A program made the translations under genes and the position numbers. 64,000 nucleotides of DNA from positions 214-64,213 of the forward strand of contig JAJQFU010000111.1 of NCBI GenBank assembly GCA_021200955.1, in the 5' to 3' direction. Source of the stretch: Clostridiales bacterium (GTDB taxonomy: Bacteria > Bacillota > Clostridia > Lachnospirales > CAG-274). Shown piece after piece: positions 1-64,000 of the stretch. The notes under the pieces were generated by a model. It searched no databases. It was given only the letters and a program-made list of their open reading frames with translations, and was not told the origin of the DNA. Numbering within the stretch: position 1 is the first letter of the stretch; every line of letters starts with the position of its first letter.

Positions 1-386
1 CTTGATGTGCTTCACGCATCACCGCTTGGGGCGTATGCCGTAGTAATCTGTTTTTTGTAATATCATTTTTTATCAAGCACTAAAATCCTGAAATCTTTGC
101 GGTGTCAAAGATGAATATAAGAAATTTTACACATTTAACGCTTATGAGCTATATTTTATTATAATATATAGATAATATATATTAAAAAATGCTTGAAAAT
201 GTGTCAAATGTGTAAAATTATAATTAATTGACTGCTGCCATTATCTGTTTCAAAATAAGTGCTGTGTAATAGATGTTTTCAGTAAAGTAGGAATGTTATT
301 TTTTATATAAGGTTTTAAGACTATACTCTTGAACTTTAAACTTTTGATATTTCCTGCTTTATATTGCCCAATGTAAGATTACCAAC

Positions 387-752
387 CTACTCTTTTATTA
401 ATAATTTATCAATGGAGGCTCTCTCTTTAAAAGTACATTCATCTATTATATTAAATAGTGACCAACTATTGCTATCAAAATGATAAACAATAAAATCATT
501 TTCTCCGCAGTCGACAACAGGGATAATTTTTAATTTTATAAAATCTACGTGTAAATCATTCTCTGCTTCTGCAATCTCGGAAAAGGATAATATTCTGCTT
601 CCATCGTCAAAGAAGACACTCTTATCAGAGTATGAAATAATTTGTTTTATGGTTTCGCAAATTTTATATTCATATATATCCTCAAGTTTGCGTACCCTTT
701 CAGTTGAAATTTTGCACTTGCCGATTTCCTTCAAATACTCTTTTTTAGTCAT
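387..752 (-). CDS. SUKH/SMI1-KNR4-like immunity protein, likely cognate to the upstream AHH nuclease
   Basis: 121-aa ORF that begins 1 nt after the stop of the nuclease ORF. It is a small acidic protein with the segment IIPVVDCGENDFIVYHF..W.LFN, which resembles SUKH-superfamily immunity proteins. The assignment rests on motif recall and on its position after a toxin gene. Confidence 0.5.
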   Translation of the reverse strand: MTKKEYLKEIGKCKISTERVRKLEDIYEYKICETIKQIISYSDKSVFFDDGSRILSFSEIAEAENDLHVDFIKLKIIPVVDCGENDFIVYHFDSNSWSLFNIIDECTFKERASIDKLLIKE

Positions 753-753
753 T

Positions 754-1320
754 TTATCTGCCTCCTAACATTGTATCCAGCTTGCTGTAAGGGCTGTCAG
801 GTGAATGTATTCCCTGTTTATCATAATGCTCATTTGCATGCAGAGGGGTTATATTGTCAACCTCATTTTTACCGCCCATACTCAAAGGCTGAATATGATG
901 TGCATCATAATCTCCTCCGGCTTGTCTTATAATCTTTCCGTTTGCAGAATACACATCTTCTTCATACTTGGGCCACTCCTGTCCGTTTTTAGTTTCCCAT
1001 TGGCTTTTCAAATCGCCTTTTATATCGTTAAATTCTTCACGTTTTTCGGCAACTTCCTCAGGTGATAATTTTTCCAAATCAGATGCTTCAATAGGATTTT
1101 CGGGAAGAGTTTCGGGACAATCGGAGCGATTTTGCAAATCATCATAATAGTCATTTAAAACTTCCTTTAAATCGTTCTCCTGAACATCTGCAGGAGATTC
1201 ACCGTAATCATCGGAAAACATTTTTTCAAATGTATCCTTTGCTTCGGGATCTACTTCTATTTTAGACTCCGGAGTTTCAATATTTTCCAAACCTTCTAAT
1301 GCCAAACCTTTGCCTAACAT
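754..1320 (-). CDS. AHH-family HNH/EndoVII-fold nuclease (toxin-type effector) without a trafficking domain
   Basis: The C-terminus GGDYDAHHIQPLSMGGKNEVDNITPLHANEH carries the AHH motif plus downstream N/H residues of the HNH fold. The acidic N-terminal ~120 aa has no signal peptide and no LXG, WXG or Rhs-type region. An RBS-like AAGGGGG lies ~10 nt upstream of the ATG. The gene starts 16 nt after the ATPase stop. Confidence 0.65.
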   Translation of the reverse strand: MLGKGLALEGLENIETPESKIEVDPEAKDTFEKMFSDDYGESPADVQENDLKEVLNDYYDDLQNRSDCPETLPENPIEASDLEKLSPEEVAEKREEFNDIKGDLKSQWETKNGQEWPKYEEDVYSANGKIIRQAGGDYDAHHIQPLSMGGKNEVDNITPLHANEHYDKQGIHSPDSPYSKLDTMLGGR

Positions 1321-1336
1321 TTATGCCTTACCCCCT

Positions 1337-4300
1337 TTATTTTTTTATATATTTAAAGAACTCATTATATAGTTCAGATGACAAATTATTTTTCTTGGCC
1401 TCGTTGAACTCGTTTACTATTATACCGAGTATTTTATCTCTTTCTGTCTTTTCAAGCTGTGAAATATCCGGCTCCAAAGCCTCAAGCATTAAATCATACC
1501 ATAAGCCCATATTTTTTCTTTCGGCGTTTGATAATCCCAAAGCAGTTTCCGAATTGATAACACCATAGATGATTTTGCTTCTGAGATTTTTGATTTTATC
1601 AATGCTTTCCTCTTTTATAAACCTAAAAATATTTGCCTTTGTTTCTGCCGTAAGCTGCATTTTGTAAACAGAATTTTCGAGCTTTTTGATCTCATTTTTA
1701 TCAAAACCGAACTTTTCATATGCAGGCTGAAGTATATATTTAACTAATTTTGCTTTTTGTTTATTATCGTAATCTTTATCTGAAATACGGGGTGAATACT
1801 TAAAACCTTCACCGTTTTCATTCTTAAATTCTTTTACCTTGCAAAGGACAGGCTCAAGCCAGTTATTTTGATAAACTGCCGCAACACCTGTTTCCAGTTT
1901 GGAAAGCTCTGTTATCTGGTCATCATTAAGGGCTGCAGCCTTACCCACAAGCTCTCTGTCGGAGAGGTCGGGGAGTCTTAATATAATCTTGGTATTAGTA
2001 TTTCTGATAACAGACATATCAAGAAGTCCCGGCGACTGGTCGGCTATTATAAAGCCCTCGCCGTAGGTTCTCATTTCGGCTATGGAATTAGCAAGCATTT
2101 CAACAGATTTGCCTAAAAGATTTGAGGTTTCGGAGGACTGTTCTGTTGAGGTATGTTTGAGAAGATTGTGAGCTTCTTCAAGAACGGTCAAGTGTTTAAG
2201 CTGACTGTTGCTGTTGGTTCTTGCTGACATTCTGTATTCCTGCATCTTCATAACAAGCAGACCCATTATAAGAGATTTTGTTTCCGTTGAGCCTACACGG
2301 CTTAAATCTATGATAACATTTTCATCGTATAATTCTTCGTCTGAAAGCTCATTGGCGGTAAAAATCTGACTGTACAAGCCGTTTGTCAAGGACTTAACTC
2401 TTGTACACAAAGCACCTGTATAATCTCCCTTGCTGTCTGAGGAATATTTAGACTCTTCCATAACAACATTAATCTGCTGTAAAACATCAACAAAACCGGG
2501 ATAAAGCTTAACGCCCTCATCACTTATATATTTACATTCGGATTGGTTTAAATCCCAGCCCGCCTTAATATAAGCTCTTTCAACAGCATCCTTCAAAACT
2601 GCCGGCATAGCCGCATACATAGGCCAGCAGACATTAAATATTTCAATAAGCCTGTCTATGTGTTCCAAAACGTGAACATCTTCGGGAAAACTGAAAGGAT
2701 TTATCCTTAGCAAATCGGTCTTTTTGTTGTTTGTGCCGTAAACACTGACATCATTTCTGCCGCCGAAAACGTCTTTATACTCGCCTTTTGCAGGCTCTAC
2801 TACAAGAAACTTTACGCCCTGTTTATCGGCTTCATTTAATATATGATAAACGGCATTTGACTTACCCGAACCTGTTGAGCCTGTAATAAAGGTATGAGAA
2901 GCAAGTCCCTCAATATTCAAATCCACATTTGAACCCGTTTCAACCTGACCCATATGATAAACTTTGCCGAGATTTATTTCTCTTGAATCCTCAGCAGCTT
3001 TAAGTCCTTTATCCGTTACATTTCTGCCGAATTCAGCGTGCTCAATTACGGGAAGTCCGTAAACGGAACGAGTAGGCAGACCTAAATGCAAAGGCAGTTC
3101 CATACCGCTGACAACTGTTCCGGCAGTATAGGCTATAAAATTCTCTCCTGTTTTTATATTATCTGTAAGGGGCATAGCAAATATTGGATGAACAAATCTT
3201 TTCAAATATTCTTTTATAGCAGAAATTTTAGCATTATTTGTGTTTGCTTTTTCTTCTTCTGCCTCATCTTTGCCTTTGTAATTTATATAATTCCATGTAT
3301 TAATTGCTCCGCTTTCTACGGAAGAACCTTCGCCTATCATTAAAGCCCTGTATGTATTGGCAGCCAAAAGACTTGTTTCTTGTTTAGCCGCTAAAAAATA
3401 AGCTCCGCAGCTGTAAGCACCGTAGTCCTCGCCTTCCTGTGTTCTTTTAAGCTGTTCTTCAATACGTTTAAGCATTTCCTGAATAGGCTTATTTGTATTT
3501 TCAATTTGAAGGGTTTTGCCGGTTCCGGTTGTATCTGTTGTTCCTTTTGTTTCGGTTCTGGTTTTGCTTTTGGTATCTATTTTGGTTTTCCCTTCGGAGT
3601 CGGTATCGGCTTTTCCCTTGTTTACTGCTCCGAACATACCGAGGTTTTTGCCTATTGAGTTTGTAATACCGCTTGCGGTGGATACACCTCTTAAAGCTCC
3701 GCCTATAGCCCCTGCTGCCATCATTGCACCGCCCACAACAGGTACTGCAACTGACACAGCTTTTCCAATTATATTTATTGCATTTATTAAACCTTGTGAA
3801 TTTCCCGACATACCCCCTAATGCACTGCCTAATCTTGAAACACCTGTGGGAGAGGTAGTTGATGAAGAGGTTCCGGAGTTGGTTGAACCGCTGAAATTAA
3901 GTTCCATACTCCAACCGGAGCTGTTTGTGTGAGCCTGTGTAGAATTTGTTCCCTCTGAAACGGAGTTGGAAATTCCTTCGCTTAAGCTTTCCATAACAGC
4001 TTTACTTTCGTTTTCGTTATAGGACCATATACTTTTTCCGAAAGAGGAAAGAGTACTGTATAAACTTTCATAACCGCCTCTTACCTCAGCCAGTTCATTC
4101 ACTGAAATAGGCTCGGCAATAAATACGGCTGTATAAGAGTTCCCCTTCATAGTGTCAATAAATCTTTCGATTCCCTGAATAAAAGATTTGTTTTCTGTTT
4201 TTGACTTATCCCTTATAGATGCAACACAGGATACGGAAGAAATATTTTTAACATGATCTCCGAATATTTCGTCAATAGTATTTTTAGCCGATATGTTTTC

Positions 4301-4726
4301 AGTTTTTGTGCCGGGAAAGTTGCTGTTAATACCGTTTTTAAGAGTATTAAAAGAGGTTCTCAGGTTTAGCTTGTCTGTGCTGCTGTAGCCTTGATTTCTT
4401 ACACCTATGTATATACCTATCGGAGAATTATTTGTCGGTGCATCAACTATAACAGCGAGATTACATCCTAAAAGCATACTTGAATGATAAACAGTAGCAA
4501 GCTTTTGGAATATATCTTCTCCCTTTTTACAAGTCAATTCTTCAAGCTTAAAGAAACGCAGACAATTATCAGCTGCTTCGTCTTTTAAACTTTCGGACGG
4601 AGATATAACGGGATACTTGTCCAACTCCGTAAGATACCTCTTATATACGGTATGCTCGGCTAAAGCCAAGCTTTTTGTCAGTTCCGTATAATTTCTTATA
4701 TCTATATCATTTGCCATATATTTCAC
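1337..4726 (-). CDS. giant HerA/DUF87-like (FtsK-HerA superfamily) P-loop ATPase with an N-terminal low-complexity and glycine-zipper insert
   Basis: Walker A is FITGSTGSGKSN (about nt 2856-2885). Walker B-like is HLTVLEEAHNLL. It has DUF87/HerA-like blocks LVVEPAKGEY and FIIADQSPGLLD..VIRNTNTKIILRLPD. The N-terminal ~550 aa is of unknown fold, with an S/T/G-rich region and a hydrophobic segment AVSVAVPVVGGAMMAAGAIGGALRGV. Confidence 0.7.
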   Translation of the reverse strand: MKYMANDIDIRNYTELTKSLALAEHTVYKRYLTELDKYPVISPSESLKDEAADNCLRFFKLEELTCKKGEDIFQKLATVYHSSMLLGCNLAVIVDAPTNNSPIGIYIGVRNQGYSSTDKLNLRTSFNTLKNGINSNFPGTKTENISAKNTIDEIFGDHVKNISSVSCVASIRDKSKTENKSFIQGIERFIDTMKGNSYTAVFIAEPISVNELAEVRGGYESLYSTLSSFGKSIWSYNENESKAVMESLSEGISNSVSEGTNSTQAHTNSSGWSMELNFSGSTNSGTSSSTTSPTGVSRLGSALGGMSGNSQGLINAINIIGKAVSVAVPVVGGAMMAAGAIGGALRGVSTASGITNSIGKNLGMFGAVNKGKADTDSEGKTKIDTKSKTRTETKGTTDTTGTGKTLQIENTNKPIQEMLKRIEEQLKRTQEGEDYGAYSCGAYFLAAKQETSLLAANTYRALMIGEGSSVESGAINTWNYINYKGKDEAEEEKANTNNAKISAIKEYLKRFVHPIFAMPLTDNIKTGENFIAYTAGTVVSGMELPLHLGLPTRSVYGLPVIEHAEFGRNVTDKGLKAAEDSREINLGKVYHMGQVETGSNVDLNIEGLASHTFITGSTGSGKSNAVYHILNEADKQGVKFLVVEPAKGEYKDVFGGRNDVSVYGTNNKKTDLLRINPFSFPEDVHVLEHIDRLIEIFNVCWPMYAAMPAVLKDAVERAYIKAGWDLNQSECKYISDEGVKLYPGFVDVLQQINVVMEESKYSSDSKGDYTGALCTRVKSLTNGLYSQIFTANELSDEELYDENVIIDLSRVGSTETKSLIMGLLVMKMQEYRMSARTNSNSQLKHLTVLEEAHNLLKHTSTEQSSETSNLLGKSVEMLANSIAEMRTYGEGFIIADQSPGLLDMSVIRNTNTKIILRLPDLSDRELVGKAAALNDDQITELSKLETGVAAVYQNNWLEPVLCKVKEFKNENGEGFKYSPRISDKDYDNKQKAKLVKYILQPAYEKFGFDKNEIKKLENSVYKMQLTAETKANIFRFIKEESIDKIKNLRSKIIYGVINSETALGLSNAERKNMGLWYDLMLEALEPDISQLEKTERDKILGIIVNEFNEAKKNNLSSELYNEFFKYIKK

Positions 4727-4745
4727 CCTCTAAAATTATATAAAA

Positions 4746-6650
4746 TTATTCTCCGTAAAGAATCCTTTTTGCTCCCTGATGTCCTTGTTCGGCTGCCAGT
4801 TTAAGCCATTTTTGAGCTTCCGTTCGGTTTTCTTTTACTAGATAACAGTATCCCAAACTGTATTGAGCGTAAGCGTTTCCCTGTTCAGCTGCTTTTCGAT
4901 ACCATTTTGCCGCCTCATCATAATTTAATTCATGGCCGCTGTACTTTGCGTCATAGTAATAATCTGCTAAATTACACTGGGCATACATATTTCCCTGTTC
5001 AGCCGCTTTTCTGAACCATTCCGAAGCTTTTTTATAATTTTGCGTAATACCTAAACCATCTCTACAACAAATACCGACATAGTTTTGAGCAGAGGCGTGA
5101 CCTTGAACAGCTGCTTCCCTAAAACGTGAGTAAGCCTGTTTATAATCCTTTTTTACTCCCTTACCTAAATAATAACAAAGTCCCAAATTATATTGAGCGG
5201 AAATATGTCCTTGATTTGCTGCCCTAAAATACCAATTTGCAGCTTCTTCAAGGTTTTTCTGCTTAACTCCTTTAGCCGTTTCATAACAAAGCCCAAGCAT
5301 ATATTGAGCTTCGGTAATTCCCTGTTCGGCTGCTATTCTGAAGCAGTTTAATGCTTCTCTGTAGTTTTGTTCTATGCCTCTGCCGTAATAATAGCACTGC
5401 CCTAAAAAATATCTTGCAGCGGCATCTTTTTTCTTGGCAGCCCTTTTAAACCACTTAACGGCTTCTTCATAATTTTGTCCAACACCATGTCCGTCATAAT
5501 AGCATAGTCCCAAAGCACGTTGAGAAAAAACATTTCCCTGTTCAGCCGCAGATAAAAATAATTTTGCGGCTTCGCTATAATCTTGCTCTACTCCGTTTCC
5601 TAACATATAACAGTTTCCCAAATTGTTTTGAGCATCGGCAAATCCCTGTTTAGCTGCCAATTTATACCATTTAACCGCTTCTCTCCAATTCTGCTTAACT
5701 CCGCAGTCACCGTTTGCATAGAAAACACCGAGATTATACTGAGCCTTGACATAACCTTGCTGCGCAGCTTCTTTAAACCATTTTATGGCATCTTTTTTGT
5801 CCTGCTTTTCATTCTGTTTGGCATTGTATTCCCATACTGAATGTGAGTTTGGATTTTCGCCGTTTTGAAGCATTACTGCCAGTTTGTATTGTGCCTCGGC
5901 AAAGCCTTGCTCTGCAGATTTAAGATACCATTTATAGGCTTCGGACAAATCCTTTTTTGTTCCTTTGCCCTCGTAATAATACAAGCCCATTTTAAACTCT
6001 GCTTCCGCATTTCCGGTTTCAACAGCTTCTTTTAAATAAGAAAATGCCTTGCTGTAGTTTACTACTCCGTTTAAAGCATCATAATAAAATTCAAACATTC
6101 TTATTTTAGCCAGTATATTTCCTTTGTCTGCGGCGGCTTCAAAATACGAAAAGGCTTTTGAAATTGCCAAGTCTCTGTCTTCATTAATATCGTTGATTTT
6201 TCCGTTATAAAAATCTAAATAATATTCTCCTGTCTTATATGAAGCCTTGGCATCTCCGTCTTTGGCAGCTTTAGAATAAAAGTTAAGAGCGTTTTCATTG
6301 GAACCCTTGTGTTCAGCTTTTTTTGCTTTGTCAAGGTTTATGCTTACGGCTTCTTCCTTTGATATTTCATCGGCATGGTTTTCAAAACCAAGCTCATTGA
6401 TACACTGTAAAAAAACATCTTTATTTTCTTCAGAGCCCTGAAAATCAAAGAAGATAGAAGAATTGTAATCATCTGCAAAATTTCTTATTTCTTCAACTAA
6501 GCCCCTCCAGCCGTCTCTGCCGTTTGAAGGAACAAACCACTCACTGACAGGTTTATCCTCAATGGCATAAATATTATCCATTTCCATATCATCAACCGTA
6601 ATTGATAAATAATCCTCATTGTATTTAATTTCAACTCTGATTTGTTCCAT
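4746..6650 (-). CDS. Sel1-like repeat (SLR) protein with a unique ~110-aa N-terminal domain
   Basis: About 14 tandem ~36-aa repeats follow the pattern A.KW(Y/F).(K/R)AAEQG...AQ..LG.CY..G.GV.Q(N/D)Y.EA. The first ~110 aa are non-repetitive. The gene lies 19 nt upstream of the ATPase gene. Confidence 0.85.
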   Translation of the reverse strand: MEQIRVEIKYNEDYLSITVDDMEMDNIYAIEDKPVSEWFVPSNGRDGWRGLVEEIRNFADDYNSSIFFDFQGSEENKDVFLQCINELGFENHADEISKEEAVSINLDKAKKAEHKGSNENALNFYSKAAKDGDAKASYKTGEYYLDFYNGKINDINEDRDLAISKAFSYFEAAADKGNILAKIRMFEFYYDALNGVVNYSKAFSYLKEAVETGNAEAEFKMGLYYYEGKGTKKDLSEAYKWYLKSAEQGFAEAQYKLAVMLQNGENPNSHSVWEYNAKQNEKQDKKDAIKWFKEAAQQGYVKAQYNLGVFYANGDCGVKQNWREAVKWYKLAAKQGFADAQNNLGNCYMLGNGVEQDYSEAAKLFLSAAEQGNVFSQRALGLCYYDGHGVGQNYEEAVKWFKRAAKKKDAAARYFLGQCYYYGRGIEQNYREALNCFRIAAEQGITEAQYMLGLCYETAKGVKQKNLEEAANWYFRAANQGHISAQYNLGLCYYLGKGVKKDYKQAYSRFREAAVQGHASAQNYVGICCRDGLGITQNYKKASEWFRKAAEQGNMYAQCNLADYYYDAKYSGHELNYDEAAKWYRKAAEQGNAYAQYSLGYCYLVKENRTEAQKWLKLAAEQGHQGAKRILYGE

Positions 6651-6662
6651 TTTTTAGCCTCC

Positions 6663-7622
6663 TTATATATATTTAATGTTTTCTATATTATCTCCCTGAC
6701 TCCGAAGCCACATATCAATACTCTTGCCGAAAACTTCGGCGGTGAAAGTGGGACCGGATTCATCTTGAGAGATTATTCTTGCAGTAGGCAGTCTGTCCAA
6801 AACCGATTCTATGGAATCACCGGTGTATTTAAAGGTGATTTTTTGGAGCTTGCCGCCGTACATAAACTGAATACGCTTTCGAAATTCGCCTTCTTCAAAC
6901 CTGTCTTTGTATGGAATATGGAAGGTTTCGTTAAGGATTTTCAACTTTTGTATACGGTCTATACGGTAGATAGTGGGGAAGGAGTCATTTATGACATCGA
7001 AGTCTTTCTTGACCTCTTCATCATCTATAAAGGCTGTCAGATAGAAATAGTATTCTGAAAACATAATCGCCAGCGGCTTAAGCTTACGTTTGACAATAGT
7101 TTTGTCTTTGGTTCGGAGGTAGTCTATTTCTATATATTTGGTTTTCCTTATTGCTTGACCCAACTCCCACATTATATCTATAAATACCTTGCCATGATGC
7201 GGCTCAATATAGTGAAACTCCTCATTGCTTATCAAATCCCTAACAAGCCTTTGATTTTCTTTGGGAACACACATTTCTATGAGCTTATCAATCATATTCT
7301 GCATCTCAGGCTTGGTAAAGGCTCTGCTGTCCAAAAGTATTTTACAGATTGCCAAAATTTCACTGTTGGACAGTTTGGAATTGTAAACTCTTTCAAGATA
7401 GTAGCCTTTGGCCTTGCGGTCATAAACTATATTGTCAAAGGAGCCGTAACGGCTGTTGGTACTGATATAATTTCTTATTTCATCAATATCACGCTGAATG
7501 GTCTTTTCACTGACTCCGAAGCGGATTGCTGTCTCTCTTTTGTTTATGATTTCGCCATCCATAAAACGCTTGTACATTTCAAGTATCCTGCTTAATCTGT
7601 TTGTAATTTCGTTGTCAGCCAT
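6663..7622 (-). CDS. WYL-domain transcriptional regulator (N-terminal HTH plus WYL)
   Basis: The N-terminal segment RETAIRFGVSEKTIQRDIDEIR resembles a DeoR/HTH_11-type helix-turn-helix. The central segment IEIDYLRTKDKTIVRKLKPLAIMFSEYYFYLTAF matches the WYL-domain pattern. It is the first gene of the five-gene operon, with a 12-nt gap to the Sel1 gene. Confidence 0.75.
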   Translation of the reverse strand: MADNEITNRLSRILEMYKRFMDGEIINKRETAIRFGVSEKTIQRDIDEIRNYISTNSRYGSFDNIVYDRKAKGYYLERVYNSKLSNSEILAICKILLDSRAFTKPEMQNMIDKLIEMCVPKENQRLVRDLISNEEFHYIEPHHGKVFIDIMWELGQAIRKTKYIEIDYLRTKDKTIVKRKLKPLAIMFSEYYFYLTAFIDDEEVKKDFDVINDSFPTIYRIDRIQKLKILNETFHIPYKDRFEEGEFRKRIQFMYGGKLQKITFKYTGDSIESVLDRLPTARIISQDESGPTFTAEVFGKSIDMWLRSQGDNIENIKYI

Positions 7623-7642
7623 TTTTCTTCACCTCTGACTCT

Positions 7643-7715
7643 ATTATAACAATTTGCATAGACACCCTTATGTCCCTTTGAAGAAATAATTTATTTTTGG
7701 TAAAAATTATTTCTT
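7643..7715 (-). promoter_or_regulatory. candidate promoter and operator of the WYL operon
   Basis: On the minus strand an extended -10 TGTTATAAT (7643-7651) lies ~21 nt upstream of the ATG. A perfect 12-bp AT-rich inverted repeat, AAGAAATAATTT-N11-AAATTATTTCTT (7681-7715), sits just upstream of it. Confidence 0.35.
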
Positions 7716-7808
7716 GCCGAAACGTATACTTTGTGGTATACAAATTTACCAAAGGGCTTTTATGATGATTTTTTTGATGAATTGCTATAAAACCGTTGAT
7801 TTTTGAGC

Positions 7809-7869
7809 AAAAAAATAGTATACTTTAGACAAAGCAGAAAATTCTTTTTTTGTTTGTCTTAAAGTATAC
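7809..7869 (-). terminator. rho-independent terminator after the recombinase gene
   Basis: A 16-bp stem (GTATACTTTAAGACAAA / TTTGTCTAAAGTATAC, with one bulge) is followed on the minus strand by TATTTTTTT. It lies directly after the stop at 7871. Confidence 0.6.
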
Positions 7870-7870
7870 C

Positions 7871-8479
7871 TTATGAAAAATTTGTGTGCATCTTTTCTAT
7901 TTCAGCCATTATTCGATAATAGGAGCTTATGCTGCAGCCGATTATTTTTGTGGCTTCACTGAAAGAAAGCTTATTGTCTTTTACTTTTTCGTAAATGTCT
8001 ATGTAGTATTCGGCATTGTAGACTTTGGATCTGCCGAACTTGACACCTTTTGATTTTGCAACGGCTATGCCTTCTGCTTGCCGCTGCCTTATATTTTCTC
8101 TTTCGTTTTCGGCAACAAAGCTGAGAATCTGTAAGACAATATCGCTTATGAATGTACCGAACAGGTCTTTGTTTTTGGTTGTGTCAAGCAAAGGCATGTC
8201 TAAAACAACTATATCGGCATTTTTCTTGTATGTAATAATTCGCCACTGCTCAATGATTTCACTGTAATTCCTGCCCAGTCTGTCAATGCTCTTGATTACC
8301 ATAATATCATTTTTTCGCAGCTTGCTTACAAGCTTTTTATAATTTGCCCTATCAAAATCCTTTCCGCTTTGCTTGTCCGCAAAAATATTTTTGTCTTTAA
8401 CTCCGTATGTATTTAAAGCAACAATCTGCCTGTCTTCGTTTTGTTCCTTAGACGAAACCCTGACATAGCCGTAAAGCAT
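7871..8479 (-). CDS. small serine recombinase (resolvase/invertase family)
   Basis: MLYGYVRVSSKEQNEDRQ carries the catalytic-Ser motif and IKSIDRLGRN is also present. The C-terminus is HTH-like. I moved the start to the ATG at 8477-8479, which is preceded by AAGGAAGG. The longer TTG-start ORF would overlap a terminator hairpin. Confidence 0.85.
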   Translation of the reverse strand: MLYGYVRVSSKEQNEDRQIVALNTYGVKDKNIFADKQSGKDFDRANYKKLVSKLRKNDIMVIKSIDRLGRNYSEIIEQWRIITYKKNADIVVLDMPLLDTTKNKDLFGTFISDIVLQILSFVAENERENIRQRQAEGIAVAKSKGVKFGRSKVYNAEYYIDIYEKVKDNKLSFSEATKIIGCSISSYYRIMAEIEKMHTNFS

Positions 8480-8528
8480 AAAAACACCTTCCTTCTTATG
8501 TTGTAAATTAATTTTAACATTAAAAATA

Positions 8529-8570
8529 GACACAAATACCAAATAAATTTTTTAATTCGGTATTTGTGTC
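8529..8570 (-). terminator. hairpin terminator downstream of the DUF4143 ATPase gene
   Basis: A perfect 12-bp inverted repeat GACACAAATACC / GGTATTTGTGTC has an 18-nt loop. A T-rich run follows on the minus strand. Confidence 0.45.
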
Positions 8571-8645
8571 TTTACTTATTCTTATAGATAATATATAAGT
8601 CAAAAATGTTCTTTTACGATAATATGGCTATGAGTTAATTATGAT

Positions 8646-9938
8646 TTATATCAGAAATGTCGCATACAAGGGTACGGAAATAACATCATCTGTTTTTCCG
8701 AAATTTTTAGTTGAAATTCTCAGAGCAAAGTCGGGAGAATATTTCTGTGTGAAAAGGTTAAGACTTCGGGAGCGGACGTGTTCTCCTTTTTTTACCTCTA
8801 TGCCGTAAATTTTATCGTCTTTTTGCAGAACGAAATCAAGCTCAGCCTGTGAATTTGTTCTTGTCCAATAATACAGAGGATAGCCTTTTGCGGCAAATTG
8901 CTGTGCTATATAGTTTTCGGTTACTGCTCCCATAAATATATTTGATGTGCCTGTGAGAATTGTGTTTACGGGCATTTTGGATTTGTTTACAAGCAATCCC
9001 ACATCGGACATATATATTTTGAAAGCGGTTTGGTCTGCATAAACGGCAAGGGGCTGAATTCCTTGGTCGATTCTTTGACATTCCAGTATAACACCGGCTT
9101 GTTTAAGCCATTCTATGGAAGCTCCGAAGATAGTTGAGGAACCGCCTTTTTGCACTACCTTATATTGGAATTTCTTGTTATCCTTTGCAAGCTGTGCCGG
9201 AATTGAGTTGTAACAGGCTCTTATTTTAACTGCTTCGGTATTGGTCGCATATTTTGACATATCTGCAGTATAGCTGTCTAAAATATCGTTTTGTACAAGA
9301 CCGGCATCAATGTATGAATTTGTTTCTATAAAGCTCTTAACGGCTTCGGGCATTCCTCCTACAATAAGATAGTCACGGTAAAGATTTAATGCCTTATTAT
9401 GGAGAGAATCATTCATAGGCTTTGACGCAGCATAGCAGTCATAAATTTCGTCACACAAAAAGTTGTTTTCTGTTGCCCAAAGAAATTCTTCAAAATCAAG
9501 AGGGAAAAGCTGATAAATATTAACCTTTCCCACAGGAAAAGAAGCCGCCTTTCTGTTTATGGCAACACCTAACAGACTTCCTGCGGCGGCAATATGATAT
9601 TCGGGTGTTTCTTCACAAAAATATTTAAGCGAGGTAACGGCTCGTTCGCAAGCTTGAATTTCGTCAAAAATAATCAGTGTTTCATCGGGTAAAATACGCT
9701 GACCGGCTTCGGCTTCGAGATATTTAATCAGCTTGGAAGGAGATATGTTGTCATCGAAAAATGAAGCCGCTGTGCCATTGCTCTCAAAATTGATATAGAC
9801 AGTGTTTTTATAGTTTTCCCTACCAAACTGCCTGAGAATATAGGTCTTTCCTGTCTGTCTTGCTCCGTTTAAAATCAAAGGCTTTCTGTTTGGACTGTCC
9901 TTCCACAACAGAAGTTTTTCCGTTATTTTTCTTTTCAT
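8646..9938 (-). CDS. AAA-family ATPase with a DUF4143-type C-terminal domain
   Basis: Walker A is LNGARQTGKTY and Walker B is LIIFDEIQ. The overall ~430-aa architecture is typical of the AAA_14 plus DUF4143 family. Confidence 0.8.
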   Translation of the reverse strand: MKRKITEKLLLWKDSPNRKPLILNGARQTGKTYILRQFGRENYKNTVYINFESNGTAASFFDDNISPSKLIKYLEAEAGQRILPDETLIIFDEIQACERAVTSLKYFCEETPEYHIAAAGSLLGVAINRKAASFPVGKVNIYQLFPLDFEEFLWATENNFLCDEIYDCYAASKPMNDSLHNKALNLYRDYLIVGGMPEAVKSFIETNSYIDAGLVQNDILDSYTADMSKYATNTEAVKIRACYNSIPAQLAKDNKKFQYKVVQKGGSSTIFGASIEWLKQAGVILECQRIDQGIQPLAVYADQTAFKIYMSDVGLLVNKSKMPVNTILTGTSNIFMGAVTENYIAQQFAAKGYPLYYWTRTNSQAELDFVLQKDDKIYGIEVKKGEHVRSRSLNLFTQKYSPDFALRISTKNFGKTDDVISVPLYATFLI

Positions 9939-10025
9939 ATCTTCACCTCCGTCTGTTGATATTATATCACCATTATCAGAGATAAGTCAATAAAAATCAT
10001 AGAATATTATATTTTATTTGAGTTA

Positions 10026-10349
10026 TTATTCGTTCCTTGCCTCATATAGCAAGATTCCTTTTTTATATACTTCATTTTCAATCGAAGATATATTTTTACG
10101 GCTTTCAAATCTGTTTTCGCTGCCTACAATAATATCAACAGGGTGTTTTTTAATATTGCGTATGCTCTTATATGCCCTTGCGGTTTCCTCGGCAATATCA
10201 TTTGTTTCATTATTTACAACGATATAAAAATCCAAATCACTTTCCTCCGTATTGGTTTGGTTTGCAAAAGAACCGAAAAGATAAACTTTTACAGGCTTCA
10301 GCGTATTAACAAAACAGGTTTTAATATCTTCTATTTCCTTTATTGGCAT
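10026..10349 (-). CDS. nucleotidyltransferase-domain protein (MNT-like), solitary
   Basis: LFGSFANQTNTEESDLDFYIVV matches the GS-x9-DxD minimal nucleotidyltransferase motif. No HEPN-like partner ORF lies on either side. Confidence 0.7.
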   Translation of the reverse strand: MPIKEIEDIKTCFVNTLKPVKVYLFGSFANQTNTEESDLDFYIVVNNETNDIAEETARAYKSIRNIKKHPVDIIVGSENRFESRKNISSIENEVYKKGILLYEARNE

Positions 10350-10640
10350 ATAATCACCACCATCTTATTTTATTTGATAATAACTCTGCATAATTTTTAT
10401 ATGCAGTATTTTATAACATTGGAGAGGATTTCTCTAATATACGGATTTAGTCAAATAAACATCATCTCTTATACCTTAATGTTATCACAAAGCAAATTAC
10501 TAATCAATCAAAAAAATGCAGAAATATGACCGTTTTAAGTGTTAATGAAAATTTAGATAAAAAAGAATTAGATTTTTTGTGAAAAAATATTGCACGAAAA
10601 ATATTGCAATGGAGGCGTAACTGTGGTAACATATAAACGT

Positions 10641-10649
10641 GGGGGGGGG
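10641..10649. repeat. G9 homopolymer tract in the 5' region of the AAA_21 ATPase gene
   Basis: Nine consecutive G lie 39 nt upstream of the ATG at 10688, in an otherwise AT-rich intergenic region. Confidence 0.9.
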
Positions 10650-10687
10650 TAGACTGTAACAAAAATCAGAGAGGGAGGTTTGATGAA

Positions 10688-11962
10688 ATGCTTATTGAAG
10701 TAAGAATAAAAAACTGCTTTTCATTTTATGATAAGGTTACTTTTTCTATGAAAGCGGATATGCGAAACAAAAAGTTTGCTTCAAACGTATATAGAGAAAA
10801 CAATTTCAATATTCTTAAGACATCGGGAATTTACGGAGCCAACAATGCCGGAAAGACCTGTCTTGTGAAGTGTATCAGATCAATAAAGAATGCTTTGCTG
10901 AATAGAAATATTGGAGTACAATGTAATATTTTCCACGAGAAAAGCATATGTGAGTTAGGAATATCTTTTTTATCTGATGGTCGTGAATATTCATATGATT
11001 TTTGGTATGACTGTAACAAAAAGGAATATCCTTATGAAAAGTTTTCGGAAATAAAAAAAGACGGCTATAATAATGAATCAGAGGTAAAGTGGCTGTTGAA
11101 GGATAATATAAAATCTCAATATTATTATAAAGACAGCAGTGAAAAAAGAATTGCGGATATGATTCCTATGATAGCTAACAACAGCTTGCTTATATATATG
11201 ATGGATGTTAGCAAGTTTGAGCTTTTGGCTGAGATGAAAAAAATCGTTACCGAATTTGCATCTAAAATCGACATTGTTAGTATGTATAATATACCCATAA
11301 AAAAGACTATAGATTTAATGAAGAACAAAAACAATCTGAAAAACAAGGTAGATGACTTCATTAGGAATGCAGATATTTATATGGATAATTTTGAATATAT
11401 AGGTGACGATAAACTCTTTTTGGCTGTTGACAGTAAAATTGATGAAAAAGAGATTGATGAAAAGGTTCTTGACATTCCGGAGCAGATTGTGGACCAGCTT
11501 AGGCTTGTGTCTGTATATAAGGGTATTCCTGTTTCTTCTATGTTTTATGATTCTACCGGAACAAAGAAAATTATAGCCCTTGCGAGCTATGTAATTGAAA
11601 GCTTGGAGCAGGGAAGAATCTTGATTGTAGACGAATTAGACAGCAGTATTCATTTTAAATTGACAAGAGCTGTTGTGGCTATGTTTAATAATGAGCTTAA
11701 TATTAATGCCCAGCTGATATTTACCGTTCATGATATTAATTTGATGGATTGTAAAAAGTTATTCAGAAAAGAGCAGATATGGTTTGTCCACAAGGATGAA
11801 GAGGGTGTATATCTTTATTCACTGGCGGAGTTTACCGCTAATGACGGAGTACGTGACACAACGGATATAAAAGAAAAATATAGAAGGGGAGTGTTGGGGG
11901 CGGTTCCTAATCCCGATTTGATAAAGACATTGTTGGCTATCAGAGGAAATAAATCTGAGTAA
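10688..11962 (+). CDS. AAA_21/ABC-type ATPase (abortive-infection-like), orphan
   Basis: Walker A is GANNAGKTC. The distal Walker B and signature region is ILIVDELDSSIHFKL...IFTVHD. An RBS GAGGGAGG lies upstream. No nuclease partner gene is adjacent. Confidence 0.7.
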   Translation: MLIEVRIKNCFSFYDKVTFSMKADMRNKKFASNVYRENNFNILKTSGIYGANNAGKTCLVKCIRSIKNALLNRNIGVQCNIFHEKSICELGISFLSDGREYSYDFWYDCNKKEYPYEKFSEIKKDGYNNESEVKWLLKDNIKSQYYYKDSSEKRIADMIPMIANNSLLIYMMDVSKFELLAEMKKIVTEFASKIDIVSMYNIPIKKTIDLMKNKNNLKNKVDDFIRNADIYMDNFEYIGDDKLFLAVDSKIDEKEIDEKVLDIPEQIVDQLRLVSVYKGIPVSSMFYDSTGTKKIIALASYVIESLEQGRILIVDELDSSIHFKLTRAVVAMFNNELNINAQLIFTVHDINLMDCKKLFRKEQIWFVHKDEEGVYLYSLAEFTANDGVRDTTDIKEKYRRGVLGAVPNPDLIKTLLAIRGNKSE

Positions 11963-12013
11963 CAGATAGCCTTATGTATTTTCAAGATATTGAAAACCAA
12001 ATTAAGCTATTAA

Positions 12014-12042
12014 TTTAGGGCGAGGTATCTACTCGCCCTAAA
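12014..12042. terminator. bidirectional hairpin terminator between convergent genes
   Basis: TTTAGGGCGAG-GTATCTA-CTCGCCCTAAA lies between the stops at 11962 (+) and 12059 (-). Confidence 0.6.
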
Positions 12043-12058
12043 TATATCTATTATTATG

Positions 12059-13741
12059 TTATTTAAGAAGAACTCGGCATAGTTTTTTATAGAATGCTAT
12101 GCCATAACATTTTATATCTGTGATACCCATATTGGAGAGGGAATGCTCATAGTTTTTATCATCAATTTGTTTTAAAGCCTTTTCGGCATATTTGTTTAAA
12201 GTTTCCTCGTTATCGGCGTATTTTATTTCAATTATAAATCCGTATTTATCCTCAGGTCTGACAACTCTTATGTCGGGAAAGCCTTTGCCGCTTTCTTGAT
12301 TGGATTCTACGTTCCAATAGAAAGGACGGCTATTGAGTATACCCAATAACAAACCGTGATAGAAATTTTCTTTTTTTTCTTCGGGAACTTGAGAATCACG
12401 AATGCTAACTGACCTTCTAAGCAAAGTATTCAGATGATTTTCTATTGTTGCTGCATCACCTTTCGGGAAAGCATTGCAGAAAAGGTTAAGGCTATCCGTA
12501 TCACTGTAAACCTTTGTGTCAAACCAAGTTGTAATCTGGTCTTCAAACAGATTTTTGATTTCTCGGTTAGGTATTGTAAGCTCGTAAAATCCATTTTCAT
12601 CTATATTATGACAGGTGAGATAGCCCGTTGTAAAAAGAATACCCCAAAGGTTGTCTACTGTGCTGTTAATATCGGGATAGGTTAAATCAGTTCGAATCCT
12701 CTTCTTTACACTTTCTCCGGCAATCAGCTTTTCGATTTCATCAAGTGTTTTTCTGTCGGCTTTGTCGGCAAAGTTACGGATAATTCCATTCTCGCTTACA
12801 TTAGCCCAGAAGTTTTGAGGAGCCTTGTTTGAGTTGGTGAGCAGATAATCACAGTAGTTTATAATGTCCCATGGACAGTAAAGACTTGTGGAGCCGATTT
12901 GATAGCCGTCATACCAATCTTTAGCTGTATCGTAGTATTTGCTTAACTCATAGGTATCAAGAAGCTCTTTGACTTCATCATCTGTAAAGCCGAACCACTC
13001 GTCACATCTTTCATCAACAAGTGAAAACACCTTGGGATTATTAAGGTCGGAAAAAATACTTTCCTTAGAAACTCGCAGACAGCCTGTAAGAACTCCGAAA
13101 TGAAGAAATTCGTTTGACTTAAGGGCATATCCGAAAAGTTGTCTGATTAACAAAACCATTTTCTTGTAATAGCCGTTTTCGTGTGCTTTTTGCAAAGGAG
13201 CATCATATTCGTCAATCAGTATAATAACTCTTTTATCATATTCCTTGTAGAGTATTCTGGACATAAGCTTCAGACTGCTTGCTAAATTTCCTATGCCGCC
13301 GCTTAAATTTAACAGGTTAAGTTTGTCACGGTTATTAAGTTTGGCACTGTCTTGTAAATAGTCGAATCTTTCTGCTTCGGCTTTGATTACATCCCATAAA
13401 TTCTCTTTAGCTTCTTCAAAGGTGTCTCCGCTGACCTCTTTGAGAGAAACAGCTATAACCGGATATTGTCCCATATGCTTTTCACACAGTTTAGTTTCTT
13501 TGGAAATATCCAAGCCATCAAACAGACTTTTATCGCTTCCGATTTCAAAGAAGTTTTTGAGCATACTCATATTAAGGGTTTTGCCGAAGCGTCTGGGTCG
13601 GGTGAAAAGATTTACTTCGCCCTTGTTTTCAAGCAATTCTTTTATAAAACCTGTCTTATCAATATAATATAAATTTTGTGTTCGTGCTTTTGTAAAATCA
13701 TCTGTTCCTACAGGCAAAACCTTTCTTTTCATCTCACTCAC
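12059..13741 (-). CDS. AAA-ATPase-like plus PD-(D/E)XK (PDDEXK_9) family protein
   Basis: The N-terminus is LPVGTDDF...YYIDKTGFIKELL...FTRPRRFGKTLNMSML. The C-terminus GFPDIRVV...GFIIEIKYA has a D..E.K nuclease-like motif. Confidence 0.75.
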   Translation of the reverse strand: MSEMKRKVLPVGTDDFTKARTQNLYYIDKTGFIKELLENKGEVNLFTRPRRFGKTLNMSMLKNFFEIGSDKSLFDGLDISKETKLCEKHMGQYPVIAVSLKEVSGDTFEEAKENLWDVIKAEAERFDYLQDSAKLNNRDKLNLLNLSGGIGNLASSLKLMSRILYKEYDKRVIILIDEYDAPLQKAHENGYYKKMVLLIRQLFGYALKSNEFLHFGVLTGCLRVSKESIFSDLNNPKVFSLVDERCDEWFGFTDDEVKELLDTYELSKYYDTAKDWYDGYQIGSTSLYCPWDIINYCDYLLTNSNKAPQNFWANVSENGIIRNFADKADRKTLDEIEKLIAGESVKKRIRTDLTYPDINSTVDNLWGILFTTGYLTCHNIDENGFYELTIPNREIKNLFEDQITTWFDTKVYSDTDSLNLFCNAFPKGDAATIENHLNTLLRRSVSIRDSQVPEEKKENFYHGLLLGILNSRPFYWNVESNQESGKGFPDIRVVRPEDKYGFIIEIKYADNEETLNKYAEKALKQIDDKNYEHSLSNMGITDIKCYGIAFYKKLCRVLLK

Positions 13742-14020
13742 TCCCGGTTAAAATCAAATACGAATCATCTCTTATATCTTAATGTTACCACAAAGCAAAT
13801 GACTAATCAAGCAAAAAAATACACTGCTTTGCGGCAAAATAAAAGGGCATCTGAATGCCGTTTTGAGTGCCGTTACAGTGCCGTTATTGCCGTTGTAATG
13901 CCGTTGAAATTTTTAAAAATGAAGCAAAATCCCTACATTTTTATACCGAAAAACACCAAAAACTACCTAAAAATGACCGTTTTTAACATTGAAAAAAGAT
14001 ATAGAAGGCTTCGGGACGGA

Positions 14021-14063
<43 letters not shown>

Positions 14064-14070
14064 TTCAAAA

Positions 14071-14099
14071 AGTCCTGTAAATAAGCGGTTTACAGGACT
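14071..14099 (+). terminator. rho-independent terminator after the tRNA fragment
   Basis: AGTCCTGTAAA-TAAGCGG-TTTACAGGACT is followed by TTTT. Confidence 0.7.
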
Positions 14100-14426
14100 T
14101 TTACAATTTTTGGAAACCTCGAAAATAACGGAATTGGGAACAGTTTTGGGAACACTTTCTTTTAAATTGCTCCCAATGCTTCAAATTTAGCTAAATTAAT
14201 AAAGTATTTTGGGAGAAATTATACAGCGGCACAAGCTTTAATTTGAACTTGGCCGCTGTGATTTTTTCTTTGATATATTTTTACGCTAATAAGAAATTAC
14301 AAATAAACGATTTTCTATTATAAATGCTTTCGTTCATGTCGCTGTAATTGTCTTTAGCTTCTCGAGATATTTAAAACTAACTGCTGCCTCGTTTATCAAA
14401 ATGAAGGTAAAATAAGTTTATATTTA

Positions 14427-14762
14427 TTACTGTCTGCATTTCAAGCTGTTTCCCCACAGAGCAAGTTCTGATAAAATGGGAATCAGAGAACGTACCGAAT
14501 CGGTTATTTCATATTCAACCCGAATAGGAACCTCCATATATTCGCTTCTTTTTACAAGTCCATCCTGTTCGAGCTCTTTTAATGACTTGGCAAGCATTGT
14601 GTTGGAGATGCCTCCCATTTTTCGTTTGAGATCATTATATCTGGTTGCGCCGTCATTTGACAGTGAACACAAAATAGAAATTTTCCATCTTCCGCCTATG
14701 GCATTCATAGCCTTTTGCAAAGGACAAAGCGTTGTACAAGGGCAAATATGTTCTTTCGCCAT
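14427..14762 (-). CDS. HxlR-family winged-helix transcriptional regulator
   Basis: CPLQKAMNAIGGRWKISIL...GISNTMLAKSLKELEQDGLVKR is a typical HxlR signature. The gene is divergent from the flavodoxin-like gene. Confidence 0.85.
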   Translation of the reverse strand: MAKEHICPCTTLCPLQKAMNAIGGRWKISILCSLSNDGATRYNDLKRKMGGISNTMLAKSLKELEQDGLVKRSEYMEVPIRVEYEITDSVRSLIPILSELALWGNSLKCRQ

Positions 14763-14929
14763 TTTATTTCCTCCTAAATAAGTTTTTTGTTACTTACTCC
14801 GCAAAAATTGCGTAGTTGACATAAATATATCTCACTATTATAATAGTATTATAGCAGATACCAAATTAAGAGTAAAGCATTTTTTAGGAGTAAAAGCTAA
14901 ATACAATATTAATATTGGAGGAGATTACT

Positions 14930-15346
14930 GTGAAAAAATCAAAAGCGGCTGTACGCTATTTATCTAAATCAGGCAATACAAAAAAACTGGCAGATGCAAT
15001 TGGGAAAGCTGTCGGCGTTAAGGCAGAACAGATTCCCACACCGGTCACCGGCAAGGTGGATATTCTGTTTTTGGGTGCTTCTGTTTACTGGGGTGGCATA
15101 AGCTCTGAGGTTAAGAAATATATACAGACGCTGGATAAAGATAAGGTCGGAAAGGTTGTAGTATTTTCCACATCGGCAATGGCAGAAAGGGCATTTCCTC
15201 AAATTCAAAAATTATTGCAGGACAAGGGCATACCTGTTGAAAGTAAAAATTTTTATTGCAGGGGAGAATTTACAGTGCTTCATAAAGGGCATCCGAACCA
15301 AGATGATTTAAAGGCTGCAGAAAAGTTTGCGGCAGGGATTATTTAA
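14930..15346 (+). CDS. flavodoxin-like fold protein
   Basis: It has YLSKSGNTKKLA and VDILFLGASVYWG motifs. I prefer the GTG at 14930, which is 7 nt after GGAGGA, over the TTG at 14915. Confidence 0.6.
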   Translation: MKKSKAAVRYLSKSGNTKKLADAIGKAVGVKAEQIPTPVTGKVDILFLGASVYWGGISSEVKKYIQTLDKDKVGKVVVFSTSAMAERAFPQIQKLLQDKGIPVESKNFYCRGEFTVLHKGHPNQDDLKAAEKFAAGII

Positions 15347-15361
15347 ATAAAGAATACAGCT

Positions 15362-16702
15362 ATGGATCATTTTGTAAATATACTTGTTAAATTATTTGTC
15401 TTTTTATCACGCTTTGCCACCGTTTTATCCAAAATAGGCTTAACAGAATACAGAAGCTTTGGGAATTTTGAGAAAGACCCAAAGCTTTACATATTGTTAG
15501 TGGGATATAACGGTGCAGGAAACACCGGTGCAGATATACGAACAGCGGAAATCGTGAAGCAGCTTACGCAGCGGATCGGAAAAGAAAATTTGCAAATTTC
15601 CGTTATGACACTTGATAAGAAAAATCTTCGCTGTTATTTTGATGCCGATGTAAGGCTTATTCATTTCAGTTCTGTGTTTTTTATTGATGTATTTAGGGCA
15701 TGCTGTGCAAATCAGGCTGTTATATTGTGCGAGGGTTCAACTCTTAAAAGTAAGTTTGCCAATGCGCTTACCTTGTATTTTTGCGAAGCGGAGGGAATTA
15801 TGAAAGCTCAGAATAAGCCCTGTATAGCCTACGGTTCGGAAGCAGGCGACATGGACTTGTTTTTAGAACGCACTGTCAAAAAACTCTGTTCAGATACTTA
15901 TTTTATTGCCCGAACTCAAAATTCATTGAAACGTATACAAGCCTTGGGATTGAAAGGTCATTTAGGAACCGATGCCGCTTGGAAATTTGACAGTACCTCT
16001 CATACTGAGTGGGCAGCCGAACAGCTTAGGCAGTCGGGTTGGGACAGTGAAAAACCTCTTTTGGGCATTGCTCCGATTAACCCATTTTGGTGGCCTGTGA
16101 AGCCTTCTCTTTTAAGGTGGCTTAAATGTAAAATTACCGGTGATAAGTCCTTGCAGTTTCAATTATGGTATTTTTTCAGTGACTCTAAGCAGCGACAGCG
16201 GCAGTTTGAAAATTATTTGAGTGGAATTGCTTCGGCGTTAAATGAATTTGCGGCAAAATATTCCTGCCATACTGTAATTTTGGGAATGGAGCGGCTTGAC
16301 GCAGATGCCTGTGAGAGACTGAAGGAAAAGCTTAAAGTTTCGACTTCTGTTTTTTTATCGTCAGACTATAATGGTTTTGAAATGGCTGCTTTATTAAGGC
16401 AGCTGTCAATGCTTGTTACTTCAAGATACCATGCACAGGTACTTTCTATGGAAACAGGTGTTCCGAGCATTGCAGTTTCTATGGATGAGCGTTTGGACAA
16501 TATTATGGAGGAAACGGATATGTATCGGCATCAGCTTCTTCACACAAATGACAATGAGCTTGCCGTAAAGCTTGCGCAGGCTTTGGAGTATATACAGTCA
16601 AACCGAGAAAATATACAATACAAAATCGGGCAAAGGCTTGATGATTATAAAAACAGACTTGATGAAATGGGAGATTTTTTGGCAGAAAAGCTTTTTTCAT
16701 AA
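15362..16702 (+). CDS. polysaccharide pyruvyl transferase family protein
   Basis: The C-terminal segment TSRYHAQVLSMETGVPSIAVSMDERL resembles the conserved R-x-H / G-x-P block of PS_pyruv_trans proteins. Confidence 0.55.
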   Translation: MDHFVNILVKLFVFLSRFATVLSKIGLTEYRSFGNFEKDPKLYILLVGYNGAGNTGADIRTAEIVKQLTQRIGKENLQISVMTLDKKNLRCYFDADVRLIHFSSVFFIDVFRACCANQAVILCEGSTLKSKFANALTLYFCEAEGIMKAQNKPCIAYGSEAGDMDLFLERTVKKLCSDTYFIARTQNSLKRIQALGLKGHLGTDAAWKFDSTSHTEWAAEQLRQSGWDSEKPLLGIAPINPFWWPVKPSLLRWLKCKITGDKSLQFQLWYFFSDSKQRQRQFENYLSGIASALNEFAAKYSCHTVILGMERLDADACERLKEKLKVSTSVFLSSDYNGFEMAALLRQLSMLVTSRYHAQVLSMETGVPSIAVSMDERLDNIMEETDMYRHQLLHTNDNELAVKLAQALEYIQSNRENIQYKIGQRLDDYKNRLDEMGDFLAEKLFS

Positions 16703-16725
16703 AAGGTACGGCGGCAGGGAGGTGA

Positions 16726-19494
16726 CAGCTTACGTATAATATCTTTATTACCGGTACAACCGGATTTTTGGGAACGGAAATAATTTCAGAAATTATGAAG
16801 ACAACCGATGCAGTTGTCTGCGGCTTAGTCAGAGCCGCTTCATATTCCGAAGCTGTAGCTGTACTGTTAAATCTTTGGTATAGGCGGCCTGAACTTAAAG
16901 ACAATATCGGCAGCCGAATAATACCCGTAACGGGGGACATTGCCGAAACAAATTTAGGTATGTCAAATGCCGACCATGAAAGGCTCATATACAGTACCGA
17001 TTATATAATTCACACTGCCGCATTAACAGGCATAAATCACAGCCGTGAACAGTTTTGGAGCGTAAACGTAACAGGCACAAAGAATGTTTTGAATTTTGCC
17101 GAAGAAATACAGTCCGACCATACTTTAAAACGCTTTGCATACATATCCACATCTTATACGGCAGGAAAAAGAAAAGGTTTAATTAAAGAGGATTTTCCGA
17201 TAAACAAAGGCTTTTCAAGTTTTTATGAGGAAAGCAAATTTGAAGGGGAGATGCTTGCCTTAAAGGCGATGAAGCGGTTTCCTGTTTCGATTTTTCGCCC
17301 GGGACAAATAGTGGGAGATTCGAGAATAGGCTATGTAAAAAGCTTCAATACTCTCTACTATCCTTTGAAACTGTATTTAAAAGGGCAGATTAACATTTTT
17401 CCCATAAGAAAATCAATGCGTATTAATATGATACCCGTTGACTATGCTGCCCGTGCTGTTGTCCGGATAACTCTCAGTGACTGTGCCGAGAGGAAAATAT
17501 TTCACTTAACCGCTCCTTATTCTGCACAGCCCACCGCAGAGGAGCTTATCTGCTTTGTAAGAATGTGGGCAGAGAAAAATCTTAATATACTTTTGAAAAA
17601 GCCTTTGTTTTTGCCTGTTCCCTTTCTTGAAAAAATCGGAGCATGCTATAATCTGTCAAAACATAAAAGCTTTAAAAAGAATACTTTTGCAAATATGGTC
17701 TCTTTAGCCCCTTATTTTTCCGAGAATAAAATATTCGATACCGTCAATACGGAAAGCTTTATGGGAGAATACAGCTTGGATTTAAGCTCATATCTGCCGA
17801 AGCTTTTGACCTATGCCGCAGACAGAAGCTTTCTTAATGACAACGGAAGAACAGTATTTGAACAGATAATGTTTTTCCTTAACAGACGTAATGTACCTGT
17901 TAAATATTATGATGTGACAGCTGAGGGCATAGCCGAAAGAAATGCTTCATATGTCAGTGAGCAAATTAAACTTGCCTTAAAGGCTCTTCAGGCTCTCGGC
18001 ATAGGTTTGGGCAGCAAAGTTGCTGTCAGCGGAATTAACAGCGTATTATACTTTGTTTTGGACACTGCCATAGGCTTGTCGGGTGAAGTCAGTGTTCCAT
18101 TGTATTATACAACTCCCGCCGATGAATTAGATGAGTTGCTTAATAAAAGCGGAGCACAATGCTTTTTTGTGGGAGATATACGCATTTTATCCCATATAAG
18201 TCAAATGAAATTTAATGGAAATATAATTTCATTTGCGGAAAATGCTGCTCTTTCCTATGATTCACGTTTAATATCGTGGGAGCAGTTTCTCTCACTCGGA
18301 AAAGACCGCAGTATAATACCTGTGAAGGTTTCCTATAATGATACGGCAACACTCCGCTACACCTCCGGAACAACAGGCAGTTCCAAAGCCGTAACCTTTA
18401 CTCACGCTCAGCTTAGGTGGATGGCTGAAACCATGGCTTCTCTTCTCAGCTTCAAAAGCCGAATAAAGCCTGCGGTTTATTTGTCATTTTTGCCTATGAG
18501 CCATGTTGTAGAGGGGATTTTGGGGGCTTATACTCCTTATTATCTCGGTTCGCCTGTATCACTTTATTTTCTCAATGATTTTAACAGGCTTGCGGGAATA
18601 TTGCCGAAGGTTCGTCCCACAATTTTCTTCTCCGTTCCCAGATTTTATGAAAAGCTTTGGGACAGATTAGCTGAAACCGGATTCGGAAAGCTTTATATTT
18701 CTGCCGAAAATCCGCTTATAAAGAGTACACTGGGGCATATAATTAAAAAAATTCTTCTTAAGAAAGCCGGTTTGGACAGGTGCTCTCAGCTTATAGTAGG
18801 CTCTGCTCCGGTCAGTCAAAGGCTTTTGGAAAATTTCAGAGAGTTAGGCATAGAAATTCACAATGCCTACGGCTTAACCGAAGCCCCTCTGATTACACTG
18901 AACCGACAGGGAGAAAATGACATTTCCACAGTGGGAACACCTCTGCCCGAAACCAATGTAATACTTGCAGATGACGGCGAAATAATGGTAAGCGGCCCTC
19001 AGGTCGCCGGGGAGTATAACGGAAGTAATTCAGCCTTTCTGCATACGGGAGACTTGGGAGACTTTACGGAAAAAGGTTATCTTCAGATTATAGGACGAAA
19101 AAAAGAAATTTTGATTAACTCCTATGGGAAAAATATAAATTTGCAAAAGGTCGAAACTTTTTTAAGGGATATTCCCGAAATAAGCGAGGCTGTACTGATA
19201 GGGGAGAAAAAGCCCTATTGTACCGCATTGCTTTGGCAGGAAAACAACTCTGAACTTGATGAAAAAACACTGACCGCCGCTGTCAGAGCCGTCAATGAAA
19301 AGCTTTCACATCCCGAGCAAATAAAAAGGTATGCCCTTATGGCTGACCCGTTGAAAATTTCCTCCGGAGAGCTTACACCTAATTTGAAAATCCGCCGAAA
19401 TAATATAGCTGAAATTCATAAGCAGACAATTGACGGTCTTTATGCTGCCAAAGCAATATCTGCAGGGAACGTAATTTTTATAGGAGTGCTGTAA
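16726..19494 (+). CDS. fusion protein: N-terminal NAD-binding thioester/fatty-acyl reductase domain plus C-terminal AMP-dependent (acyl-CoA) synthetase
   Basis: The Rossmann motif ITGTTGFLG, the YEESK catalytic pair and RPGQIVGD indicate an NAD_binding_4-type reductase. The AMP-binding motifs are LRYTSGTTGSSKAV, AYGLTE, TGDLG and GRKKE. The frame is open from 16726, but the first canonical start (TTG 16768) lies inside the Rossmann motif, so the start is uncertain. Confidence 0.75.
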   Translation, partial: QLTYNIFITGTTGFLGTEIISEIMKTTDAVVCGLVRAASYSEAVAVLLNLWYRRPELKDNIGSRIIPVTGDIAETNLGMSNADHERLIYSTDYIIHTAALTGINHSREQFWSVNVTGTKNVLNFAEEIQSDHTLKRFAYISTSYTAGKRKGLIKEDFPINKGFSSFYEESKFEGEMLALKAMKRFPVSIFRPGQIVGDSRIGYVKSFNTLYYPLKLYLKGQINIFPIRKSMRINMIPVDYAARAVVRITLSDCAERKIFHLTAPYSAQPTAEELICFVRMWAEKNLNILLKKPLFLPVPFLEKIGACYNLSKHKSFKKNTFANMVSLAPYFSENKIFDTVNTESFMGEYSLDLSSYLPKLLTYAADRSFLNDNGRTVFEQIMFFLNRRNVPVKYYDVTAEGIAERNASYVSEQIKLALKALQALGIGLGSKVAVSGINSVLYFVLDTAIGLSGEVSVPLYYTTPADELDELLNKSGAQCFFVGDIRILSHISQMKFNGNIISFAENAALSYDSRLISWEQFLSLGKDRSIIPVKVSYNDTATLRYTSGTTGSSKAVTFTHAQLRWMAETMASLLSFKSRIKPAVYLSFLPMSHVVEGILGAYTPYYLGSPVSLYFLNDFNRLAGILPKVRPTIFFSVPRFYEKLWDRLAETGFGKLYISAENPLIKSTLGHIIKKILLKKAGLDRCSQLIVGSAPVSQRLLENFRELGIEIHNAYGLTEAPLITLNRQGENDISTVGTPLPETNVILADDGEIMVSGPQVAGEYNGSNSAFLHTGDLGDFTEKGYLQIIGRKKEILINSYGKNINLQKVETFLRDIPEISEAVLIGEKKPYCTALLWQENNSELDEKTLTAAVRAVNEKLSHPEQIKRYALMADPLKISSGELTPNLKIRRNNIAEIHKQTIDGLYAAKAISAGNVIFIGVL

Positions 19495-20036
19495 TGAACA
19501 AATTTATTTATAAAATATTGTCCAGAAGGCTTGGGGCATATTTCGAAATAAGAATACTTATGCGGAAAACTGCCGAAGTTTTCGGAGTAAGACCGCCTAA
19601 AACCTGCAGAGCTTCCGGCGAAGAGAAGCTGAAGCTTTATGCCCGGTTTACGGCAAGTGAAGTTATGAGGTTAATTCAAAGCGGTTATGATATTAACCAT
19701 GTGCAGCAAAAGCTGTTTAATATGGCATATAATCTGGGGAGCAGTCTGCGGCAACGGCTGAAGCCAAAAAGCAAACAGGAATGTTTTTCCGTAATTAAAC
19801 TGCTTTATAAAAATATAGGAATAGTGATAAATGAGGAATCTTTGGGAAAATTCTGTATAGAAGAATGTTTTTTCAGTGCATATTATACACCTGAAACCTG
19901 CGCTGTTATTTCCGCTGCAGATAAAGGCATTTTTGCGGGAATTTATAACGGCAAAAGGCTTAGCTTCAGTCGGCGTATTACAGAAGGGTATAATGAATGC
20001 TTGGCAAATCTTACTGACAAAAGAGCGGGCGGTTAA
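19494..20036 (+). CDS. hypothetical Cys-rich protein (possibly ATC-hydrolase-like)
   Basis: 180-aa ORF whose ATG overlaps the upstream stop (TAATG). It has conserved-looking Cys residues (CIEECFF, CAVISAAD, NECLANL). The family assignment is tentative. Confidence 0.35.
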   Translation: MNKFIYKILSRRLGAYFEIRILMRKTAEVFGVRPPKTCRASGEEKLKLYARFTASEVMRLIQSGYDINHVQQKLFNMAYNLGSSLRQRLKPKSKQECFSVIKLLYKNIGIVINEESLGKFCIEECFFSAYYTPETCAVISAADKGIFAGIYNGKRLSFSRRITEGYNECLANLTDKRAGG

Positions 20037-20037
20037 T

Positions 20038-21339
20038 ATGAAAAAAGCAATTGTAATAGGGTCAGGTGCAGGAGGGGCTATGGCGGCAAAGGAGCTTCAG
20101 GGAGATTTTAAGGTAACAATATTGGAATCTGGAACTGAATTTAAGCCCTTCGCCTTTAATATCCGCAAGCTTTCCAAGCTGAGAAAAACAGGGCTGTTTC
20201 TTGATGAACGAATGATTTCAATGCTCTTTCCGGCTATGCGTGTCCGAAAGGCTTCTTCAGGTATGGTGCTGGTCAACGGCATCTGAACAGGAGGTTCAAC
20301 CGCACTTTCCACAGGCAGCGCTCTTAGATGTGATGACAGCCTTATAAAACTGGGCATCGATTTGGACAAAGAATTTGAGGAACTTTCCCGAGAAATACCT
20401 CTGTCTTATGACCATAAACAATATTGGTCACCTACAACGAAAGCTCTCTATAATGTGTGTGAGCAGTTAGGCTTTAAGCCTAAGCCTGCCGGAAAAATGA
20501 TTGACTTTGAACTCTGCGTTCACTGCGGCCGTTGTGTACTCGGCTGCCCGACAGGGGCAAAATGGGACAGCCGCCGCTTACTGTCGAAAAGCATTGCCAA
20601 AGGAGCGGTTTTAAAAACAGGCTGCAAGGTGACAAAGCTGGGCATAGACCGAAAAAACAAAAAAGTGCATACCGTTTATGTAAAGGAAAAGGGAAAGGGA
20701 AAGAAAAAGACCTACAGCGCAGATTTAATCATATTAGCCGCCGGAGGACTGAACACGCCTGTTATTTTAAACCGTTCCGGCATAAGCTGTGAAAATACTC
20801 TGTTTGCAGATCCGCTGCTTTGTGTTGCCGCACCCTACAAAAAAGCAGAACAGGACAGACATTTTCCCATGCCCTTTCTTATGCAGAAAAACGGCTATAT
20901 GCTGTCGCCTTATATGGATTATTTAAGCTTTTTCTTCAATAAGGCTTGGCGGCTGCCATCCGATAACATATTAAGCATAATGATAAAGCTTTCGGATGCC
21001 TCCTTCGGCTCAAGCCTCAGCCGAAAGACCGAAAAAGAACTGACTGCTGCAGATAAGGAAAGACTGAAAGCCGGTGTTTCCGATTGTAAAGCAATTCTCG
21101 GCAAAATGGGTATTGCCGAAAAGGATATGTTCTTGGGAACAGTCAATGCCGGTCACCCCGGCGGAATGATGCCATTGACTTCCGAAGAATCAAGAAGCCT
21201 TCACAACAATCGTCTGCCTGAAAACCTCTACATAGCCGATGCTTCAATATTACCTAATTCTATGGGAAATCCACCTATTTGGACGATCCTCGCCCTGTCA
21301 AAACGCATAGCAAAGGTATGCAAAGCAGCTTTTAACTGA
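20038..21339 (+). CDS. FAD-dependent (GMC-like) oxidoreductase with a ferredoxin-type Cys cluster, interrupted by an in-frame TGA at 20284-20286
   Basis: The N-terminus is MKKAIVIGSGAGGAMAAKEL (dinucleotide-binding). CVHCGRCVLGCP is a 4Fe-4S motif. The C-terminus is YIADASILPNSMGNPP. The two ORF-track pieces, 20038-20286 and 20287/20362-21339, are in the same frame and are separated only by a TGA. Confidence 0.65.
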
Positions 21340-21375
21340 CAAGATAATAGCAGGTTTTTAAATATAAACATAAAA

Positions 21376-21415
21376 GCAGATAACATATAAAATTGTAGTA
21401 TGTTACCTGCTTTTT
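21376..21415 (+). terminator. rho-independent terminator
   Basis: GCAGATAACATA-N11-TATGTTACCTGC is followed by TTTTT. Confidence 0.6.
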
Positions 21416-21444
21416 GACCTGCAGAAAGGTTGTTTTGTGGTGTA

Positions 21445-22104
21445 TTATATGAAAACGAAAATTCCATTATGGTCGGATAATTCTTTGTTTTCGTTCCATT
21501 CTTTGACTTGCGGTTCTGCGTTTTTTATAAAGCTTTGGGATATAGCTATATGGTCTATACATTCACGTTTGCCGCCTGTCAGAAGCCGGATTTTGTTTTC
21601 TTCAAATGACTTAAGCAATGTATTTCTGCCGAAGGTTGTGAAATAGTAGTTGTCGGCAAAGCTGCAGTTGAAGTCTCCTATAATGCAGAGATTTTTTCCG
21701 GCATCGGCAATATTTTTAAAGTCAGCGGTTTGCTTCAGTAAATCGTCTTTAAAGGTTGGATGACGATTTCCGTATATTCCTATTATTGTCGCATATATAG
21801 TTAGATTGCCTTTTTCCGTTTCAAGCTCAATACAGATGGAGGTATATTTATCGTAGGTTTCATATTGCTGAATACATGGATAATTTGTAAAGATAGAAAC
21901 CCTGTTTTCTGTTGGCTTGTAAAGAGAAGGGTTAATTTCATAAGGTGACGGAGTTTCAAAACAGTATTTATAATTAGGCTGTACTTGTTTATCTGTTTCT
22001 GTAAGGACAAGAATATCTGCTTTTATCTGTTCACAAGCATGAAGAATTTTGTCAATATCTTTTTTATGTTTCAGTCTTTCAATGTTCCATGTAGCAATAA
22101 TCAT
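21445..22104 (-). CDS. endonuclease/exonuclease/phosphatase (EEP) family protein
   Basis: The N-terminus is MIIATWNIERL. LVLTE, IIGDFN and IDHIAIS motifs, typical of the EEP fold, are present. Confidence 0.75.
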   Translation of the reverse strand: MIIATWNIERLKHKKDIDKILHACEQIKADILVLTETDKQVQPNYKYCFETPSPYEINPSLYKPTENRVSIFTNYPCIQQYETYDKYTSICIELETEKGNLTIYATIIGIYGNRHPTFKDDLLKQTADFKNIADAGKNLCIIGDFNCSFADNYYFTTFGRNTLLKSFEENKIRLLTGGKRECIDHIAISQSFIKNAEPQVKEWNENKELSDHNGIFVFI

Positions 22105-22175
22105 ATATTAATCTCCTCGTGTGATTGCGTAACCAATTTTAATGTCGCTTTTATAAAACATCTTTTGTTAATAGA

Positions 22176-23405
22176 TTAACTGAGAAGCCAGTCGATTAAA
22201 TTCAGAGACTTGATGCCGTTGTAGGAGGTAATGTAGTTTCTGTCCATAGACAATATGATTTTTTCGTAGTTATCCCTTATCATATTCAAGGGGCGAAGTT
22301 CACGCTGACGGGTTTCCTCGGACTGCATACTTTCGGTTACCTGAATATAAATTTTGTCATTTGGTTTTTCGGCAACGAAGTCAACTTCTGTTTCGCCAAC
22401 TTTGCCAATGTATACTCTGTAGTCACGGCGGATAAGCTCAAGAAAAACAATGTTTTCGAGTATATGTCCTCTGTCGGCATCTCTGTAGCCCAGCAGCATA
22501 TTTCTGAAACCAAGGTCGATAATATAATTCTTTTCGAGTGTTTTTAGAAGCTGTTTTCCTTTTATATCATAACGGGAAACGGGATAAAAAACAAAGGCAC
22601 TGTGAAGCATTGAAATGTATCTTTCCACAGTTTTGCCTGCTATGTTTTTTCCTTTGCCTGTTTGTATATTGCCTTCGCTTGATAGAAAGTTTCCAATACT
22701 ATTGGGCGAAGTAATGCTTCCTATGTTTGAGCATAAAAACATAACTATTTTTTGCAGCGTGTTTTGCTCTGCGCCTTTGTTCCTCTGCAGAATATCTTTT
22801 AATACTACAGTTGAGTAAATTCCCTCTAAGGCTTGGTTGCTTCTTGCTTCGTTAAACCTATATTCTCTGAGAATAGGCATACCACCGAACTGTAAATATT
22901 TCTGAAATTTTTCCTCAAGAGTTACGGCAGTTTCAAAGCTGTAAAATGTCAAAAACTCCTTAAAAGAAAGGGGCAGCATAGGTATCTCGACATATCTGCC
23001 GGATAACAGGGTTGAAAATTCAGAGGAAAGCAGGTAGGCGTTTGAACCTGTAATGTATATATCCACATCATAATCAAGCCGAAAGGATTCAATTGCCTTT
23101 TCCCAATGCTCTATGGTCTGAGGTTCATCAAATATAAGATATGTTTTTCCGTCTTTGGCAATACGCTCACTTACATAGTCATAAAACTCTAAGTAGTTAT
23201 TTAAATCTCTGTATTTCAATGATTCCAAGTTCATATGAATAATATTGCTATCGGGAACACCATTTTCGGTCAAATAACCGTGGAACAAATCGAGCAGTGA
23301 AGATTTGCCGCACCTGCGAATACCGGTAACAATTTTTATTAAATCTATATCCCTGTTTTGTATAAGCTGTTTTAAATATTCCGGTCTGTTAATAAGCTCA
23401 GCCAT
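22176..23405 (-). CDS. AAA-family ATPase with a DUF4143-type C-terminal domain (second paralog)
   Basis: Walker A is GIRRCGKSS and Walker B is YLIFDEPQ. I chose the start at the ATG 8 nt downstream of AAGGAG (MAELINRPEY), which trims 15 codons from the ORF track. Confidence 0.8.
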   Translation of the reverse strand: MAELINRPEYLKQLIQNRDIDLIKIVTGIRRCGKSSLLDLFHGYLTENGVPDSNIIHMNLESLKYRDLNNYLEFYDYVSERIAKDGKTYLIFDEPQTIEHWEKAIESFRLDYDVDIYITGSNAYLLSSEFSTLLSGRYVEIPMLPLSFKEFLTFYSFETAVTLEEKFQKYLQFGGMPILREYRFNEARSNQALEGIYSTVVLKDILQRNKGAEQNTLQKIVMFLCSNIGSITSPNSIGNFLSSEGNIQTGKGKNIAGKTVERYISMLHSAFVFYPVSRYDIKGKQLLKTLEKNYIIDLGFRNMLLGYRDADRGHILENIVFLELIRRDYRVYIGKVGETEVDFVAEKPNDKIYIQVTESMQSEETRQRELRPLNMIRDNYEKIILSMDRNYITSYNGIKSLNLIDWLLS

Positions 23406-23865
23406 ATTCATCGCTCCTTTTTTCTTTATTATATCACAGAAATAGTTCATGTCAATAATATTTCAGACTTATATCTAAGAAATTTTATAATTTCTTGATG
23501 TTTTAGTCATATAAATAAAATAAATTAAGCGACTATTAAAGTTCGGCAGCTTAGATGAGTACTTAAAAAAGTTGATAAAATTTATTTGCTGTTATACCGG
23601 TTTACCATAAATTGTGCGGACTTGTTTACTTCTTCAATGAAAGCATTATAGGCAGTTATTTTTTATGCTGTATTATCATTGGTTATACACTTATTCCACG
23701 TATTATGATTCAAATACAATTCATCTGTTGTCTTTAAAAAAGATATTCTTTCATTTACTTTATATTCCTTATATAAACAAAAACACATTTTTTGTTCAAA
23801 ACTTCGCAGTGTTGGTGTATACTTTTCATTACAGTATATACAAGTTATCTCTATACGTACACCTT

Positions 23866-24162
23866 TTACCTCAAATTCTTTAAAGGTGAACTAATATAGT
23901 AATAAACATTATTATTGGGGTTGTACAATGAACTTGAATATAACTCTGTGCCTCTTAACTCTTTATCATACTTTGAATACACATTTTTAAGATCATCTTC
24001 AACTATCTTTCCATTTTTCTCTATAATATATGAGAAATCTTTATAAATTCTAGTTAATGTTTCATACTGATTATAAGTCCTATAACCTGACCTCATAGTT
24101 GGATTATAATTTCTATTTTCCTCTGGAACAAATTTTGTCATATTGTAGTAATATTCTGCCAA
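23866..24162 (-). CDS. hypothetical small Tyr/Asn-rich protein
   Basis: 98-aa ORF in a markedly AT-rich segment. I recognise no motif. Confidence 0.3.
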   Translation of the reverse strand: MAEYYYNMTKFVPEENRNYNPTMRSGYRTYNQYETLTRIYKDFSYIIEKNGKIVEDDLKNVYSKYDKELRGTELYSSSLYNPNNNVYYYISSPLKNLR

Positions 24163-24383
24163 TCTATATCAGCTCCTTAAATATTATTTTTATATTTCTA
24201 TACAATAGATATAAAGATGTAAAAAATAAATATTTTTATAGACCCCTAATAGAAACTAGTATTCTGACTATGCAAAATTATTATAGACTCCCTCTCAGAA
24301 TCCCCACTTTCTAAAAGGGAGCCTAATATTATGTTTTTATTGCACTAAAAAAGACCTCTGCCTAATGTAAAGGTCTTAATCTG

Positions 24384-25400
24384 TTAACCCATTGAAATAT
24401 TATATCCAAGTGTTCCACTATAAGTTGTGCCTGCAGTAATCCATCTAAGACCATCCCATTGATAGTAGTAATACTGTTCATATTCATATGAACCACTCCA
24501 AGTAGGAGAAGATATAGCTGTTCTATTATTTTCAACTTCATGATAATGCTCATTAATAGCACTCTGTGAAGAAGTATCTGCACATAAATAAACATATTGT
24601 AGATTATTATTTATTTGTTCATCTGCAAGACCCACATTCTTGTAAGCAGTAACTGTGTTGTACCATGAATCATAATATGCTTCACCTTCGGCGGGTCCAT
24701 TGGTTGCTGTGTAGCCCATATCAGTTGCACTATAAATTCCAATTGCCGCCAGTGCTGCATCTCCTGTGACTGTACTCGGTGTTTCTGTAGGCGTCACTGT
24801 ACCTGTACTACCATTGGTTGTGAGGTAAATATTCTTGCTGCCGTCGCTGCCTGTCTGATAGTCTACGGTTGCTCCGCAGGCTTCTGCTACTGCTCTGAAG
24901 GGAAGGTAGGTATAACCGTCACCGACTATGATAGCCTGTGTGCCCTCACTATCTATCTGACTTGCTGTTCCATCTACTATTAACATCGTACTTCCTATAG
25001 GTACTTCGATGGTTCTTCCGCTAATTGTTAAAATAGCTACCTTGTTTGTGCTGTCCCAGTCTACTGAAGCTCCTAAAAGGTTGCCTAATGCCCTGAGAGG
25101 CAGTAAAGTACGGCCTTCATCTGTAACTCTAATCGAAGTTTCATCCTCAAACTGCTCTGTCACGTTTTCTCCGTTTAAATAGATGCTAAAGCTGCTTCCG
25201 ATTTGTACATTGTCGGTTGTGTAGTTTGAGGATACATAGGATGCTGCTAATGAGCTGGCATTCGCTGCGAAGGCTGCAGTTGGTGCCATCATTCCTGTAA
25301 TCATGAAAGCTGTAAGTAAGCTTGTTACTAAACTTACAGCTCTTCTCTTTTTCTTCTGTGTCTGCGTATTACCAAACTGTGGTTTTATATTTCGTTTCAT
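24384..25400 (-). CDS. secreted protein with copper amine oxidase N-terminal-like (stalk) domains
   Basis: The signal peptide is RRAVSLVTSLLTAFMITGMMAPTAAFA. The repeats TLLPLRALGNLLGASVDWD and YTYLPFRAVAEACGATVDY are typical of Cu_amine_oxidN1 domains. Confidence 0.7.
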   Translation of the reverse strand: MKRNIKPQFGNTQTQKKKRRAVSLVTSLLTAFMITGMMAPTAAFAANASSLAASYVSSNYTTDNVQIGSSFSIYLNGENVTEQFEDETSIRVTDEGRTLLPLRALGNLLGASVDWDSTNKVAILTISGRTIEVPIGSTMLIVDGTASQIDSEGTQAIIVGDGYTYLPFRAVAEACGATVDYQTGSDGSKNIYLTTNGSTGTVTPTETPSTVTGDAALAAIGIYSATDMGYTATNGPAEGEAYYDSWYNTVTAYKNVGLADEQINNNLQYVYLCADTSSQSAINEHYHEVENNRTAISSPTWSGSYEYEQYYYYQWDGLRWITAGTTYSGTLGYNISMG

Positions 25401-25619
25401 TTTTATTGCTCCTTTCTGAAAGCTTGATTTTTAGTTATGTTTATCATTGTGTTATTGTTTCCATATGCATAAATATATTATATTATACTAAATTTATTAT
25501 TTTTTGACAACCCTTAATTCCGGAATTAAAAAATTGGATAATGTTAATTTTTCTCAATTTTTTATAATTCGCTTACTCACGACGGTGCAGGAAAGAACGG
25601 CAGGCCGGGAGGATGTAAA

Positions 25620-25826
25620 AACTTAATAAGCACATTGGAAGGCGAACCCATAAGACAGAAAGCTATGACTTTGCCGGCTGTGTTTACCGGTATGAGAAGA
25701 AGCGAAATATTAGGTGTTAAATGGGAAAATACAGACTTTGATAATAATATTATAGAGATTAACAGTGCTGTTGTATATGCTTCCGGAAAAGGAAGAATTG
25801 ACAAGAGTACTAAAACGGACAGGTAA
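25620..25826 (+). pseudogene. internal fragment of a tyrosine recombinase (phage integrase family)
   Basis: AVFTGMRRSEILGVKWENTDFDNNIIEI matches the Arg-containing box I region of integrase catalytic domains. There is no N-terminal part and no H-x-x-R / Tyr region. Confidence 0.65.
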
Positions 25827-25877
25827 ACAGAATAATTTCTATGTCCGATACTGTTGAAAAGCTTATGCTGGAATATA

Positions 25878-25930
25878 ACCAACAAAATAAGTCCTACGAT
25901 TTAAGCAGTGGGGACTTACTTTGTTGGTTA
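25878..25930 (+). mobile_element. partial copy (3' end) of the ~140-nt structured insertion element
   Basis: AAGTCC...GGGGACTTACTTTGTTGGTTA matches the third hairpin and the terminal CTTTGTTGGTTA of the full copies. Confidence 0.55.
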
Positions 25931-26198
25931 AAATACTATTCAAGGTACAATGGTGTGGTCGAAGGACGATACTATAAACACCATAGAGAACCCTCAATGG
26001 AAATCAGAGGCAGCGTACGTACTAAATTGGAAGAGGACAGCAATATTGATTTTAATTTAAAAACGTTTCTAAATGCAAAGGCTACTATGGCAGACAAAGA
26101 AGGCGTATATTATTCATGGATAACAGACCTTCCGTGTGAAAAGATAATTTTGCTTTCAGCCACAGCCAACGGAAAAGTTTATACCGAGTTCTGTCAAA

Positions 26199-26338
26199 GA
26201 CTATGCGCATTTTTGCCTTGCAAAAATACTTATGACCAACGGCATTTATCAATGCCTCAATCAGTAGGGGTTATAACCCATACTGATTAAAAAGTAAGTT
26301 CTTGCCCCCTAAAGGGCGAGAACTTACTTTGTTGGTCA
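26199..26338 (+). mobile_element. ~140-nt structured insertion element, copy 1 (MITE/PATE-like)
   Basis: It starts GACTATGCGCAT and ends CTTTGTTGGTCA. It has three hairpins: GGCAT..ATGCC, AATCAGTA..TACTGATT and AGTAAGTTCT..AGAACTTACT. The left flank is GTCAAA. Confidence 0.7.
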
Positions 26339-26805
26339 AAAACCGGAAAATAAAAAATTATTCAATAAGTGAAGTACGCTACAAGGGTTCAATATACCAA
26401 TTAACAAAATATTCCTTCAGCAGAGCTTGGATAGAACAAAATAAGGGTTTGTATGATGATGTGACAGATGTTTTCAACAAATGTACAAAAATTGAGTTTA
26501 TGAGATTTAACGAGAAAAACGAACTGCATTTCGGAAATACAGAAGGAAAAGACGGGTATAGTGATAAGAATTTGGCAATATTCGGAACTCCCCATGTCAA
26601 TGACCGTGTTTATAAGCTGCTTGCCGCATCAGTGGACTACGATATGAAGTTAGTAAACAGAAGCAGCCTAAACCATAAAATCATTAGATACGGAAGCTAC
26701 GAGTTTAAATTCTACACTTATGACGACGAGTTTCTGAAGGACATACAAATTTACTACATATCCAATGAGCTCGAACAGTCAGTGGGACGGGCCAGACTGG
26801 TCAAA

Positions 26806-26976
26806 GACTATGCGCATATTTGTTTTTAACAACAAAGACTATGCGCATATTTGTTTTTAACAAATATGCTTATGCCCAACGGCGTTTATCAACGCCCCAT
26901 TCAGTAGTGGTTTGAAACCTCTACTGAATGGAGAGTAAGCACCCCACCTAAGAGGCGGGGCTTACTCTGTTGGTTA
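26806..26976 (+). mobile_element. structured insertion element, copy 2 (171 nt, with a 31-bp tandem duplication of the left end)
   Basis: It has the same termini (GACTATGCGCAT ... CTCTGTTGGTTA). The hairpin stems carry compensatory changes relative to copy 1. The left-end 31 nt are repeated, at 26806 and 26837. Confidence 0.7.
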
Positions 26977-27261
26977 AATAACGACAACAATGTCTATGTA
27001 TTTGCCAACTTTCCCGTAAAGCAGGCAGTATTCGAAACGGACTTTAACAGTATGGCTAAGCATGAAAGTGCCGAGGGCTTCTTCGGTGATGACGAAGACA
27101 ATTTTCCTTCTGAAATTCAAAATGCAGATTAAGCTGAAGCAGACTTAAACACCTATTTGTTGTTTTACATCAAATGTTTTACATCAGACAATAAAGATGG
27201 TGCAAATCTTTGCAAGGCTGAACAATATAAGTGAAAATGGAAAAAGATACGGAGAGGGACA

Positions 27262-27447
27262 CTAAACCCCTCTCGATTTGCTGTTCAAATAATTTATAAC
27301 GGCTTCCTTGGTTATCTTCCAATTGCGGCCGTCACGATACCCTACAAGAGCCTTAGACCTAAGCAGCTTATATAAGGTATTTCTGCCTATTAAAAGTATT
27401 TCGCAGACATCCTCAGGCTTTAAAACCTCTCCGTAATTTTCAAGCAT
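27262..27447 (-). CDS. excisionase-family helix-turn-helix DNA-binding protein
   Basis: 61-aa protein. LKPEDVCEILLIGRNTLYKLLRS...I.K.AV..YL resembles the Xis/MerR-like HTH_17 proteins of integrative elements. Confidence 0.6.
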   Translation of the reverse strand: MLENYGEVLKPEDVCEILLIGRNTLYKLLRSKALVGYRDGRNWKITKEAVINYLNSKSRGV

Positions 27448-27787
27448 TTATAAGACCTCCTGTCTCAATTGATTTATATTGATGTTTGCTTGATAATAAT
27501 TAAGAATTGCAGTATAAAAATTAATTGAGACAGAAAGGTAGGAGAGGAGATTTGCATTTTGGACTTAATTATAAGGTTATTTCAAATTACCAAGGATGAT
27601 ATTAAATCCCGGCAGAAGATCACTGTAAGAATATAAGGATATGAGAGACGAGAATATAGATGTACTGATAGACTATATTAATAAAAACGATTTAACGACA
27701 TATAAAATTAGATTATGACATTACAAAATTTACAGAAAGGATTAATGCTTATATATTCATCTGAATTATAAGTATTTGGTGTAAAAA

Positions 27788-28487
27788 ATGAACGAAATTT
27801 ATTGTCCGGTATATTTTAGATATTTAGGAAATGATTATGATGCAAAAACAAACTTTTCTGAAAACCATGATATTAATTATATAGAGGAAAGGATTGAGCG
27901 TATTTTAGATCCCGAAAAAACAGATCAATCTTTATTCGGGACAAGCGGAATGGCAGAAACATATTCTACCAAGAGGCTGGCTCTGCAGTTTTATGACGTA
28001 CAGGCGGAATTTAACCAACAAAGGAAGACCCCGCCTCTTAGTCGGTGGGGACTTACTTTCCATTCGGTAGGAGTATAAACTCCTACCGAATGGGGCGTTG
28101 TTTAACGCCGTTGGTTATAAGTATTTTTTTTGCGTCAGCAAAAAATGCGCATAGTCCTTGACTATGGGATATGATCGGAAAATTGTTCATATGATAGTAT
28201 TTTTCAGAGATGAAGCGTGTGGTATAGGTGATTTTATGGCAGCTTATATGGGAAGAAGAATTGCCGATTATATTGGTCATAGATTTCAAACGATATTTGC
28301 CGTACATACGAATACGGAAAATATTCACATACACTTTATAATTAACCCAGTCAGCTACAGAGATGGCTCTCTTTACAAGACTACTACAACCAACTTAAAA
28401 CGCTATTATGAAATAATTAATCAAATGTATGGAGAAATATATCATGTTGAATCAATCGGAGGTTATGGTTACTGCATAGAAAAGTAA
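27788..28487 (+). pseudogene. MobA/VirD2-type relaxase N-terminal domain, interrupted by an inverted copy of the insertion element and truncated
   Basis: IVHMIVFF and the His-rich block FAVHTNTENIHIHFIINPVS match the relaxase HxDxxxHxH region. The segments 27788-28011 and 28157-28487 join in frame when 28012-28156 is removed. Confidence 0.55.
28012..28156 (-). mobile_element. structured insertion element, copy 3 (145 nt, inverted)
   Basis: The reverse complement starts GACTATGCGCAT and ends CTTTGTTGGTTA. Hairpin 2 is a perfect 14-bp stem, CATTCGGTAGGAGT / ACTCCTACCGAATG. Confidence 0.7.
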
Positions 28488-28950
28488 GGCATATCGTGAA
28501 TTTATTATGGTGGGACGGAGATATTATTAAGAAAAATAAAGCTGTATTCTGAAGAAGTTATACAAATTATACAACAGTATGGCGATTACGGAATTATTAT
28601 GGATACTCCTCATATAATTACAGCATAGGAGGCTTACATTGCAGCAAAAAGCCATATTAAGATAATTATAATTTATGTTTTTCAGTTCAATGCGGCAACA
28701 CGAGGTGAAGCTTTAAGAAACAAGCTTTATTTTGCAGTAGAAACCTGTTTTCAGGTTTTTGTAACGAAGTTCGGCATAAGCAAGGCTTCCGGCAAGAACA
28801 GCATATATAAAAAAGTCTGTTTGCTTATAAATTCCAAAGGCAATAAAAAATCGCCTTCGTGATTGTTTTTACTGTTTGACAGCGGAAAATGGCTTTTCGA
28901 CATATACAATAATACAGAATGAAACTAACAACGTATATTTAGGAAAAACT

Positions 28951-29190
28951 GAGAGAGGGGCAATAAACCCCTCTTGATTTTCTGTTCAAGTAATTTTATA
29001 AAAGACTCATTAGTTATCTTCTATTTGCAAATGTCATGATACCGTACAAGAAACTTAGACCTAAGCCGCTTATATAAGAGGTTTATGACTATAAGCAGTA
29101 TTTCGCAGATATACTTAGGCTTTTAAACATCTCTGTAATTTTCAAGTATTTATAAGACATCCTGTTGCAATTGATTTATATGATGTTGAA
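28951..29190 (-). pseudogene. degenerate second copy of the excisionase gene and its flanks
   Basis: About 240 bp are alignable to 27251-27490, for example GAGAGGGG..AAACCCCTCT, TTAGACCTAAGC.GCTTATATAAG and TTTCGCAGA.AT. Stops and indels destroy the ORF. Confidence 0.6.
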
Positions 29191-29287
29191 ACAAAGTAAA
29201 CTATTATTACAAGAAAAACTTGAAAAAGGAATTATTAATATGGCAAAGCGATTGCAGTCAGAAGTTTTGCTGTGATAATGCAGTCTA

Positions 29288-30173
29288 CTAATTTATACTG
29301 AGTTCTGCCTTCAGGCGGCGGAGAAATTCTTTTGAGGCTTTTGAAAAGACCTGATATTTTTTCCACACAATGCAAAGACCGGCTTCCATTTTGGGAGTTA
29401 GGGGACGGAAGCAAAGGTCGCTTTCTCCTGTTATGTTGAGGATTTTGTCAAGACAGATTAAATAGCCTATGTTGTTTCTGACAAAATGAGAAACATTATA
29501 GATTAAATCCCCTGTTACCACTACATCGGGCTTTACTTCATCTGCTTTAAGCCAGGACAGCATTTTGCTGTTTGAAGCGGCTTGATGGGAAAGAATTAAG
29601 GGCTTTCCCCATAAATCTTCGGCACAAATTTCCGGTTTTTCGGCTAATGGATCGTCTTTTCTCATTAAAACTCCCCATGTGTCGCTTATGGAAAGCTTTA
29701 AATAATTATATTTTTCTATATCAACATCGCCAATGAGAAGCCCGAAATCGATAAGTCCTCTGTCAAGCCTTTCCATTACTCTTTCTGCATCGCCGCTGTA
29801 AATGTGATAATGAATTAGAGGGTTGTTCCTTTTGAAGCGCCTTTGCGGCTTTGGCGAAAAACGAAACAGCATCTGATTCGCCGCAGCCTATATATATTTC
29901 CCCCGTTATGTTTTTGTCCGAGTCGGAAAGCTCGGCTTTTGTCTTTTCAAACAAATCCAATATTTCCTCTGCGCGCTTTCGCAGAAGCATACCTTCGTCG
30001 GTTAAGGTGATTTTTTTGCCCCCTCTTATAAGAAGCTGCTTTCCTATCTCGTTTTCAAGGTCTTTCAGCTGTCTTGAAAGGGGCGGCTGTGTCATATGCA
30101 GAACCTCTGCCGCTCCGGTTATGCTTTCTTCTCTTGCTACAGTTAAAAAATATTTTAAAACTCTTATGTCCAT
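29288..30173 (-). pseudogene. LysR-family transcriptional regulator with a frameshift
   Basis: The N-terminal HTH, MDIRVLKYFLTVAREESITGAAEVLHMTQPPLSRQLKDLE (ORF 29763-30173), and the substrate-binding domain (ORF 29288-29872) lie in different frames. They switch near an A4/T4 run at about 29828-29845. Confidence 0.75.
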
Positions 30174-30324
30174 AAATAAGCCCCTTTCTGGGTGTTCTTT
30201 AAGTCTATTATAGCAAAAAATACCATACCTTTCAAGTATGAAGTTCCATATAATATGTGTATTTGATATTTTGGATATAAGATATTATAATTATAGCAAG
30301 AAAGAAAGAGAAAGGGATGAATTT

Positions 30325-30903
30325 ATGAACACTGAGGAATTTTTAAGCTGTATGAATACAGGGAGGATTGTAAAAGGCGGTTCGGAGCTGCACAAATATA
30401 TGACCGAGCTTTCCTATGAAGCTATGAAGGTCACAACAGAGCTTAACGGAAAGTATCACAGTCCCGAAGAAATAAGGGAGCTGCTTTCTAAAATAACAGG
30501 CAAGCCCGTTGATGAAAGTCTTGTACTTTTTCCGCCCTTTTACACAGACTGCGGCAAAAACATAACCATAGGCAAAAATGTTTTCATAGGCAGCTGCTGT
30601 TATTTTCAAGACCAAGGGGGAGTTAAAATAGGCGACGGTGTTTTGGTTGGACACAATACAGCCTTTGCCACATTAAACCACTGTTTTGAACCTGAAAGCA
30701 GAAGCAGCACAATTCCAAAGCCAATAGTTATAGGCGACAGAGTTTGGATCGGGGCAAATGTAACCATTCTGCCGGGAATAACAATAGGGGATAATGCAGT
30801 AATTGCCGCCGGAGCAGTTGTAGCAAAGGACGTACCTGCCGACAGCGTTGCTGCCGGAGTTCCGGCAAGGGTTATAAAATCAATATACGATAAGAAATCA
30901 TAA
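30325..30903 (+). CDS. sugar (maltose/galactoside-type) O-acetyltransferase, left-handed beta-helix
   Basis: It has hexapeptide repeats (IGDRVWIGANVTILPGITIGDNAVIAAGAVV) and a Mac-like N-terminal region. The start was moved to the ATG at 30325, which follows AAAGGGA. Confidence 0.8.
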   Translation: MNTEEFLSCMNTGRIVKGGSELHKYMTELSYEAMKVTTELNGKYHSPEEIRELLSKITGKPVDESLVLFPPFYTDCGKNITIGKNVFIGSCCYFQDQGGVKIGDGVLVGHNTAFATLNHCFEPESRSSTIPKPIVIGDRVWIGANVTILPGITIGDNAVIAAGAVVAKDVPADSVAAGVPARVIKSIYDKKS

Positions 30904-30957
30904 TTTAGGCACTGACGGCAAATGCCGAGTAAATATAAAATAGGAGGAGAAACAAAT

Positions 30958-32127
30958 ATGTTAGGAAATTTTTCTTACTGCAACCCCACAAAGCTTTATT
31001 TCGGTAATGATTCACTTAAATTTTTAAATGACGAGCTCAGTAAATACGGCTCAAATGTTGTGCTTATTTACGGCGGCGGTTCAATCAAAAAGAACGGCAT
31101 TTATAATTCCGTAACGGAGATTTTGAAAAGCTGCGGAAAGAACGTTGCCGAAATTGAGGGCGTTATGCCCAATCCCACTGTTGACAAACTGAGAGAAGGT
31201 GTTAAAATCGCCAAAAATCACAAGGCTGATTTTATTCTTGCGGTAGGCGGCGGCTCAGTCTGCGATTATGCCAAAGCGGTTTCCGTTTCTGTAAACTGCG
31301 ATGAAGATCCTTGGGATAAATATTTCATACGCTTTGAAGAACCCGACTGTAAAATTGTTCCCGTTGGCTGTGTGCTTACAATGGTGGGAACAGGCTCGGA
31401 AATGAATGCCGGAAGTGTTATAACAAACACCGAGACGAAGCAGAAAATAGGTCATGTATTTGCAAGCGAAGAGGTTATGCCTAAATTTTCAATTCTTAAC
31501 CCCAAATACACACTGACCCTGCCCCATTATCAAATGGTATCGGGCATTTACGATATTTTCAACCATATTTGCGAGCAGTATTTCTCCGGCAAGGATGACA
31601 ACACAAGCGACTATATCAGCGAAGGTCTTATGAAATCCGTTGTTTATTCAAGCCGTATTGCAAATGCCGACCCTCAAAATTACGAAGCAAGAAGCAATAT
31701 TATGTGGACGGCAACTTGGGCGTTAAACACCCTTGTTGCAAAGGGAAAAACCACAGACTGGATGGTTCATATGTTAGGTCAGGCAGTAGGCGGCTGTACA
31801 AACGCAACCCACGGTATGACCCTTGCCGCTGTTTCTCTTGCCTACTACCGCCACATTCTCCCCTACGGCTTGGCTAAATTCAAGAGATTTGCCGTAAATG
31901 TTTGGAATGTAAACCCCGAGGGCAAAACCGACAGGCAGATTGCGGAAGAAGGTCTTTCCGCTATGGAAGCATGGATGAAGGAATTGGGGCTTGTTATGAA
32001 CTTAACCGATTTGGGAGCAACAGAAGATATGCTTGAAAAGCTTGCAGATGTGACAATTCCCTTAAACGGCGGATATAAGCCTTTGGAACGCAGCGAAATT
32101 ATTGAAATTTTCAGAGAAAGCTTATAA
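30958..32127 (+). CDS. iron-containing (group III) alcohol dehydrogenase, YqhD/BdhA-like
   Basis: It has the motifs VLIYGGGSIKKNG and LAVGGGSVCDYAK, plus His-rich metal-site regions. The start at 30958 follows GGAGGAG. Confidence 0.85.
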   Translation: MLGNFSYCNPTKLYFGNDSLKFLNDELSKYGSNVVLIYGGGSIKKNGIYNSVTEILKSCGKNVAEIEGVMPNPTVDKLREGVKIAKNHKADFILAVGGGSVCDYAKAVSVSVNCDEDPWDKYFIRFEEPDCKIVPVGCVLTMVGTGSEMNAGSVITNTETKQKIGHVFASEEVMPKFSILNPKYTLTLPHYQMVSGIYDIFNHICEQYFSGKDDNTSDYISEGLMKSVVYSSRIANADPQNYEARSNIMWTATWALNTLVAKGKTTDWMVHMLGQAVGGCTNATHGMTLAAVSLAYYRHILPYGLAKFKRFAVNVWNVNPEGKTDRQIAEEGLSAMEAWMKELGLVMNLTDLGATEDMLEKLADVTIPLNGGYKPLERSEIIEIFRESL

Positions 32128-32146
32128 CAAAAGGAGGACAAATAAT

Positions 32147-33303
32147 ATGAAAATATCACTCATTAAATCAGCAGTCGCTTTAACACTTATACTGTCAATG
32201 ACAGCCTGCAGCACAGGCTCAGTTAATCAAGCCGAAACACAGGATGCAGTACGGCAACTGAACAGAGTGCAGACACAACCGAAGCAGAAGCAGCGGAAAC
32301 AGTCGATTATGGAAACAGCACAGACACATCTATTGTGGCAGAGGATTTGGAGCTTACGGACGAATGGGACAAGACCTTTGAATTAAGCGATGAAGTAAAC
32401 CACAGAAAAGTAACCTTTGTAAACCATTTCGGAACAACCCTTGCGGCAGACTTATATGAACCCAAGGAATACACAGGCAAATTATCGGCTATTGCAGTTT
32501 GCGGACCTTTCGGAGCAGTAAAGGAACAGGCTTCGGGCTTATATGCTCAGGAAATGGCTAAAAGAGGATATTTGGCTATAGCCTTTGACCCCTCATACAC
32601 AGGTGAAAGCGGCGGCACACCAAGATATTTCAATTCTCCCGACATAAACGTTGAGGACTATCAGGCAGCCATTGACTTCCTTTCAACTCAGGACAATGTT
32701 GACCCCGAGAAAATAGGTATAATAGGTATCTGCGGCTGGGGCGGAATGGCTCTTCAGACAGCGGCTCTTGACACAAGAATTAAGGCAACAGCGGCAATAA
32801 CGATGTATGATATGAGCCGCAACACAGCTTTAGGATATTTTGACGCCAATGATGAAGATGCAAGATATGAAAACAGAGTTGCATATAACAATCAGAGAAC
32901 AGAGGACTATGAAAACGGCTACTATGCTCTTGCCGGAGCGCTTCCCGAAGAAGCTCCCGAAGATGCAGCCCAGTATGTAAAGGATTATGTAGCTTATTAT
33001 AAAACAGAGCGTGGTTATCACCCCCGTTCACTTAACTCAAACAACGGATGGGCAACAACAGCAAGCGGCTCTCTTATGAATATGAGACTTTTTGAATATG
33101 CTCCTGAAATCCGCAGTGCCGTACTTTTGGTTCACGGCGAAGAAGCCCACTCATTAATGTACAGTCAGGCAGCCTATGAGCTTCTTCAGGGAGACAACAA
33201 AGAGCTTATGATTATCCCCGGAGCATCACACACCGACCTTTATGACCAAATGGATATAATTCCTTTTGATAAACTGCAGTCATTCTTTGAGGAAAATATG
33301 TAA
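32147..33303 (+). pseudogene. alpha/beta-hydrolase lipoprotein, frameshifted between the signal peptide and the body
   Basis: The signal and lipobox MKISLIKSAVALTLILSMTAC are in one frame. The hydrolase body, with a nucleophile-elbow-like GICGWGG, is in another frame that is open from about 32225. The frames overlap over 32225-32386. Confidence 0.6.
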
Positions 33304-33511
33304 GCTGTAATATTTTTACACGAATAAAAAGATTTTGTAAAGACCGAATAGAAAAATATCCCGGAATTGACGCTTAAATATGTCTTTTCGGGATATTTTT
33401 GAACATATAAAAAATGCTGCCGAATATGTTTTAAAAAATTCCTTTACAATTACATAGTGCTGTAATATACTTAAGGCGTATTCATTTATAAAAAAGGAGG
33501 GTGAATTTAAG

Positions 33512-34009
33512 ATGAAAATCGACTTATTATTCAAAAACGACGAATTTGTTTTTTCATATCGAGTTACCGGCTTGTTGATACATAATGATGAAATACTCCT
33601 TCAAAAACCCGAAAAAGATAGGGGATATTCGCTGCCGGGCGGTCATGCAGTCTGTATGGAGCCTTCACAAAAAGCATTAATTCGCGAGTTCAAAGAGGAA
33701 TTAAATATCGATATAGTTGTAAATAAATTAAAAGCAATCGGAGAAATTTTTTTCATGTGGGGTTCCCGACCATGTCATCAAATAAATTTGTACTATAGTG
33801 TAAAAATTACCGATAATACCTTTAACAAATTAAAAAGCAATAAATTATTTTGTCTTGATGAAGCAGGTAAGGAGTACAATAATTTAACATTTCATTGGCA
33901 CAAGATTCAAGAGCTTGATAAAATTGTTTTATATCCGCAGGAAATCGTTCCTATAATAAAAAACAAATCTGATTTTCCTACATACTTTTTCAGCGATCAG
34001 ATACACTAA
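33512..34009 (+). CDS. NUDIX hydrolase
   Basis: The Nudix box is GGHAVCMEPSQKALIREFKEELNI. Confidence 0.8.
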   Translation: MKIDLLFKNDEFVFSYRVTGLLIHNDEILLQKPEKDRGYSLPGGHAVCMEPSQKALIREFKEELNIDIVVNKLKAIGEIFFMWGSRPCHQINLYYSVKITDNTFNKLKSNKLFCLDEAGKEYNNLTFHWHKIQELDKIVLYPQEIVPIIKNKSDFPTYFFSDQIH

Positions 34010-34036
34010 ACCAATTAATTAAAGGAGGCAAATACA

Positions 34037-34513
34037 ATGAGCAAAATTTTAACAGCATATTTTTCGGCAAGCGGAGTAACAAAAAATGTTGCTCTGAAAA
34101 TCGCAAAGGCAGCGGGAACAGACATTTTTGAAATAGAGCCCAAGGAACACTACACAGCTTCGGATTTGGACTGGACAGACAAAAATTCCCGAAGCACTAT
34201 TGAAATGAATGACCCTTCTTTCCGTCCGTCTATTGCAAGCAGTCTTTCCAATCCTGAAGATTATGACACAATTCTCTTGGGCTTCCCTGTATGGTGGTAT
34301 GCTGCACCGTCTATCATAAATACATTTTTGGAAAGCACTGACCTTACTGGTAAGAAAATCGCTCTGTTCTGCACTTCCGGCGGAACAGGCATTGAAGGCT
34401 GTGAAGCAAAGCTTAAAAAGACCTACGGAAACAAATACGAATGGAAAAAAGGCAAGCGCTTTACAGGCGGAGAAAGTGAAGCCCGGCTTGCGGAATGGGT
34501 AAAGTCATTATAA
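34037..34513 (+). CDS. flavodoxin
   Basis: It has ILTAYFSASGVTKNVA and LLGFPVWWYAAP motifs, and its ~158-aa size fits. Confidence 0.8.
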   Translation: MSKILTAYFSASGVTKNVALKIAKAAGTDIFEIEPKEHYTASDLDWTDKNSRSTIEMNDPSFRPSIASSLSNPEDYDTILLGFPVWWYAAPSIINTFLESTDLTGKKIALFCTSGGTGIEGCEAKLKKTYGNKYEWKKGKRFTGGESEARLAEWVKSL

Positions 34514-34809
34514 GAAAGTCAAAATTTGAACAGAAAAACAATATCCCGAAATGCTGCTGAAATATGCCGTTTCGGGAAATTTTTAATGTCTTACACATTG
34601 TAGGGATTATTTATGCGGAAAAATAAATTTGAAAAAATCAATCGGTTGATTTAATCAAAAATATATGCTACACTTTCTTTATAAACAAAATGACAAATCA
34701 GAACCTTTGGAGATAGTTATGATTATAAAATAGATAAATGCCAAAAATATATTGCTATGCTTCTTTTTATGAAGGGATAACAAATTGATTTGCTTAAGGA
34801 GGTTACAAA

Positions 34810-35436
34810 ATGGAATTTTACGAAGCATTGGGAAGGCGAAAAACAGCAAGAGAATTTTTAGATAAAGAGGTTGACTTTGAAGCAATAAAAAGAATTTTGG
34901 AAGCAGGCAACAAAGCTCCGACATGGAACCATAACCGTAACTGGAGCTTTATAGTTTTAAGGACGGATGAAGAAAAAGAATTTGCTTTTGAAGAAGCAAA
35001 GAAAACAGCAGATAAATTTGACGCAGAAAAGTACCTTAACATTCCAAGACCATATCCTGTTACATTGGGTCAGAAAATGTACGCCCATGCAATGCCGAGG
35101 CAGTTTACAATGCTGAAAGACGCTCCTTATGTTATAATTCCTGTATTCAAATGTAAGGAACTGAATGCTGAAAGCGTATCTAAGCTAAATCCGTTTTCGA
35201 CAATCTGGTGTGTTATAGAAAACATATTTCTGGCAGCCGCAGCCGAAGGTTTATCCTGTTCCATGAGGATACCGTTAAATGACGAACACGATAAAGTAAA
35301 AGCACGCTTGAAAGTTCCGGCAACATATATGATACCCGTATTTATCGGAATCGGTTATGCTGATCCGAATGAAAAGGAATTAGAGCAAAAATATCCTGAA
35401 CTTGAAAAGCAAATACATTTTGGCAGGTGGAGATGA
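34810..35436 (+). CDS. nitroreductase family protein
   Basis: The N-terminus RRKTAREFLDKEV...ILEAGNKAPTWNH and the overall size fit the family. Confidence 0.8.
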   Translation: MEFYEALGRRKTAREFLDKEVDFEAIKRILEAGNKAPTWNHNRNWSFIVLRTDEEKEFAFEEAKKTADKFDAEKYLNIPRPYPVTLGQKMYAHAMPRQFTMLKDAPYVIIPVFKCKELNAESVSKLNPFSTIWCVIENIFLAAAAEGLSCSMRIPLNDEHDKVKARLKVPATYMIPVFIGIGYADPNEKELEQKYPELEKQIHFGRWR

Positions 35437-35576
35437 TTAAAGGAACCGCTGATTAATTAGCTCATCGCATCTTCACCACTGATTTTTAATAAAGGCAAAG
35501 CTTTAGATAAGGCTTTTAGACAGAGAATATTGAAACAATAAAGTCTTTTCAAACAAAAAGAGAGGGTATATGCACT

Positions 35577-36068
35577 ATGAATTTTGTAAAAGTAAAATGT
35601 GATGATTTAAAAACAATTGAGGAATTATCCGTATTTGCCGGTGCCATTGTAAAAGAGGTATTCGATCCTCTTATAGGAGAAGCTCAAAACGATTACATGA
35701 TTAATATGTTCCAGTCGAAAGAAAGTATTCGAGAACAGATTATGCACGGATATCAGTATTACATTGTTTATGAAAATAATAAAAAGATTGGTTTTCTGGC
35801 ATTTTATGATAAAGCAAGCGGATTATATCTCAGCAAGTTCTATTTAGAAAAAGGATACAGAGGAAAAGGCTATTCTCGAAAGATGTTTGAATTTGTCTGT
35901 GAAAATGCAAGAGCACACGGCTTTAAGAAAATAACACTTAATGTGAACAGAGATAACCCAGCAAAGCTGATTTATGAAAAATTTGGTATGAAGGTTATCA
36001 GAGAAGAAAAGAATGCTATCGGAAATGGATTTTTTATGGATGATTATGTGTATGGAATTCAACTATGA
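35577..36068 (+). CDS. GNAT-family N-acetyltransferase
   Basis: The acetyl-CoA motif region is YRGKGYSRKMFEF...A...GFKKITLNV. Confidence 0.8.
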   Translation: MNFVKVKCDDLKTIEELSVFAGAIVKEVFDPLIGEAQNDYMINMFQSKESIREQIMHGYQYYIVYENNKKIGFLAFYDKASGLYLSKFYLEKGYRGKGYSRKMFEFVCENARAHGFKKITLNVNRDNPAKLIYEKFGMKVIREEKNAIGNGFFMDDYVYGIQL

Positions 36069-36129
36069 GATTTTATATAAATTTCCGGTTTATCAGGGAG
36101 TTAAATAAGTATAAAATAGGAGGTTAAGT

Positions 36130-36654
36130 ATGGATTTAGAAGAATTGTTTTCATACAGAAGAAGCACAAGGAAGGACGAAAAGCAGCAGATTACAGAAGA
36201 ACAGCTGCATAAAATTTTAGAAGCAGCTCAAAATGCGCCTTTAGCCGCAGGCAATCGACCGAAAGCACGCCTGACTGTTGTACAAAACGAGGAAATGTTA
36301 AATGAAATTCGAGAATGCTGCAAAATGGAATCACGAAAGAATCCGGAGGTAACTTTCGACCCTCTATATGGTGCACCTACTTTAATTTTAGTTTCAGAGT
36401 CAAGTTTGTCTGAGGATAGGATTGAATTATGTGATGCTGCCTGTATCATTGAAAATATGATGCTTGAGGCAACTAATCTCGGTCTTGGCTGCTGCTATAT
36501 ATGGGGCTGTCTGTCAAAACTACGTGCAAACAGTGTGCTGCTTAAGAAATTGCACTTGGAAGAACAGGTTGTCCTTTCCGGTTTCATATGCGGAATACCT
36601 GTAAAGCCGCTTTATGCTAAGAAAAGAGAACCTATTACCATAGTAAGGCTATAG
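36130..36654 (+). CDS. nitroreductase family protein
   Basis: The N-terminus is RRSTRK...ILEAAQNAPLAAGNRP. The family-typical C-terminal block is NLGLGCCYIWG. Confidence 0.75.
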   Translation: MDLEELFSYRRSTRKDEKQQITEEQLHKILEAAQNAPLAAGNRPKARLTVVQNEEMLNEIRECCKMESRKNPEVTFDPLYGAPTLILVSESSLSEDRIELCDAACIIENMMLEATNLGLGCCYIWGCLSKLRANSVLLKKLHLEEQVVLSGFICGIPVKPLYAKKREPITIVRL

Positions 36655-37003
36655 CTATAGCTGAAGCTGCTTAATTTACTGTTTAGCAAGAGTTAAACAG
36701 GGCAAAGAATTAAAATTTGAAGCAACAAAACGGAATCAGACAAAGATTATTTTTAAATACAACTTTTGACAAACTTTAAGGAAATTAAAGTGCAGTTTTC
36801 CGTCAGGAAAGCAAATTACACTTTATGTAGTAGGTCAGCTTTTTAATATCATCCTTACATTTTTGGCAGTTTACATACTTCTGTCGGGAAGATTTTTCCC
36901 TCTGCCCAATTTATCTGTTTAAGGAAGTGTATAAATTGAAAGCATTAAAAAAGCTTTTTCATACGGTTTTGCCGCTGCTGTTTTAATAACAGCGGTATAC
37001 ATT

Positions 37004-37213
37004 ATGACAAATAATATAGGACTTGAGGAAGGCTTGGATTTCGGAGCAGGTGCTTATTATTATGCAGATATACCCGGTTTTGAAAGCATTGTAAATACAA
37101 ATGCCTATACTTCGCCTGTACCTATGTGGGTTTTAATAGTATTGTTTTTGGCATGGGGGTACATAATGTATAAGCTTTGGCAGTACATAGCTTCGCATAA
37201 TACAAATAAATAA
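37004..37213 (+). CDS. small membrane protein (start uncertain; the frame is open from 36935)
   Basis: It has a C-terminal TM helix, PMWVLIVLFLAWGYIMYKLW. An additional in-frame upstream TM segment (SYGFAAAVLITAVYIM) has no canonical start codon. Confidence 0.4.
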   Translation: MTNNIGLEEGLDFGAGAYYYADIPGFESIVNTNAYTSPVPMWVLIVLFLAWGYIMYKLWQYIASHNTNK

Positions 37214-37286
37214 TAACAGATAAAAAGTCCTTTCATGATTTAAGAAGGGATTTTTTATATATGAAAATTTTTAGAAATAATTCATA

Positions 37287-37314
37287 TTTACAATTACGGA
37301 AAAGAAGATATAAT
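37287..37314 (+). promoter_or_regulatory. candidate sigma-A promoter of the first sulfonate transporter / GRE operon
   Basis: TTTACA-16 nt-TATAAT lies ~70 nt upstream of the ATG at 37385. Confidence 0.4.
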
Positions 37315-37384
37315 ATTTTTTATACCTTTATTCATACTAAAACAGTATGAAAATAATTTTAATTTTCAGAAAGAGGGATTTAAT

Positions 37385-38380
37385 ATGAAAAAATTTATTT
37401 CACTTATATTAGCAGCAGGTTTGGCTTTGGGAACATTTACGGGCTGCGGAGGAAATTCCGCCGCTGAAGAAACATCTTCAAACTCTGAAGCAGTTGTTTT
37501 AAGAGTCGGTGCTCAGCCCTATCCTCTCTATTCTTCTATATATGTTGCCCACGAACTGGGATATTTGGAAGAAGAGCTTGAAGCTGTGGGAGCGGCCTAT
37601 GAATGGAAAGAGTTTAAATCAGGCTCCCTTGTTAATGAAGCTGCAGCAGCAGGGGAAGTTGATATGGGCTTTATGGCTGATTTGCCGGCGATAATTTCAA
37701 GGTCAACCGGTCAGCCTGTTGAAATAATATCCAATGTTGCCTACGGAGAAAAGGCTCTCGCCGTACTTGTAAGACCCGACTCGGATATCACAAGCGTTGC
37801 CGAGCTTGAAGGAAAGAAGGTTGCCTACACAACCGGCTCATATACACAGCACCTTATTGCTTTGCTTTTGGCAAATGAAGGTCTCAGCTTAGATGATATA
37901 GAGTCAATAAACTTGGCTGCCGGAGATCAGGCGGCGGCTCTTACAAACGGTGATGTTGAAGCCATTGTTACATGGGAGCAGTATGTATCTCAGTTTATAA
38001 GCGACGGAACGGCAAAGCTTCTTGCCGACGGAACAGGTGTAAAAAAGGGAAATATGATTACATATTTTGAAACAGACTATGCCGAGGCTCATCCCGATGT
38101 TGTTAAGGCATATATAAGAGCATTAAACAGAGCAGGCGAATATATAGAAGAAAATCCCGATGAAACGGCAGAACTGGCAGCAGAAACCTTCGGGGTTGAT
38201 ATAGATGTTATGAAAACAATATTGAGCCATCTGACATTTACCACAGAGCTTACTGAGGACGACATTGCCGAAATAACAAAAGTAAAGGACTTCTCCCTTG
38301 AACAGGGTCTTATAAGCAATGATATAGATATAAACAGCTTTATTAATACGGAATATGTTAATGCGGTAAATGCAGAATAA
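37385..38380 (+). CDS. ABC transporter substrate-binding lipoprotein, NMT1/SsuA/TauA (NitT/TauT) family
   Basis: The lipobox is LALGTFTGC. The fold pattern is typical of aliphatic sulfonate/taurine binding proteins. Cognate permease and ATPase genes follow. Confidence 0.8.
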   Translation: MKKFISLILAAGLALGTFTGCGGNSAAEETSSNSEAVVLRVGAQPYPLYSSIYVAHELGYLEEELEAVGAAYEWKEFKSGSLVNEAAAAGEVDMGFMADLPAIISRSTGQPVEIISNVAYGEKALAVLVRPDSDITSVAELEGKKVAYTTGSYTQHLIALLLANEGLSLDDIESINLAAGDQAAALTNGDVEAIVTWEQYVSQFISDGTAKLLADGTGVKKGNMITYFETDYAEAHPDVVKAYIRALNRAGEYIEENPDETAELAAETFGVDIDVMKTILSHLTFTTELTEDDIAEITKVKDFSLEQGLISNDIDINSFINTEYVNAVNAE

Positions 38381-38404
38381 TTTTAAAGTATCGGAGTGCG
38401 TAAT

Positions 38405-39172
38405 ATGAAAAACAGCGAAAAAAGAAATGTGAAATATTGGATTTTATATTTTGCTCTGCCTGTTATATTATTGATTATATGGGAGTCGGCAGACTTAGCA
38501 GGCTGTTTAAAGCCTTATACAATGCCTGCGCCTATTGCTGTTGTAAAAACTGCAATAGAATACATACAAAACGGAAAGCTCCCCGTAAATATAGCCGTCA
38601 GCTTCGGAAGAGTGACCTTGGGCTTTATACTTGCCTTAATCGGCGGCTTTTTAATAGGCATAGGCGCTGCAATATTCAAAAGCATTGAAATATTTACAGA
38701 TTTTGTCATACAAATTTTGAGGCCTATCCCACCCATTGCATGGATACCCCTTGCCATACTTTGGTTCGGAATAGGCTTGGAGTCAAAGGTGTTTATTATA
38801 TTTTTAGGGGCATTTTTCCCTATATTTATAAACACCTTCGACGGCATAAAAAATATTGACGGCAAATATTTTGAGCTTGCCCGGGTTTATGAAGTGCCTA
38901 AGCTTAAGCTTATAACCAAAATTGTTATCCCCGGTGCTTTGCCGCAGATAATGACCGGAATAAGACTGGGGCTCGGCAATGCATGGGTATGTGTTGTGGC
39001 TGCCGAAATGATAGGCGCCACAAGCGGCGTAGGCTATATGCTTGCGGACGGAAGAAGCCTTTCAAGACCCGATGTCGTTATTTTGGGTATGCTTATTGTA
39101 GGAATAATAGGCAAAATTATGGACGACCTTATTTTAAAATTCAGGGACAAAATAATTACATGGAATAAGTAG
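38405..39172 (+). CDS. ABC transporter permease (NitT/TauT family)
   Basis: It has six predicted TM segments and an EAA-like loop, YFELARVYEVPKLKLITKIVIPGALP. Confidence 0.85.
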   Translation: MKNSEKRNVKYWILYFALPVILLIIWESADLAGCLKPYTMPAPIAVVKTAIEYIQNGKLPVNIAVSFGRVTLGFILALIGGFLIGIGAAIFKSIEIFTDFVIQILRPIPPIAWIPLAILWFGIGLESKVFIIFLGAFFPIFINTFDGIKNIDGKYFELARVYEVPKLKLITKIVIPGALPQIMTGIRLGLGNAWVCVVAAEMIGATSGVGYMLADGRSLSRPDVVILGMLIVGIIGKIMDDLILKFRDKIITWNK

Positions 39173-39181
39173 GTGAACCGA

Positions 39182-39946
39182 ATGAAAAATATAGTTGAAA
39201 TTCATAATCTTAAAAAGGTTTTTAATGACGGCGGAGTTGTTACCGCTCTTGAAGATATTAATTTGGAAATTGAAGAAGGAAATTTTGTGTCTGTAATAGG
39301 AGGAAGCGGCTGCGGAAAAAGCACGCTTCTTCGCATTATAGGCGGACTTGACACAGACTATGAGGGGGAAGTTCTTGTAGACGGGAGGAAGGTTGAAAAG
39401 CCGTCAAGAGACAAAGGCTTTATATTTCAGGATCACAGACTTTTGCCATGGCTTACCGTAAAGGAAAACATAAAATTTTCGCTTCCCGAGGAGCAAAAAA
39501 ATAACAGCGGTCTTATACGGGAATACCTTGAAATGGTTGACCTTGAAGAATTTGAAAATTCCTACCCAAGTCAGCTTTCAGGCGGAATGGCTCAGAGGGT
39601 ATCCATAGCAAGAGCCCTTGCAAACAAACCGAAAATACTTCTTTTAGATGAGCCTTTCGGAGCATTGGATGCAATCACCAAAATAAAACTACAGGAACAG
39701 CTTCTTAAGATTTGGAAAAAAGAGCAAATAACAATGATAATTGTTACTCACGATATTGACGAGGCGGTCTATTTGGGCAGCAAGGTTATTGTTATGACAC
39801 CCAGACCCGGTAAAATAAAAAGAATACACACAGTGAACCTCGGATCACACAGACGGAGGACCGGTTCTGTTTTTACAGAGGCAAGGGATAGAATTTATAA
39901 TGAATTTTTTGAAGATGCCGAATTACCGATAGAGTACAACATATAA
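39182..39946 (+). CDS. ABC transporter ATP-binding protein (NitT/TauT family)
   Basis: Walker A is GGSGCGKST, the signature is LSGGMAQR and Walker B is ILLLDEPFGALD. Confidence 0.9.
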   Translation: MKNIVEIHNLKKVFNDGGVVTALEDINLEIEEGNFVSVIGGSGCGKSTLLRIIGGLDTDYEGEVLVDGRKVEKPSRDKGFIFQDHRLLPWLTVKENIKFSLPEEQKNNSGLIREYLEMVDLEEFENSYPSQLSGGMAQRVSIARALANKPKILLLDEPFGALDAITKIKLQEQLLKIWKKEQITMIIVTHDIDEAVYLGSKVIVMTPRPGKIKRIHTVNLGSHRRRTGSVFTEARDRIYNEFFEDAELPIEYNI

Positions 39947-39966
39947 AAACATAACGGAGGTCATTT

Positions 39967-42447
39967 ATGAGTATAAAGATTTTATCTCCTCAGGAGAAAA
40001 GAATACAAAATGAAATCAACAACAAAGGAGAGGGTTCGAAGCATTACAACAGAGCTGTAGATATTGTTAAGGAAATCAGGGGAAAGAAGCCCGTTATTGA
40101 TATTGAAAGAGGGCTTTATTTTACACGTTCCTTTAAGGAAACGGAAGGGCAGCCCCTGATTTTGAGATGGGCAAAGGCTCTTTACAATTATGCGGAAAAT
40201 GCTTCTGTTTACATAGACGAAAACCAGCTTATTGTGGGAAGAAGCGGCAAACAGGGTCGTTATGGCATACTCTATCCGGAGCTTGACGGAAATATCTTTA
40301 AAGAGGCTGTGGAAAAGCTGCCTGCACGGGAAAATTCTCCTTTTGATATTTCCGATGAAGATGCCGATATTGTAGTAAATGAAATAGCTCCCTACTGGGT
40401 AGGAAAAACGTTTCACGAAAGCTTTGCAAAATCACTGACAGAGGAAACATCAAAGCTGACATACAACAAAGACAGGGAACTGACTTCACGCTATATTGTA
40501 AATGAAACAGCTTCTTTCCGTTCCTCTCTGCAGTGGGTACACGATTATGAAATCGTACTTGAAAAGGGATTTAAGGGAATAAAGGAAGAAGCCGAGGAAA
40601 AGCTTGCCTCTTTAGACGAATACAGTCCTCTTGACTATACTGAAAAGAAGCCATTTTTGGAAGCCTTAATAATAACCTGCGATGCCATAGTTCTTTGGGC
40701 AAACAGACATGGTGATTTGGCAAAACAGCTTGCGGAAAAGGAAGAAAATCCAAAAAGAAAGGCCGAGCTTTTGAAAATTGCGGAAACCTGCCGGTATGTT
40801 CCGGAAAACCCTGCAAGAACATTTTACGAAGCTATGCAGTCTCAGTGGTTTACGCAGATGTTTTCAAGAATAGAGCAGAAAACCGGCACAATAATTTCAA
40901 ACGGCAGAATGGATCAATATTTATATCCTTTCTACAAAAGAGATATTGAAAAAGGCATAATAACAGATGACGAGGTTCAGGAGCTTTTTGAATGTATGTG
41001 GGCGGCAATGGCACAGTTTATAGACCTTTATCTTTCGGATACAGGCGGAGCCTTTAACGAAGGCTATGCCCACTGGGAAGCCGTAACCATAGGCGGACAG
41101 ACAAAGGAAGGTTTAGATGCCGTAAACGAACTTACATATATTCTTTTGAAGTCAAAGAGAGAATTTCCGCTTAACTATCCCGACCTTGCCGCAAGAATAC
41201 ATACAAGAAGTCCCAAAAGATATTTATATGAGGTTGCCGAAACAATAAAGGCAGGAGAGGGTTTCCCCAAGCTTATAAATGATGAGGACGTTATACCTCT
41301 TTTGCTTTCCAAAGGAGCAAGCTTTGAAGAGGCCTATGATTACAGCGTATCGGGCTGTGCCGAGTGCCGTATGCCAAACAGAGATACATATACAAGCCCC
41401 AATGCCTATATTAATTTTGCGGCGGCTCTTGAAATGGTTATTTACAACGGCAGAATGTTAAAATACGGTTCGGAACTCCTCGGACTTGAAACGGGAAATT
41501 TTGAGGATTTCAAAACCTTTGATGACCTTCTTTCCGCTTTCCTTAAACAGCAGAGATATTTCATAAAGCACGCTTTTATTCAGCAAAGAGAAATTATAAG
41601 GCTCAGAGCAGAGCATTTTGCCTCTCCCTTAGGCTCCGCCCTTCACAGGCTTTGCAGAGAAACCTATACAGATCTGCATCAGCCTAAAATAGAAGGCGGT
41701 ATAGATCTCGGCTATTTTGAATATATGGGCTTTGCAACGGTAGTAGATTCTCTTGCGGCAATTAAAAAGCTTGTTTTTGAAGAAAAGAAAATAACATTGG
41801 GTCAGCTTAAAACTGCTCTTGAAAATAACTTCAAGGGTTATGAGGCAGTACGTCAGCTTCTTGTTAATGCACCCAGCTACGGCAACGATAATCCTTACAC
41901 TGACAGCATAGGAAAGCTTCTTGACAGAGAAGCACAGGAGTTTACACGAAAATACGGAGCAGAGCTTGGGGTTCATATGGATTTAAGGCTTGTTCCCTTT
42001 ACGTCCCACGTTCCCTTTGGAAAGGTTGTCAGTGCCACACCAAACGGCAGATTTGCCTATACTCCCCTGTCAGACGGTTCAAGTGCATCTCAGGGGGCAG
42101 ACTTAAACGGTCCTACGGCAATTCTTCTTTCTAACTATGCCACAAAGAATTTTAATTATAACGAACATGCTGGCAGACTTTTAAATATTAAGCTGAGCCC
42201 TGCCTGTGTACAGGGTGATGTAGGTACTGAAAAGCTTGTAAGGTTTATTGAGGCTTGGAGAGATTTAAAGCTGTGGCACGTGCAGTTTAACGTACTTAAT
42301 ACGGAAACACTGAGACAGGCGCAGAAGCACCCGGAGGACTACAGAAACCTTTTGGTTCGTATTGCCGGCTACAGTGCATATTTTACGGAACTTACAAAAG
42401 ACTTACAGGACGATATTATTTCAAGAACGGAACACGAGGCCGTATAA
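39967..42447 (+). CDS. glycyl radical enzyme, candidate isethionate sulfite-lyase (IslA/IseG-like)
   Basis: The C-terminal glycyl-radical motif is LLVRIAGYSAYF and the Cys loop is VSGCAEC. Its 826-aa length fits. Its neighbours are sulfonate-type ABC importers, an activase, an Fe-ADH and a class-III aminotransferase. Substrate specificity is inferred from this context only. Confidence 0.8.
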   Translation: MSIKILSPQEKRIQNEINNKGEGSKHYNRAVDIVKEIRGKKPVIDIERGLYFTRSFKETEGQPLILRWAKALYNYAENASVYIDENQLIVGRSGKQGRYGILYPELDGNIFKEAVEKLPARENSPFDISDEDADIVVNEIAPYWVGKTFHESFAKSLTEETSKLTYNKDRELTSRYIVNETASFRSSLQWVHDYEIVLEKGFKGIKEEAEEKLASLDEYSPLDYTEKKPFLEALIITCDAIVLWANRHGDLAKQLAEKEENPKRKAELLKIAETCRYVPENPARTFYEAMQSQWFTQMFSRIEQKTGTIISNGRMDQYLYPFYKRDIEKGIITDDEVQELFECMWAAMAQFIDLYLSDTGGAFNEGYAHWEAVTIGGQTKEGLDAVNELTYILLKSKREFPLNYPDLAARIHTRSPKRYLYEVAETIKAGEGFPKLINDEDVIPLLLSKGASFEEAYDYSVSGCAECRMPNRDTYTSPNAYINFAAALEMVIYNGRMLKYGSELLGLETGNFEDFKTFDDLLSAFLKQQRYFIKHAFIQQREIIRLRAEHFASPLGSALHRLCRETYTDLHQPKIEGGIDLGYFEYMGFATVVDSLAAIKKLVFEEKKITLGQLKTALENNFKGYEAVRQLLVNAPSYGNDNPYTDSIGKLLDREAQEFTRKYGAELGVHMDLRLVPFTSHVPFGKVVSATPNGRFAYTPLSDGSSASQGADLNGPTAILLSNYATKNFNYNEHAGRLLNIKLSPACVQGDVGTEKLVRFIEAWRDLKLWHVQFNVLNTETLRQAQKHPEDYRNLLVRIAGYSAYFTELTKDLQDDIISRTEHEAV

Positions 42448-43340
42448 TGGGAGAAATCAGTTATGTCTTTAATATTCAGCGCTATTCTCTCCATGACGGA
42501 CCGGGGATAAGAACGATTATATTTCTTAAGGGCTGCCCAATGAGGTGCCGCTGGTGCTGCAACCCCGAATCTCAGGAAAGAAAGCCCGAAATATTCTATA
42601 CTGAAAGCAAATGTATAGGCTCAGAGGAATGCGGCTTTTGTAAAAATGTCTGCCCGGAAAAGGCAATAGACTTTAAGGGCAAAGCGGTTATTGACAGGAA
42701 AAAATGTATTAACTGCCTTAAGTGTGAAGCCGTTTGCCCTTCAAAGGCTGTAAGCGTTCAGGGCAGGCAATATACAGTGGATGAGCTTTTGGATATTGCC
42801 GAAAAGGACAGCATTTTTTACGGCAATGAGGGAGGACTTACCGTAAGCGGCGGCGAACCTCTCTCTCACGGGGATTTTCTGATTCAGCTGCTTAAAGAAG
42901 CAAGGAAAAGAAGAATAAATACAGCTACAGAAACCTGCGGCTGCGGCGATTATGAAGTGCTTTATGAAGCTGCGAAAAATCTTGATTATATATTGTTTGA
43001 CATAAAGTCATTAAATAATGAAAAGCACAGAAAATATACAGGCTGTGACAACAAAGTTATTTTAAACAATTTTAAACGGCTTTGCCGGGACTTTCCAAGT
43101 CTTAAAAAAAGAGTAAGAACCCCTGTTATTCCCGGTTTTAATGACAGTACAGATGATATAAAGGCTGTTCTTGATTTTATAAAGGATTTTCCCAATGTTT
43201 CATATGAGCCTTTAAAATATCACAGCTTCGGCAGAGGGAAATATTCATCTCTCGGCAGAGAATATGAGTTAGGGGACATTTCCCTTGATGAAAATATATT
43301 TGAAGAAATAAAAAATATTGTTAAAAAGGCAGGGTTTTAA
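42447..43340 (+). CDS. glycyl-radical enzyme activating protein (radical SAM)
   Basis: The radical-SAM cluster is GCPMRCRWCCNP (CX3CX2C). There are two ferredoxin-type motifs, CGFCKNVCP and CINCLKCEAVCP. Its start overlaps the GRE stop. Confidence 0.9.
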   Translation: MGEISYVFNIQRYSLHDGPGIRTIIFLKGCPMRCRWCCNPESQERKPEIFYTESKCIGSEECGFCKNVCPEKAIDFKGKAVIDRKKCINCLKCEAVCPSKAVSVQGRQYTVDELLDIAEKDSIFYGNEGGLTVSGGEPLSHGDFLIQLLKEARKRRINTATETCGCGDYEVLYEAAKNLDYILFDIKSLNNEKHRKYTGCDNKVILNNFKRLCRDFPSLKKRVRTPVIPGFNDSTDDIKAVLDFIKDFPNVSYEPLKYHSFGRGKYSSLGREYELGDISLDENIFEEIKNIVKKAGF

Positions 43341-43341
43341 T

Positions 43342-44439
43342 ATGAACTGGATATATAAACAGCCTGTTGAAATTTTTTTCGGCTGCGGAGAAATAAACAG
43401 AATATTTGACTTGGTTAAGGGATATAATGCTCCTTTAATTGTCTGCTCTCCTTATTTTGTAAGAAGCGGTTTAGCGGAAAATCTCAAAGCAGAAATTAAA
43501 AATGCCGGTATATTTTCAAATGTATCGCCAAACCCGGATATAAGGGAAGTAAATGAGTGCAGCGAAGTCTTAAGGCAAAATAAAAACGATATTATAATTG
43601 CTCTCGGCGGCGGAAGTGTTATTGACCTTGCAAAAGCGGCTTCTCTTAAGCTTAATGACATCAGGGAGGTTTGGGGAACAGGCAAAGACGTAACAGCAGA
43701 GCCTGTTCCTATAATAGCAGTTCCCACCACAGCCGGAACAGGCAGCGAGGTAACCTGCGTAAGCGTTTTAACAGACAGAAAAACAGACAGAAAGATGCCC
43801 CTTTCTTCCGAAAAGCTTTATCCCAAACAGGCGGTTGTTGACCCGGAGCTTTTACACTCCCTTCCTCCCCATATTACAGCTTCAAGCGGAATAGATGTTC
43901 TGTGCCACGCTGTTGAAGGCTTTTGGAGTAAAAATCATCAGCCGGTCTGTGATACTCTTGCCTTAAAAGCCGCAAAGCTGATATTAAAATATCTGCCGAC
44001 AGCTTATAAAGAGCCAGATAACAAAAACGCAAGGGAAAAAACGGCAGAGGCCTCTCTGCTTGCCGGGCTTGCCTTTAATCTGCCTAAAACAACGGCTTCC
44101 CATGCCTGTTCCTTTCCGCTTACAAGCATATACAGCATACCCCACGGAGAAGCCTGCGGACTTACTCTTGATTATTTTGTAAGAATAAACGGAGAGGGTG
44201 AACATACAAAGGAGCTTATCAAAGAGTTGGGTTATAAAAACGCAAATGAATTTGCAGATAAAATATACAGACTGAAAAAAGAAACGGGCTTAAGGACAGG
44301 TCTTGCGGACTTAAATTTAAGCGACGAAGCTGTAACAAGGCTGGTTGAACTAAGTCACCACCCCAATTTATATAACAACCCTGTTGAAATAACGGACGAT
44401 ATATTGTTTGATATGTACAATAAATTGAGAAAGGAATGA
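43342..44439 (+). CDS. iron-containing alcohol dehydrogenase, candidate sulfoacetaldehyde reductase
   Basis: It has the motifs ALGGGSVIDLAKA and PTTAGTGSEVT, plus His residues of the metal site. The function is inferred from pathway context. Confidence 0.75.
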   Translation: MNWIYKQPVEIFFGCGEINRIFDLVKGYNAPLIVCSPYFVRSGLAENLKAEIKNAGIFSNVSPNPDIREVNECSEVLRQNKNDIIIALGGGSVIDLAKAASLKLNDIREVWGTGKDVTAEPVPIIAVPTTAGTGSEVTCVSVLTDRKTDRKMPLSSEKLYPKQAVVDPELLHSLPPHITASSGIDVLCHAVEGFWSKNHQPVCDTLALKAAKLILKYLPTAYKEPDNKNAREKTAEASLLAGLAFNLPKTTASHACSFPLTSIYSIPHGEACGLTLDYFVRINGEGEHTKELIKELGYKNANEFADKIYRLKKETGLRTGLADLNLSDEAVTRLVELSHHPNLYNNPVEITDDILFDMYNKLRKE

Positions 44440-45779
44440 AAGCAATGTCGGAATTGACAAGAGAACAGGTTTTGGAATATGACGGAAAATATAATCAGCA
44501 CCCGTGGCTTACGGGAAATGTCGATGCAGTTCCCATCGAAAGAGCGGATGGCATATATTTTTGGGACTACAACGGAAAAAAATATTATGATATGTCAAGC
44601 CAGCTTGCAAATGTAAACTTAGGCTACGGCAATAAGGATATTACAGAAGCGGTAAAGTCACAGATTGAAAAGCTGCCTTATATTGCTCCTGCCCTTGCTT
44701 CGGGGCCTCGGTCGGAACTGGCAAAGCTGTTAATAGAATTAGCCCCCGACAATATGGAAAAGGTATTTTTTACCTGCGGCGGTTCAGACGCAAACGAAGC
44801 CGCTGTTTATGCCGCAAGAACATTTACAGGCAGAAGCAAGGTTTTTTCACGCTACAGAAGCTATCACGGCTCAACCTTAGGCTCGGCAAACCTTTCAGGT
44901 GATCCTCGCCGTTTTGCTCTTGAAAGACCTGCCGCAAACGGCTTTATAAAATTTTTCGACCCCTATGTATACCGCTCGGAAATAGAATTTAAAAGCGACA
45001 AAGAGGCTTCGGAATATTATCTCGGTCTTTTGGAGGATCAAATTCAATATGAAGGACCCGACCAAATTGCCGCAATTGAGGTTGAATCCATAACAGGGGC
45101 AAACGGTGTAATAATACCTCCCGACGGCTATTTACAGGGGCTCAGAGCCTTATGTGACAAATACGGCATACTTCTTATATGCGACGAGGTTATGGCAGGC
45201 TTCGGAAGAACAGGCAAAATGTTTGCCTTTGAAAACTGGGGAATTAAGCCCGACATTATTTCATTCGCCAAAGGTGTTACCTGCGGCTATGTTCAGCTGG
45301 GAGGAATTATTATAAGCAGTGAAATAGCCGACTATTTCAAGGACAAGGTTTTTCAATACGGTCTTACTTACAGCGGTCACAGCCTTGCCTGTGCGGCAGG
45401 TGTCGCCTGTGTAAATTATTACATAAACCACAATATTCTTGACCATGTAAATGAAGTGGGAAAGGTTTTCGGAGAGCTTTTGGAGAATCTGAAGGCAAAG
45501 CACAAATGTGTCGGCGACGTAAGGTATATAGGCCTTTTCGGAGCAGTTGAGCTTATGATGGACAGGGATAAAAAGATACCTCTTGTGCCTTACGGCTATG
45601 ACGAAAACAAAACAATGAGCTCTATAAAAGGATTGCTTTTTGAAAGAGGCATTTCTATTTTCGGAAGAGAAAACAATATTAATATAACTCCTCCTCTTAT
45701 TATTACGGAAGATGAACTGAGGGAGGCATTTAAAACGATCGACGAGGTTTTATATATCGTAGACGAAAAATATATTTAA
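44436..45779 (+). CDS. class-III PLP aminotransferase, candidate taurine:2-oxoacid aminotransferase
   Basis: It has the motifs GGSDANE, LICDEVMAGFGRTG and FAKGVT (PLP Lys region). The start overlaps the ADH stop (ATGA). Confidence 0.75.
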   Translation: MKAMSELTREQVLEYDGKYNQHPWLTGNVDAVPIERADGIYFWDYNGKKYYDMSSQLANVNLGYGNKDITEAVKSQIEKLPYIAPALASGPRSELAKLLIELAPDNMEKVFFTCGGSDANEAAVYAARTFTGRSKVFSRYRSYHGSTLGSANLSGDPRRFALERPAANGFIKFFDPYVYRSEIEFKSDKEASEYYLGLLEDQIQYEGPDQIAAIEVESITGANGVIIPPDGYLQGLRALCDKYGILLICDEVMAGFGRTGKMFAFENWGIKPDIISFAKGVTCGYVQLGGIIISSEIADYFKDKVFQYGLTYSGHSLACAAGVACVNYYINHNILDHVNEVGKVFGELLENLKAKHKCVGDVRYIGLFGAVELMMDRDKKIPLVPYGYDENKTMSSIKGLLFERGISIFGRENNINITPPLIITEDELREAFKTIDEVLYIVDEKYI

Positions 45780-45826
45780 TAAAACTCTGTTTGCCAAAAA
45801 AGTGAAAATATTTAAAATTTATTCAT

Positions 45827-45859
45827 ATCTGCCAATATTGACTGTTGGCAGATTTTTTA
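45827..45859 (+). terminator. rho-independent terminator after the aminotransferase gene
   Basis: ATCTGCCAA-N9-TTGGCAGAT is followed by TTTTTT. Confidence 0.65.
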
Positions 45860-45866
45860 TTATAAT
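45838..45866 (+). promoter_or_regulatory. near-consensus sigma-A promoter for the second transporter operon
   Basis: TTGACT-17 nt-TATAAT partly overlaps the terminator hairpin. Confidence 0.5.
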
Positions 45867-45894
45867 TTTACACATACTTAAAGGAGGAAAATAT

Positions 45895-45972
45895 ATGCAG
45901 ATTTTAAAAAGCGGCAGATATATATACGGCAAGCTTCTGTATGTATACAAACGATGTTGCGTTTATGAATGA
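45895..45972 (+). CDS. candidate 25-codon leader or small ORF (MQILKSGRYIYGKLLYVYKRCCVYE)
   Basis: A strong RBS, AGGAGG, lies 7 nt upstream of the ATG. The ORF sits between the promoter and the permease gene. It has tandem Cys codons near its end. It is below the ORF-track length cut-off. Confidence 0.3.
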   Translation: MQILKSGRYIYGKLLYVYKRCCVYE

Positions 45973-46012
45973 GTAAAAATAAACCGGCAGTTTACGAAAG
46001 GTGTAATGTAAT

Positions 46013-46786
46013 ATGAAATCAAAAAGTACCGAAAGAAAGCTGACTATAGCAACTGTTGTCATAATTTTTGCGGCATGGATTGCTGTTACAAACATAGGCA
46101 GTTTTTCCGAAACCATTATACCCTCGCCCCAAAGTGTTATACAAGCCTTTGTCAAAATAGTCAGAGACGGCTATAAAGGAAACACACTTATAACCCACAT
46201 TGCAACAAGTATGAGAAGGCTTATAATTGCCTATGCTCTCGTTGTTGTGACAGCCGTTCCCTTAGGTTTGTTAAGCGGCTATAATTCAAAGGTCAGGGCT
46301 GTATTGGAGACTATAATAGAGTTTTACAGACCTCTGCCCCCTCTTGCTTATTACACAATTTTGGTTTTGTGGATGGGCATTGATGAAAGTTCAAAGTTAG
46401 CTCTTTTATATCTTGCAGGCTTTGCCCCCATATACATAGCCTGTGTTTCGGGAGTTATGAGAATAAGGGCGGACTACATAAACGGAGCCTACACATTAGG
46501 AGCAAACAAAAGGCAGATATTCTTCTATGTAATCTTCCCGGCGGCTCTGACAGATATTTTCACAGGCTTAAGAACAGCTTTGGGCGTGGAATATACAACC
46601 CTTGTTGCGGCGGAAATGGTTGCCGCAACGGCAGGTATGGGCTGGCTTGTGCTTGATGCAAGCAATTATCTGCGAAGCGACATAGTATTTATGGGAGTAA
46701 TTATAATGGGAATTACGGGAATTTTACTTGATAAGATTATCCGTATTTTGGAAAACAGAATAGTTCACTGGAAAGGAAAGGCATAA
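46013..46786 (+). CDS. ABC transporter permease (NitT/TauT family), second system
   Basis: It is a multi-TM protein, paralogous by eye to the 38405-39172 product (for example PLPPLAYYTILVLWMGI versus PIPPIAWIPLAILWFGI). Confidence 0.85.
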   Translation: MKSKSTERKLTIATVVIIFAAWIAVTNIGSFSETIIPSPQSVIQAFVKIVRDGYKGNTLITHIATSMRRLIIAYALVVVTAVPLGLLSGYNSKVRAVLETIIEFYRPLPPLAYYTILVLWMGIDESSKLALLYLAGFAPIYIACVSGVMRIRADYINGAYTLGANKRQIFFYVIFPAALTDIFTGLRTALGVEYTTLVAAEMVAATAGMGWLVLDASNYLRSDIVFMGVIIMGITGILLDKIIRILENRIVHWKGKA

Positions 46787-46807
46787 AGCCTAAAAGGAGA
46801 AATAAAC

Positions 46808-47842
46808 ATGAAAAGATTTTTAAGTATTTTATTAACAGCAGCAACAGTATTGACATTAAGTGCCTGCGGCTCATCTTCATCTTCAACCGCCTCATCGGAT
46901 ACAGCGGCTTCGGAAACAGACACAACAAAAGATACAAATGACACTGTTGTAATAGGAACAATGAACCTTGTAAACGCAGACCTTATAGCACAGTATGAGG
47001 AATATTATGAAAACGAGCTGGGGCTTCCCGTTAAGCTTGTAACCTTCGATTCAGGAAAAGACGTTAATACCGCTCTTGCGGCAGGAAGCGTTGACATTTC
47101 CGAGCTTGGTTCATCTCCCTCAGCTTTGGGACTTTCAAGCGGAACTGATTTTAAGGTGTTTTGGATAGGCGATATATTGGGAGCGGCAGAGTCCCTTGTT
47201 GTTAAAAACGATTCGGGCATAAATTCTGTTCAGGACTTGGTCGGCAAGAAAATAGCCACACCCTTTGCTTCGACATCTCATTACAGCCTTTTAAATGCCA
47301 TTAAGTCAGAAGGCATAAACGAAAACGATGTTACTCTTTTAGACCTTCAGCCGGCTGATATATATGCCGCTTGGCAAAGAGGAGACATTGACGGAGCTTA
47401 CATATGGTATCCTGTTTTGGATCAGCTTTTGGAGGACGGAAAGGTTATAACTCATTCGGGAGAATTAGCCGAAAAGGATATTATAACAGGGGATCTTAAT
47501 GTTGTAAGAACCGAATTTGCGGAAAAACACCCTGACGTGGTTGTAAATTATGTTAAGGCTCAGATTAAGGGCAATAACCTTCTTTTAAATGACAGCGAAA
47601 CAGCGGCGGCTGAAATAGCTTCTGTTCTTGAAATAAGCGAGGAAGATGCAGCAAGCCAGATTACTCAGTATGAATATTTAACAGCGGAAGAACAAATCGA
47701 CTTCATAGAAAACAAACTGCCTTCCGTTCTTAAAAACACAGCCGACTTCCTTGTGGAACAGGACAGCATTAAATCCGCTCTCAGCTTAGATGAATTTAAA
47801 GACAAGGTCACAACGGAATATATCGAAGAAGCAATTAAATAA
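46808..47842 (+). CDS. ABC transporter substrate-binding lipoprotein (TauA/SsuA-like), second system
   Basis: The lipobox is LTLSAC, followed by an S/T-rich linker. The body is that of a periplasmic-binding-protein type 2 fold. Confidence 0.8.
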   Translation: MKRFLSILLTAATVLTLSACGSSSSSTASSDTAASETDTTKDTNDTVVIGTMNLVNADLIAQYEEYYENELGLPVKLVTFDSGKDVNTALAAGSVDISELGSSPSALGLSSGTDFKVFWIGDILGAAESLVVKNDSGINSVQDLVGKKIATPFASTSHYSLLNAIKSEGINENDVTLLDLQPADIYAAWQRGDIDGAYIWYPVLDQLLEDGKVITHSGELAEKDIITGDLNVVRTEFAEKHPDVVVNYVKAQIKGNNLLLNDSETAAAEIASVLEISEEDAASQITQYEYLTAEEQIDFIENKLPSVLKNTADFLVEQDSIKSALSLDEFKDKVTTEYIEEAIK

Positions 47843-47855
47843 GCAGGTGATGTAA

Positions 47856-48701
47856 GTGGCAGACGAATGGAAAGAAAAACTATATGAGCCTTCGGGAGAG
47901 CTTATAGCTTTAAATAATGTAAAGTATGATGATACCCTTATCTCAATAAAAGACGTTGATTTAGCCTATGCAGGTGTTTCCGGAGAGGATATTAAGGCAA
48001 TAGAGGACATTAACTTCAATATTTACAGAGGAGAGTTTGTCTGCGTTCTGGGTCCCTCGGGCTGCGGCAAAAGCACACTTCTTAAAATTCTTGCCGGCTT
48101 TATAAAGCCTACATCGGGAGTTGTTGAGCTTGACGGCAAAAAAATTGAGGGAACAGACTGGCACAGAGGTGTTGTATTTCAAAATCCCCCGCTGTTTGAA
48201 TGGTTCTCCGTAAGAGATAATGTAGCCTTCGGCCCCAAAATGAGGGGTATTCCCAAAGCAGAATATACAAGGCTTACAGATGAATATTTGGAAAAGGTAG
48301 GCTTATCGGACTTTGCCGACAAAAAAATATATGAGCTTTCAGGAGGTATGAAACAGAGAGTTTCAATAGCAAGAACTCTTATAAATGACCCCGAAATTCT
48401 TCTTATGGACGAGCCTTTCGGTGCTCTTGACGCTCTGACAAGAGAAAACGTTCAGGACTTAACCCGAAAAATATGGTGGAGCAGCGGAAAGACAATATTT
48501 TTTATAACCCACGATGTGGAAGAAGCTTTACTCTTAGGCTCAAGAATAATCGTCCTGAGCAAGCACCCCGGCAGAGTAATCGAGGATATTTCCGTAACCT
48601 TTTCAAGAGAAATTGCCGAAGGAGCCGGAACAGACATAAAATTCACCGATACCTTTTACAAATACAGAGAAAAACTTTTAAAGCTTATAAATTCACAATA
48701 A
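47856..48701 (+). CDS. ABC transporter ATP-binding protein, second system
   Basis: Walker A is GPSGCGKST, the signature is LSGGMKQR and Walker B is ILLMDEPFGALD. Confidence 0.9.
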   Translation: MADEWKEKLYEPSGELIALNNVKYDDTLISIKDVDLAYAGVSGEDIKAIEDINFNIYRGEFVCVLGPSGCGKSTLLKILAGFIKPTSGVVELDGKKIEGTDWHRGVVFQNPPLFEWFSVRDNVAFGPKMRGIPKAEYTRLTDEYLEKVGLSDFADKKIYELSGGMKQRVSIARTLINDPEILLMDEPFGALDALTRENVQDLTRKIWWSSGKTIFFITHDVEEALLLGSRIIVLSKHPGRVIEDISVTFSREIAEGAGTDIKFTDTFYKYREKLLKLINSQ

Positions 48702-48767
48702 AATATTTAAGGAAACGATGGTTTCTGTCGTTTCCTTATTATTTTACAGACAGGAGTGTGATTTAGT

Positions 48768-51572
48768 ATGAAAATGAAAAAAATAACAGCAGCTTTTACA
48801 CTGTCGGCAATTTTGATTTCGTCGGTTTTTCCGCAGAATGTTTTTGCAGCCGGCTTTGCCGATGTAGCAGAAAATGCTTGGTATGCGGAAAGTGTGGATT
48901 ATGTAACCGACAATGGACTTATGGTTGGTATATCCGATAATGAGTTTGACCCCGACGGAATATTAACCAGAGGTATGTTTATCACTGTTCTTCACCGTTT
49001 GGAGGATTCTCCTCAGGCTGAAGAAAGCAGCGGTTTTACCGATGTAAATGAAAATGACTGGTTCTCTGCCGCTGTCAACTGGGGTGTTGAAAACGGTTTA
49101 ACCTCGGGAACAAGTTCAGACAGATTTGAACCGTATGGGTCACTGACAAGAGAACAGCTTGCAGTCTTTTTGCAGAGATATTATACGTTTAAGGGCGAAA
49201 ATACAGATAATACCGCTAAAGACGAGATTTCACTGTTTTCAGACCGATACAGCATCTCCGACTGGGCTGAAGATGCTGTTGCTTGGGCATATAATTCGGG
49301 AATTATTATAGGGGTTTCAGACAGCGAATTAAGCCCGAAAGGAATTGTTACAAGAGCGCAGACAGCGGTTATACTTTATAAAATAACCGGCGGAGAAGTC
49401 GGCGGCAAGTCAAAAGAAATTGATTCAGACAACTTATCAGACGATGAAACCGACAGTGAAGCACCAACGGAAGATGCTGTTTCCGAAACAACAACCGTAA
49501 AGAGAAGCGGAAGCTCAGGCGGAGGTTCAAGCAGCAGAAAAACTTCAACAACCGAAACAACCACCGAAGCGGTGGCAGAGGAAACAACCGAAGAATATAT
49601 AAACCTGTCAGACTATGAAAATACGCAGCTGTACTACAATGGTACGATTTATACGGTTGATGAAGATTATGAGGGTATATACGGCGATGTTCCCACTGCG
49701 GAATCGGTTTTGGTCGGCAACGGAAAAATTATTGCTGTAGCTTATACTGACAGCGAAAATGAAAAGCTGGAAAGAAGTGCCGAGCTTTACAATTCCAAAC
49801 AAATTAATTTAGACGGAAAAACAGTTGTCCCCGCTTTTCAGGACGCTCACAGCCATTTGGATATGGCAGATCAATATCCCGATGCAGGACCGGCAGCAGG
49901 AGTTACGGGTTACGATTCTTTGATAAGTGAAGGGAAAAAGGCATTACAGTCTTGGCTTGATGATAATCCCGAAATAACTTCAGGTTCGGCTTTGGTTACA
50001 GATGAAGCAGCCTCGGATTCGGCTGTTTCGGTAAGCTCTTACTGGTTTGTAACCCACGGATATGACAACACAGCATTTAAAGAAGACGGCTATGCCCACC
50101 CCACAAGGCAGATATTAGATGAAATTTCAACTGAATATCCTATTGTTTATATTCATACATCCGACCATATGGGTGTTGTAAATACGGCGGCATTAAAGCT
50201 TATAATCGAATCAGAGGAAGCACAGTCTGTTTACAGAACATATGTATATCCCAACTGGGACGGAATAGGCTTAACCCAGTCGGAAATAGCTTCGGGAATA
50301 GCAGACGGAACCTTTGACATTTGGGATCACTTTGACGATTTGACAGGGCTTTTAAGAGAAAACGGTTTTTATCAGCTTTACGGATATATGGGCGGACCCT
50401 ATGTTTTAGGCAACTCAGACGCCACTAAGACGGGAACAACCGAAGAAATTATAGCCCACGCAATGGAACTGTATGCAAGCTACGGCATTACCACAGGTGT
50501 AATAGGCGGCGGCAGCAGTGCGGCAAAAATTGCGGCAGTGGAAAGTCTTTATGAATCCGGAGAAGCAATTATTGATATACAGCATATGATGGGTTCTTTG
50601 GGAAGCTGGTTCGGAGAAGACGGCAGTGCCGGTCAAACCTACGAAAGTGGTTCAAAGGTAACAGGTGTTAAGATTTTTCAAGACGGCTCTCCCCAAGGCA
50701 AAACAGCATGGTTTTCCGTTGATGAAAATGACCCCGACGGAGCTAAGGGCGGCTATTATAAATTAGAGGGAGAAATAAGAACAGATGAGGATACATATTA
50801 TTGGGGTGAAGATAACAAAAAAATCGAAGATGATGCCTTGCTATCAGAGTTTGTTGAACTGATTGAAGCAAAGGTTCAGTTTACATCTCACTGCAACGGA
50901 ACAGGAGCAATTCAGCAGTTTATCGACAATTACGAGACCGCCTTAAAACAGGTTTACGGCGTAAGCGAGCTTACACAGGAAATTATTGATGAAGCAAAGG
51001 AAAATGTACGTCCTACAATTATTCACGCACAAACAGCAACAGCTGACCAAGTCAAAAAGTGCAGCGAACTGGGAATAAGTATTTCATTCTTTACAGATCA
51101 TGTGTATTATTTCGGCGATTATCATTTAAGCTCCACTCTGGGTCCCGTCAGAGGACAGACTATCAGCCCTATGGCAACAGCGTTGTCCTACGGCGATATT
51201 AATGTTACAATGCACCAAGACACACCTGTGGCAGTTCCCAATATGCTGTTCTCAATTTACAATGCTGTAAATCGTATAACAAGAGACGGTGAAGAAATAG
51301 GTCACGGAGCTGTGGTAAACGGCTATGAAACAACAGATGAAAGAATAGATGCCTATAATGCCCTTAAAGCAGTTACGATAAATTCCGCATGGCAGAATTT
51401 TGACGAAAATGAAAAGGGTTCGATAACTGAGGGCAAACAGGCAGATTTTGCGATTCTGAGTATAGACCCCCTCAGCCGGGAATTTTCAGAACTTGATACA
51501 GAAGCGGCAAGAACAGGCGCATTTGTGGTTCAGACAATTAATGACGGGAATACAGTCTATACATTAGAATAA
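48768..51572 (+). CDS. cell-surface (3x SLH domain) metal-dependent amidohydrolase-family protein
   Basis: It has a signal peptide and three SLH repeats (FADV..NAWYAESVDYV, FTDV..NDWFSAAVNW, FSDRYSISDWAEDAVAWA). An S/T/E-rich linker follows. The amidohydrolase motifs are FQDAHSHL, TSHCNGTG, IIHAQ, FFTDH and MHQDTP. Confidence 0.8.
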   Translation: MKMKKITAAFTLSAILISSVFPQNVFAAGFADVAENAWYAESVDYVTDNGLMVGISDNEFDPDGILTRGMFITVLHRLEDSPQAEESSGFTDVNENDWFSAAVNWGVENGLTSGTSSDRFEPYGSLTREQLAVFLQRYYTFKGENTDNTAKDEISLFSDRYSISDWAEDAVAWAYNSGIIIGVSDSELSPKGIVTRAQTAVILYKITGGEVGGKSKEIDSDNLSDDETDSEAPTEDAVSETTTVKRSGSSGGGSSSRKTSTTETTTEAVAEETTEEYINLSDYENTQLYYNGTIYTVDEDYEGIYGDVPTAESVLVGNGKIIAVAYTDSENEKLERSAELYNSKQINLDGKTVVPAFQDAHSHLDMADQYPDAGPAAGVTGYDSLISEGKKALQSWLDDNPEITSGSALVTDEAASDSAVSVSSYWFVTHGYDNTAFKEDGYAHPTRQILDEISTEYPIVYIHTSDHMGVVNTAALKLIIESEEAQSVYRTYVYPNWDGIGLTQSEIASGIADGTFDIWDHFDDLTGLLRENGFYQLYGYMGGPYVLGNSDATKTGTTEEIIAHAMELYASYGITTGVIGGGSSAAKIAAVESLYESGEAIIDIQHMMGSLGSWFGEDGSAGQTYESGSKVTGVKIFQDGSPQGKTAWFSVDENDPDGAKGGYYKLEGEIRTDEDTYYWGEDNKKIEDDALLSEFVELIEAKVQFTSHCNGTGAIQQFIDNYETALKQVYGVSELTQEIIDEAKENVRPTIIHAQTATADQVKKCSELGISISFFTDHVYYFGDYHLSSTLGPVRGQTISPMATALSYGDINVTMHQDTPVAVPNMLFSIYNAVNRITRDGEEIGHGAVVNGYETTDERIDAYNALKAVTINSAWQNFDENEKGSITEGKQADFAILSIDPLSREFSELDTEAARTGAFVVQTINDGNTVYTLE

Positions 51573-51590
51573 AGGTTTTCTTCTTTGGAA

Positions 51591-51621
51591 AAGCCTCCAC
51601 CGATAATAAAGGGGGAGGCTT
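51591..51621. terminator. bidirectional hairpin terminator between convergent genes
   Basis: AAGCCTCC-N15-GGAGGCTT has T-runs on both strands. Confidence 0.55.
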
Positions 51622-51624
51622 TAT

Positions 51625-52890
51625 TCATGCCGATTTAAAGTTTTTAATAATTTTACAGGTTTTTTCTATATCTTCATTGCAGTGGGCGGCGGAGATAAAC
51701 ATGGCCTCAAACTGTGAGGGAGCAATATATATTCCGTTTTCCAAAAGGTATGAAAAAAATTCGGCATATTTTTTTGTGTCGGAGGAAAGAGCGTCATCAT
51801 AGTTTTCAACCTTTCTGTCTGTGAAGAAGCCGCAGAGAAGGGAACCGATCCGGTTTACACTTAAACCGATTTCTTTCAGTGCATTTTCAAGCCCGGCGGC
51901 TTTTCGGTCTATTTCGGCGTAAATGTTTTTGTTTTCAGAGAGAATTTTAAGTGCGGTGATTCCGGCTGTTGTGGCTATGGGATTACCCGAAAGGGTTCCT
52001 GCCTGATAGACCTTTCCTATGGGAGATATGCACTGCATAATTTCCCTTCTGCCGCCGTAAACTGCCATAGGCATACCGCCGCCTACAATTTTGCCCAAAG
52101 CCGTCATATCCGGCTTTATGCCGTAATACTCCTGTGCACCGCCTAAGCCCAAACGGAAACCGGTTATAACCTCGTCAAATATAAGAACGGAATTATATTT
52201 ATCCGTTATATTCCTTAAAAAGGTAAGAAAGCCCGGTTTAGGCAGAACAACTCCCATATTTGCCGCCACAGGTTCAACAATAATACAGGCAATTTCGTTT
52301 CCGTATTTTTCAAAAAGTTCTCTTACTGAATTTTCATCATTATATTCGGCAACAAGAGTGTTTTGAGTATATGACTTCGGCACTCCGTCACTGTCGGGAA
52401 CGGCTGATGTTAAAGCGGCTGAGCCTGCCTTTACAAGCAGACCGTCGGAGTGGCCGTGATAACAGCCTTTAAATTTAACTATCATGCCTCTGTCGGTATA
52501 TCCTCTTGCGGCCCTTATGGCGGACATCGTGGCTTCCGTTCCGGAATTTACCATTCGCATAACTTCAATTGAAGGCATAAGGCTTTTAATAAGTTCCGCA
52601 AGTTCAACCTCATTTCGTGTAGGTGCACCGAATGTCAATCCCTTATCGCAAGCGGCTTTTACCGCTTCGATTATTTTGGGGTGGCTGTGACCCAGTATAC
52701 CGGGACCCCATGAACACACATAATCTATATATTCATTTCCGTCAGCATCATAAATTTTATCGCCCTTTGCTCTGTCTATAAAAAGAGGTGTCCTTCCCAC
52801 AGCGGAAAAAGCCCTTACGGGGCTGTTTACCCCTCCGGGCATAAGGCTTACGGCTCGTTTGTACAGTTTCTTTGAAATTTCTTCTTTCAC
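51625..52890 (-). CDS. hemL: glutamate-1-semialdehyde 2,1-aminomutase
   Basis: It has PGGVNSPVRAF and the class-III aminotransferase fold. I chose the GTG at 52890, 7 nt after GGAG, which avoids an overlap with hemB. Confidence 0.9.
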   Translation of the reverse strand: MKEEISKKLYKRAVSLMPGGVNSPVRAFSAVGRTPLFIDRAKGDKIYDADGNEYIDYVCSWGPGILGHSHPKIIEAVKAACDKGLTFGAPTRNEVELAELIKSLMPSIEVMRMVNSGTEATMSAIRAARGYTDRGMIVKFKGCYHGHSDGLLVKAGSAALTSAVPDSDGVPKSYTQNTLVAEYNDENSVRELFEKYGNEIACIIVEPVAANMGVVLPKPGFLTFLRNITDKYNSVLIFDEVITGFRLGLGGAQEYYGIKPDMTALGKIVGGGMPMAVYGGRREIMQCISPIGKVYQAGTLSGNPIATTAGITALKILSENKNIYAEIDRKAAGLENALKEIGLSVNRIGSLLCGFFTDRKVENYDDALSSDTKKYAEFFSYLLENGIYIAPSQFEAMFISAAHCNEDIEKTCKIIKNFKSA

Positions 52891-52894
52891 AAAA

Positions 52895-53869
52895 TCACTC
52901 CTGTTCCTTTTCGGAAAGCCAGTCCGCAATATCCAAAGCGTGGTAGGTTATAATTATTTTTGCTCCGGCTCTTTTTATTGCCGTTATATTTTCCAAAACA
53001 ATTTTTTTCTCGTCTATCCAGCCCATATTTGCGGCGGCTTTAACCATAGAATATTCACCGCTGACGTTGTAGGCGGCTATCGTATGGTCAAAACGGACAC
53101 TTGCTTCTTTTATAACATCGAGATATGCAAGAGCAGGCTTAACCATAACAATATCGGCTCCTTCGTCAATGTCATATTGAATCTCTCTCATAGCCATTTT
53201 TGCATTGGCGCTGTCCATTTGATAAGACTTTCTGTCACCGAATTTCGGGGCGGAATCTGCGGCTTCTCTGAAAGGACCGTAATATGCCGAGGCATATTTG
53301 GCACTGTATGCCATAATAGGTGTATTTATAAAGTCCTTTTCATCAAGAGCCTGTCTTATTGCTCCTACTCTGCCGTCCATCATATCCGACGGAGCAATTA
53401 TATCTGCTCCTGCTTCAACAAGGCTTATTGACATTTTGCAAAGCAGCTTCAGCGTTTCGTCATTCAAAATATTCCCGTTCCTTACAAGTCCGCAGTGGCC
53501 ATGTGATGTATATTCGCAAAGACATACATCGGCTATAACGATTAAATCAGGATATTTTTCCTTAATATGCCTTACCGCTCTTTGAGTAACTCCGTCTTTA
53601 TTATAGGCTTCGCTTGCCTTTTCGTCCTTATAACCCGGTATTCCGAAAATAAGTATTGCCTTAATTCCCTTTCGGCTCACTCTTTCAAGCTCTTCGTCAA
53701 GCCTGTCCACCGAATACTGATAAATCCCCGGCATTGATTCAACGGCATTTTTTATATTCTCACCTTCGATTACAAATACAGGATAAACCAAATCCCTTAA
53801 ATCAATCTTGGTTTCCCTCACAAATGCTCTGATATTGGGGCTTGTTCTGAGCCTTCTCATTCTCTGCAT
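52895..53869 (-). CDS. hemB: porphobilinogen synthase (delta-aminolevulinate dehydratase)
   Basis: It has the motifs RRLRTSPNIRAFVRET, DVCLCEYTSHGHCG (Cys-rich metal site) and MVKPALAYLD. The start was chosen at the ATG that follows GGAGGA. Confidence 0.9.
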   Translation of the reverse strand: MQRMRRLRTSPNIRAFVRETKIDLRDLVYPVFVIEGENIKNAVESMPGIYQYSVDRLDEELERVSRKGIKAILIFGIPGYKDEKASEAYNKDGVTQRAVRHIKEKYPDLIVIADVCLCEYTSHGHCGLVRNGNILNDETLKLLCKMSISLVEAGADIIAPSDMMDGRVGAIRQALDEKDFINTPIMAYSAKYASAYYGPFREAADSAPKFGDRKSYQMDSANAKMAMREIQYDIDEGADIVMVKPALAYLDVIKEASVRFDHTIAAYNVSGEYSMVKAAANMGWIDEKKIVLENITAIKRAGAKIIITYHALDIADWLSEKEQE

Positions 53870-55232
53870 TTTCAATTTCCTCCAATTTCTTTATTATTCC
53901 TTCTGTGATGTATTCTTCGGCAATATAAGGGCTGTAACCATACTCCCCAAGCCTTTTTGCCGTAACCTCTCCTATGGCAATAATTTTTCCCTTAGGGGCA
54001 TATTTGCCGCAGTAAAAATCCACCGCAGAAGGACTTCCGAATATTATATAATCTGTGTTTGCTTCTCTGACATTGCTTAATTTTACATCATATATTTTAA
54101 CATCATCGTAGTTTTCGATATGTTTAAGCAAGTCCTCCGTTCCTTTTTCGGCTCTTAAAATCAGCTTTTTCCCCTTAAAGCCTGAAAGTGCCTTTGAAAG
54201 CTCCTCTGCTGTATATTTTTCGGGCATAACATCGGCATAAATTCCAAGCTTCGCCAAAGCTTCATAGGTTGACTTGCCTATAACGGCAAATTTTATGTCT
54301 GCAAGCCTTCTTATATCAATATGCTTTTCTCTTAAATATTCCCCGAATATATTTACACCTGCCGTACTTGTGAAAACAATGTATTCACAGCTTAAATCCA
54401 AATCAAAGCCATATTTTTTGACCTCAAGGGTTCCGCAGTCGAAAATATCATAGTTAAAAAGCCCTGTTTTAAGCCTTTCCTTAAAGCCGCAGGTGCCTAT
54501 TATTCCTACACTTTTCCTGTTGTATTTAAGCTTCATTTCGGCGGTTTTCCCTACAACAAAAACCGACGGCGGTTTAATTTCGTTTTCTTTAACGCATTTT
54601 TCCGCATTTTTAAGGCTTGTCCTGAATACTCTTTCGTTTTCCGTTCCGCCCTTTTCAATAAAAGCGGCAGGTGTGTTTTTATCCGCTCCGCCTTTTATCA
54701 GCCTTTCGGAAATAACCCCGGCATTTTTAACACCCATAAGAAAGACAAGAGTTCCTTTCATTTTTGCAAGAGCATCATAATTTACATTTTCTTCTTCGGC
54801 GGTATGGCCTGTTATAATATGTAAATCCTGACTTACCGCTCTGTGTGTAACAGGTATGCCGCAAAGCTCCGGAGCGGCTATAGCAGAGGTTATTCCCGGC
54901 ACAACCTCAAAAGGAATGTTGTTTTTTATGCACTCCTCAGCTTCCTCTCCTCCTCTGCCGAAAACAAAGGGGTCACCGCCTTTAAGCCTTACAACTCTGT
55001 CATATTTCCCTGCCATAGCTGTAATAAGGCTGTTTATTTCAGACTGCTTCATACTGTGGTTATCAGCTTCTTTACCGGCAAATATTTTAACGCAGTCTTT
55101 TTTTGCAAAATCAAGAAGCCTGTTATCTATAAGCCTGTCATAAATTATAACATCACTTTTCTTTATAAGCTCCGCTCCGTAAAGGCTTATATATTTATAA
55201 CTGCCTGTCCCTGCTCCCACCAAATAAACCAT
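53802..55232 (-). CDS. uroporphyrinogen-III C-methyltransferase / uroporphyrinogen-III synthase fusion (CobA-HemD)
   Basis: The N-terminus, VYLVGAGTGSYKYISLYG...VVRLKGGDPFVFGRGGEE, is SUMT-like. The C-terminal ~230 aa is HemD-like. Confidence 0.85.
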   Translation of the reverse strand: MVYLVGAGTGSYKYISLYGAELIKKSDVIIYDRLIDNRLLDFAKKDCVKIFAGKEADNHSMKQSEINSLITAMAGKYDRVVRLKGGDPFVFGRGGEEAEECIKNNIPFEVVPGITSAIAAPELCGIPVTHRAVSQDLHIITGHTAEEENVNYDALAKMKGTLVFLMGVKNAGVISERLIKGGADKNTPAAFIEKGGTENERVFRTSLKNAEKCVKENEIKPPSVFVVGKTAEMKLKYNRKSVGIIGTCGFKERLKTGLFNYDIFDCGTLEVKKYGFDLDLSCEYIVFTSTAGVNIFGEYLREKHIDIRRLADIKFAVIGKSTYEALAKLGIYADVMPEKYTAEELSKALSGFKGKKLILRAEKGTEDLLKHIENYDDVKIYDVKLSNVREANTDYIIFGSPSAVDFYCGKYAPKGKIIAIGEVTAKRLGEYGYSPYIAEEYITEGIIKKLEEIENAENEKAQNKPQYQSICEGNQD

Positions 55233-56533
55233 TATGTCTCACCTCTTGCCGAAGCCTTAAGCTTATCGGCCATTAAAGCCGCTGCTTTTTCGGCATTCTC
55301 TTTTCTTTCAATGACGGTGACTTTCTCCGTCTTTTCCCCGAAATAAGCCCCTTTTAATATAAGTGTATCAGCATTTATTTCGGAATAAACCCCTACGGGA
55401 AAATGACAGCCCATTCCCAGCCTTGTAACAACACCCCGTTCCGCAAGAAAGGAATAAAATGTGTCTTTATCGTTTATTTTCCTTAAAAGCTCATTAAATC
55501 TGCTGTTTTTCCTTCCTTCAACGGCAATAATTCCCTGACAGGGGGCAGGTATAAACTTATCTGTAGCCTGTATTTTAAAATCATATTTTTCATTTTCCAT
55601 AAGTCCGAGCCTTTTAAGCCCGGCGTAGGCAAGCACAACACCGTCATATTCGCCGCTTTCAATTTTTTTAAGTCTTGTTTCCACATTTCCCCTTATACCC
55701 TTGGCTTTGCATTTTATTTGGCGGCTTCGTCTTTCACTGCTTGTTCCCAAAACGGAATTTTCGTCCAAAATTCTGCCTTTCAGAGTTACAATAACATCAT
55801 TTGCCTTTTCTCTTTTAGGTGTGGCAATTATTTCAAGCCCCTCGCCCAAAACAACAGGCAGATCCTTGCCGCTGTGAACAGCTATATCTATTTTATCCTC
55901 AAGCAACGCTCTTTCAAGAGAACCGGTAAAGGCTCCTTTGCCGCCGAATTCATCAAGCCCCTTTGTTTGGTTTTCGTCGCCTTCTGTGGAAAACTCAGCA
56001 ATGTCGCAGATAATGTTTTTATCGACCGCTTTTATAAGTCCGACAGCAATTTCCGTCTGAATTTTTGCGAGCCTGCTTTTTCTCGTGCCTATTCTAATTA
56101 CATTTTTGTCCATAAACTCTGAAATCTCCTCTTTAAGCCTTTTTGACCTTTTGGGGTTGTTTTCACCGGAATTGACAGAAATAACCAAATTGTCCCGTTT
56201 TACGGACGCTCCGAAAATAAAGCTGCTTTCTTTAGCACTGTCGGCAATGTTTACAAATATACCTCTGCTTCTGCAAAGCCTGCCCACTTCTTTGTTTACG
56301 TATCTGTCATTTGTCGCTGCAATTACAATAAAAGCATTTTCAATATCGCTCTCGTCAAATTCCTTTTGAATGACTTCACAGCCCTCAAAGGAACACTTTA
56401 TCTCCGCCGCAACAACCTTAACTCTTGCCCCGAAAGAAATAAGTGTTTCCGCCTTTCTCTTTGCGACATTTCCGCCGCCTATAACAACGCAAGTCTTGTC
56501 TTTTATATCAATGAACATAGGAAAATATGCCAT
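55232..56533 (-). CDS. precorrin-2 dehydrogenase/sirohydrochlorin ferrochelatase (SirC/Met8-like) fused to hydroxymethylbilane synthase (HemC)
   Basis: The N-terminus, FPMFIDIKDKTCVVIGGGNVAKRKAETL, is a siroheme synthase N-domain. From about aa 155, IRIGTRKSRLAKIQTE marks the HemC start. Confidence 0.85.
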   Translation of the reverse strand: MAYFPMFIDIKDKTCVVIGGGNVAKRKAETLISFGARVKVVAAEIKCSFEGCEVIQKEFDESDIENAFIVIAATNDRYVNKEVGRLCRSRGIFVNIADSAKESSFIFGASVKRDNLVISVNSGENNPKRSKRLKEEISEFMDKNVIRIGTRKSRLAKIQTEIAVGLIKAVDKNIICDIAEFSTEGDENQTKGLDEFGGKGAFTGSLERALLEDKIDIAVHSGKDLPVVLGEGLEIIATPKREKANDVIVTLKGRILDENSVLGTSSERRSRQIKCKAKGIRGNVETRLKKIESGEYDGVVLAYAGLKRLGLMENEKYDFKIQATDKFIPAPCQGIIAVEGRKNSRFNELLRKINDKDTFYSFLAERGVVTRLGMGCHFPVGVYSEINADTLILKGAYFGEKTEKVTVIERKENAEKAAALMADKLKASARGET

Positions 56534-56535
56534 AA

Positions 56536-57594
56536 TCAGTCCCTCAAAATATTAATAAACTTTTCAAACTCTGCTGCCGTAAAACCGTCCCTCACTTTAT
56601 AAACAAGCTGTTCAAAGCTGTATTTGTTAAGTGAACTCAGTTCCCCTAAAAGAGAATGAAAATACATTTCCTTTTTAAGACCGTCAATCATTTCGGAAAT
56701 AATTAAATTTGCCTTATCCTTTTCTCTTATTTTGATTTCGCAGTTTTTCTTTGAAACCGCTTCAAAATAATCTATATTATAAATTTCATTGTCCGAAATA
56801 TCTTCGTCAATATCTCTCGGTACAGCCAAGTCTATGAAAATTTTATTTTTAACACCATATCGCAAAACCTCTCCCGATGTAACCGTATAATGGGGAGAGG
56901 CAGTAACGCTTATTACAATATCATTTTCTTTCATATATTTATATCTGTCTTTAAAAGCTATATAATTTACATTCGAAATATTGACATAATCGGCATTGTG
57001 TTCCCTGATTGTAGCGGTAATGCTTATATCACCGTAGGAAAGAAGGTCTTTAGCCACAATAGAGCCGGTTTTGCCGCTTATGCCTATAATAAGTACATTT
57101 TTAAGACCTTTCGAATGAACAAAAGCGGCGGTCAGAGTTCCTATTGAAACAGATGATTTTGACATAAGGGTTTCCGTCTTTATTTTTTTTGCGGCGGTTA
57201 TTGCTCCTTTAAAAAAAGTTTTTATTTCATATGAAAGACTAACTTTTTCGAGGGCGGCATAGAAAGCCTCTTTTACCTGACCTAAAATTTCATCCTCGCC
57301 TAAAATTTTAGATTCCAAGCCGCAGGCAACCCTGTAAAGATTGAGTATTGCCCCGTTTCCCGAATAAATTTTCACATATTTTTTAAATTCATCATAGGGA
57401 AAGCCTTTAAAGCTGCAGATTTCTCTTGCGGTTTTGTTTATGTCACAGTCCGAAAAGTAAAATTCGGTTCGGCAGCAGGTTGAAAGTATAACCATATTGT
57501 CTTTTATAAACTTTCCCTGCTCATCTTCACTGAAAGAAAGCTTTTCCCTTATGTCAACATCTGCTTTTCTGCAGCTTATACTTATGCAATGCAC
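56536..57594 (-). CDS. hemA: glutamyl-tRNA reductase
   Basis: It has ILSTCCRTEFY (catalytic Cys region) and an NADPH-binding IIGISGKTG. The start was moved to the GTG at 57594, after AGAGGTG. The longer ORF would overlap cysK by about 200 nt. Confidence 0.8.
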   Translation of the reverse strand: MHCISISCRKADVDIREKLSFSEDEQGKFIKDNMVILSTCCRTEFYFSDCDINKTAREICSFKGFPYDEFKKYVKIYSGNGAILNLYRVACGLESKILGEDEILGQVKEAFYAALEKVSLSYEIKTFFKGAITAAKKIKTETLMSKSSVSIGTLTAAFVHSKGLKNVLIIGISGKTGSIVAKDLLSYGDISITATIREHNADYVNISNVNYIAFKDRYKYMKENDIVISVTASPHYTVTSGEVLRYGVKNKIFIDLAVPRDIDEDISDNEIYNIDYFEAVSKKNCEIKIREKDKANLIISEMIDGLKKEMYFHSLLGELSSLNKYSFEQLVYKVRDGFTAAEFEKFINILRD

Positions 57595-57622
57595 CGTATC
57601 ACCTCTTTTAAGGAAACAATAA

Positions 57623-58555
57623 TTACTCCGCAAAAAGCTGAGTTGACAAATACCTGTCTCCTGTGTCGGGAAGAAGAACAACAATAGCCTTGCCCCTGTT
57701 TTCCGGTCTTTTGGCAAGCTCAGCTGCCGCCCATACAGCCGCACCGGAGGAAATTCCAACAAGAAAACCCTCTGTATGTGCAATTTTTCTTCCTGTTTCA
57801 AAAGCGGCTTCGTTTTCAACCTTTATAATTTCATCATAAACCTCTGTGTTAAGGGTTTCGGGGACAAAACCTGCCCCTATGCCCTGAATTTTATGAGGTC
57901 CGGCTTTTCCCTCAGACAAAACAGGAGAACCGGCAGGCTCAACAGCCACAATTTTAACATTCGGGTTTTTGCTCTTTAAATATTCCCCGACACCTGTAAT
58001 TGTTCCCCCTGTGCCTACTCCGGCAACAAATATGTCAACAGTTCCGTCTGTGTCTCTCCATATTTCGGGACCTGTTGTTTTCTTGTGATATTCGGGGTTT
58101 GCAGGGTTTGTAAACTGGCTTGGTATAAAGCTGTCCTCTGTTTCATCGGCAATTTCCTGTGCTTTAATAATTGCTCCTCTCATACCCTTAGCTCCGTCTG
58201 TCAAAACAAGCTCCGCACCATAGGCTTTAAGTAAATTTCTTCTTTCAATGCTCATAGTCTCCGGCATAGTTATTATAATTTTGTAGCCCCTTGCCGCCGC
58301 AACGGAAGCAAGCCCGATGCCCGTATTTCCCGATGTAGGCTCTATAATTACTGTGTTGGGGGTTATTTTTCCCTCTTTTTCCGCTTTGACAATCATCCCT
58401 ACGGCAATTCTGTCTTTAACAGAGCCGGCAGGGTTAAAATATTCCAGTTTGGCAAGCAAAACCGCTTCCAAATTATTTGCCTTTGAGAAATTACCCAGTT
58501 CAAGCAAAGGCGTATTCCCTATAAGGTCTGTAATCCTTTTATAAATTTTAGCCAT
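57623..58555 (-). CDS. cysK: cysteine synthase A (O-acetylserine sulfhydrylase)
   Basis: It has [24 protein letters not shown] (PLP Lys) and the GTGGT loop. Confidence 0.9.
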
Positions 58556-58649
58556 TTCAATTCCTCCCTATTTATATTCCGGTTCGGGCGTGGCGAGAGC
58601 AACACCTCTCCGTCACCCTACGGGTGACACCTCCCCTTAAAAGGGGAGG

Positions 58650-59696
58650 CTATATTACATAACTGTAATCTCCGAACATTCTGTATTCCGACGGAGGCAC
58701 TTCATATTCCTTTTTGAAAAGTCTTGAAAAATAACCCATATCCTTATAGCCCAGCCTTTCGGATATGTCCGTTATTTTAAGCTTAGTCTTTTGTAAAAGA
58801 TAAGCCGCTCTTTTCATTTTAACAACCGTTACATAATCCACAAATCTGATTTTTGTATGTGCCGTAAAAACCGTGCTTAAATATGTACTGTTTATGTGAA
58901 GCTCTGCTGCAATATCCTTTTGACGAAGGCTGCTTTCCGGACTGCTGAGAATATACTGTATAACCTCCCGAATTTTTTCATCGTCTGCCTTAGGAGAAAG
59001 TCTGCAAAACTCACCAAACAAATCTCCTAAAATTTTACGGTATCTGTCCTTATATGTATTTTGATCTCCCTCGTTTATGCTGTCCAAATTATAAAAGGTG
59101 TGAGGGTCAATATACAAATCAAGCCACTCGTAGATATTGAAAAGATCTTCAATTACACTGCTGCATATGCTCCTTGCCTTTTTGTCGGCGACTATAACAT
59201 CAAATTCATCATCGTAAATTTTATCAAGCATTTCGTCTATATACCTGTGGATATTATAATTTCTGTCCTTGAAAAAAGCGAGTATGTTTTCTTTATAACA
59301 TACCTCCTCTGCTCCGCCTTCATAGCTTTCGCTTTTTATTCGGGTAAACATCTGATAAAACTGCGCTTCGTCAAAGGGCATTACAAAATAATCATAAGCA
59401 CCTAAAATTATGCCCTGTCTGGCATAGTTAAAGTCGGAAAATCTGCTGCACAAAACAACTCTGCTGCAAAGTCCCTCAGCTTTAGCTGTTCTTAAAAGCT
59501 GAAGTCCGTCCATACCTGTTATTCTTATTTCCGTAATAACAAGGTCATATTTTTTCTGCTTCATTTTATTGTGGGCTGTAATTCCGTCATTTGCTATGTC
59601 TTCAATTACAAATTCCGAAGCCTCTCCCCAAATGTGCAAAGCTTCTACTTGCTTTAACAGTTCGTCGCTGTCATATACAAATAATGTTCTGTACAT
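58650..59696 (-). CDS. AraC-type regulator with an atypical (pseudo-)receiver domain
   Basis: It has an N-terminal CheY-like fold, but the acceptor position is Glu (YDLVITEIRITGMDG) and the conserved Lys is Met (YFVMPF). The C-terminus is an AraC HTH, GYKDMGYFSRLFKKEYEVPPSEYR. Confidence 0.8.
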   Translation of the reverse strand: MYRTLFVYDSDELLKQVEALHIWGEASEFVIEDIANDGITAHNKMKQKKYDLVITEIRITGMDGLQLLRTAKAEGLCSRVVLCSRFSDFNYARQGIILGAYDYFVMPFDEAQFYQMFTRIKSESYEGGAEEVCYKENILAFFKDRNYNIHRYIDEMLDKIYDDEFDVIVADKKARSICSSVIEDLFNIYEWLDLYIDPHTFYNLDSINEGDQNTYKDRYRKILGDLFGEFCRLSPKADDEKIREVIQYILSSPESSLRQKDIAAELHINSTYLSTVFTAHTKIRFVDYVTVVKMKRAAYLLQKTKLKITDISERLGYKDMGYFSRLFKKEYEVPPSEYRMFGDYSYVI

Positions 59697-59724
59697 TAAG
59701 TCAGCCCCCTTTCTTTTATCGGGC

Positions 59725-60972
59725 TTAAAAAGGCAGTTTTTCGTTTACATACTCAAGAGCCGATAAAAAGTCCTCAGTTAAGTCTCTTATATCCTCAATA
59801 CCAACACTTACCCTTATTAAGTCATCATAAACACCGGCTTTAGCCTGTTCGGCTTCGCTGCTGTGGGCATATATCGTAGATGATGGGTGAATAACAAGGG
59901 TTTTCGTGTCACCAATGTTTGTTATGTTAACTGCATATTTAAGGCTGTTTATAAAGGCAAAGGCTCTTTCCTTTGTGTAAAGCCTTAAGGTTAATATTCC
60001 GCCGCCTTTGCCGCCCAAAATATCATTTGCTTTTGTATAATAGGGGCTGCTTTTAAGCATAGGATAATTTACCTCTCTTATACCGGCTTTGTTTTCAAGT
60101 GCCTCGGCAAGAGCCAAGGCATTTTTACAGTGTCTGTCCATTCTCAAGCCGAGAGTTTCAAGCCCCAAAGAGTTAAAGTAAGCATTCATAGGGCTTAAAC
60201 AGCAGCCGAAATTTCTGAAAGTATCATTTCTGAGCTTTGCGGTAAAGGCAAATTTGCCCAGCTTTAAATATTCTCCCATAACAGGATATTTTTCTTCCGT
60301 CCACTTAAAATTGCCGCTGTCGGTAATTATTCCGCTTATAGAATTGCTGCTGCCGTTTATATATTTCGATGAGGAATTTATTATAATATCCGCCCCTAAG
60401 TCAATGCCTCTTAAAATATAGGTGGTAGCTGTGGTGTTGTCCAATATAAATGGCAAGCCGTAACTGTGGATTAAATCAGCCGCCGCTTTAATGTCTGTTA
60501 CGTCTAATTTCGGGTTTCCTATTGTTTCGGCAAAAACAGCCTTTGTTTTGGAATTTACAAGACCTTCAAGTTCGTCTTTTGTTATATCCTCAACTATATG
60601 AACCTTAATACCCAGCTTTTCAATGTCCTTAAAAAAATCAAGAGTACCGCCGAAAACGGAAGCCTTTGAAATAATTTCGTCACCTGCCCCTAAAATGTTC
60701 AGCAAAGCAACGGAAATAGCCGCCATTCCCGATGAAACCGCAACAGAAGCAAGACCGTTTTCCAAATAAGTTATTCTGCTTTCAAATGAGGCAACTGTAG
60801 GGTTGCTGATTCTGCTATAGGCATAGCCGGGAGCTTTATTGTGAAAAATTTTTTCTATTTCCTCGGCGGTTTTCTGTCCGAAAGCACTTGACTGATATAT
60901 GGGTATAAGCGTCGCCCCTGTATTTGTATCGCCTTCAAAATTGCCATGAAGTAAAGCTGTATCATACTTCAT
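59725..60972 (-). CDS. metY: O-acetylhomoserine sulfhydrylase (aminocarboxypropyltransferase)
   Basis: It is a Cys/Met-metabolism PLP enzyme with YSRISNPT, a SSSKYINGS Lys region and a length of 415 aa. Confidence 0.8.
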   Translation of the reverse strand: MKYDTALLHGNFEGDTNTGATLIPIYQSSAFGQKTAEEIEKIFHNKAPGYAYSRISNPTVASFESRITYLENGLASVAVSSGMAAISVALLNILGAGDEIISKASVFGGTLDFFKDIEKLGIKVHIVEDITKDELEGLVNSKTKAVFAETIGNPKLDVTDIKAAADLIHSYGLPFILDNTTATTYILRGIDLGADIIINSSSKYINGSSNSISGIITDSGNFKWTEEKYPVMGEYLKLGKFAFTAKLRNDTFRNFGCCLSPMNAYFNSLGLETLGLRMDRHCKNALALAEALENKAGIREVNYPMLKSSPYYTKANDILGGKGGGILTLRLYTKERAFAFINSLKYAVNITNIGDTKTLVIHPSSTIYAHSSEAEQAKAGVYDDLIRVSVGIEDIRDLTEDFLSALEYVNEKLPF

Positions 60973-60983
60973 AAAACCACTCC

Positions 60984-61793
60984 TTAAAATGCTCCGCCGC
61001 AGCTGTTCATCTCATAGTCGGTCAACTCATGAATTGTGGGGTTATCTCCGCATATGGGGCAGTCCTTAACCTTTTCGGGCAGCTTAATTTTTCTGAACTC
61101 CATGGTCAAAGCATTATATGTAAGCAAATAACCCGTTAAAAGTTCACCCTTTCCCAAAAGATACTTTATGGCTTCCATAGCCTGAAGGCTGCCTATAACT
61201 CCGCCCATTGCCCCTACAACTCCCGCCTGTCTGCAGGTAGGAACAGCGTCAGCCGGCGGAGGATTTTTAAATACACAGCGGTAACATGGACCTCTTCCGG
61301 GAACATATGTCATAAGCTGACCCTGAAATCTTATAATTCCGGCATGAGAAAAAGGCTTTTCAGCCATAACGCAGGCGTCATTTATAAGAAATTTAGCCGG
61401 AAAATTATCTGTTCCGTCAATAACAAAGTCATAATCCTTAATTAAATCGGCTATATTTTCGGCACTGACAAAGGTTTCATAGGGTATAACCTTTACATCG
61501 GGATTAATAGCTTCCATTGTTTCCTTTGCGGAAAGCACCTTTGCCTTTCCGACATCAGCCGTTGTGTGTACAATCTGCCTTTGGAGATTTGACAGGTCAA
61601 CCTCGTCTGCATCCGCAACACCTATTGTTCCCACTCCTGCAGCGGCAAGATACATTGCCGCCGGGGAACCCAAGCCGCCGGCCCCTATAATAAGAACCCT
61701 TGAATTAAGCAACTTTTTCTGACCCTTTGAGCCTATTTCTTTCAATATAATGTGTCTTGAATATCTTTGCATTTGTTCATAAGTAAATTCCAT
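60984..61793 (-). CDS. ThiF/MoeB/HesA-family sulfur-carrier adenylyltransferase
   Basis: It has YSRHIIL..IG..GQ, IIGAGGLGSP and LQRQI. The CxxC pairs are CYRC and CPIC. Confidence 0.85.
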   Translation of the reverse strand: MEFTYEQMQRYSRHIILKEIGSKGQKKLLNSRVLIIGAGGLGSPAAMYLAAAGVGTIGVADADEVDLSNLQRQIVHTTADVGKAKVLSAKETMEAINPDVKVIPYETFVSAENIADLIKDYDFVIDGTDNFPAKFLINDACVMAEKPFSHAGIIRFQGQLMTYVPGRGPCYRCVFKNPPPADAVPTCRQAGVVGAMGGVIGSLQAMEAIKYLLGKGELLTGYLLTYNALTMEFRKIKLPEKVKDCPICGDNPTIHELTDYEMNSCGGAF

Positions 61794-62002
61794 TAACAGA
61801 GTCCTCCTCCCATAAAGTAAAGAAATTCAACTGCATCGCCGTCCTTTAAAACAATGCCTTCGAAATCCTTTGCACTGTAAAGCTCATCATTCACAGACCC
61901 TGTTACATATTCGGGAGTCTCGACCTTTTCCGCTTCAACAAGCTCCTTAAGGGTCAAACCATCTTTATATTCCTTAATTTTTCCGCTTACCGTAATTTTC
62001 AT
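61793..62002 (-). CDS. ThiS/MoaD-family sulfur carrier protein with a C-terminal GG-LC extension
   Basis: It is 69 aa with a beta-grasp-like pattern and ends FLYFMGGGLC. Its start overlaps the TusA-like stop and its stop overlaps the ThiF-like start. Confidence 0.7.
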   Translation of the reverse strand: MKITVSGKIKEYKDGLTLKELVEAEKVETPEYVTGSVNDELYSAKDFEGIVLKDGDAVEFLYFMGGGLC

Positions 62003-62256
62003 TCTTCCTCACCTTTCTCAACAATTAAATCATATGTTCCGTCATCATTTGCCGTAAGTTTTAAAACCCTGTGGCCTTCCTCTTTCATTGAACGGGGTAC
62101 ATTTTGCAAGGGCTCGCCGCCGTTCATATGTACGGAAAGAATTTGCCCTGTTTCAAGCTCTTCAATAGCCACCTTTGCCTTAACAAAGGTTACGGGGCAT
62201 ACAACATCTGTTATATCCACATAATCATCTATTTTAATATCATTTGCCGAAGCCAT
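61999..62256 (-). CDS. TusA/SirA-like sulfurtransferase
   Basis: It is 85 aa, with DITDVVCPVTFVKAKVAIEEL matching the CP-x-P/T region of TusA-family proteins. Confidence 0.65.
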   Translation of the reverse strand: MASANDIKIDDYVDITDVVCPVTFVKAKVAIEELETGQILSVHMNGGEPLQNVPRSMKEEGHRVLKLTANDDGTYDLIVEKGEEE

Positions 62257-63109
62257 AATAAGCCTCCTTTATTGTTTTTACAAACTCACCTTTTCCGACC
62301 CTTTCAATTGTAAATCTGAAACGCTCTCCGGGGTTTGCATGATTCTTAAAGAAATCCACCGCTGCATCTATTACAACAAAAAGCTGTTCTTTACTGTTGA
62401 TAATCGGTATAATTTCCTCGCCTTTCCAAACAGTATTTCCGAAAAGACCGCCGAAAGATACTATATAGCCTTCGTTATTTTCCCATGCATCAACAGGACA
62501 GGCTTTTGTACATCTTCCGCAGTAGTTGCACTTATCCTCATTTACAATAATTTTGCCGCCTTCCGTTGTTATTGCCTTAACCCGACATATATTTTCACAA
62601 ACTCCGCAGCTTATACATTTATCAGCTATCCACTTAACCTCTATGCCGCCTTTTATGCCTATGTCGTTTTCCTCTGACTTAAGACAGTTGTTTTGACACC
62701 CCGTCACGCCGAATTTGAACTTGTGAGGCAAATCCATAGCAAAAAATCTTTCACTTATTTCCTCTGCAAGTCCGTATGTATCTATACAGCCGCTTGGGCA
62801 GACAGCCTTTCCCTGACAAGAAGTAACGGTTCTTACCCTCGCTCCGCAGACACCCGGCTCACAGTCTCCCTCGGCAAGCTTTGTCTTAACCTCGTCAATA
62901 TCATCAAGCCTTATAAAAGGTATTTCAACTCCCTGTCTTGAAGTAAGATGAACATAGCCCTCACCGTATTTTTCCGCCGTTTCAGCTATGGTTAAAAGCT
63001 GATTTGAGGTCAGATGACCGCCTACAACCTTTAAACGCAGAGAAAACCTGTTTTTTTGTTTTTGCCGCATAAAGCCGCCTTTTTTTAAAACAGCATAGTC
63101 AACAGCCAT
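62240..63109 (-). CDS. small siroheme-type sulfite reductase with a ferredoxin insert (AsrC/Dsr-like, stand-alone)
   Basis: The siroheme-FeS Cys motifs are SCQGKAVC and TGCQNNC. There are two 4Fe-4S motifs, CISCGVCENIC and CNYCGRCTKACP. The start was chosen at the ATG 7 nt after AAGGAGGG. Confidence 0.7.
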   Translation of the reverse strand: MAVDYAVLKKGGFMRQKQKNRFSLRLKVVGGHLTSNQLLTIAETAEKYGEGYVHLTSRQGVEIPFIRLDDIDEVKTKLAEGDCEPGVCGARVRTVTSCQGKAVCPSGCIDTYGLAEEISERFFAMDLPHKFKFGVTGCQNNCLKSEENDIGIKGGIEVKWIADKCISCGVCENICRVKAITTEGGKIIVNEDKCNYCGRCTKACPVDAWENNEGYIVSFGGLFGNTVWKGEEIIPIINSKEQLFVVIDAAVDFFKNHANPGERFRFTIERVGKGEFVKTIKEAYYGFGK

Positions 63110-63122
63110 ATTGAAACCCTCC

Positions 63123-63533
63123 TTAAATATATTCAATCGGCTCTTCCTCCGAAATATTTCCGTTAATCCTGAATGACTTTAAAACAGGATTTTTCTCATC
63201 CTGAAGTGATAAAATCATATAGCTTGCATTTTTATCATAAGCAAGTCTCTTGTCCTCGTCGGAAGGTCTTGAAGGGCTTTCCGGGTGAGAATGAAAGGTT
63301 CCCAAAGGAACAAGCCCCTTCTTCCTCATATACTTAACCGCTTCAAGCTGATCCTTAGGGTTCATTGAAAAATGCTCCCTTGAGTGATCAATATTTTCAA
63401 GCACGTATATTTCCCTAACAATCTTTATTTCCTCTGTCTGCGTTCCCCCTATAAGCCCGCAGATTTCCTCCGGTCTGCCTTTTCTTCCGGCAGCAATTAT
63501 TTCATCATAAAATTTTCTCGGAAGCTTAATCAC
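63123..63533 (-). CDS. JAMM/MPN+ metalloprotease (Mec+/HcyD-like)
   Basis: It has EICGLIGG and the JAMM motif HSHPESPSRPSDED. Confidence 0.8.
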   Translation of the reverse strand: MIKLPRKFYDEIIAAGRKGRPEEICGLIGGTQTEEIKIVREIYVLENIDHSREHFSMNPKDQLEAVKYMRKKGLVPLGTFHSHPESPSRPSDEDKRLAYDKNASYMILSLQDEKNPVLKSFRINGNISEEEPIEYI

Positions 63534-63561
63534 TTTAAACCCTCCATTGCTATGTATTGTT

Positions 63562-64000
63562 TCAAACGCTTATATTAAGCAGCTTCGCAGCCGTGTTCAT
63601 TCTTTTATCATTTAAAATATATTCCGAAAAAACATAAAGCCCCGCAAGAAGCCCTCTGTCGGAAATCGTTTCGGAGGCAATTGTTCCTTTGTTTATAACT
63701 CCGCTCTTTTTCCCTTTTATAAATATATCGTAAATACCGGTACACCTGTATTTTACGCAAATATTCTTTTCGGGTATGTAAAATTCTCCGCAGAACGACA
63801 GTTTAAAAGGTTCTCCCTGTGTTTTTATTTTTTCACCTGTTTTAACAAACATTTCACTGCTTCCTAAATGGTTTCTTATTACAAATCCGCCGGTATTTTC
63901 GGCAATGTCATAAATAACCCGACCTTTTAAGTCGCATATATATTTGCTTCTTTCAAGCAAGCCTTTATATTTTATTCTGTAAATAATTAATCCGTCATCA
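63562..64000 (-). CDS. hypothetical protein (5' end probably beyond the window)
   Basis: The frame stays open to the window edge, upstream of the TTG at 63960. I recognise no motif. It is co-directional with the JAMM gene, 28 nt away. Confidence 0.35.
   Translation of the reverse strand, partial: DDGLIIYRIKYKGLLERSKYICDLKGRVIYDIAENTGGFVIRNHLGSSEMFVKTGEKIKTQGEPFKLSFCGEFYIPEKNICVKYRCTGIYDIFIKGKKSGVINKGTIASETISDRGLLAGLYVFSEYILNDKRMNTAAKLLNISV

Follow-up and report, generated by a model that had tools for sequence, protein, structure and literature searches.

The gene cluster described here, from an uncultured gut clostridium, is probably a self-contained anaerobic sulfur-assimilation supercluster of three modules, the steps of which are assigned from homology and genome context. 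It would gather in one place the use of sulfite (most likely derived from taurine or isethionate), the synthesis of cysteine and homocysteine, and a private supply of siroheme. The window, which is the whole 64,000-nucleotide stretch of DNA that was analysed, contains an array of 14 genes and a neighbouring sulfonate locus. The initial annotation described the array as co-directional on the minus strand with gaps of about 95 nt at most; all 14 open reading frames are so placed, the largest gap is 94 nt, and Pfam and NCBIfam profile matches agree with each gene name. The features are as follows.

63562..64000, minus strand: unassigned ORF, first gene of the array, continuing past the window end to about 64087, at most 174 aa (L008 776-1300)
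63123..63533, minus strand: JAMM/MPN+ metalloprotease, HcyD-like (Prok-JAB, 82.6 bits)
62240..63109, minus strand: stand-alone small siroheme sulfite reductase, 289 aa (NIR_SIR_ferr, NIR_SIR and two Fer4 domains)
61999..62256, minus strand: TusA/SirA-like sulfur-relay protein (TusA, 63.3 bits)
61793..62002, minus strand: ThiS-like ubiquitin-fold sulfur carrier, HcyS-type (ThiS, 34.7 bits; TIGR01683, 53.6 bits)
60984..61793, minus strand: ThiF/MoeB-type E1-like adenylyltransferase, HcyF-like, 269 aa (ThiF, 296.6 bits)
59725..60972, minus strand: MetY, O-acetylhomoserine sulfhydrylase family (Cys_Met_Meta_PP, 361.8 bits)
58650..59696, minus strand: AraC-family regulator with a degenerate (pseudo-)receiver (Response_reg and HTH_18)
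58556..58649, minus strand: 94-nt structured spacer between regulator and cysK (two 8-bp GC hairpins, no U tail)
57623..58555, minus strand: CysK, cysteine synthase A (TIGR01139, 471.2 bits against a cut-off of 350.95)
56536..57594, minus strand: HemA, glutamyl-tRNA reductase (GlutR_N and Shikimate_DH)
55232..56533, minus strand: CysG-N/Met8p-like precorrin-2 dehydrogenase fused to HemC (NAD_binding_7 at 6-109, Porphobil_deam at 146-344)
53802..55232, minus strand: CobA/SirA fused to HemD, uroporphyrinogen-III C-methyltransferase and uroporphyrinogen-III synthase (TP_methylase, 161 bits; HEM4, 102 bits)
52895..53869, minus strand: HemB, porphobilinogen synthase (ALAD, 498.7 bits)
51625..52890, minus strand: HemL, glutamate-1-semialdehyde aminomutase, last gene of the array (Aminotran_3, 252 bits)
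37385..48701, plus strand: sulfonate locus, the predicted sulfite source, convergent with the array

When starts are refined by ribosome-binding sites, neighbouring genes overlap or are spaced by 0-28 nt, except at the 94-nt spacer that divides the regulator gene from cysK. For four genes (those encoding the reductase, HemA, HemL and HemB) the refined start is shorter than the longest open reading frame. The reductase begins at an ATG at 63109 preceded by an AGGAGG site, its length agreeing with that of a 289-aa cluster representative, and hemA likely uses a GTG start 28 nt past the cysK stop. Catalytic motifs are intact. The spacer has a predicted fold of -38.3 kcal/mol (z -2.85), and no terminator-like site was called within it; it is possibly a sub-operon boundary or a processing site, and could divide the array into two transcripts. 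The unassigned ORF has no Pfam or NCBIfam match even at an E value of 10 and is conserved only in L023 (91%) and L010 (37%), while in Aminipila a thioredoxin gene occupies its position; its membership in the pathway is uncertain.

At least 15 Clostridia loci, one of them from a cultured isolate, show the same gene order, which is thus more than a product of chance. The profile of gene order that had been proposed as a check on the array finds the reductase, TusA, carrier and E1 genes kept in order, with JAMM and MetY, in these loci. This conservation weighs directly on the reading that two or three units have merely come to lie side by side: a general haem/cysK operon, a ThiS/ThiF pair of the thiamine or molybdopterin type, and a separate reductase. 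Several features would fit such a juxtaposition. The carrier scores 53.6 on the NCBI ThiS model TIGR01683 (cut-off 37.45), the E1 also passes the NCBIfam MoeB subfamily model, a ThiF paralog with 76% identity is encoded elsewhere in the genome, the structured spacer precedes cysK, and relatives vary downstream of the regulator and cysK, where either haem genes or Ssu and glycyl-radical genes follow. However, the reductase, TusA, carrier and E1 genes, with those for JAMM and MetY, keep their order and adjacency across the loci, the carrier tail requires a JAMM protease, the products of the haem genes have no other consumer in the genome, and hemB and the reductase coincide in their presence within the genus. 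A chance assembly is hardly credible, and the genome survey has already largely refuted it.

A survey of 72 genomes of the family, which points to the supercluster reading, found the reductase in all 12 genomes that have the glycyl radical enzyme and in 7 of the 60 that do not (Fisher p = 3e-9, without phylogenetic correction), a pattern that extends over seven genera. In 7 of these 12 genomes one contig encodes both, at a distance of 3-20 kb. Since the glycyl radical enzyme is missing from seven reductase-positive genomes, the back end is independent of it. In this locus, L010, L015, L022 and the cultured Aminipila butyrica (L062), the back end is joined to an Ssu importer and the glycyl radical enzyme, with both modules forming a single co-directional string in A. 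butyrica. In the relative L019, the same back end is preceded instead by genes for a sulfate importer, an AprA-like protein, CysD and CysN. As judged from these gene neighbourhoods, the back end is modular and is paired with different sulfite-supplying genes.

The order of the sulfonate locus is an SsuABC-type importer, a glycyl radical sulfite-lyase of the IslA/IseG type (39967-42447), an activase, a TauF-like reductase, a Toa-like taurine aminotransferase and a TauCAB importer. Among solved structures, the glycyl radical enzyme matches IslA (7KQ3, 1200 bits), IseG (5YMR, 1186) and HpsG (6LON, 1081); it also passes the NCBIfam HpsG model (1497 against a cut-off of 1000), IslA/IseG and HpsG both being sulfite-releasing. 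The motifs RIAGY and GCAEC are present, and the neighbouring enzymes are closest to Toa (6JIX, 521 bits) and TauF (6JKO, 433 bits). The enzyme is predicted to be of the IslA/IseG type from its closest characterised relative, its motifs, the activase and the taurine-to-isethionate neighbours; given the HpsG matches, dihydroxypropanesulfonate is a candidate substrate besides isethionate. Taurine, isethionate or other sulfonates would be imported by the two ABC systems, after which the Toa-like enzyme would transaminate taurine, the TauF-like enzyme would reduce the product to isethionate, and the IslA/B-type enzyme would cleave isethionate to acetaldehyde and sulfite. No CysH/CysD-type (PAPS_reduct) enzyme scores above cut-off in the window or the genome, so the taurine locus (Toa, TauF and IslA/B) is the only predicted source of sulfite. 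The initial annotation had joined sulfonate cleavage to cysteine and methionine synthesis in one route; the IslA/IseG-like enzyme, its Toa/TauF-like neighbours, the missing PAPS reductase and the 12/12 co-occurrence all support this. It had also set the array directly beside the glycyl radical locus. The two are indeed nearby, but they are convergent, and a 2.8-kb gene for an SLH-anchored amidohydrolase lies between the locus and hemL. Being on the opposite strand and 9 kb from the array end, the glycyl-radical locus may at most be co-regulated with the array, and not co-transcribed.

The sulfite reductase has C98/C104/C138/C142, R25/R58/K130/K132 and two CxxCxxCxxxC motifs. Group III Dsr-LP proteins are defined by Cx5C...Cx3C siroheme-[4Fe-4S] ligands, four Arg/Lys substrate residues, and peripheral and additional [4Fe-4S] motifs (PMC3448663), and a motif check found all of these in the reductase. 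The best solved structure is that of Fsr (7NP8, residues 350-614; E 2e-37, 264 residues aligned). By these sequence features it is a stand-alone group III Dsr-LP, nearest to the C-terminal half of Fsr. Two closer identities were rejected: it scores 150.6 on the AsrC model TIGR02912, under the cut-off of 324.1, and it lacks the N-terminal F420H2-oxidase (FrhB-like) half of Fsr, its 289 aa matching the C-terminal half alone. The earlier comparison with AsrC thus holds for the siroheme cysteine motifs and the insert of two [4Fe-4S] clusters, and not for closest kinship. That no AsrA partner accompanies the reductase is borne out by the genome, where the AsrA model TIGR02910 has no match; AsrA- and AsrB-like partners are also absent from the array. 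The enzyme would reduce sulfite to sulfide by means of siroheme-[4Fe-4S] and the two extra [4Fe-4S] clusters, with electrons most likely coming from reduced ferredoxin.

It may be asked whether such a reductase serves mainly to detoxify sulfite or as a fermentative electron sink, with taurine used for nitrogen or carbon, sulfite disposed of as H2S in the manner of Bilophila or AsrABC organisms, and biosynthesis only a side benefit. The reductase does belong to the Dsr-like branch that includes AsrC and the detoxifying Fsr (PMC3448663), sulfite is toxic and would be made in bulk by the glycyl radical enzyme if taurine were the nitrogen source, and a 2026 preprint connects the release of taurine with sulfite respiration by gut bacteria (PMC13081988). 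However, in every Clostridia locus the reductase lies within a biosynthetic string of carrier, E1, JAMM, MetY and CysK, L019 has the same back end after assimilatory sulfate-activation genes, and the genome encodes no AsrA, no DsrAB and no NIR_SIR protein other than that of the array. A primary role in detoxification or electron disposal is therefore quite improbable, and the assimilatory reading is preferred.

The array encodes the following functions of the siroheme pathway: HemA, HemL, HemB, HemC, HemD, the SAM methyltransferase and precorrin-2 dehydrogenase. Together, HemA, HemL, HemB, HemC, HemD, CobA and the CysG-N-like dehydrogenase/chelatase domain would produce siroheme. The dehydrogenase-HemC fusion scores 109.7 bits on TIGR01470, above the cut-off. 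Its N-terminal domain, earlier labelled sirC, is dehydrogenase-like as proposed, but is nearer to the bifunctional CysG (1PJQ, 86.7 bits) than to SirC (3DFZ, 61.4 bits); it comprises about 145 residues and lacks the C-terminal part of the CysG module. No separate chelatase (CbiX or CbiK) was found in the genome, a draft of 157 contigs that is 99.4% complete and to which all genome-wide absences refer, and the CysG-N-like domain is the likely candidate for the ferrochelatase. The genome contains no HemE/URO-D and no AhbA/B. It also lacks corrin methylases and has only cobA and one unrelated TP_methylase, which indicates that there is no corrin pathway. Judging from this gene content, siroheme is the sole tetrapyrrole that the organism can make or use. 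The hem genes had been proposed to be dedicated to this cofactor, with later haem genes elsewhere in the genome named as evidence to the contrary; a genome-wide look found no such genes, and the dedication is upheld by these absences and by the single NIR_SIR protein. Furthermore, hemB is found in exactly 4 of the 10 genomes of the genus, the same four that have the reductase, and in 19 of 19 reductase-positive genomes of the family. The hemL orthologs come after hemB in L021 and L023, and in Omnitrophota and Planctomycetia hemA-hemL are independently linked to a small reductase, metY and cysK.

The remaining genes suggest two parallel uses of the reduced sulfur. Production of free sulfide is implied by the canonical CysK (PLP lysine in SVKDR), which would combine sulfide with O-acetylserine to give cysteine. 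The carrier ends in ...FMGGG-LC, and 14 carrier orthologs share an EFLYFMGGG core, beyond which 1-7 variable residues form a tail, so that trimming is needed and a JAMM protease is required. The JAMM metal site is intact (motif HSHPESPSRPSDED at 81, and Glu22). The E1 consists of a ThiF domain only, with the motifs GAGGLG, CYRC and CPIC and no rhodanese domain. MetY scores 421.5 on TIGR01326, under the cut-off of 495, and has its PLP lysine in SSSK at 200. Its best solved structures are MetY enzymes, among which the Wolinella enzyme 3RI6 is only fourth-best; the Wolinella MetY structure was described by Tran et al. 2011 (PMC3176619). Because there is no special likeness to the Wolinella MetY, use of a thiocarboxylate by this enzyme is a context-based prediction. 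In parallel to CysK, the JAMM protease would trim the Leu-Cys tail of the carrier, the E1 would adenylate its glycine end, and a thiocarboxylate would form with sulfur from free sulfide or a TusA-cysteine persulfide; MetY would then join the carrier thiocarboxylate to O-acetylhomoserine, and JAMM would release homocysteine. The receiver domain of the regulator has a degenerate acidic pocket, and none of the eight full-length orthologs keeps the acceptor Asp, which is Glu or Gln instead; this pseudo-receiver AraC protein presumably controls the gene set.

The TusA gene directly follows the reductase gene in every locus compared, even where other genes are shuffled, and here the last 17 nt of the reductase gene are shared with the start of the TusA gene. 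The motif DITDVVCP(V/I/M)TFVKAK, including the Cys, is invariant in 16 orthologs. It may be that the reductase passes partly or fully reduced sulfur to the TusA cysteine, by analogy with transfer from DsrAB to DsrC, and that the TusA persulfide sulfurates the E1-bound carrier adenylate, channelling homocysteine sulfur without a free sulfide pool. We consider such channelling unlikely. The adjacency and overlap speak for it, as do thioredoxin or thioredoxin-reductase genes within the clusters of some relatives; the canonical, sulfide-using CysK in the same array counts against it. The Wolinella carrier, too, is said to have been loaded in vitro with plain sulfide, which likewise counts against channelling. 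If true, the model would assign TusA a function not yet given to it by any experiment and would explain why the E1 never has a rhodanese domain.

The core pathway has been described before, and the parts belong to known kinds of system, only their combination being new. In Wolinella succinogenes, HcyS/HcyF/HcyD/MetY/Sir reportedly makes homocysteine via a carrier thiocarboxylate (Krishnamoorthy and Begley, 2011). Type 4e neighbourhoods comprise ThiS, JAB, E1, SirA, sulfite reductase and sulfhydrylase genes, the E1 always without rhodanese and SirA always present (Iyer, Burroughs and Aravind 2006, PMC1779556). The initial assignment of the array to the thiocarboxylate type fits well, as its gene set matches type 4e and its carrier has the tailed FMGGG core. 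As in those systems, a capped Gly-Gly ThiS-like carrier, a rhodanese-free E1, a JAB protease, SirA/TusA, a sulfite reductase and an O-acetylhomoserine sulfhydrylase occur in one string. In contrast to them, this genome has no sulfate transporter, ATP sulfurylase, APS kinase or PAPS reductase, the sulfite source is a predicted sulfonate-cleaving glycyl radical enzyme, and the string is extended by CysK, the AraC regulator with its pseudo-receiver and the genes of the siroheme pathway. The reductase shares with the Fsr C-terminal half (7NP8), group III Dsr-LP and AsrC a single NIR_SIR_ferr and NIR_SIR unit, siroheme-[4Fe-4S], four basic residues for substrate binding and a two-cluster ferredoxin insertion (PMC3448663). 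Unlike Fsr and AsrC, it is free-standing at 289 aa, without an F420H2-oxidase half or AsrA/AsrB, and TusA is always next to it. The siroheme module resembles the CysG, Met8p and SirABC routes in CobA-type methylation followed by NAD-dependent dehydrogenation, but differs in the fusion of its dehydrogenase-like domain of about 145 residues to HemC and of CobA to HemD, with no SirB, CbiX or CbiK in the genome. A taurine sulfur-assimilation cluster of Clostridium butyricum has reportedly been described by Xing et al. 2019 (Biochem J 476:2271). That cluster and the Toa/TauF/IslAB (IseGH) system share with the route predicted here the import of taurine, its transamination and reduction to isethionate, and a radical C-S cleavage that releases sulfite, as well as the supply of sulfur to a strictly anaerobic fermenter. 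The comparison covers the sulfite-producing side of the C. butyricum cluster; in the present case, the sulfite-consuming side lies in the same neighbourhood, with a predicted carrier-protein route and a dedicated cofactor pathway.

The window runs from position 214 to 64213 of a contig 65,199 bp long in a 2.5-Mb draft genome (99.4% complete, 41% G+C); genome-wide absences were established on this draft assembly of 157 contigs. The nearest public loci come from metagenome-assembled genomes under the labels Clostridiales, Lachnospiraceae, Ornithomonoglobus and Gallispira; isolates with the name Lapin are among them. An ORF listing combined with Pfam and NCBIfam scans recovers every gene that the initial annotation had named in the array, in that order and on the minus strand. 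When starts are refined by ribosome-binding sites (reductase 63109, hemA 57594, hemB 53869, hemL 52890), adjacent genes either overlap or are separated by 0-28 nt, the sole exception being cysK, which a 94-nt spacer precedes. The JAMM protease, the E1, MetY, CysK and the reductase all have intact active-site motifs. For the array's first ORF, which extends 87 nt past the window end, the Pfam and NCBIfam scans recognise no family. In relatives, a thioredoxin or thioredoxin-reductase-like gene occurs inside the cluster (9268-9582 in L062, the Aminipila butyrica locus; 1508-1825 in L063; 13077-14030 in L019), and the window carries an unassigned ORF at that position. Second copies of two array genes are present elsewhere in the genome: a cysK on contig C59 (3699-4625), 72% identical to the array gene, and a solitary ThiF-like gene on contig C91 (4538-5317, minus strand), 76% identical to its array counterpart and lying apart from any carrier or JAMM gene.

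Two noncoding segments in or beside the array stand out:

58556-58649, minus strand: spacer between the regulator gene and cysK, with two 8-bp GC-rich hairpins (-38 kcal/mol, z -2.85) and without a U tail
64299-64559 of the contig (C107; 1300-1560 of locus L008), ~85-345 nt past the window end: element of ~260 nt directly upstream of the first array ORF

The hairpin element is not conserved, since the corresponding spacer in Aminipila is only 45 nt. The ~260-nt element is ruled out as an array-specific regulator, because it is a dispersed repeat with at least 25 full or partial copies on other contigs of the genome and is missing from four related loci. No riboswitch or leader was detected within the window, where Rfam gave zero matches at the gathering score; a sub-threshold match to Clostridiales-1 (36.7 bits) just outside its end corresponds to the ~260-nt element. 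The receiver domain of the array regulator itself is a conserved pseudo-receiver, as its acceptor position is Glu or Gln in all orthologs.

The reductase is a protein of 289 aa that consists of one NIR_SIR_ferr/NIR_SIR unit with an inserted two-cluster ferredoxin. It had been described as AsrC-like without an AsrA partner. The second part of that description stands, there being no AsrA anywhere in the genome; the first calls for refinement, since the score against the AsrC model is far under the cut-off and the protein is not a member of that family. The best solved relative is instead the C-terminal half of Fsr (7NP8, E 2e-37, 264 residues aligned), to which the likeness to Fsr is confined. 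By its sequence, the protein falls among the bacterial group III Dsr-LP in the sulfite reductase scheme of Susanti and Mukhopadhyay (PMC3448663), and its electron donor is probably ferredoxin. Numerous close homologs of 286-287 aa occur in gut Clostridia under the bare annotation "4Fe-4S binding protein", and the homologs in Omnitrophota and Planctomycetia are short forms (~240 aa) without the ferredoxin insert. In the nearest relative, L023 (1343-2279), whose reductase is 98% identical, the gene is broken into one ORF of 181 aa and another of 137 aa, and the same two pieces are found in G037, a genome of the same genus; this is either an inactivating frameshift or an assembly error.

That the haem genes of the array serve siroheme alone, as first proposed, is borne out by the genome as a whole. 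It contains a single NIR_SIR gene, no URO-D and no AhbA/B-type siroheme decarboxylase, and its only two TP_methylase genes are cobA and one unrelated gene, so that a corrin pathway is also lacking; control genomes returned the expected matches in each of these searches. Across a family of 72 genomes, hemB is present in all 19 that carry a reductase ortholog. Within the genus it is confined to the four genomes that carry the reductase, where both genes share a contig; outside the genus it is also found without the reductase. Haem genes are linked independently to a small reductase, metY and cysK in Omnitrophota and Planctomycetia; an Anaerostipes assembly shows such a link with a different gene order. 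The array is a clean natural example of an entire tetrapyrrole pathway kept for one cofactor of one enzyme. The genome encodes neither a CbiX nor a CbiK chelatase, and no other candidate sirohydrochlorin ferrochelatase was found in it apart from the following domain:

55232-56533, minus strand: gene whose N-terminal 145 residues form a precorrin-2 dehydrogenase-like domain, fused to HemC and closer to bifunctional CysG than to SirC

Because it is nearer to CysG, this domain may also insert iron, although the C-terminal part of the CysG-B/Met8p module is missing from it.

No PAPS_reduct-family enzyme scores above cut-off in the genome, and CysH and CysD are therefore absent. The predicted source of sulfite is the convergent locus next to the array, with genes for two sulfonate/taurine ABC importers, a glycyl radical enzyme and its activase. 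IslA and IseG are the nearest relatives of the glycyl radical enzyme, HpsG being slightly more distant; the enzyme also passes the NCBI HpsG model. The aminotransferase of this locus is closest to taurine:2-oxoglutarate aminotransferase 6JIX, and the only strong solved relative of its alcohol dehydrogenase is 6JKO. In the 72-genome family the reductase is present in all 12 genomes with the glycyl radical enzyme versus 7 of the 60 that lack it (seven genera; Fisher p = 3e-9, with no correction for shared ancestry), and the two genes share a contig in 7 of the 12 genomes with both. Both modules are contiguous and co-directional in the related loci L010, L015 and L022 and in cultured Aminipila butyrica, whose genome is complete:

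CP048649.1, 258571-279431: Trx-JAB-reductase-TusA-carrier-E1-MetY-regulator-CysK-SsuABC-glycyl radical enzyme-activase

In L019, the same back end follows a sulfate importer, an AprA-like protein, CysD and CysN. Given these sulfonate and sulfate arrangements, the back end is modular, and its front ends are interchangeable.

One further gene was considered as a source of taurine:

48768-51572, plus strand: SLH amidohydrolase of 934 aa with three SLH domains and Amidohydro_3, located after the taurine importer

Its Pfam family is shared with the metal-dependent, taurine-selective bile salt hydrolases that were reported recently (PMC13081988). The idea that it hydrolyses taurine conjugates at the surface and thereby feeds the route is not supported. 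Orthologs 83% identical to it lie in unrelated housekeeping contexts, so conservation lends no support to a link with taurine release; a 47% homolog is also in an unrelated context, and stand-alone homologs are only 30-36% identical.

The Wolinella version of the carrier system reportedly makes homocysteine from the carrier thiocarboxylate (Krishnamoorthy and Begley, 2011). Here the carrier ends in FMGGG-LC. The segment EFLYFMGGG is kept in 14 carrier orthologs and is followed by unrelated tails of 1-7 residues, as obligatory trimming by the JAMM protease would predict. From this tail and the conserved context, a thiamine- or molybdopterin-related role of the carrier and E1 is rejected. Wolinella MetY is described as using the thiocarboxylated carrier in PMC8191291, which cites Tran et al. 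(PMC3176619); comparison with solved structures revealed no sequence mark of thiocarboxylate use in the array MetY. TusA has an invariant DITDVVCP motif, and in the loci compared its gene always directly follows that of the reductase, with no fusion of the two.

The gut is rich in taurine and isethionate, whose sulfur is usually treated as giving rise to harmful H2S by way of Bilophila. This cluster recurs in many gut Clostridia, cultured Aminipila butyrica among them, which indicates that fermenters also route sulfonate sulfur to their own cysteine and methionine. The cluster also offers a tractable system for the electron donor of a free-standing Dsr-like reductase, the role of TusA and the missing siroheme chelatase. 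In the literature searched, no paper connects the carrier-thiocarboxylate route with a glycyl radical enzyme for sulfonates; taurine sulfur assimilation via IseG in Clostridium butyricum has been published, according to the citation of Xing 2019 in PMC13081988. Each module of the cluster is already known. The array core is the "4e" gene neighbourhood of Iyer, Burroughs and Aravind, which comprises a protein resembling ThiS/MoaD, a JAB, an E1, SirA (TusA), a sulfite reductase and an O-acetylhomoserine sulfhydrylase, along with sulfate-activation genes, and occurs in Wolinella, Geobacter and several Firmicutes, always with an E1 that lacks rhodanese and with SirA (TusA) ever-present (PMC1779556).
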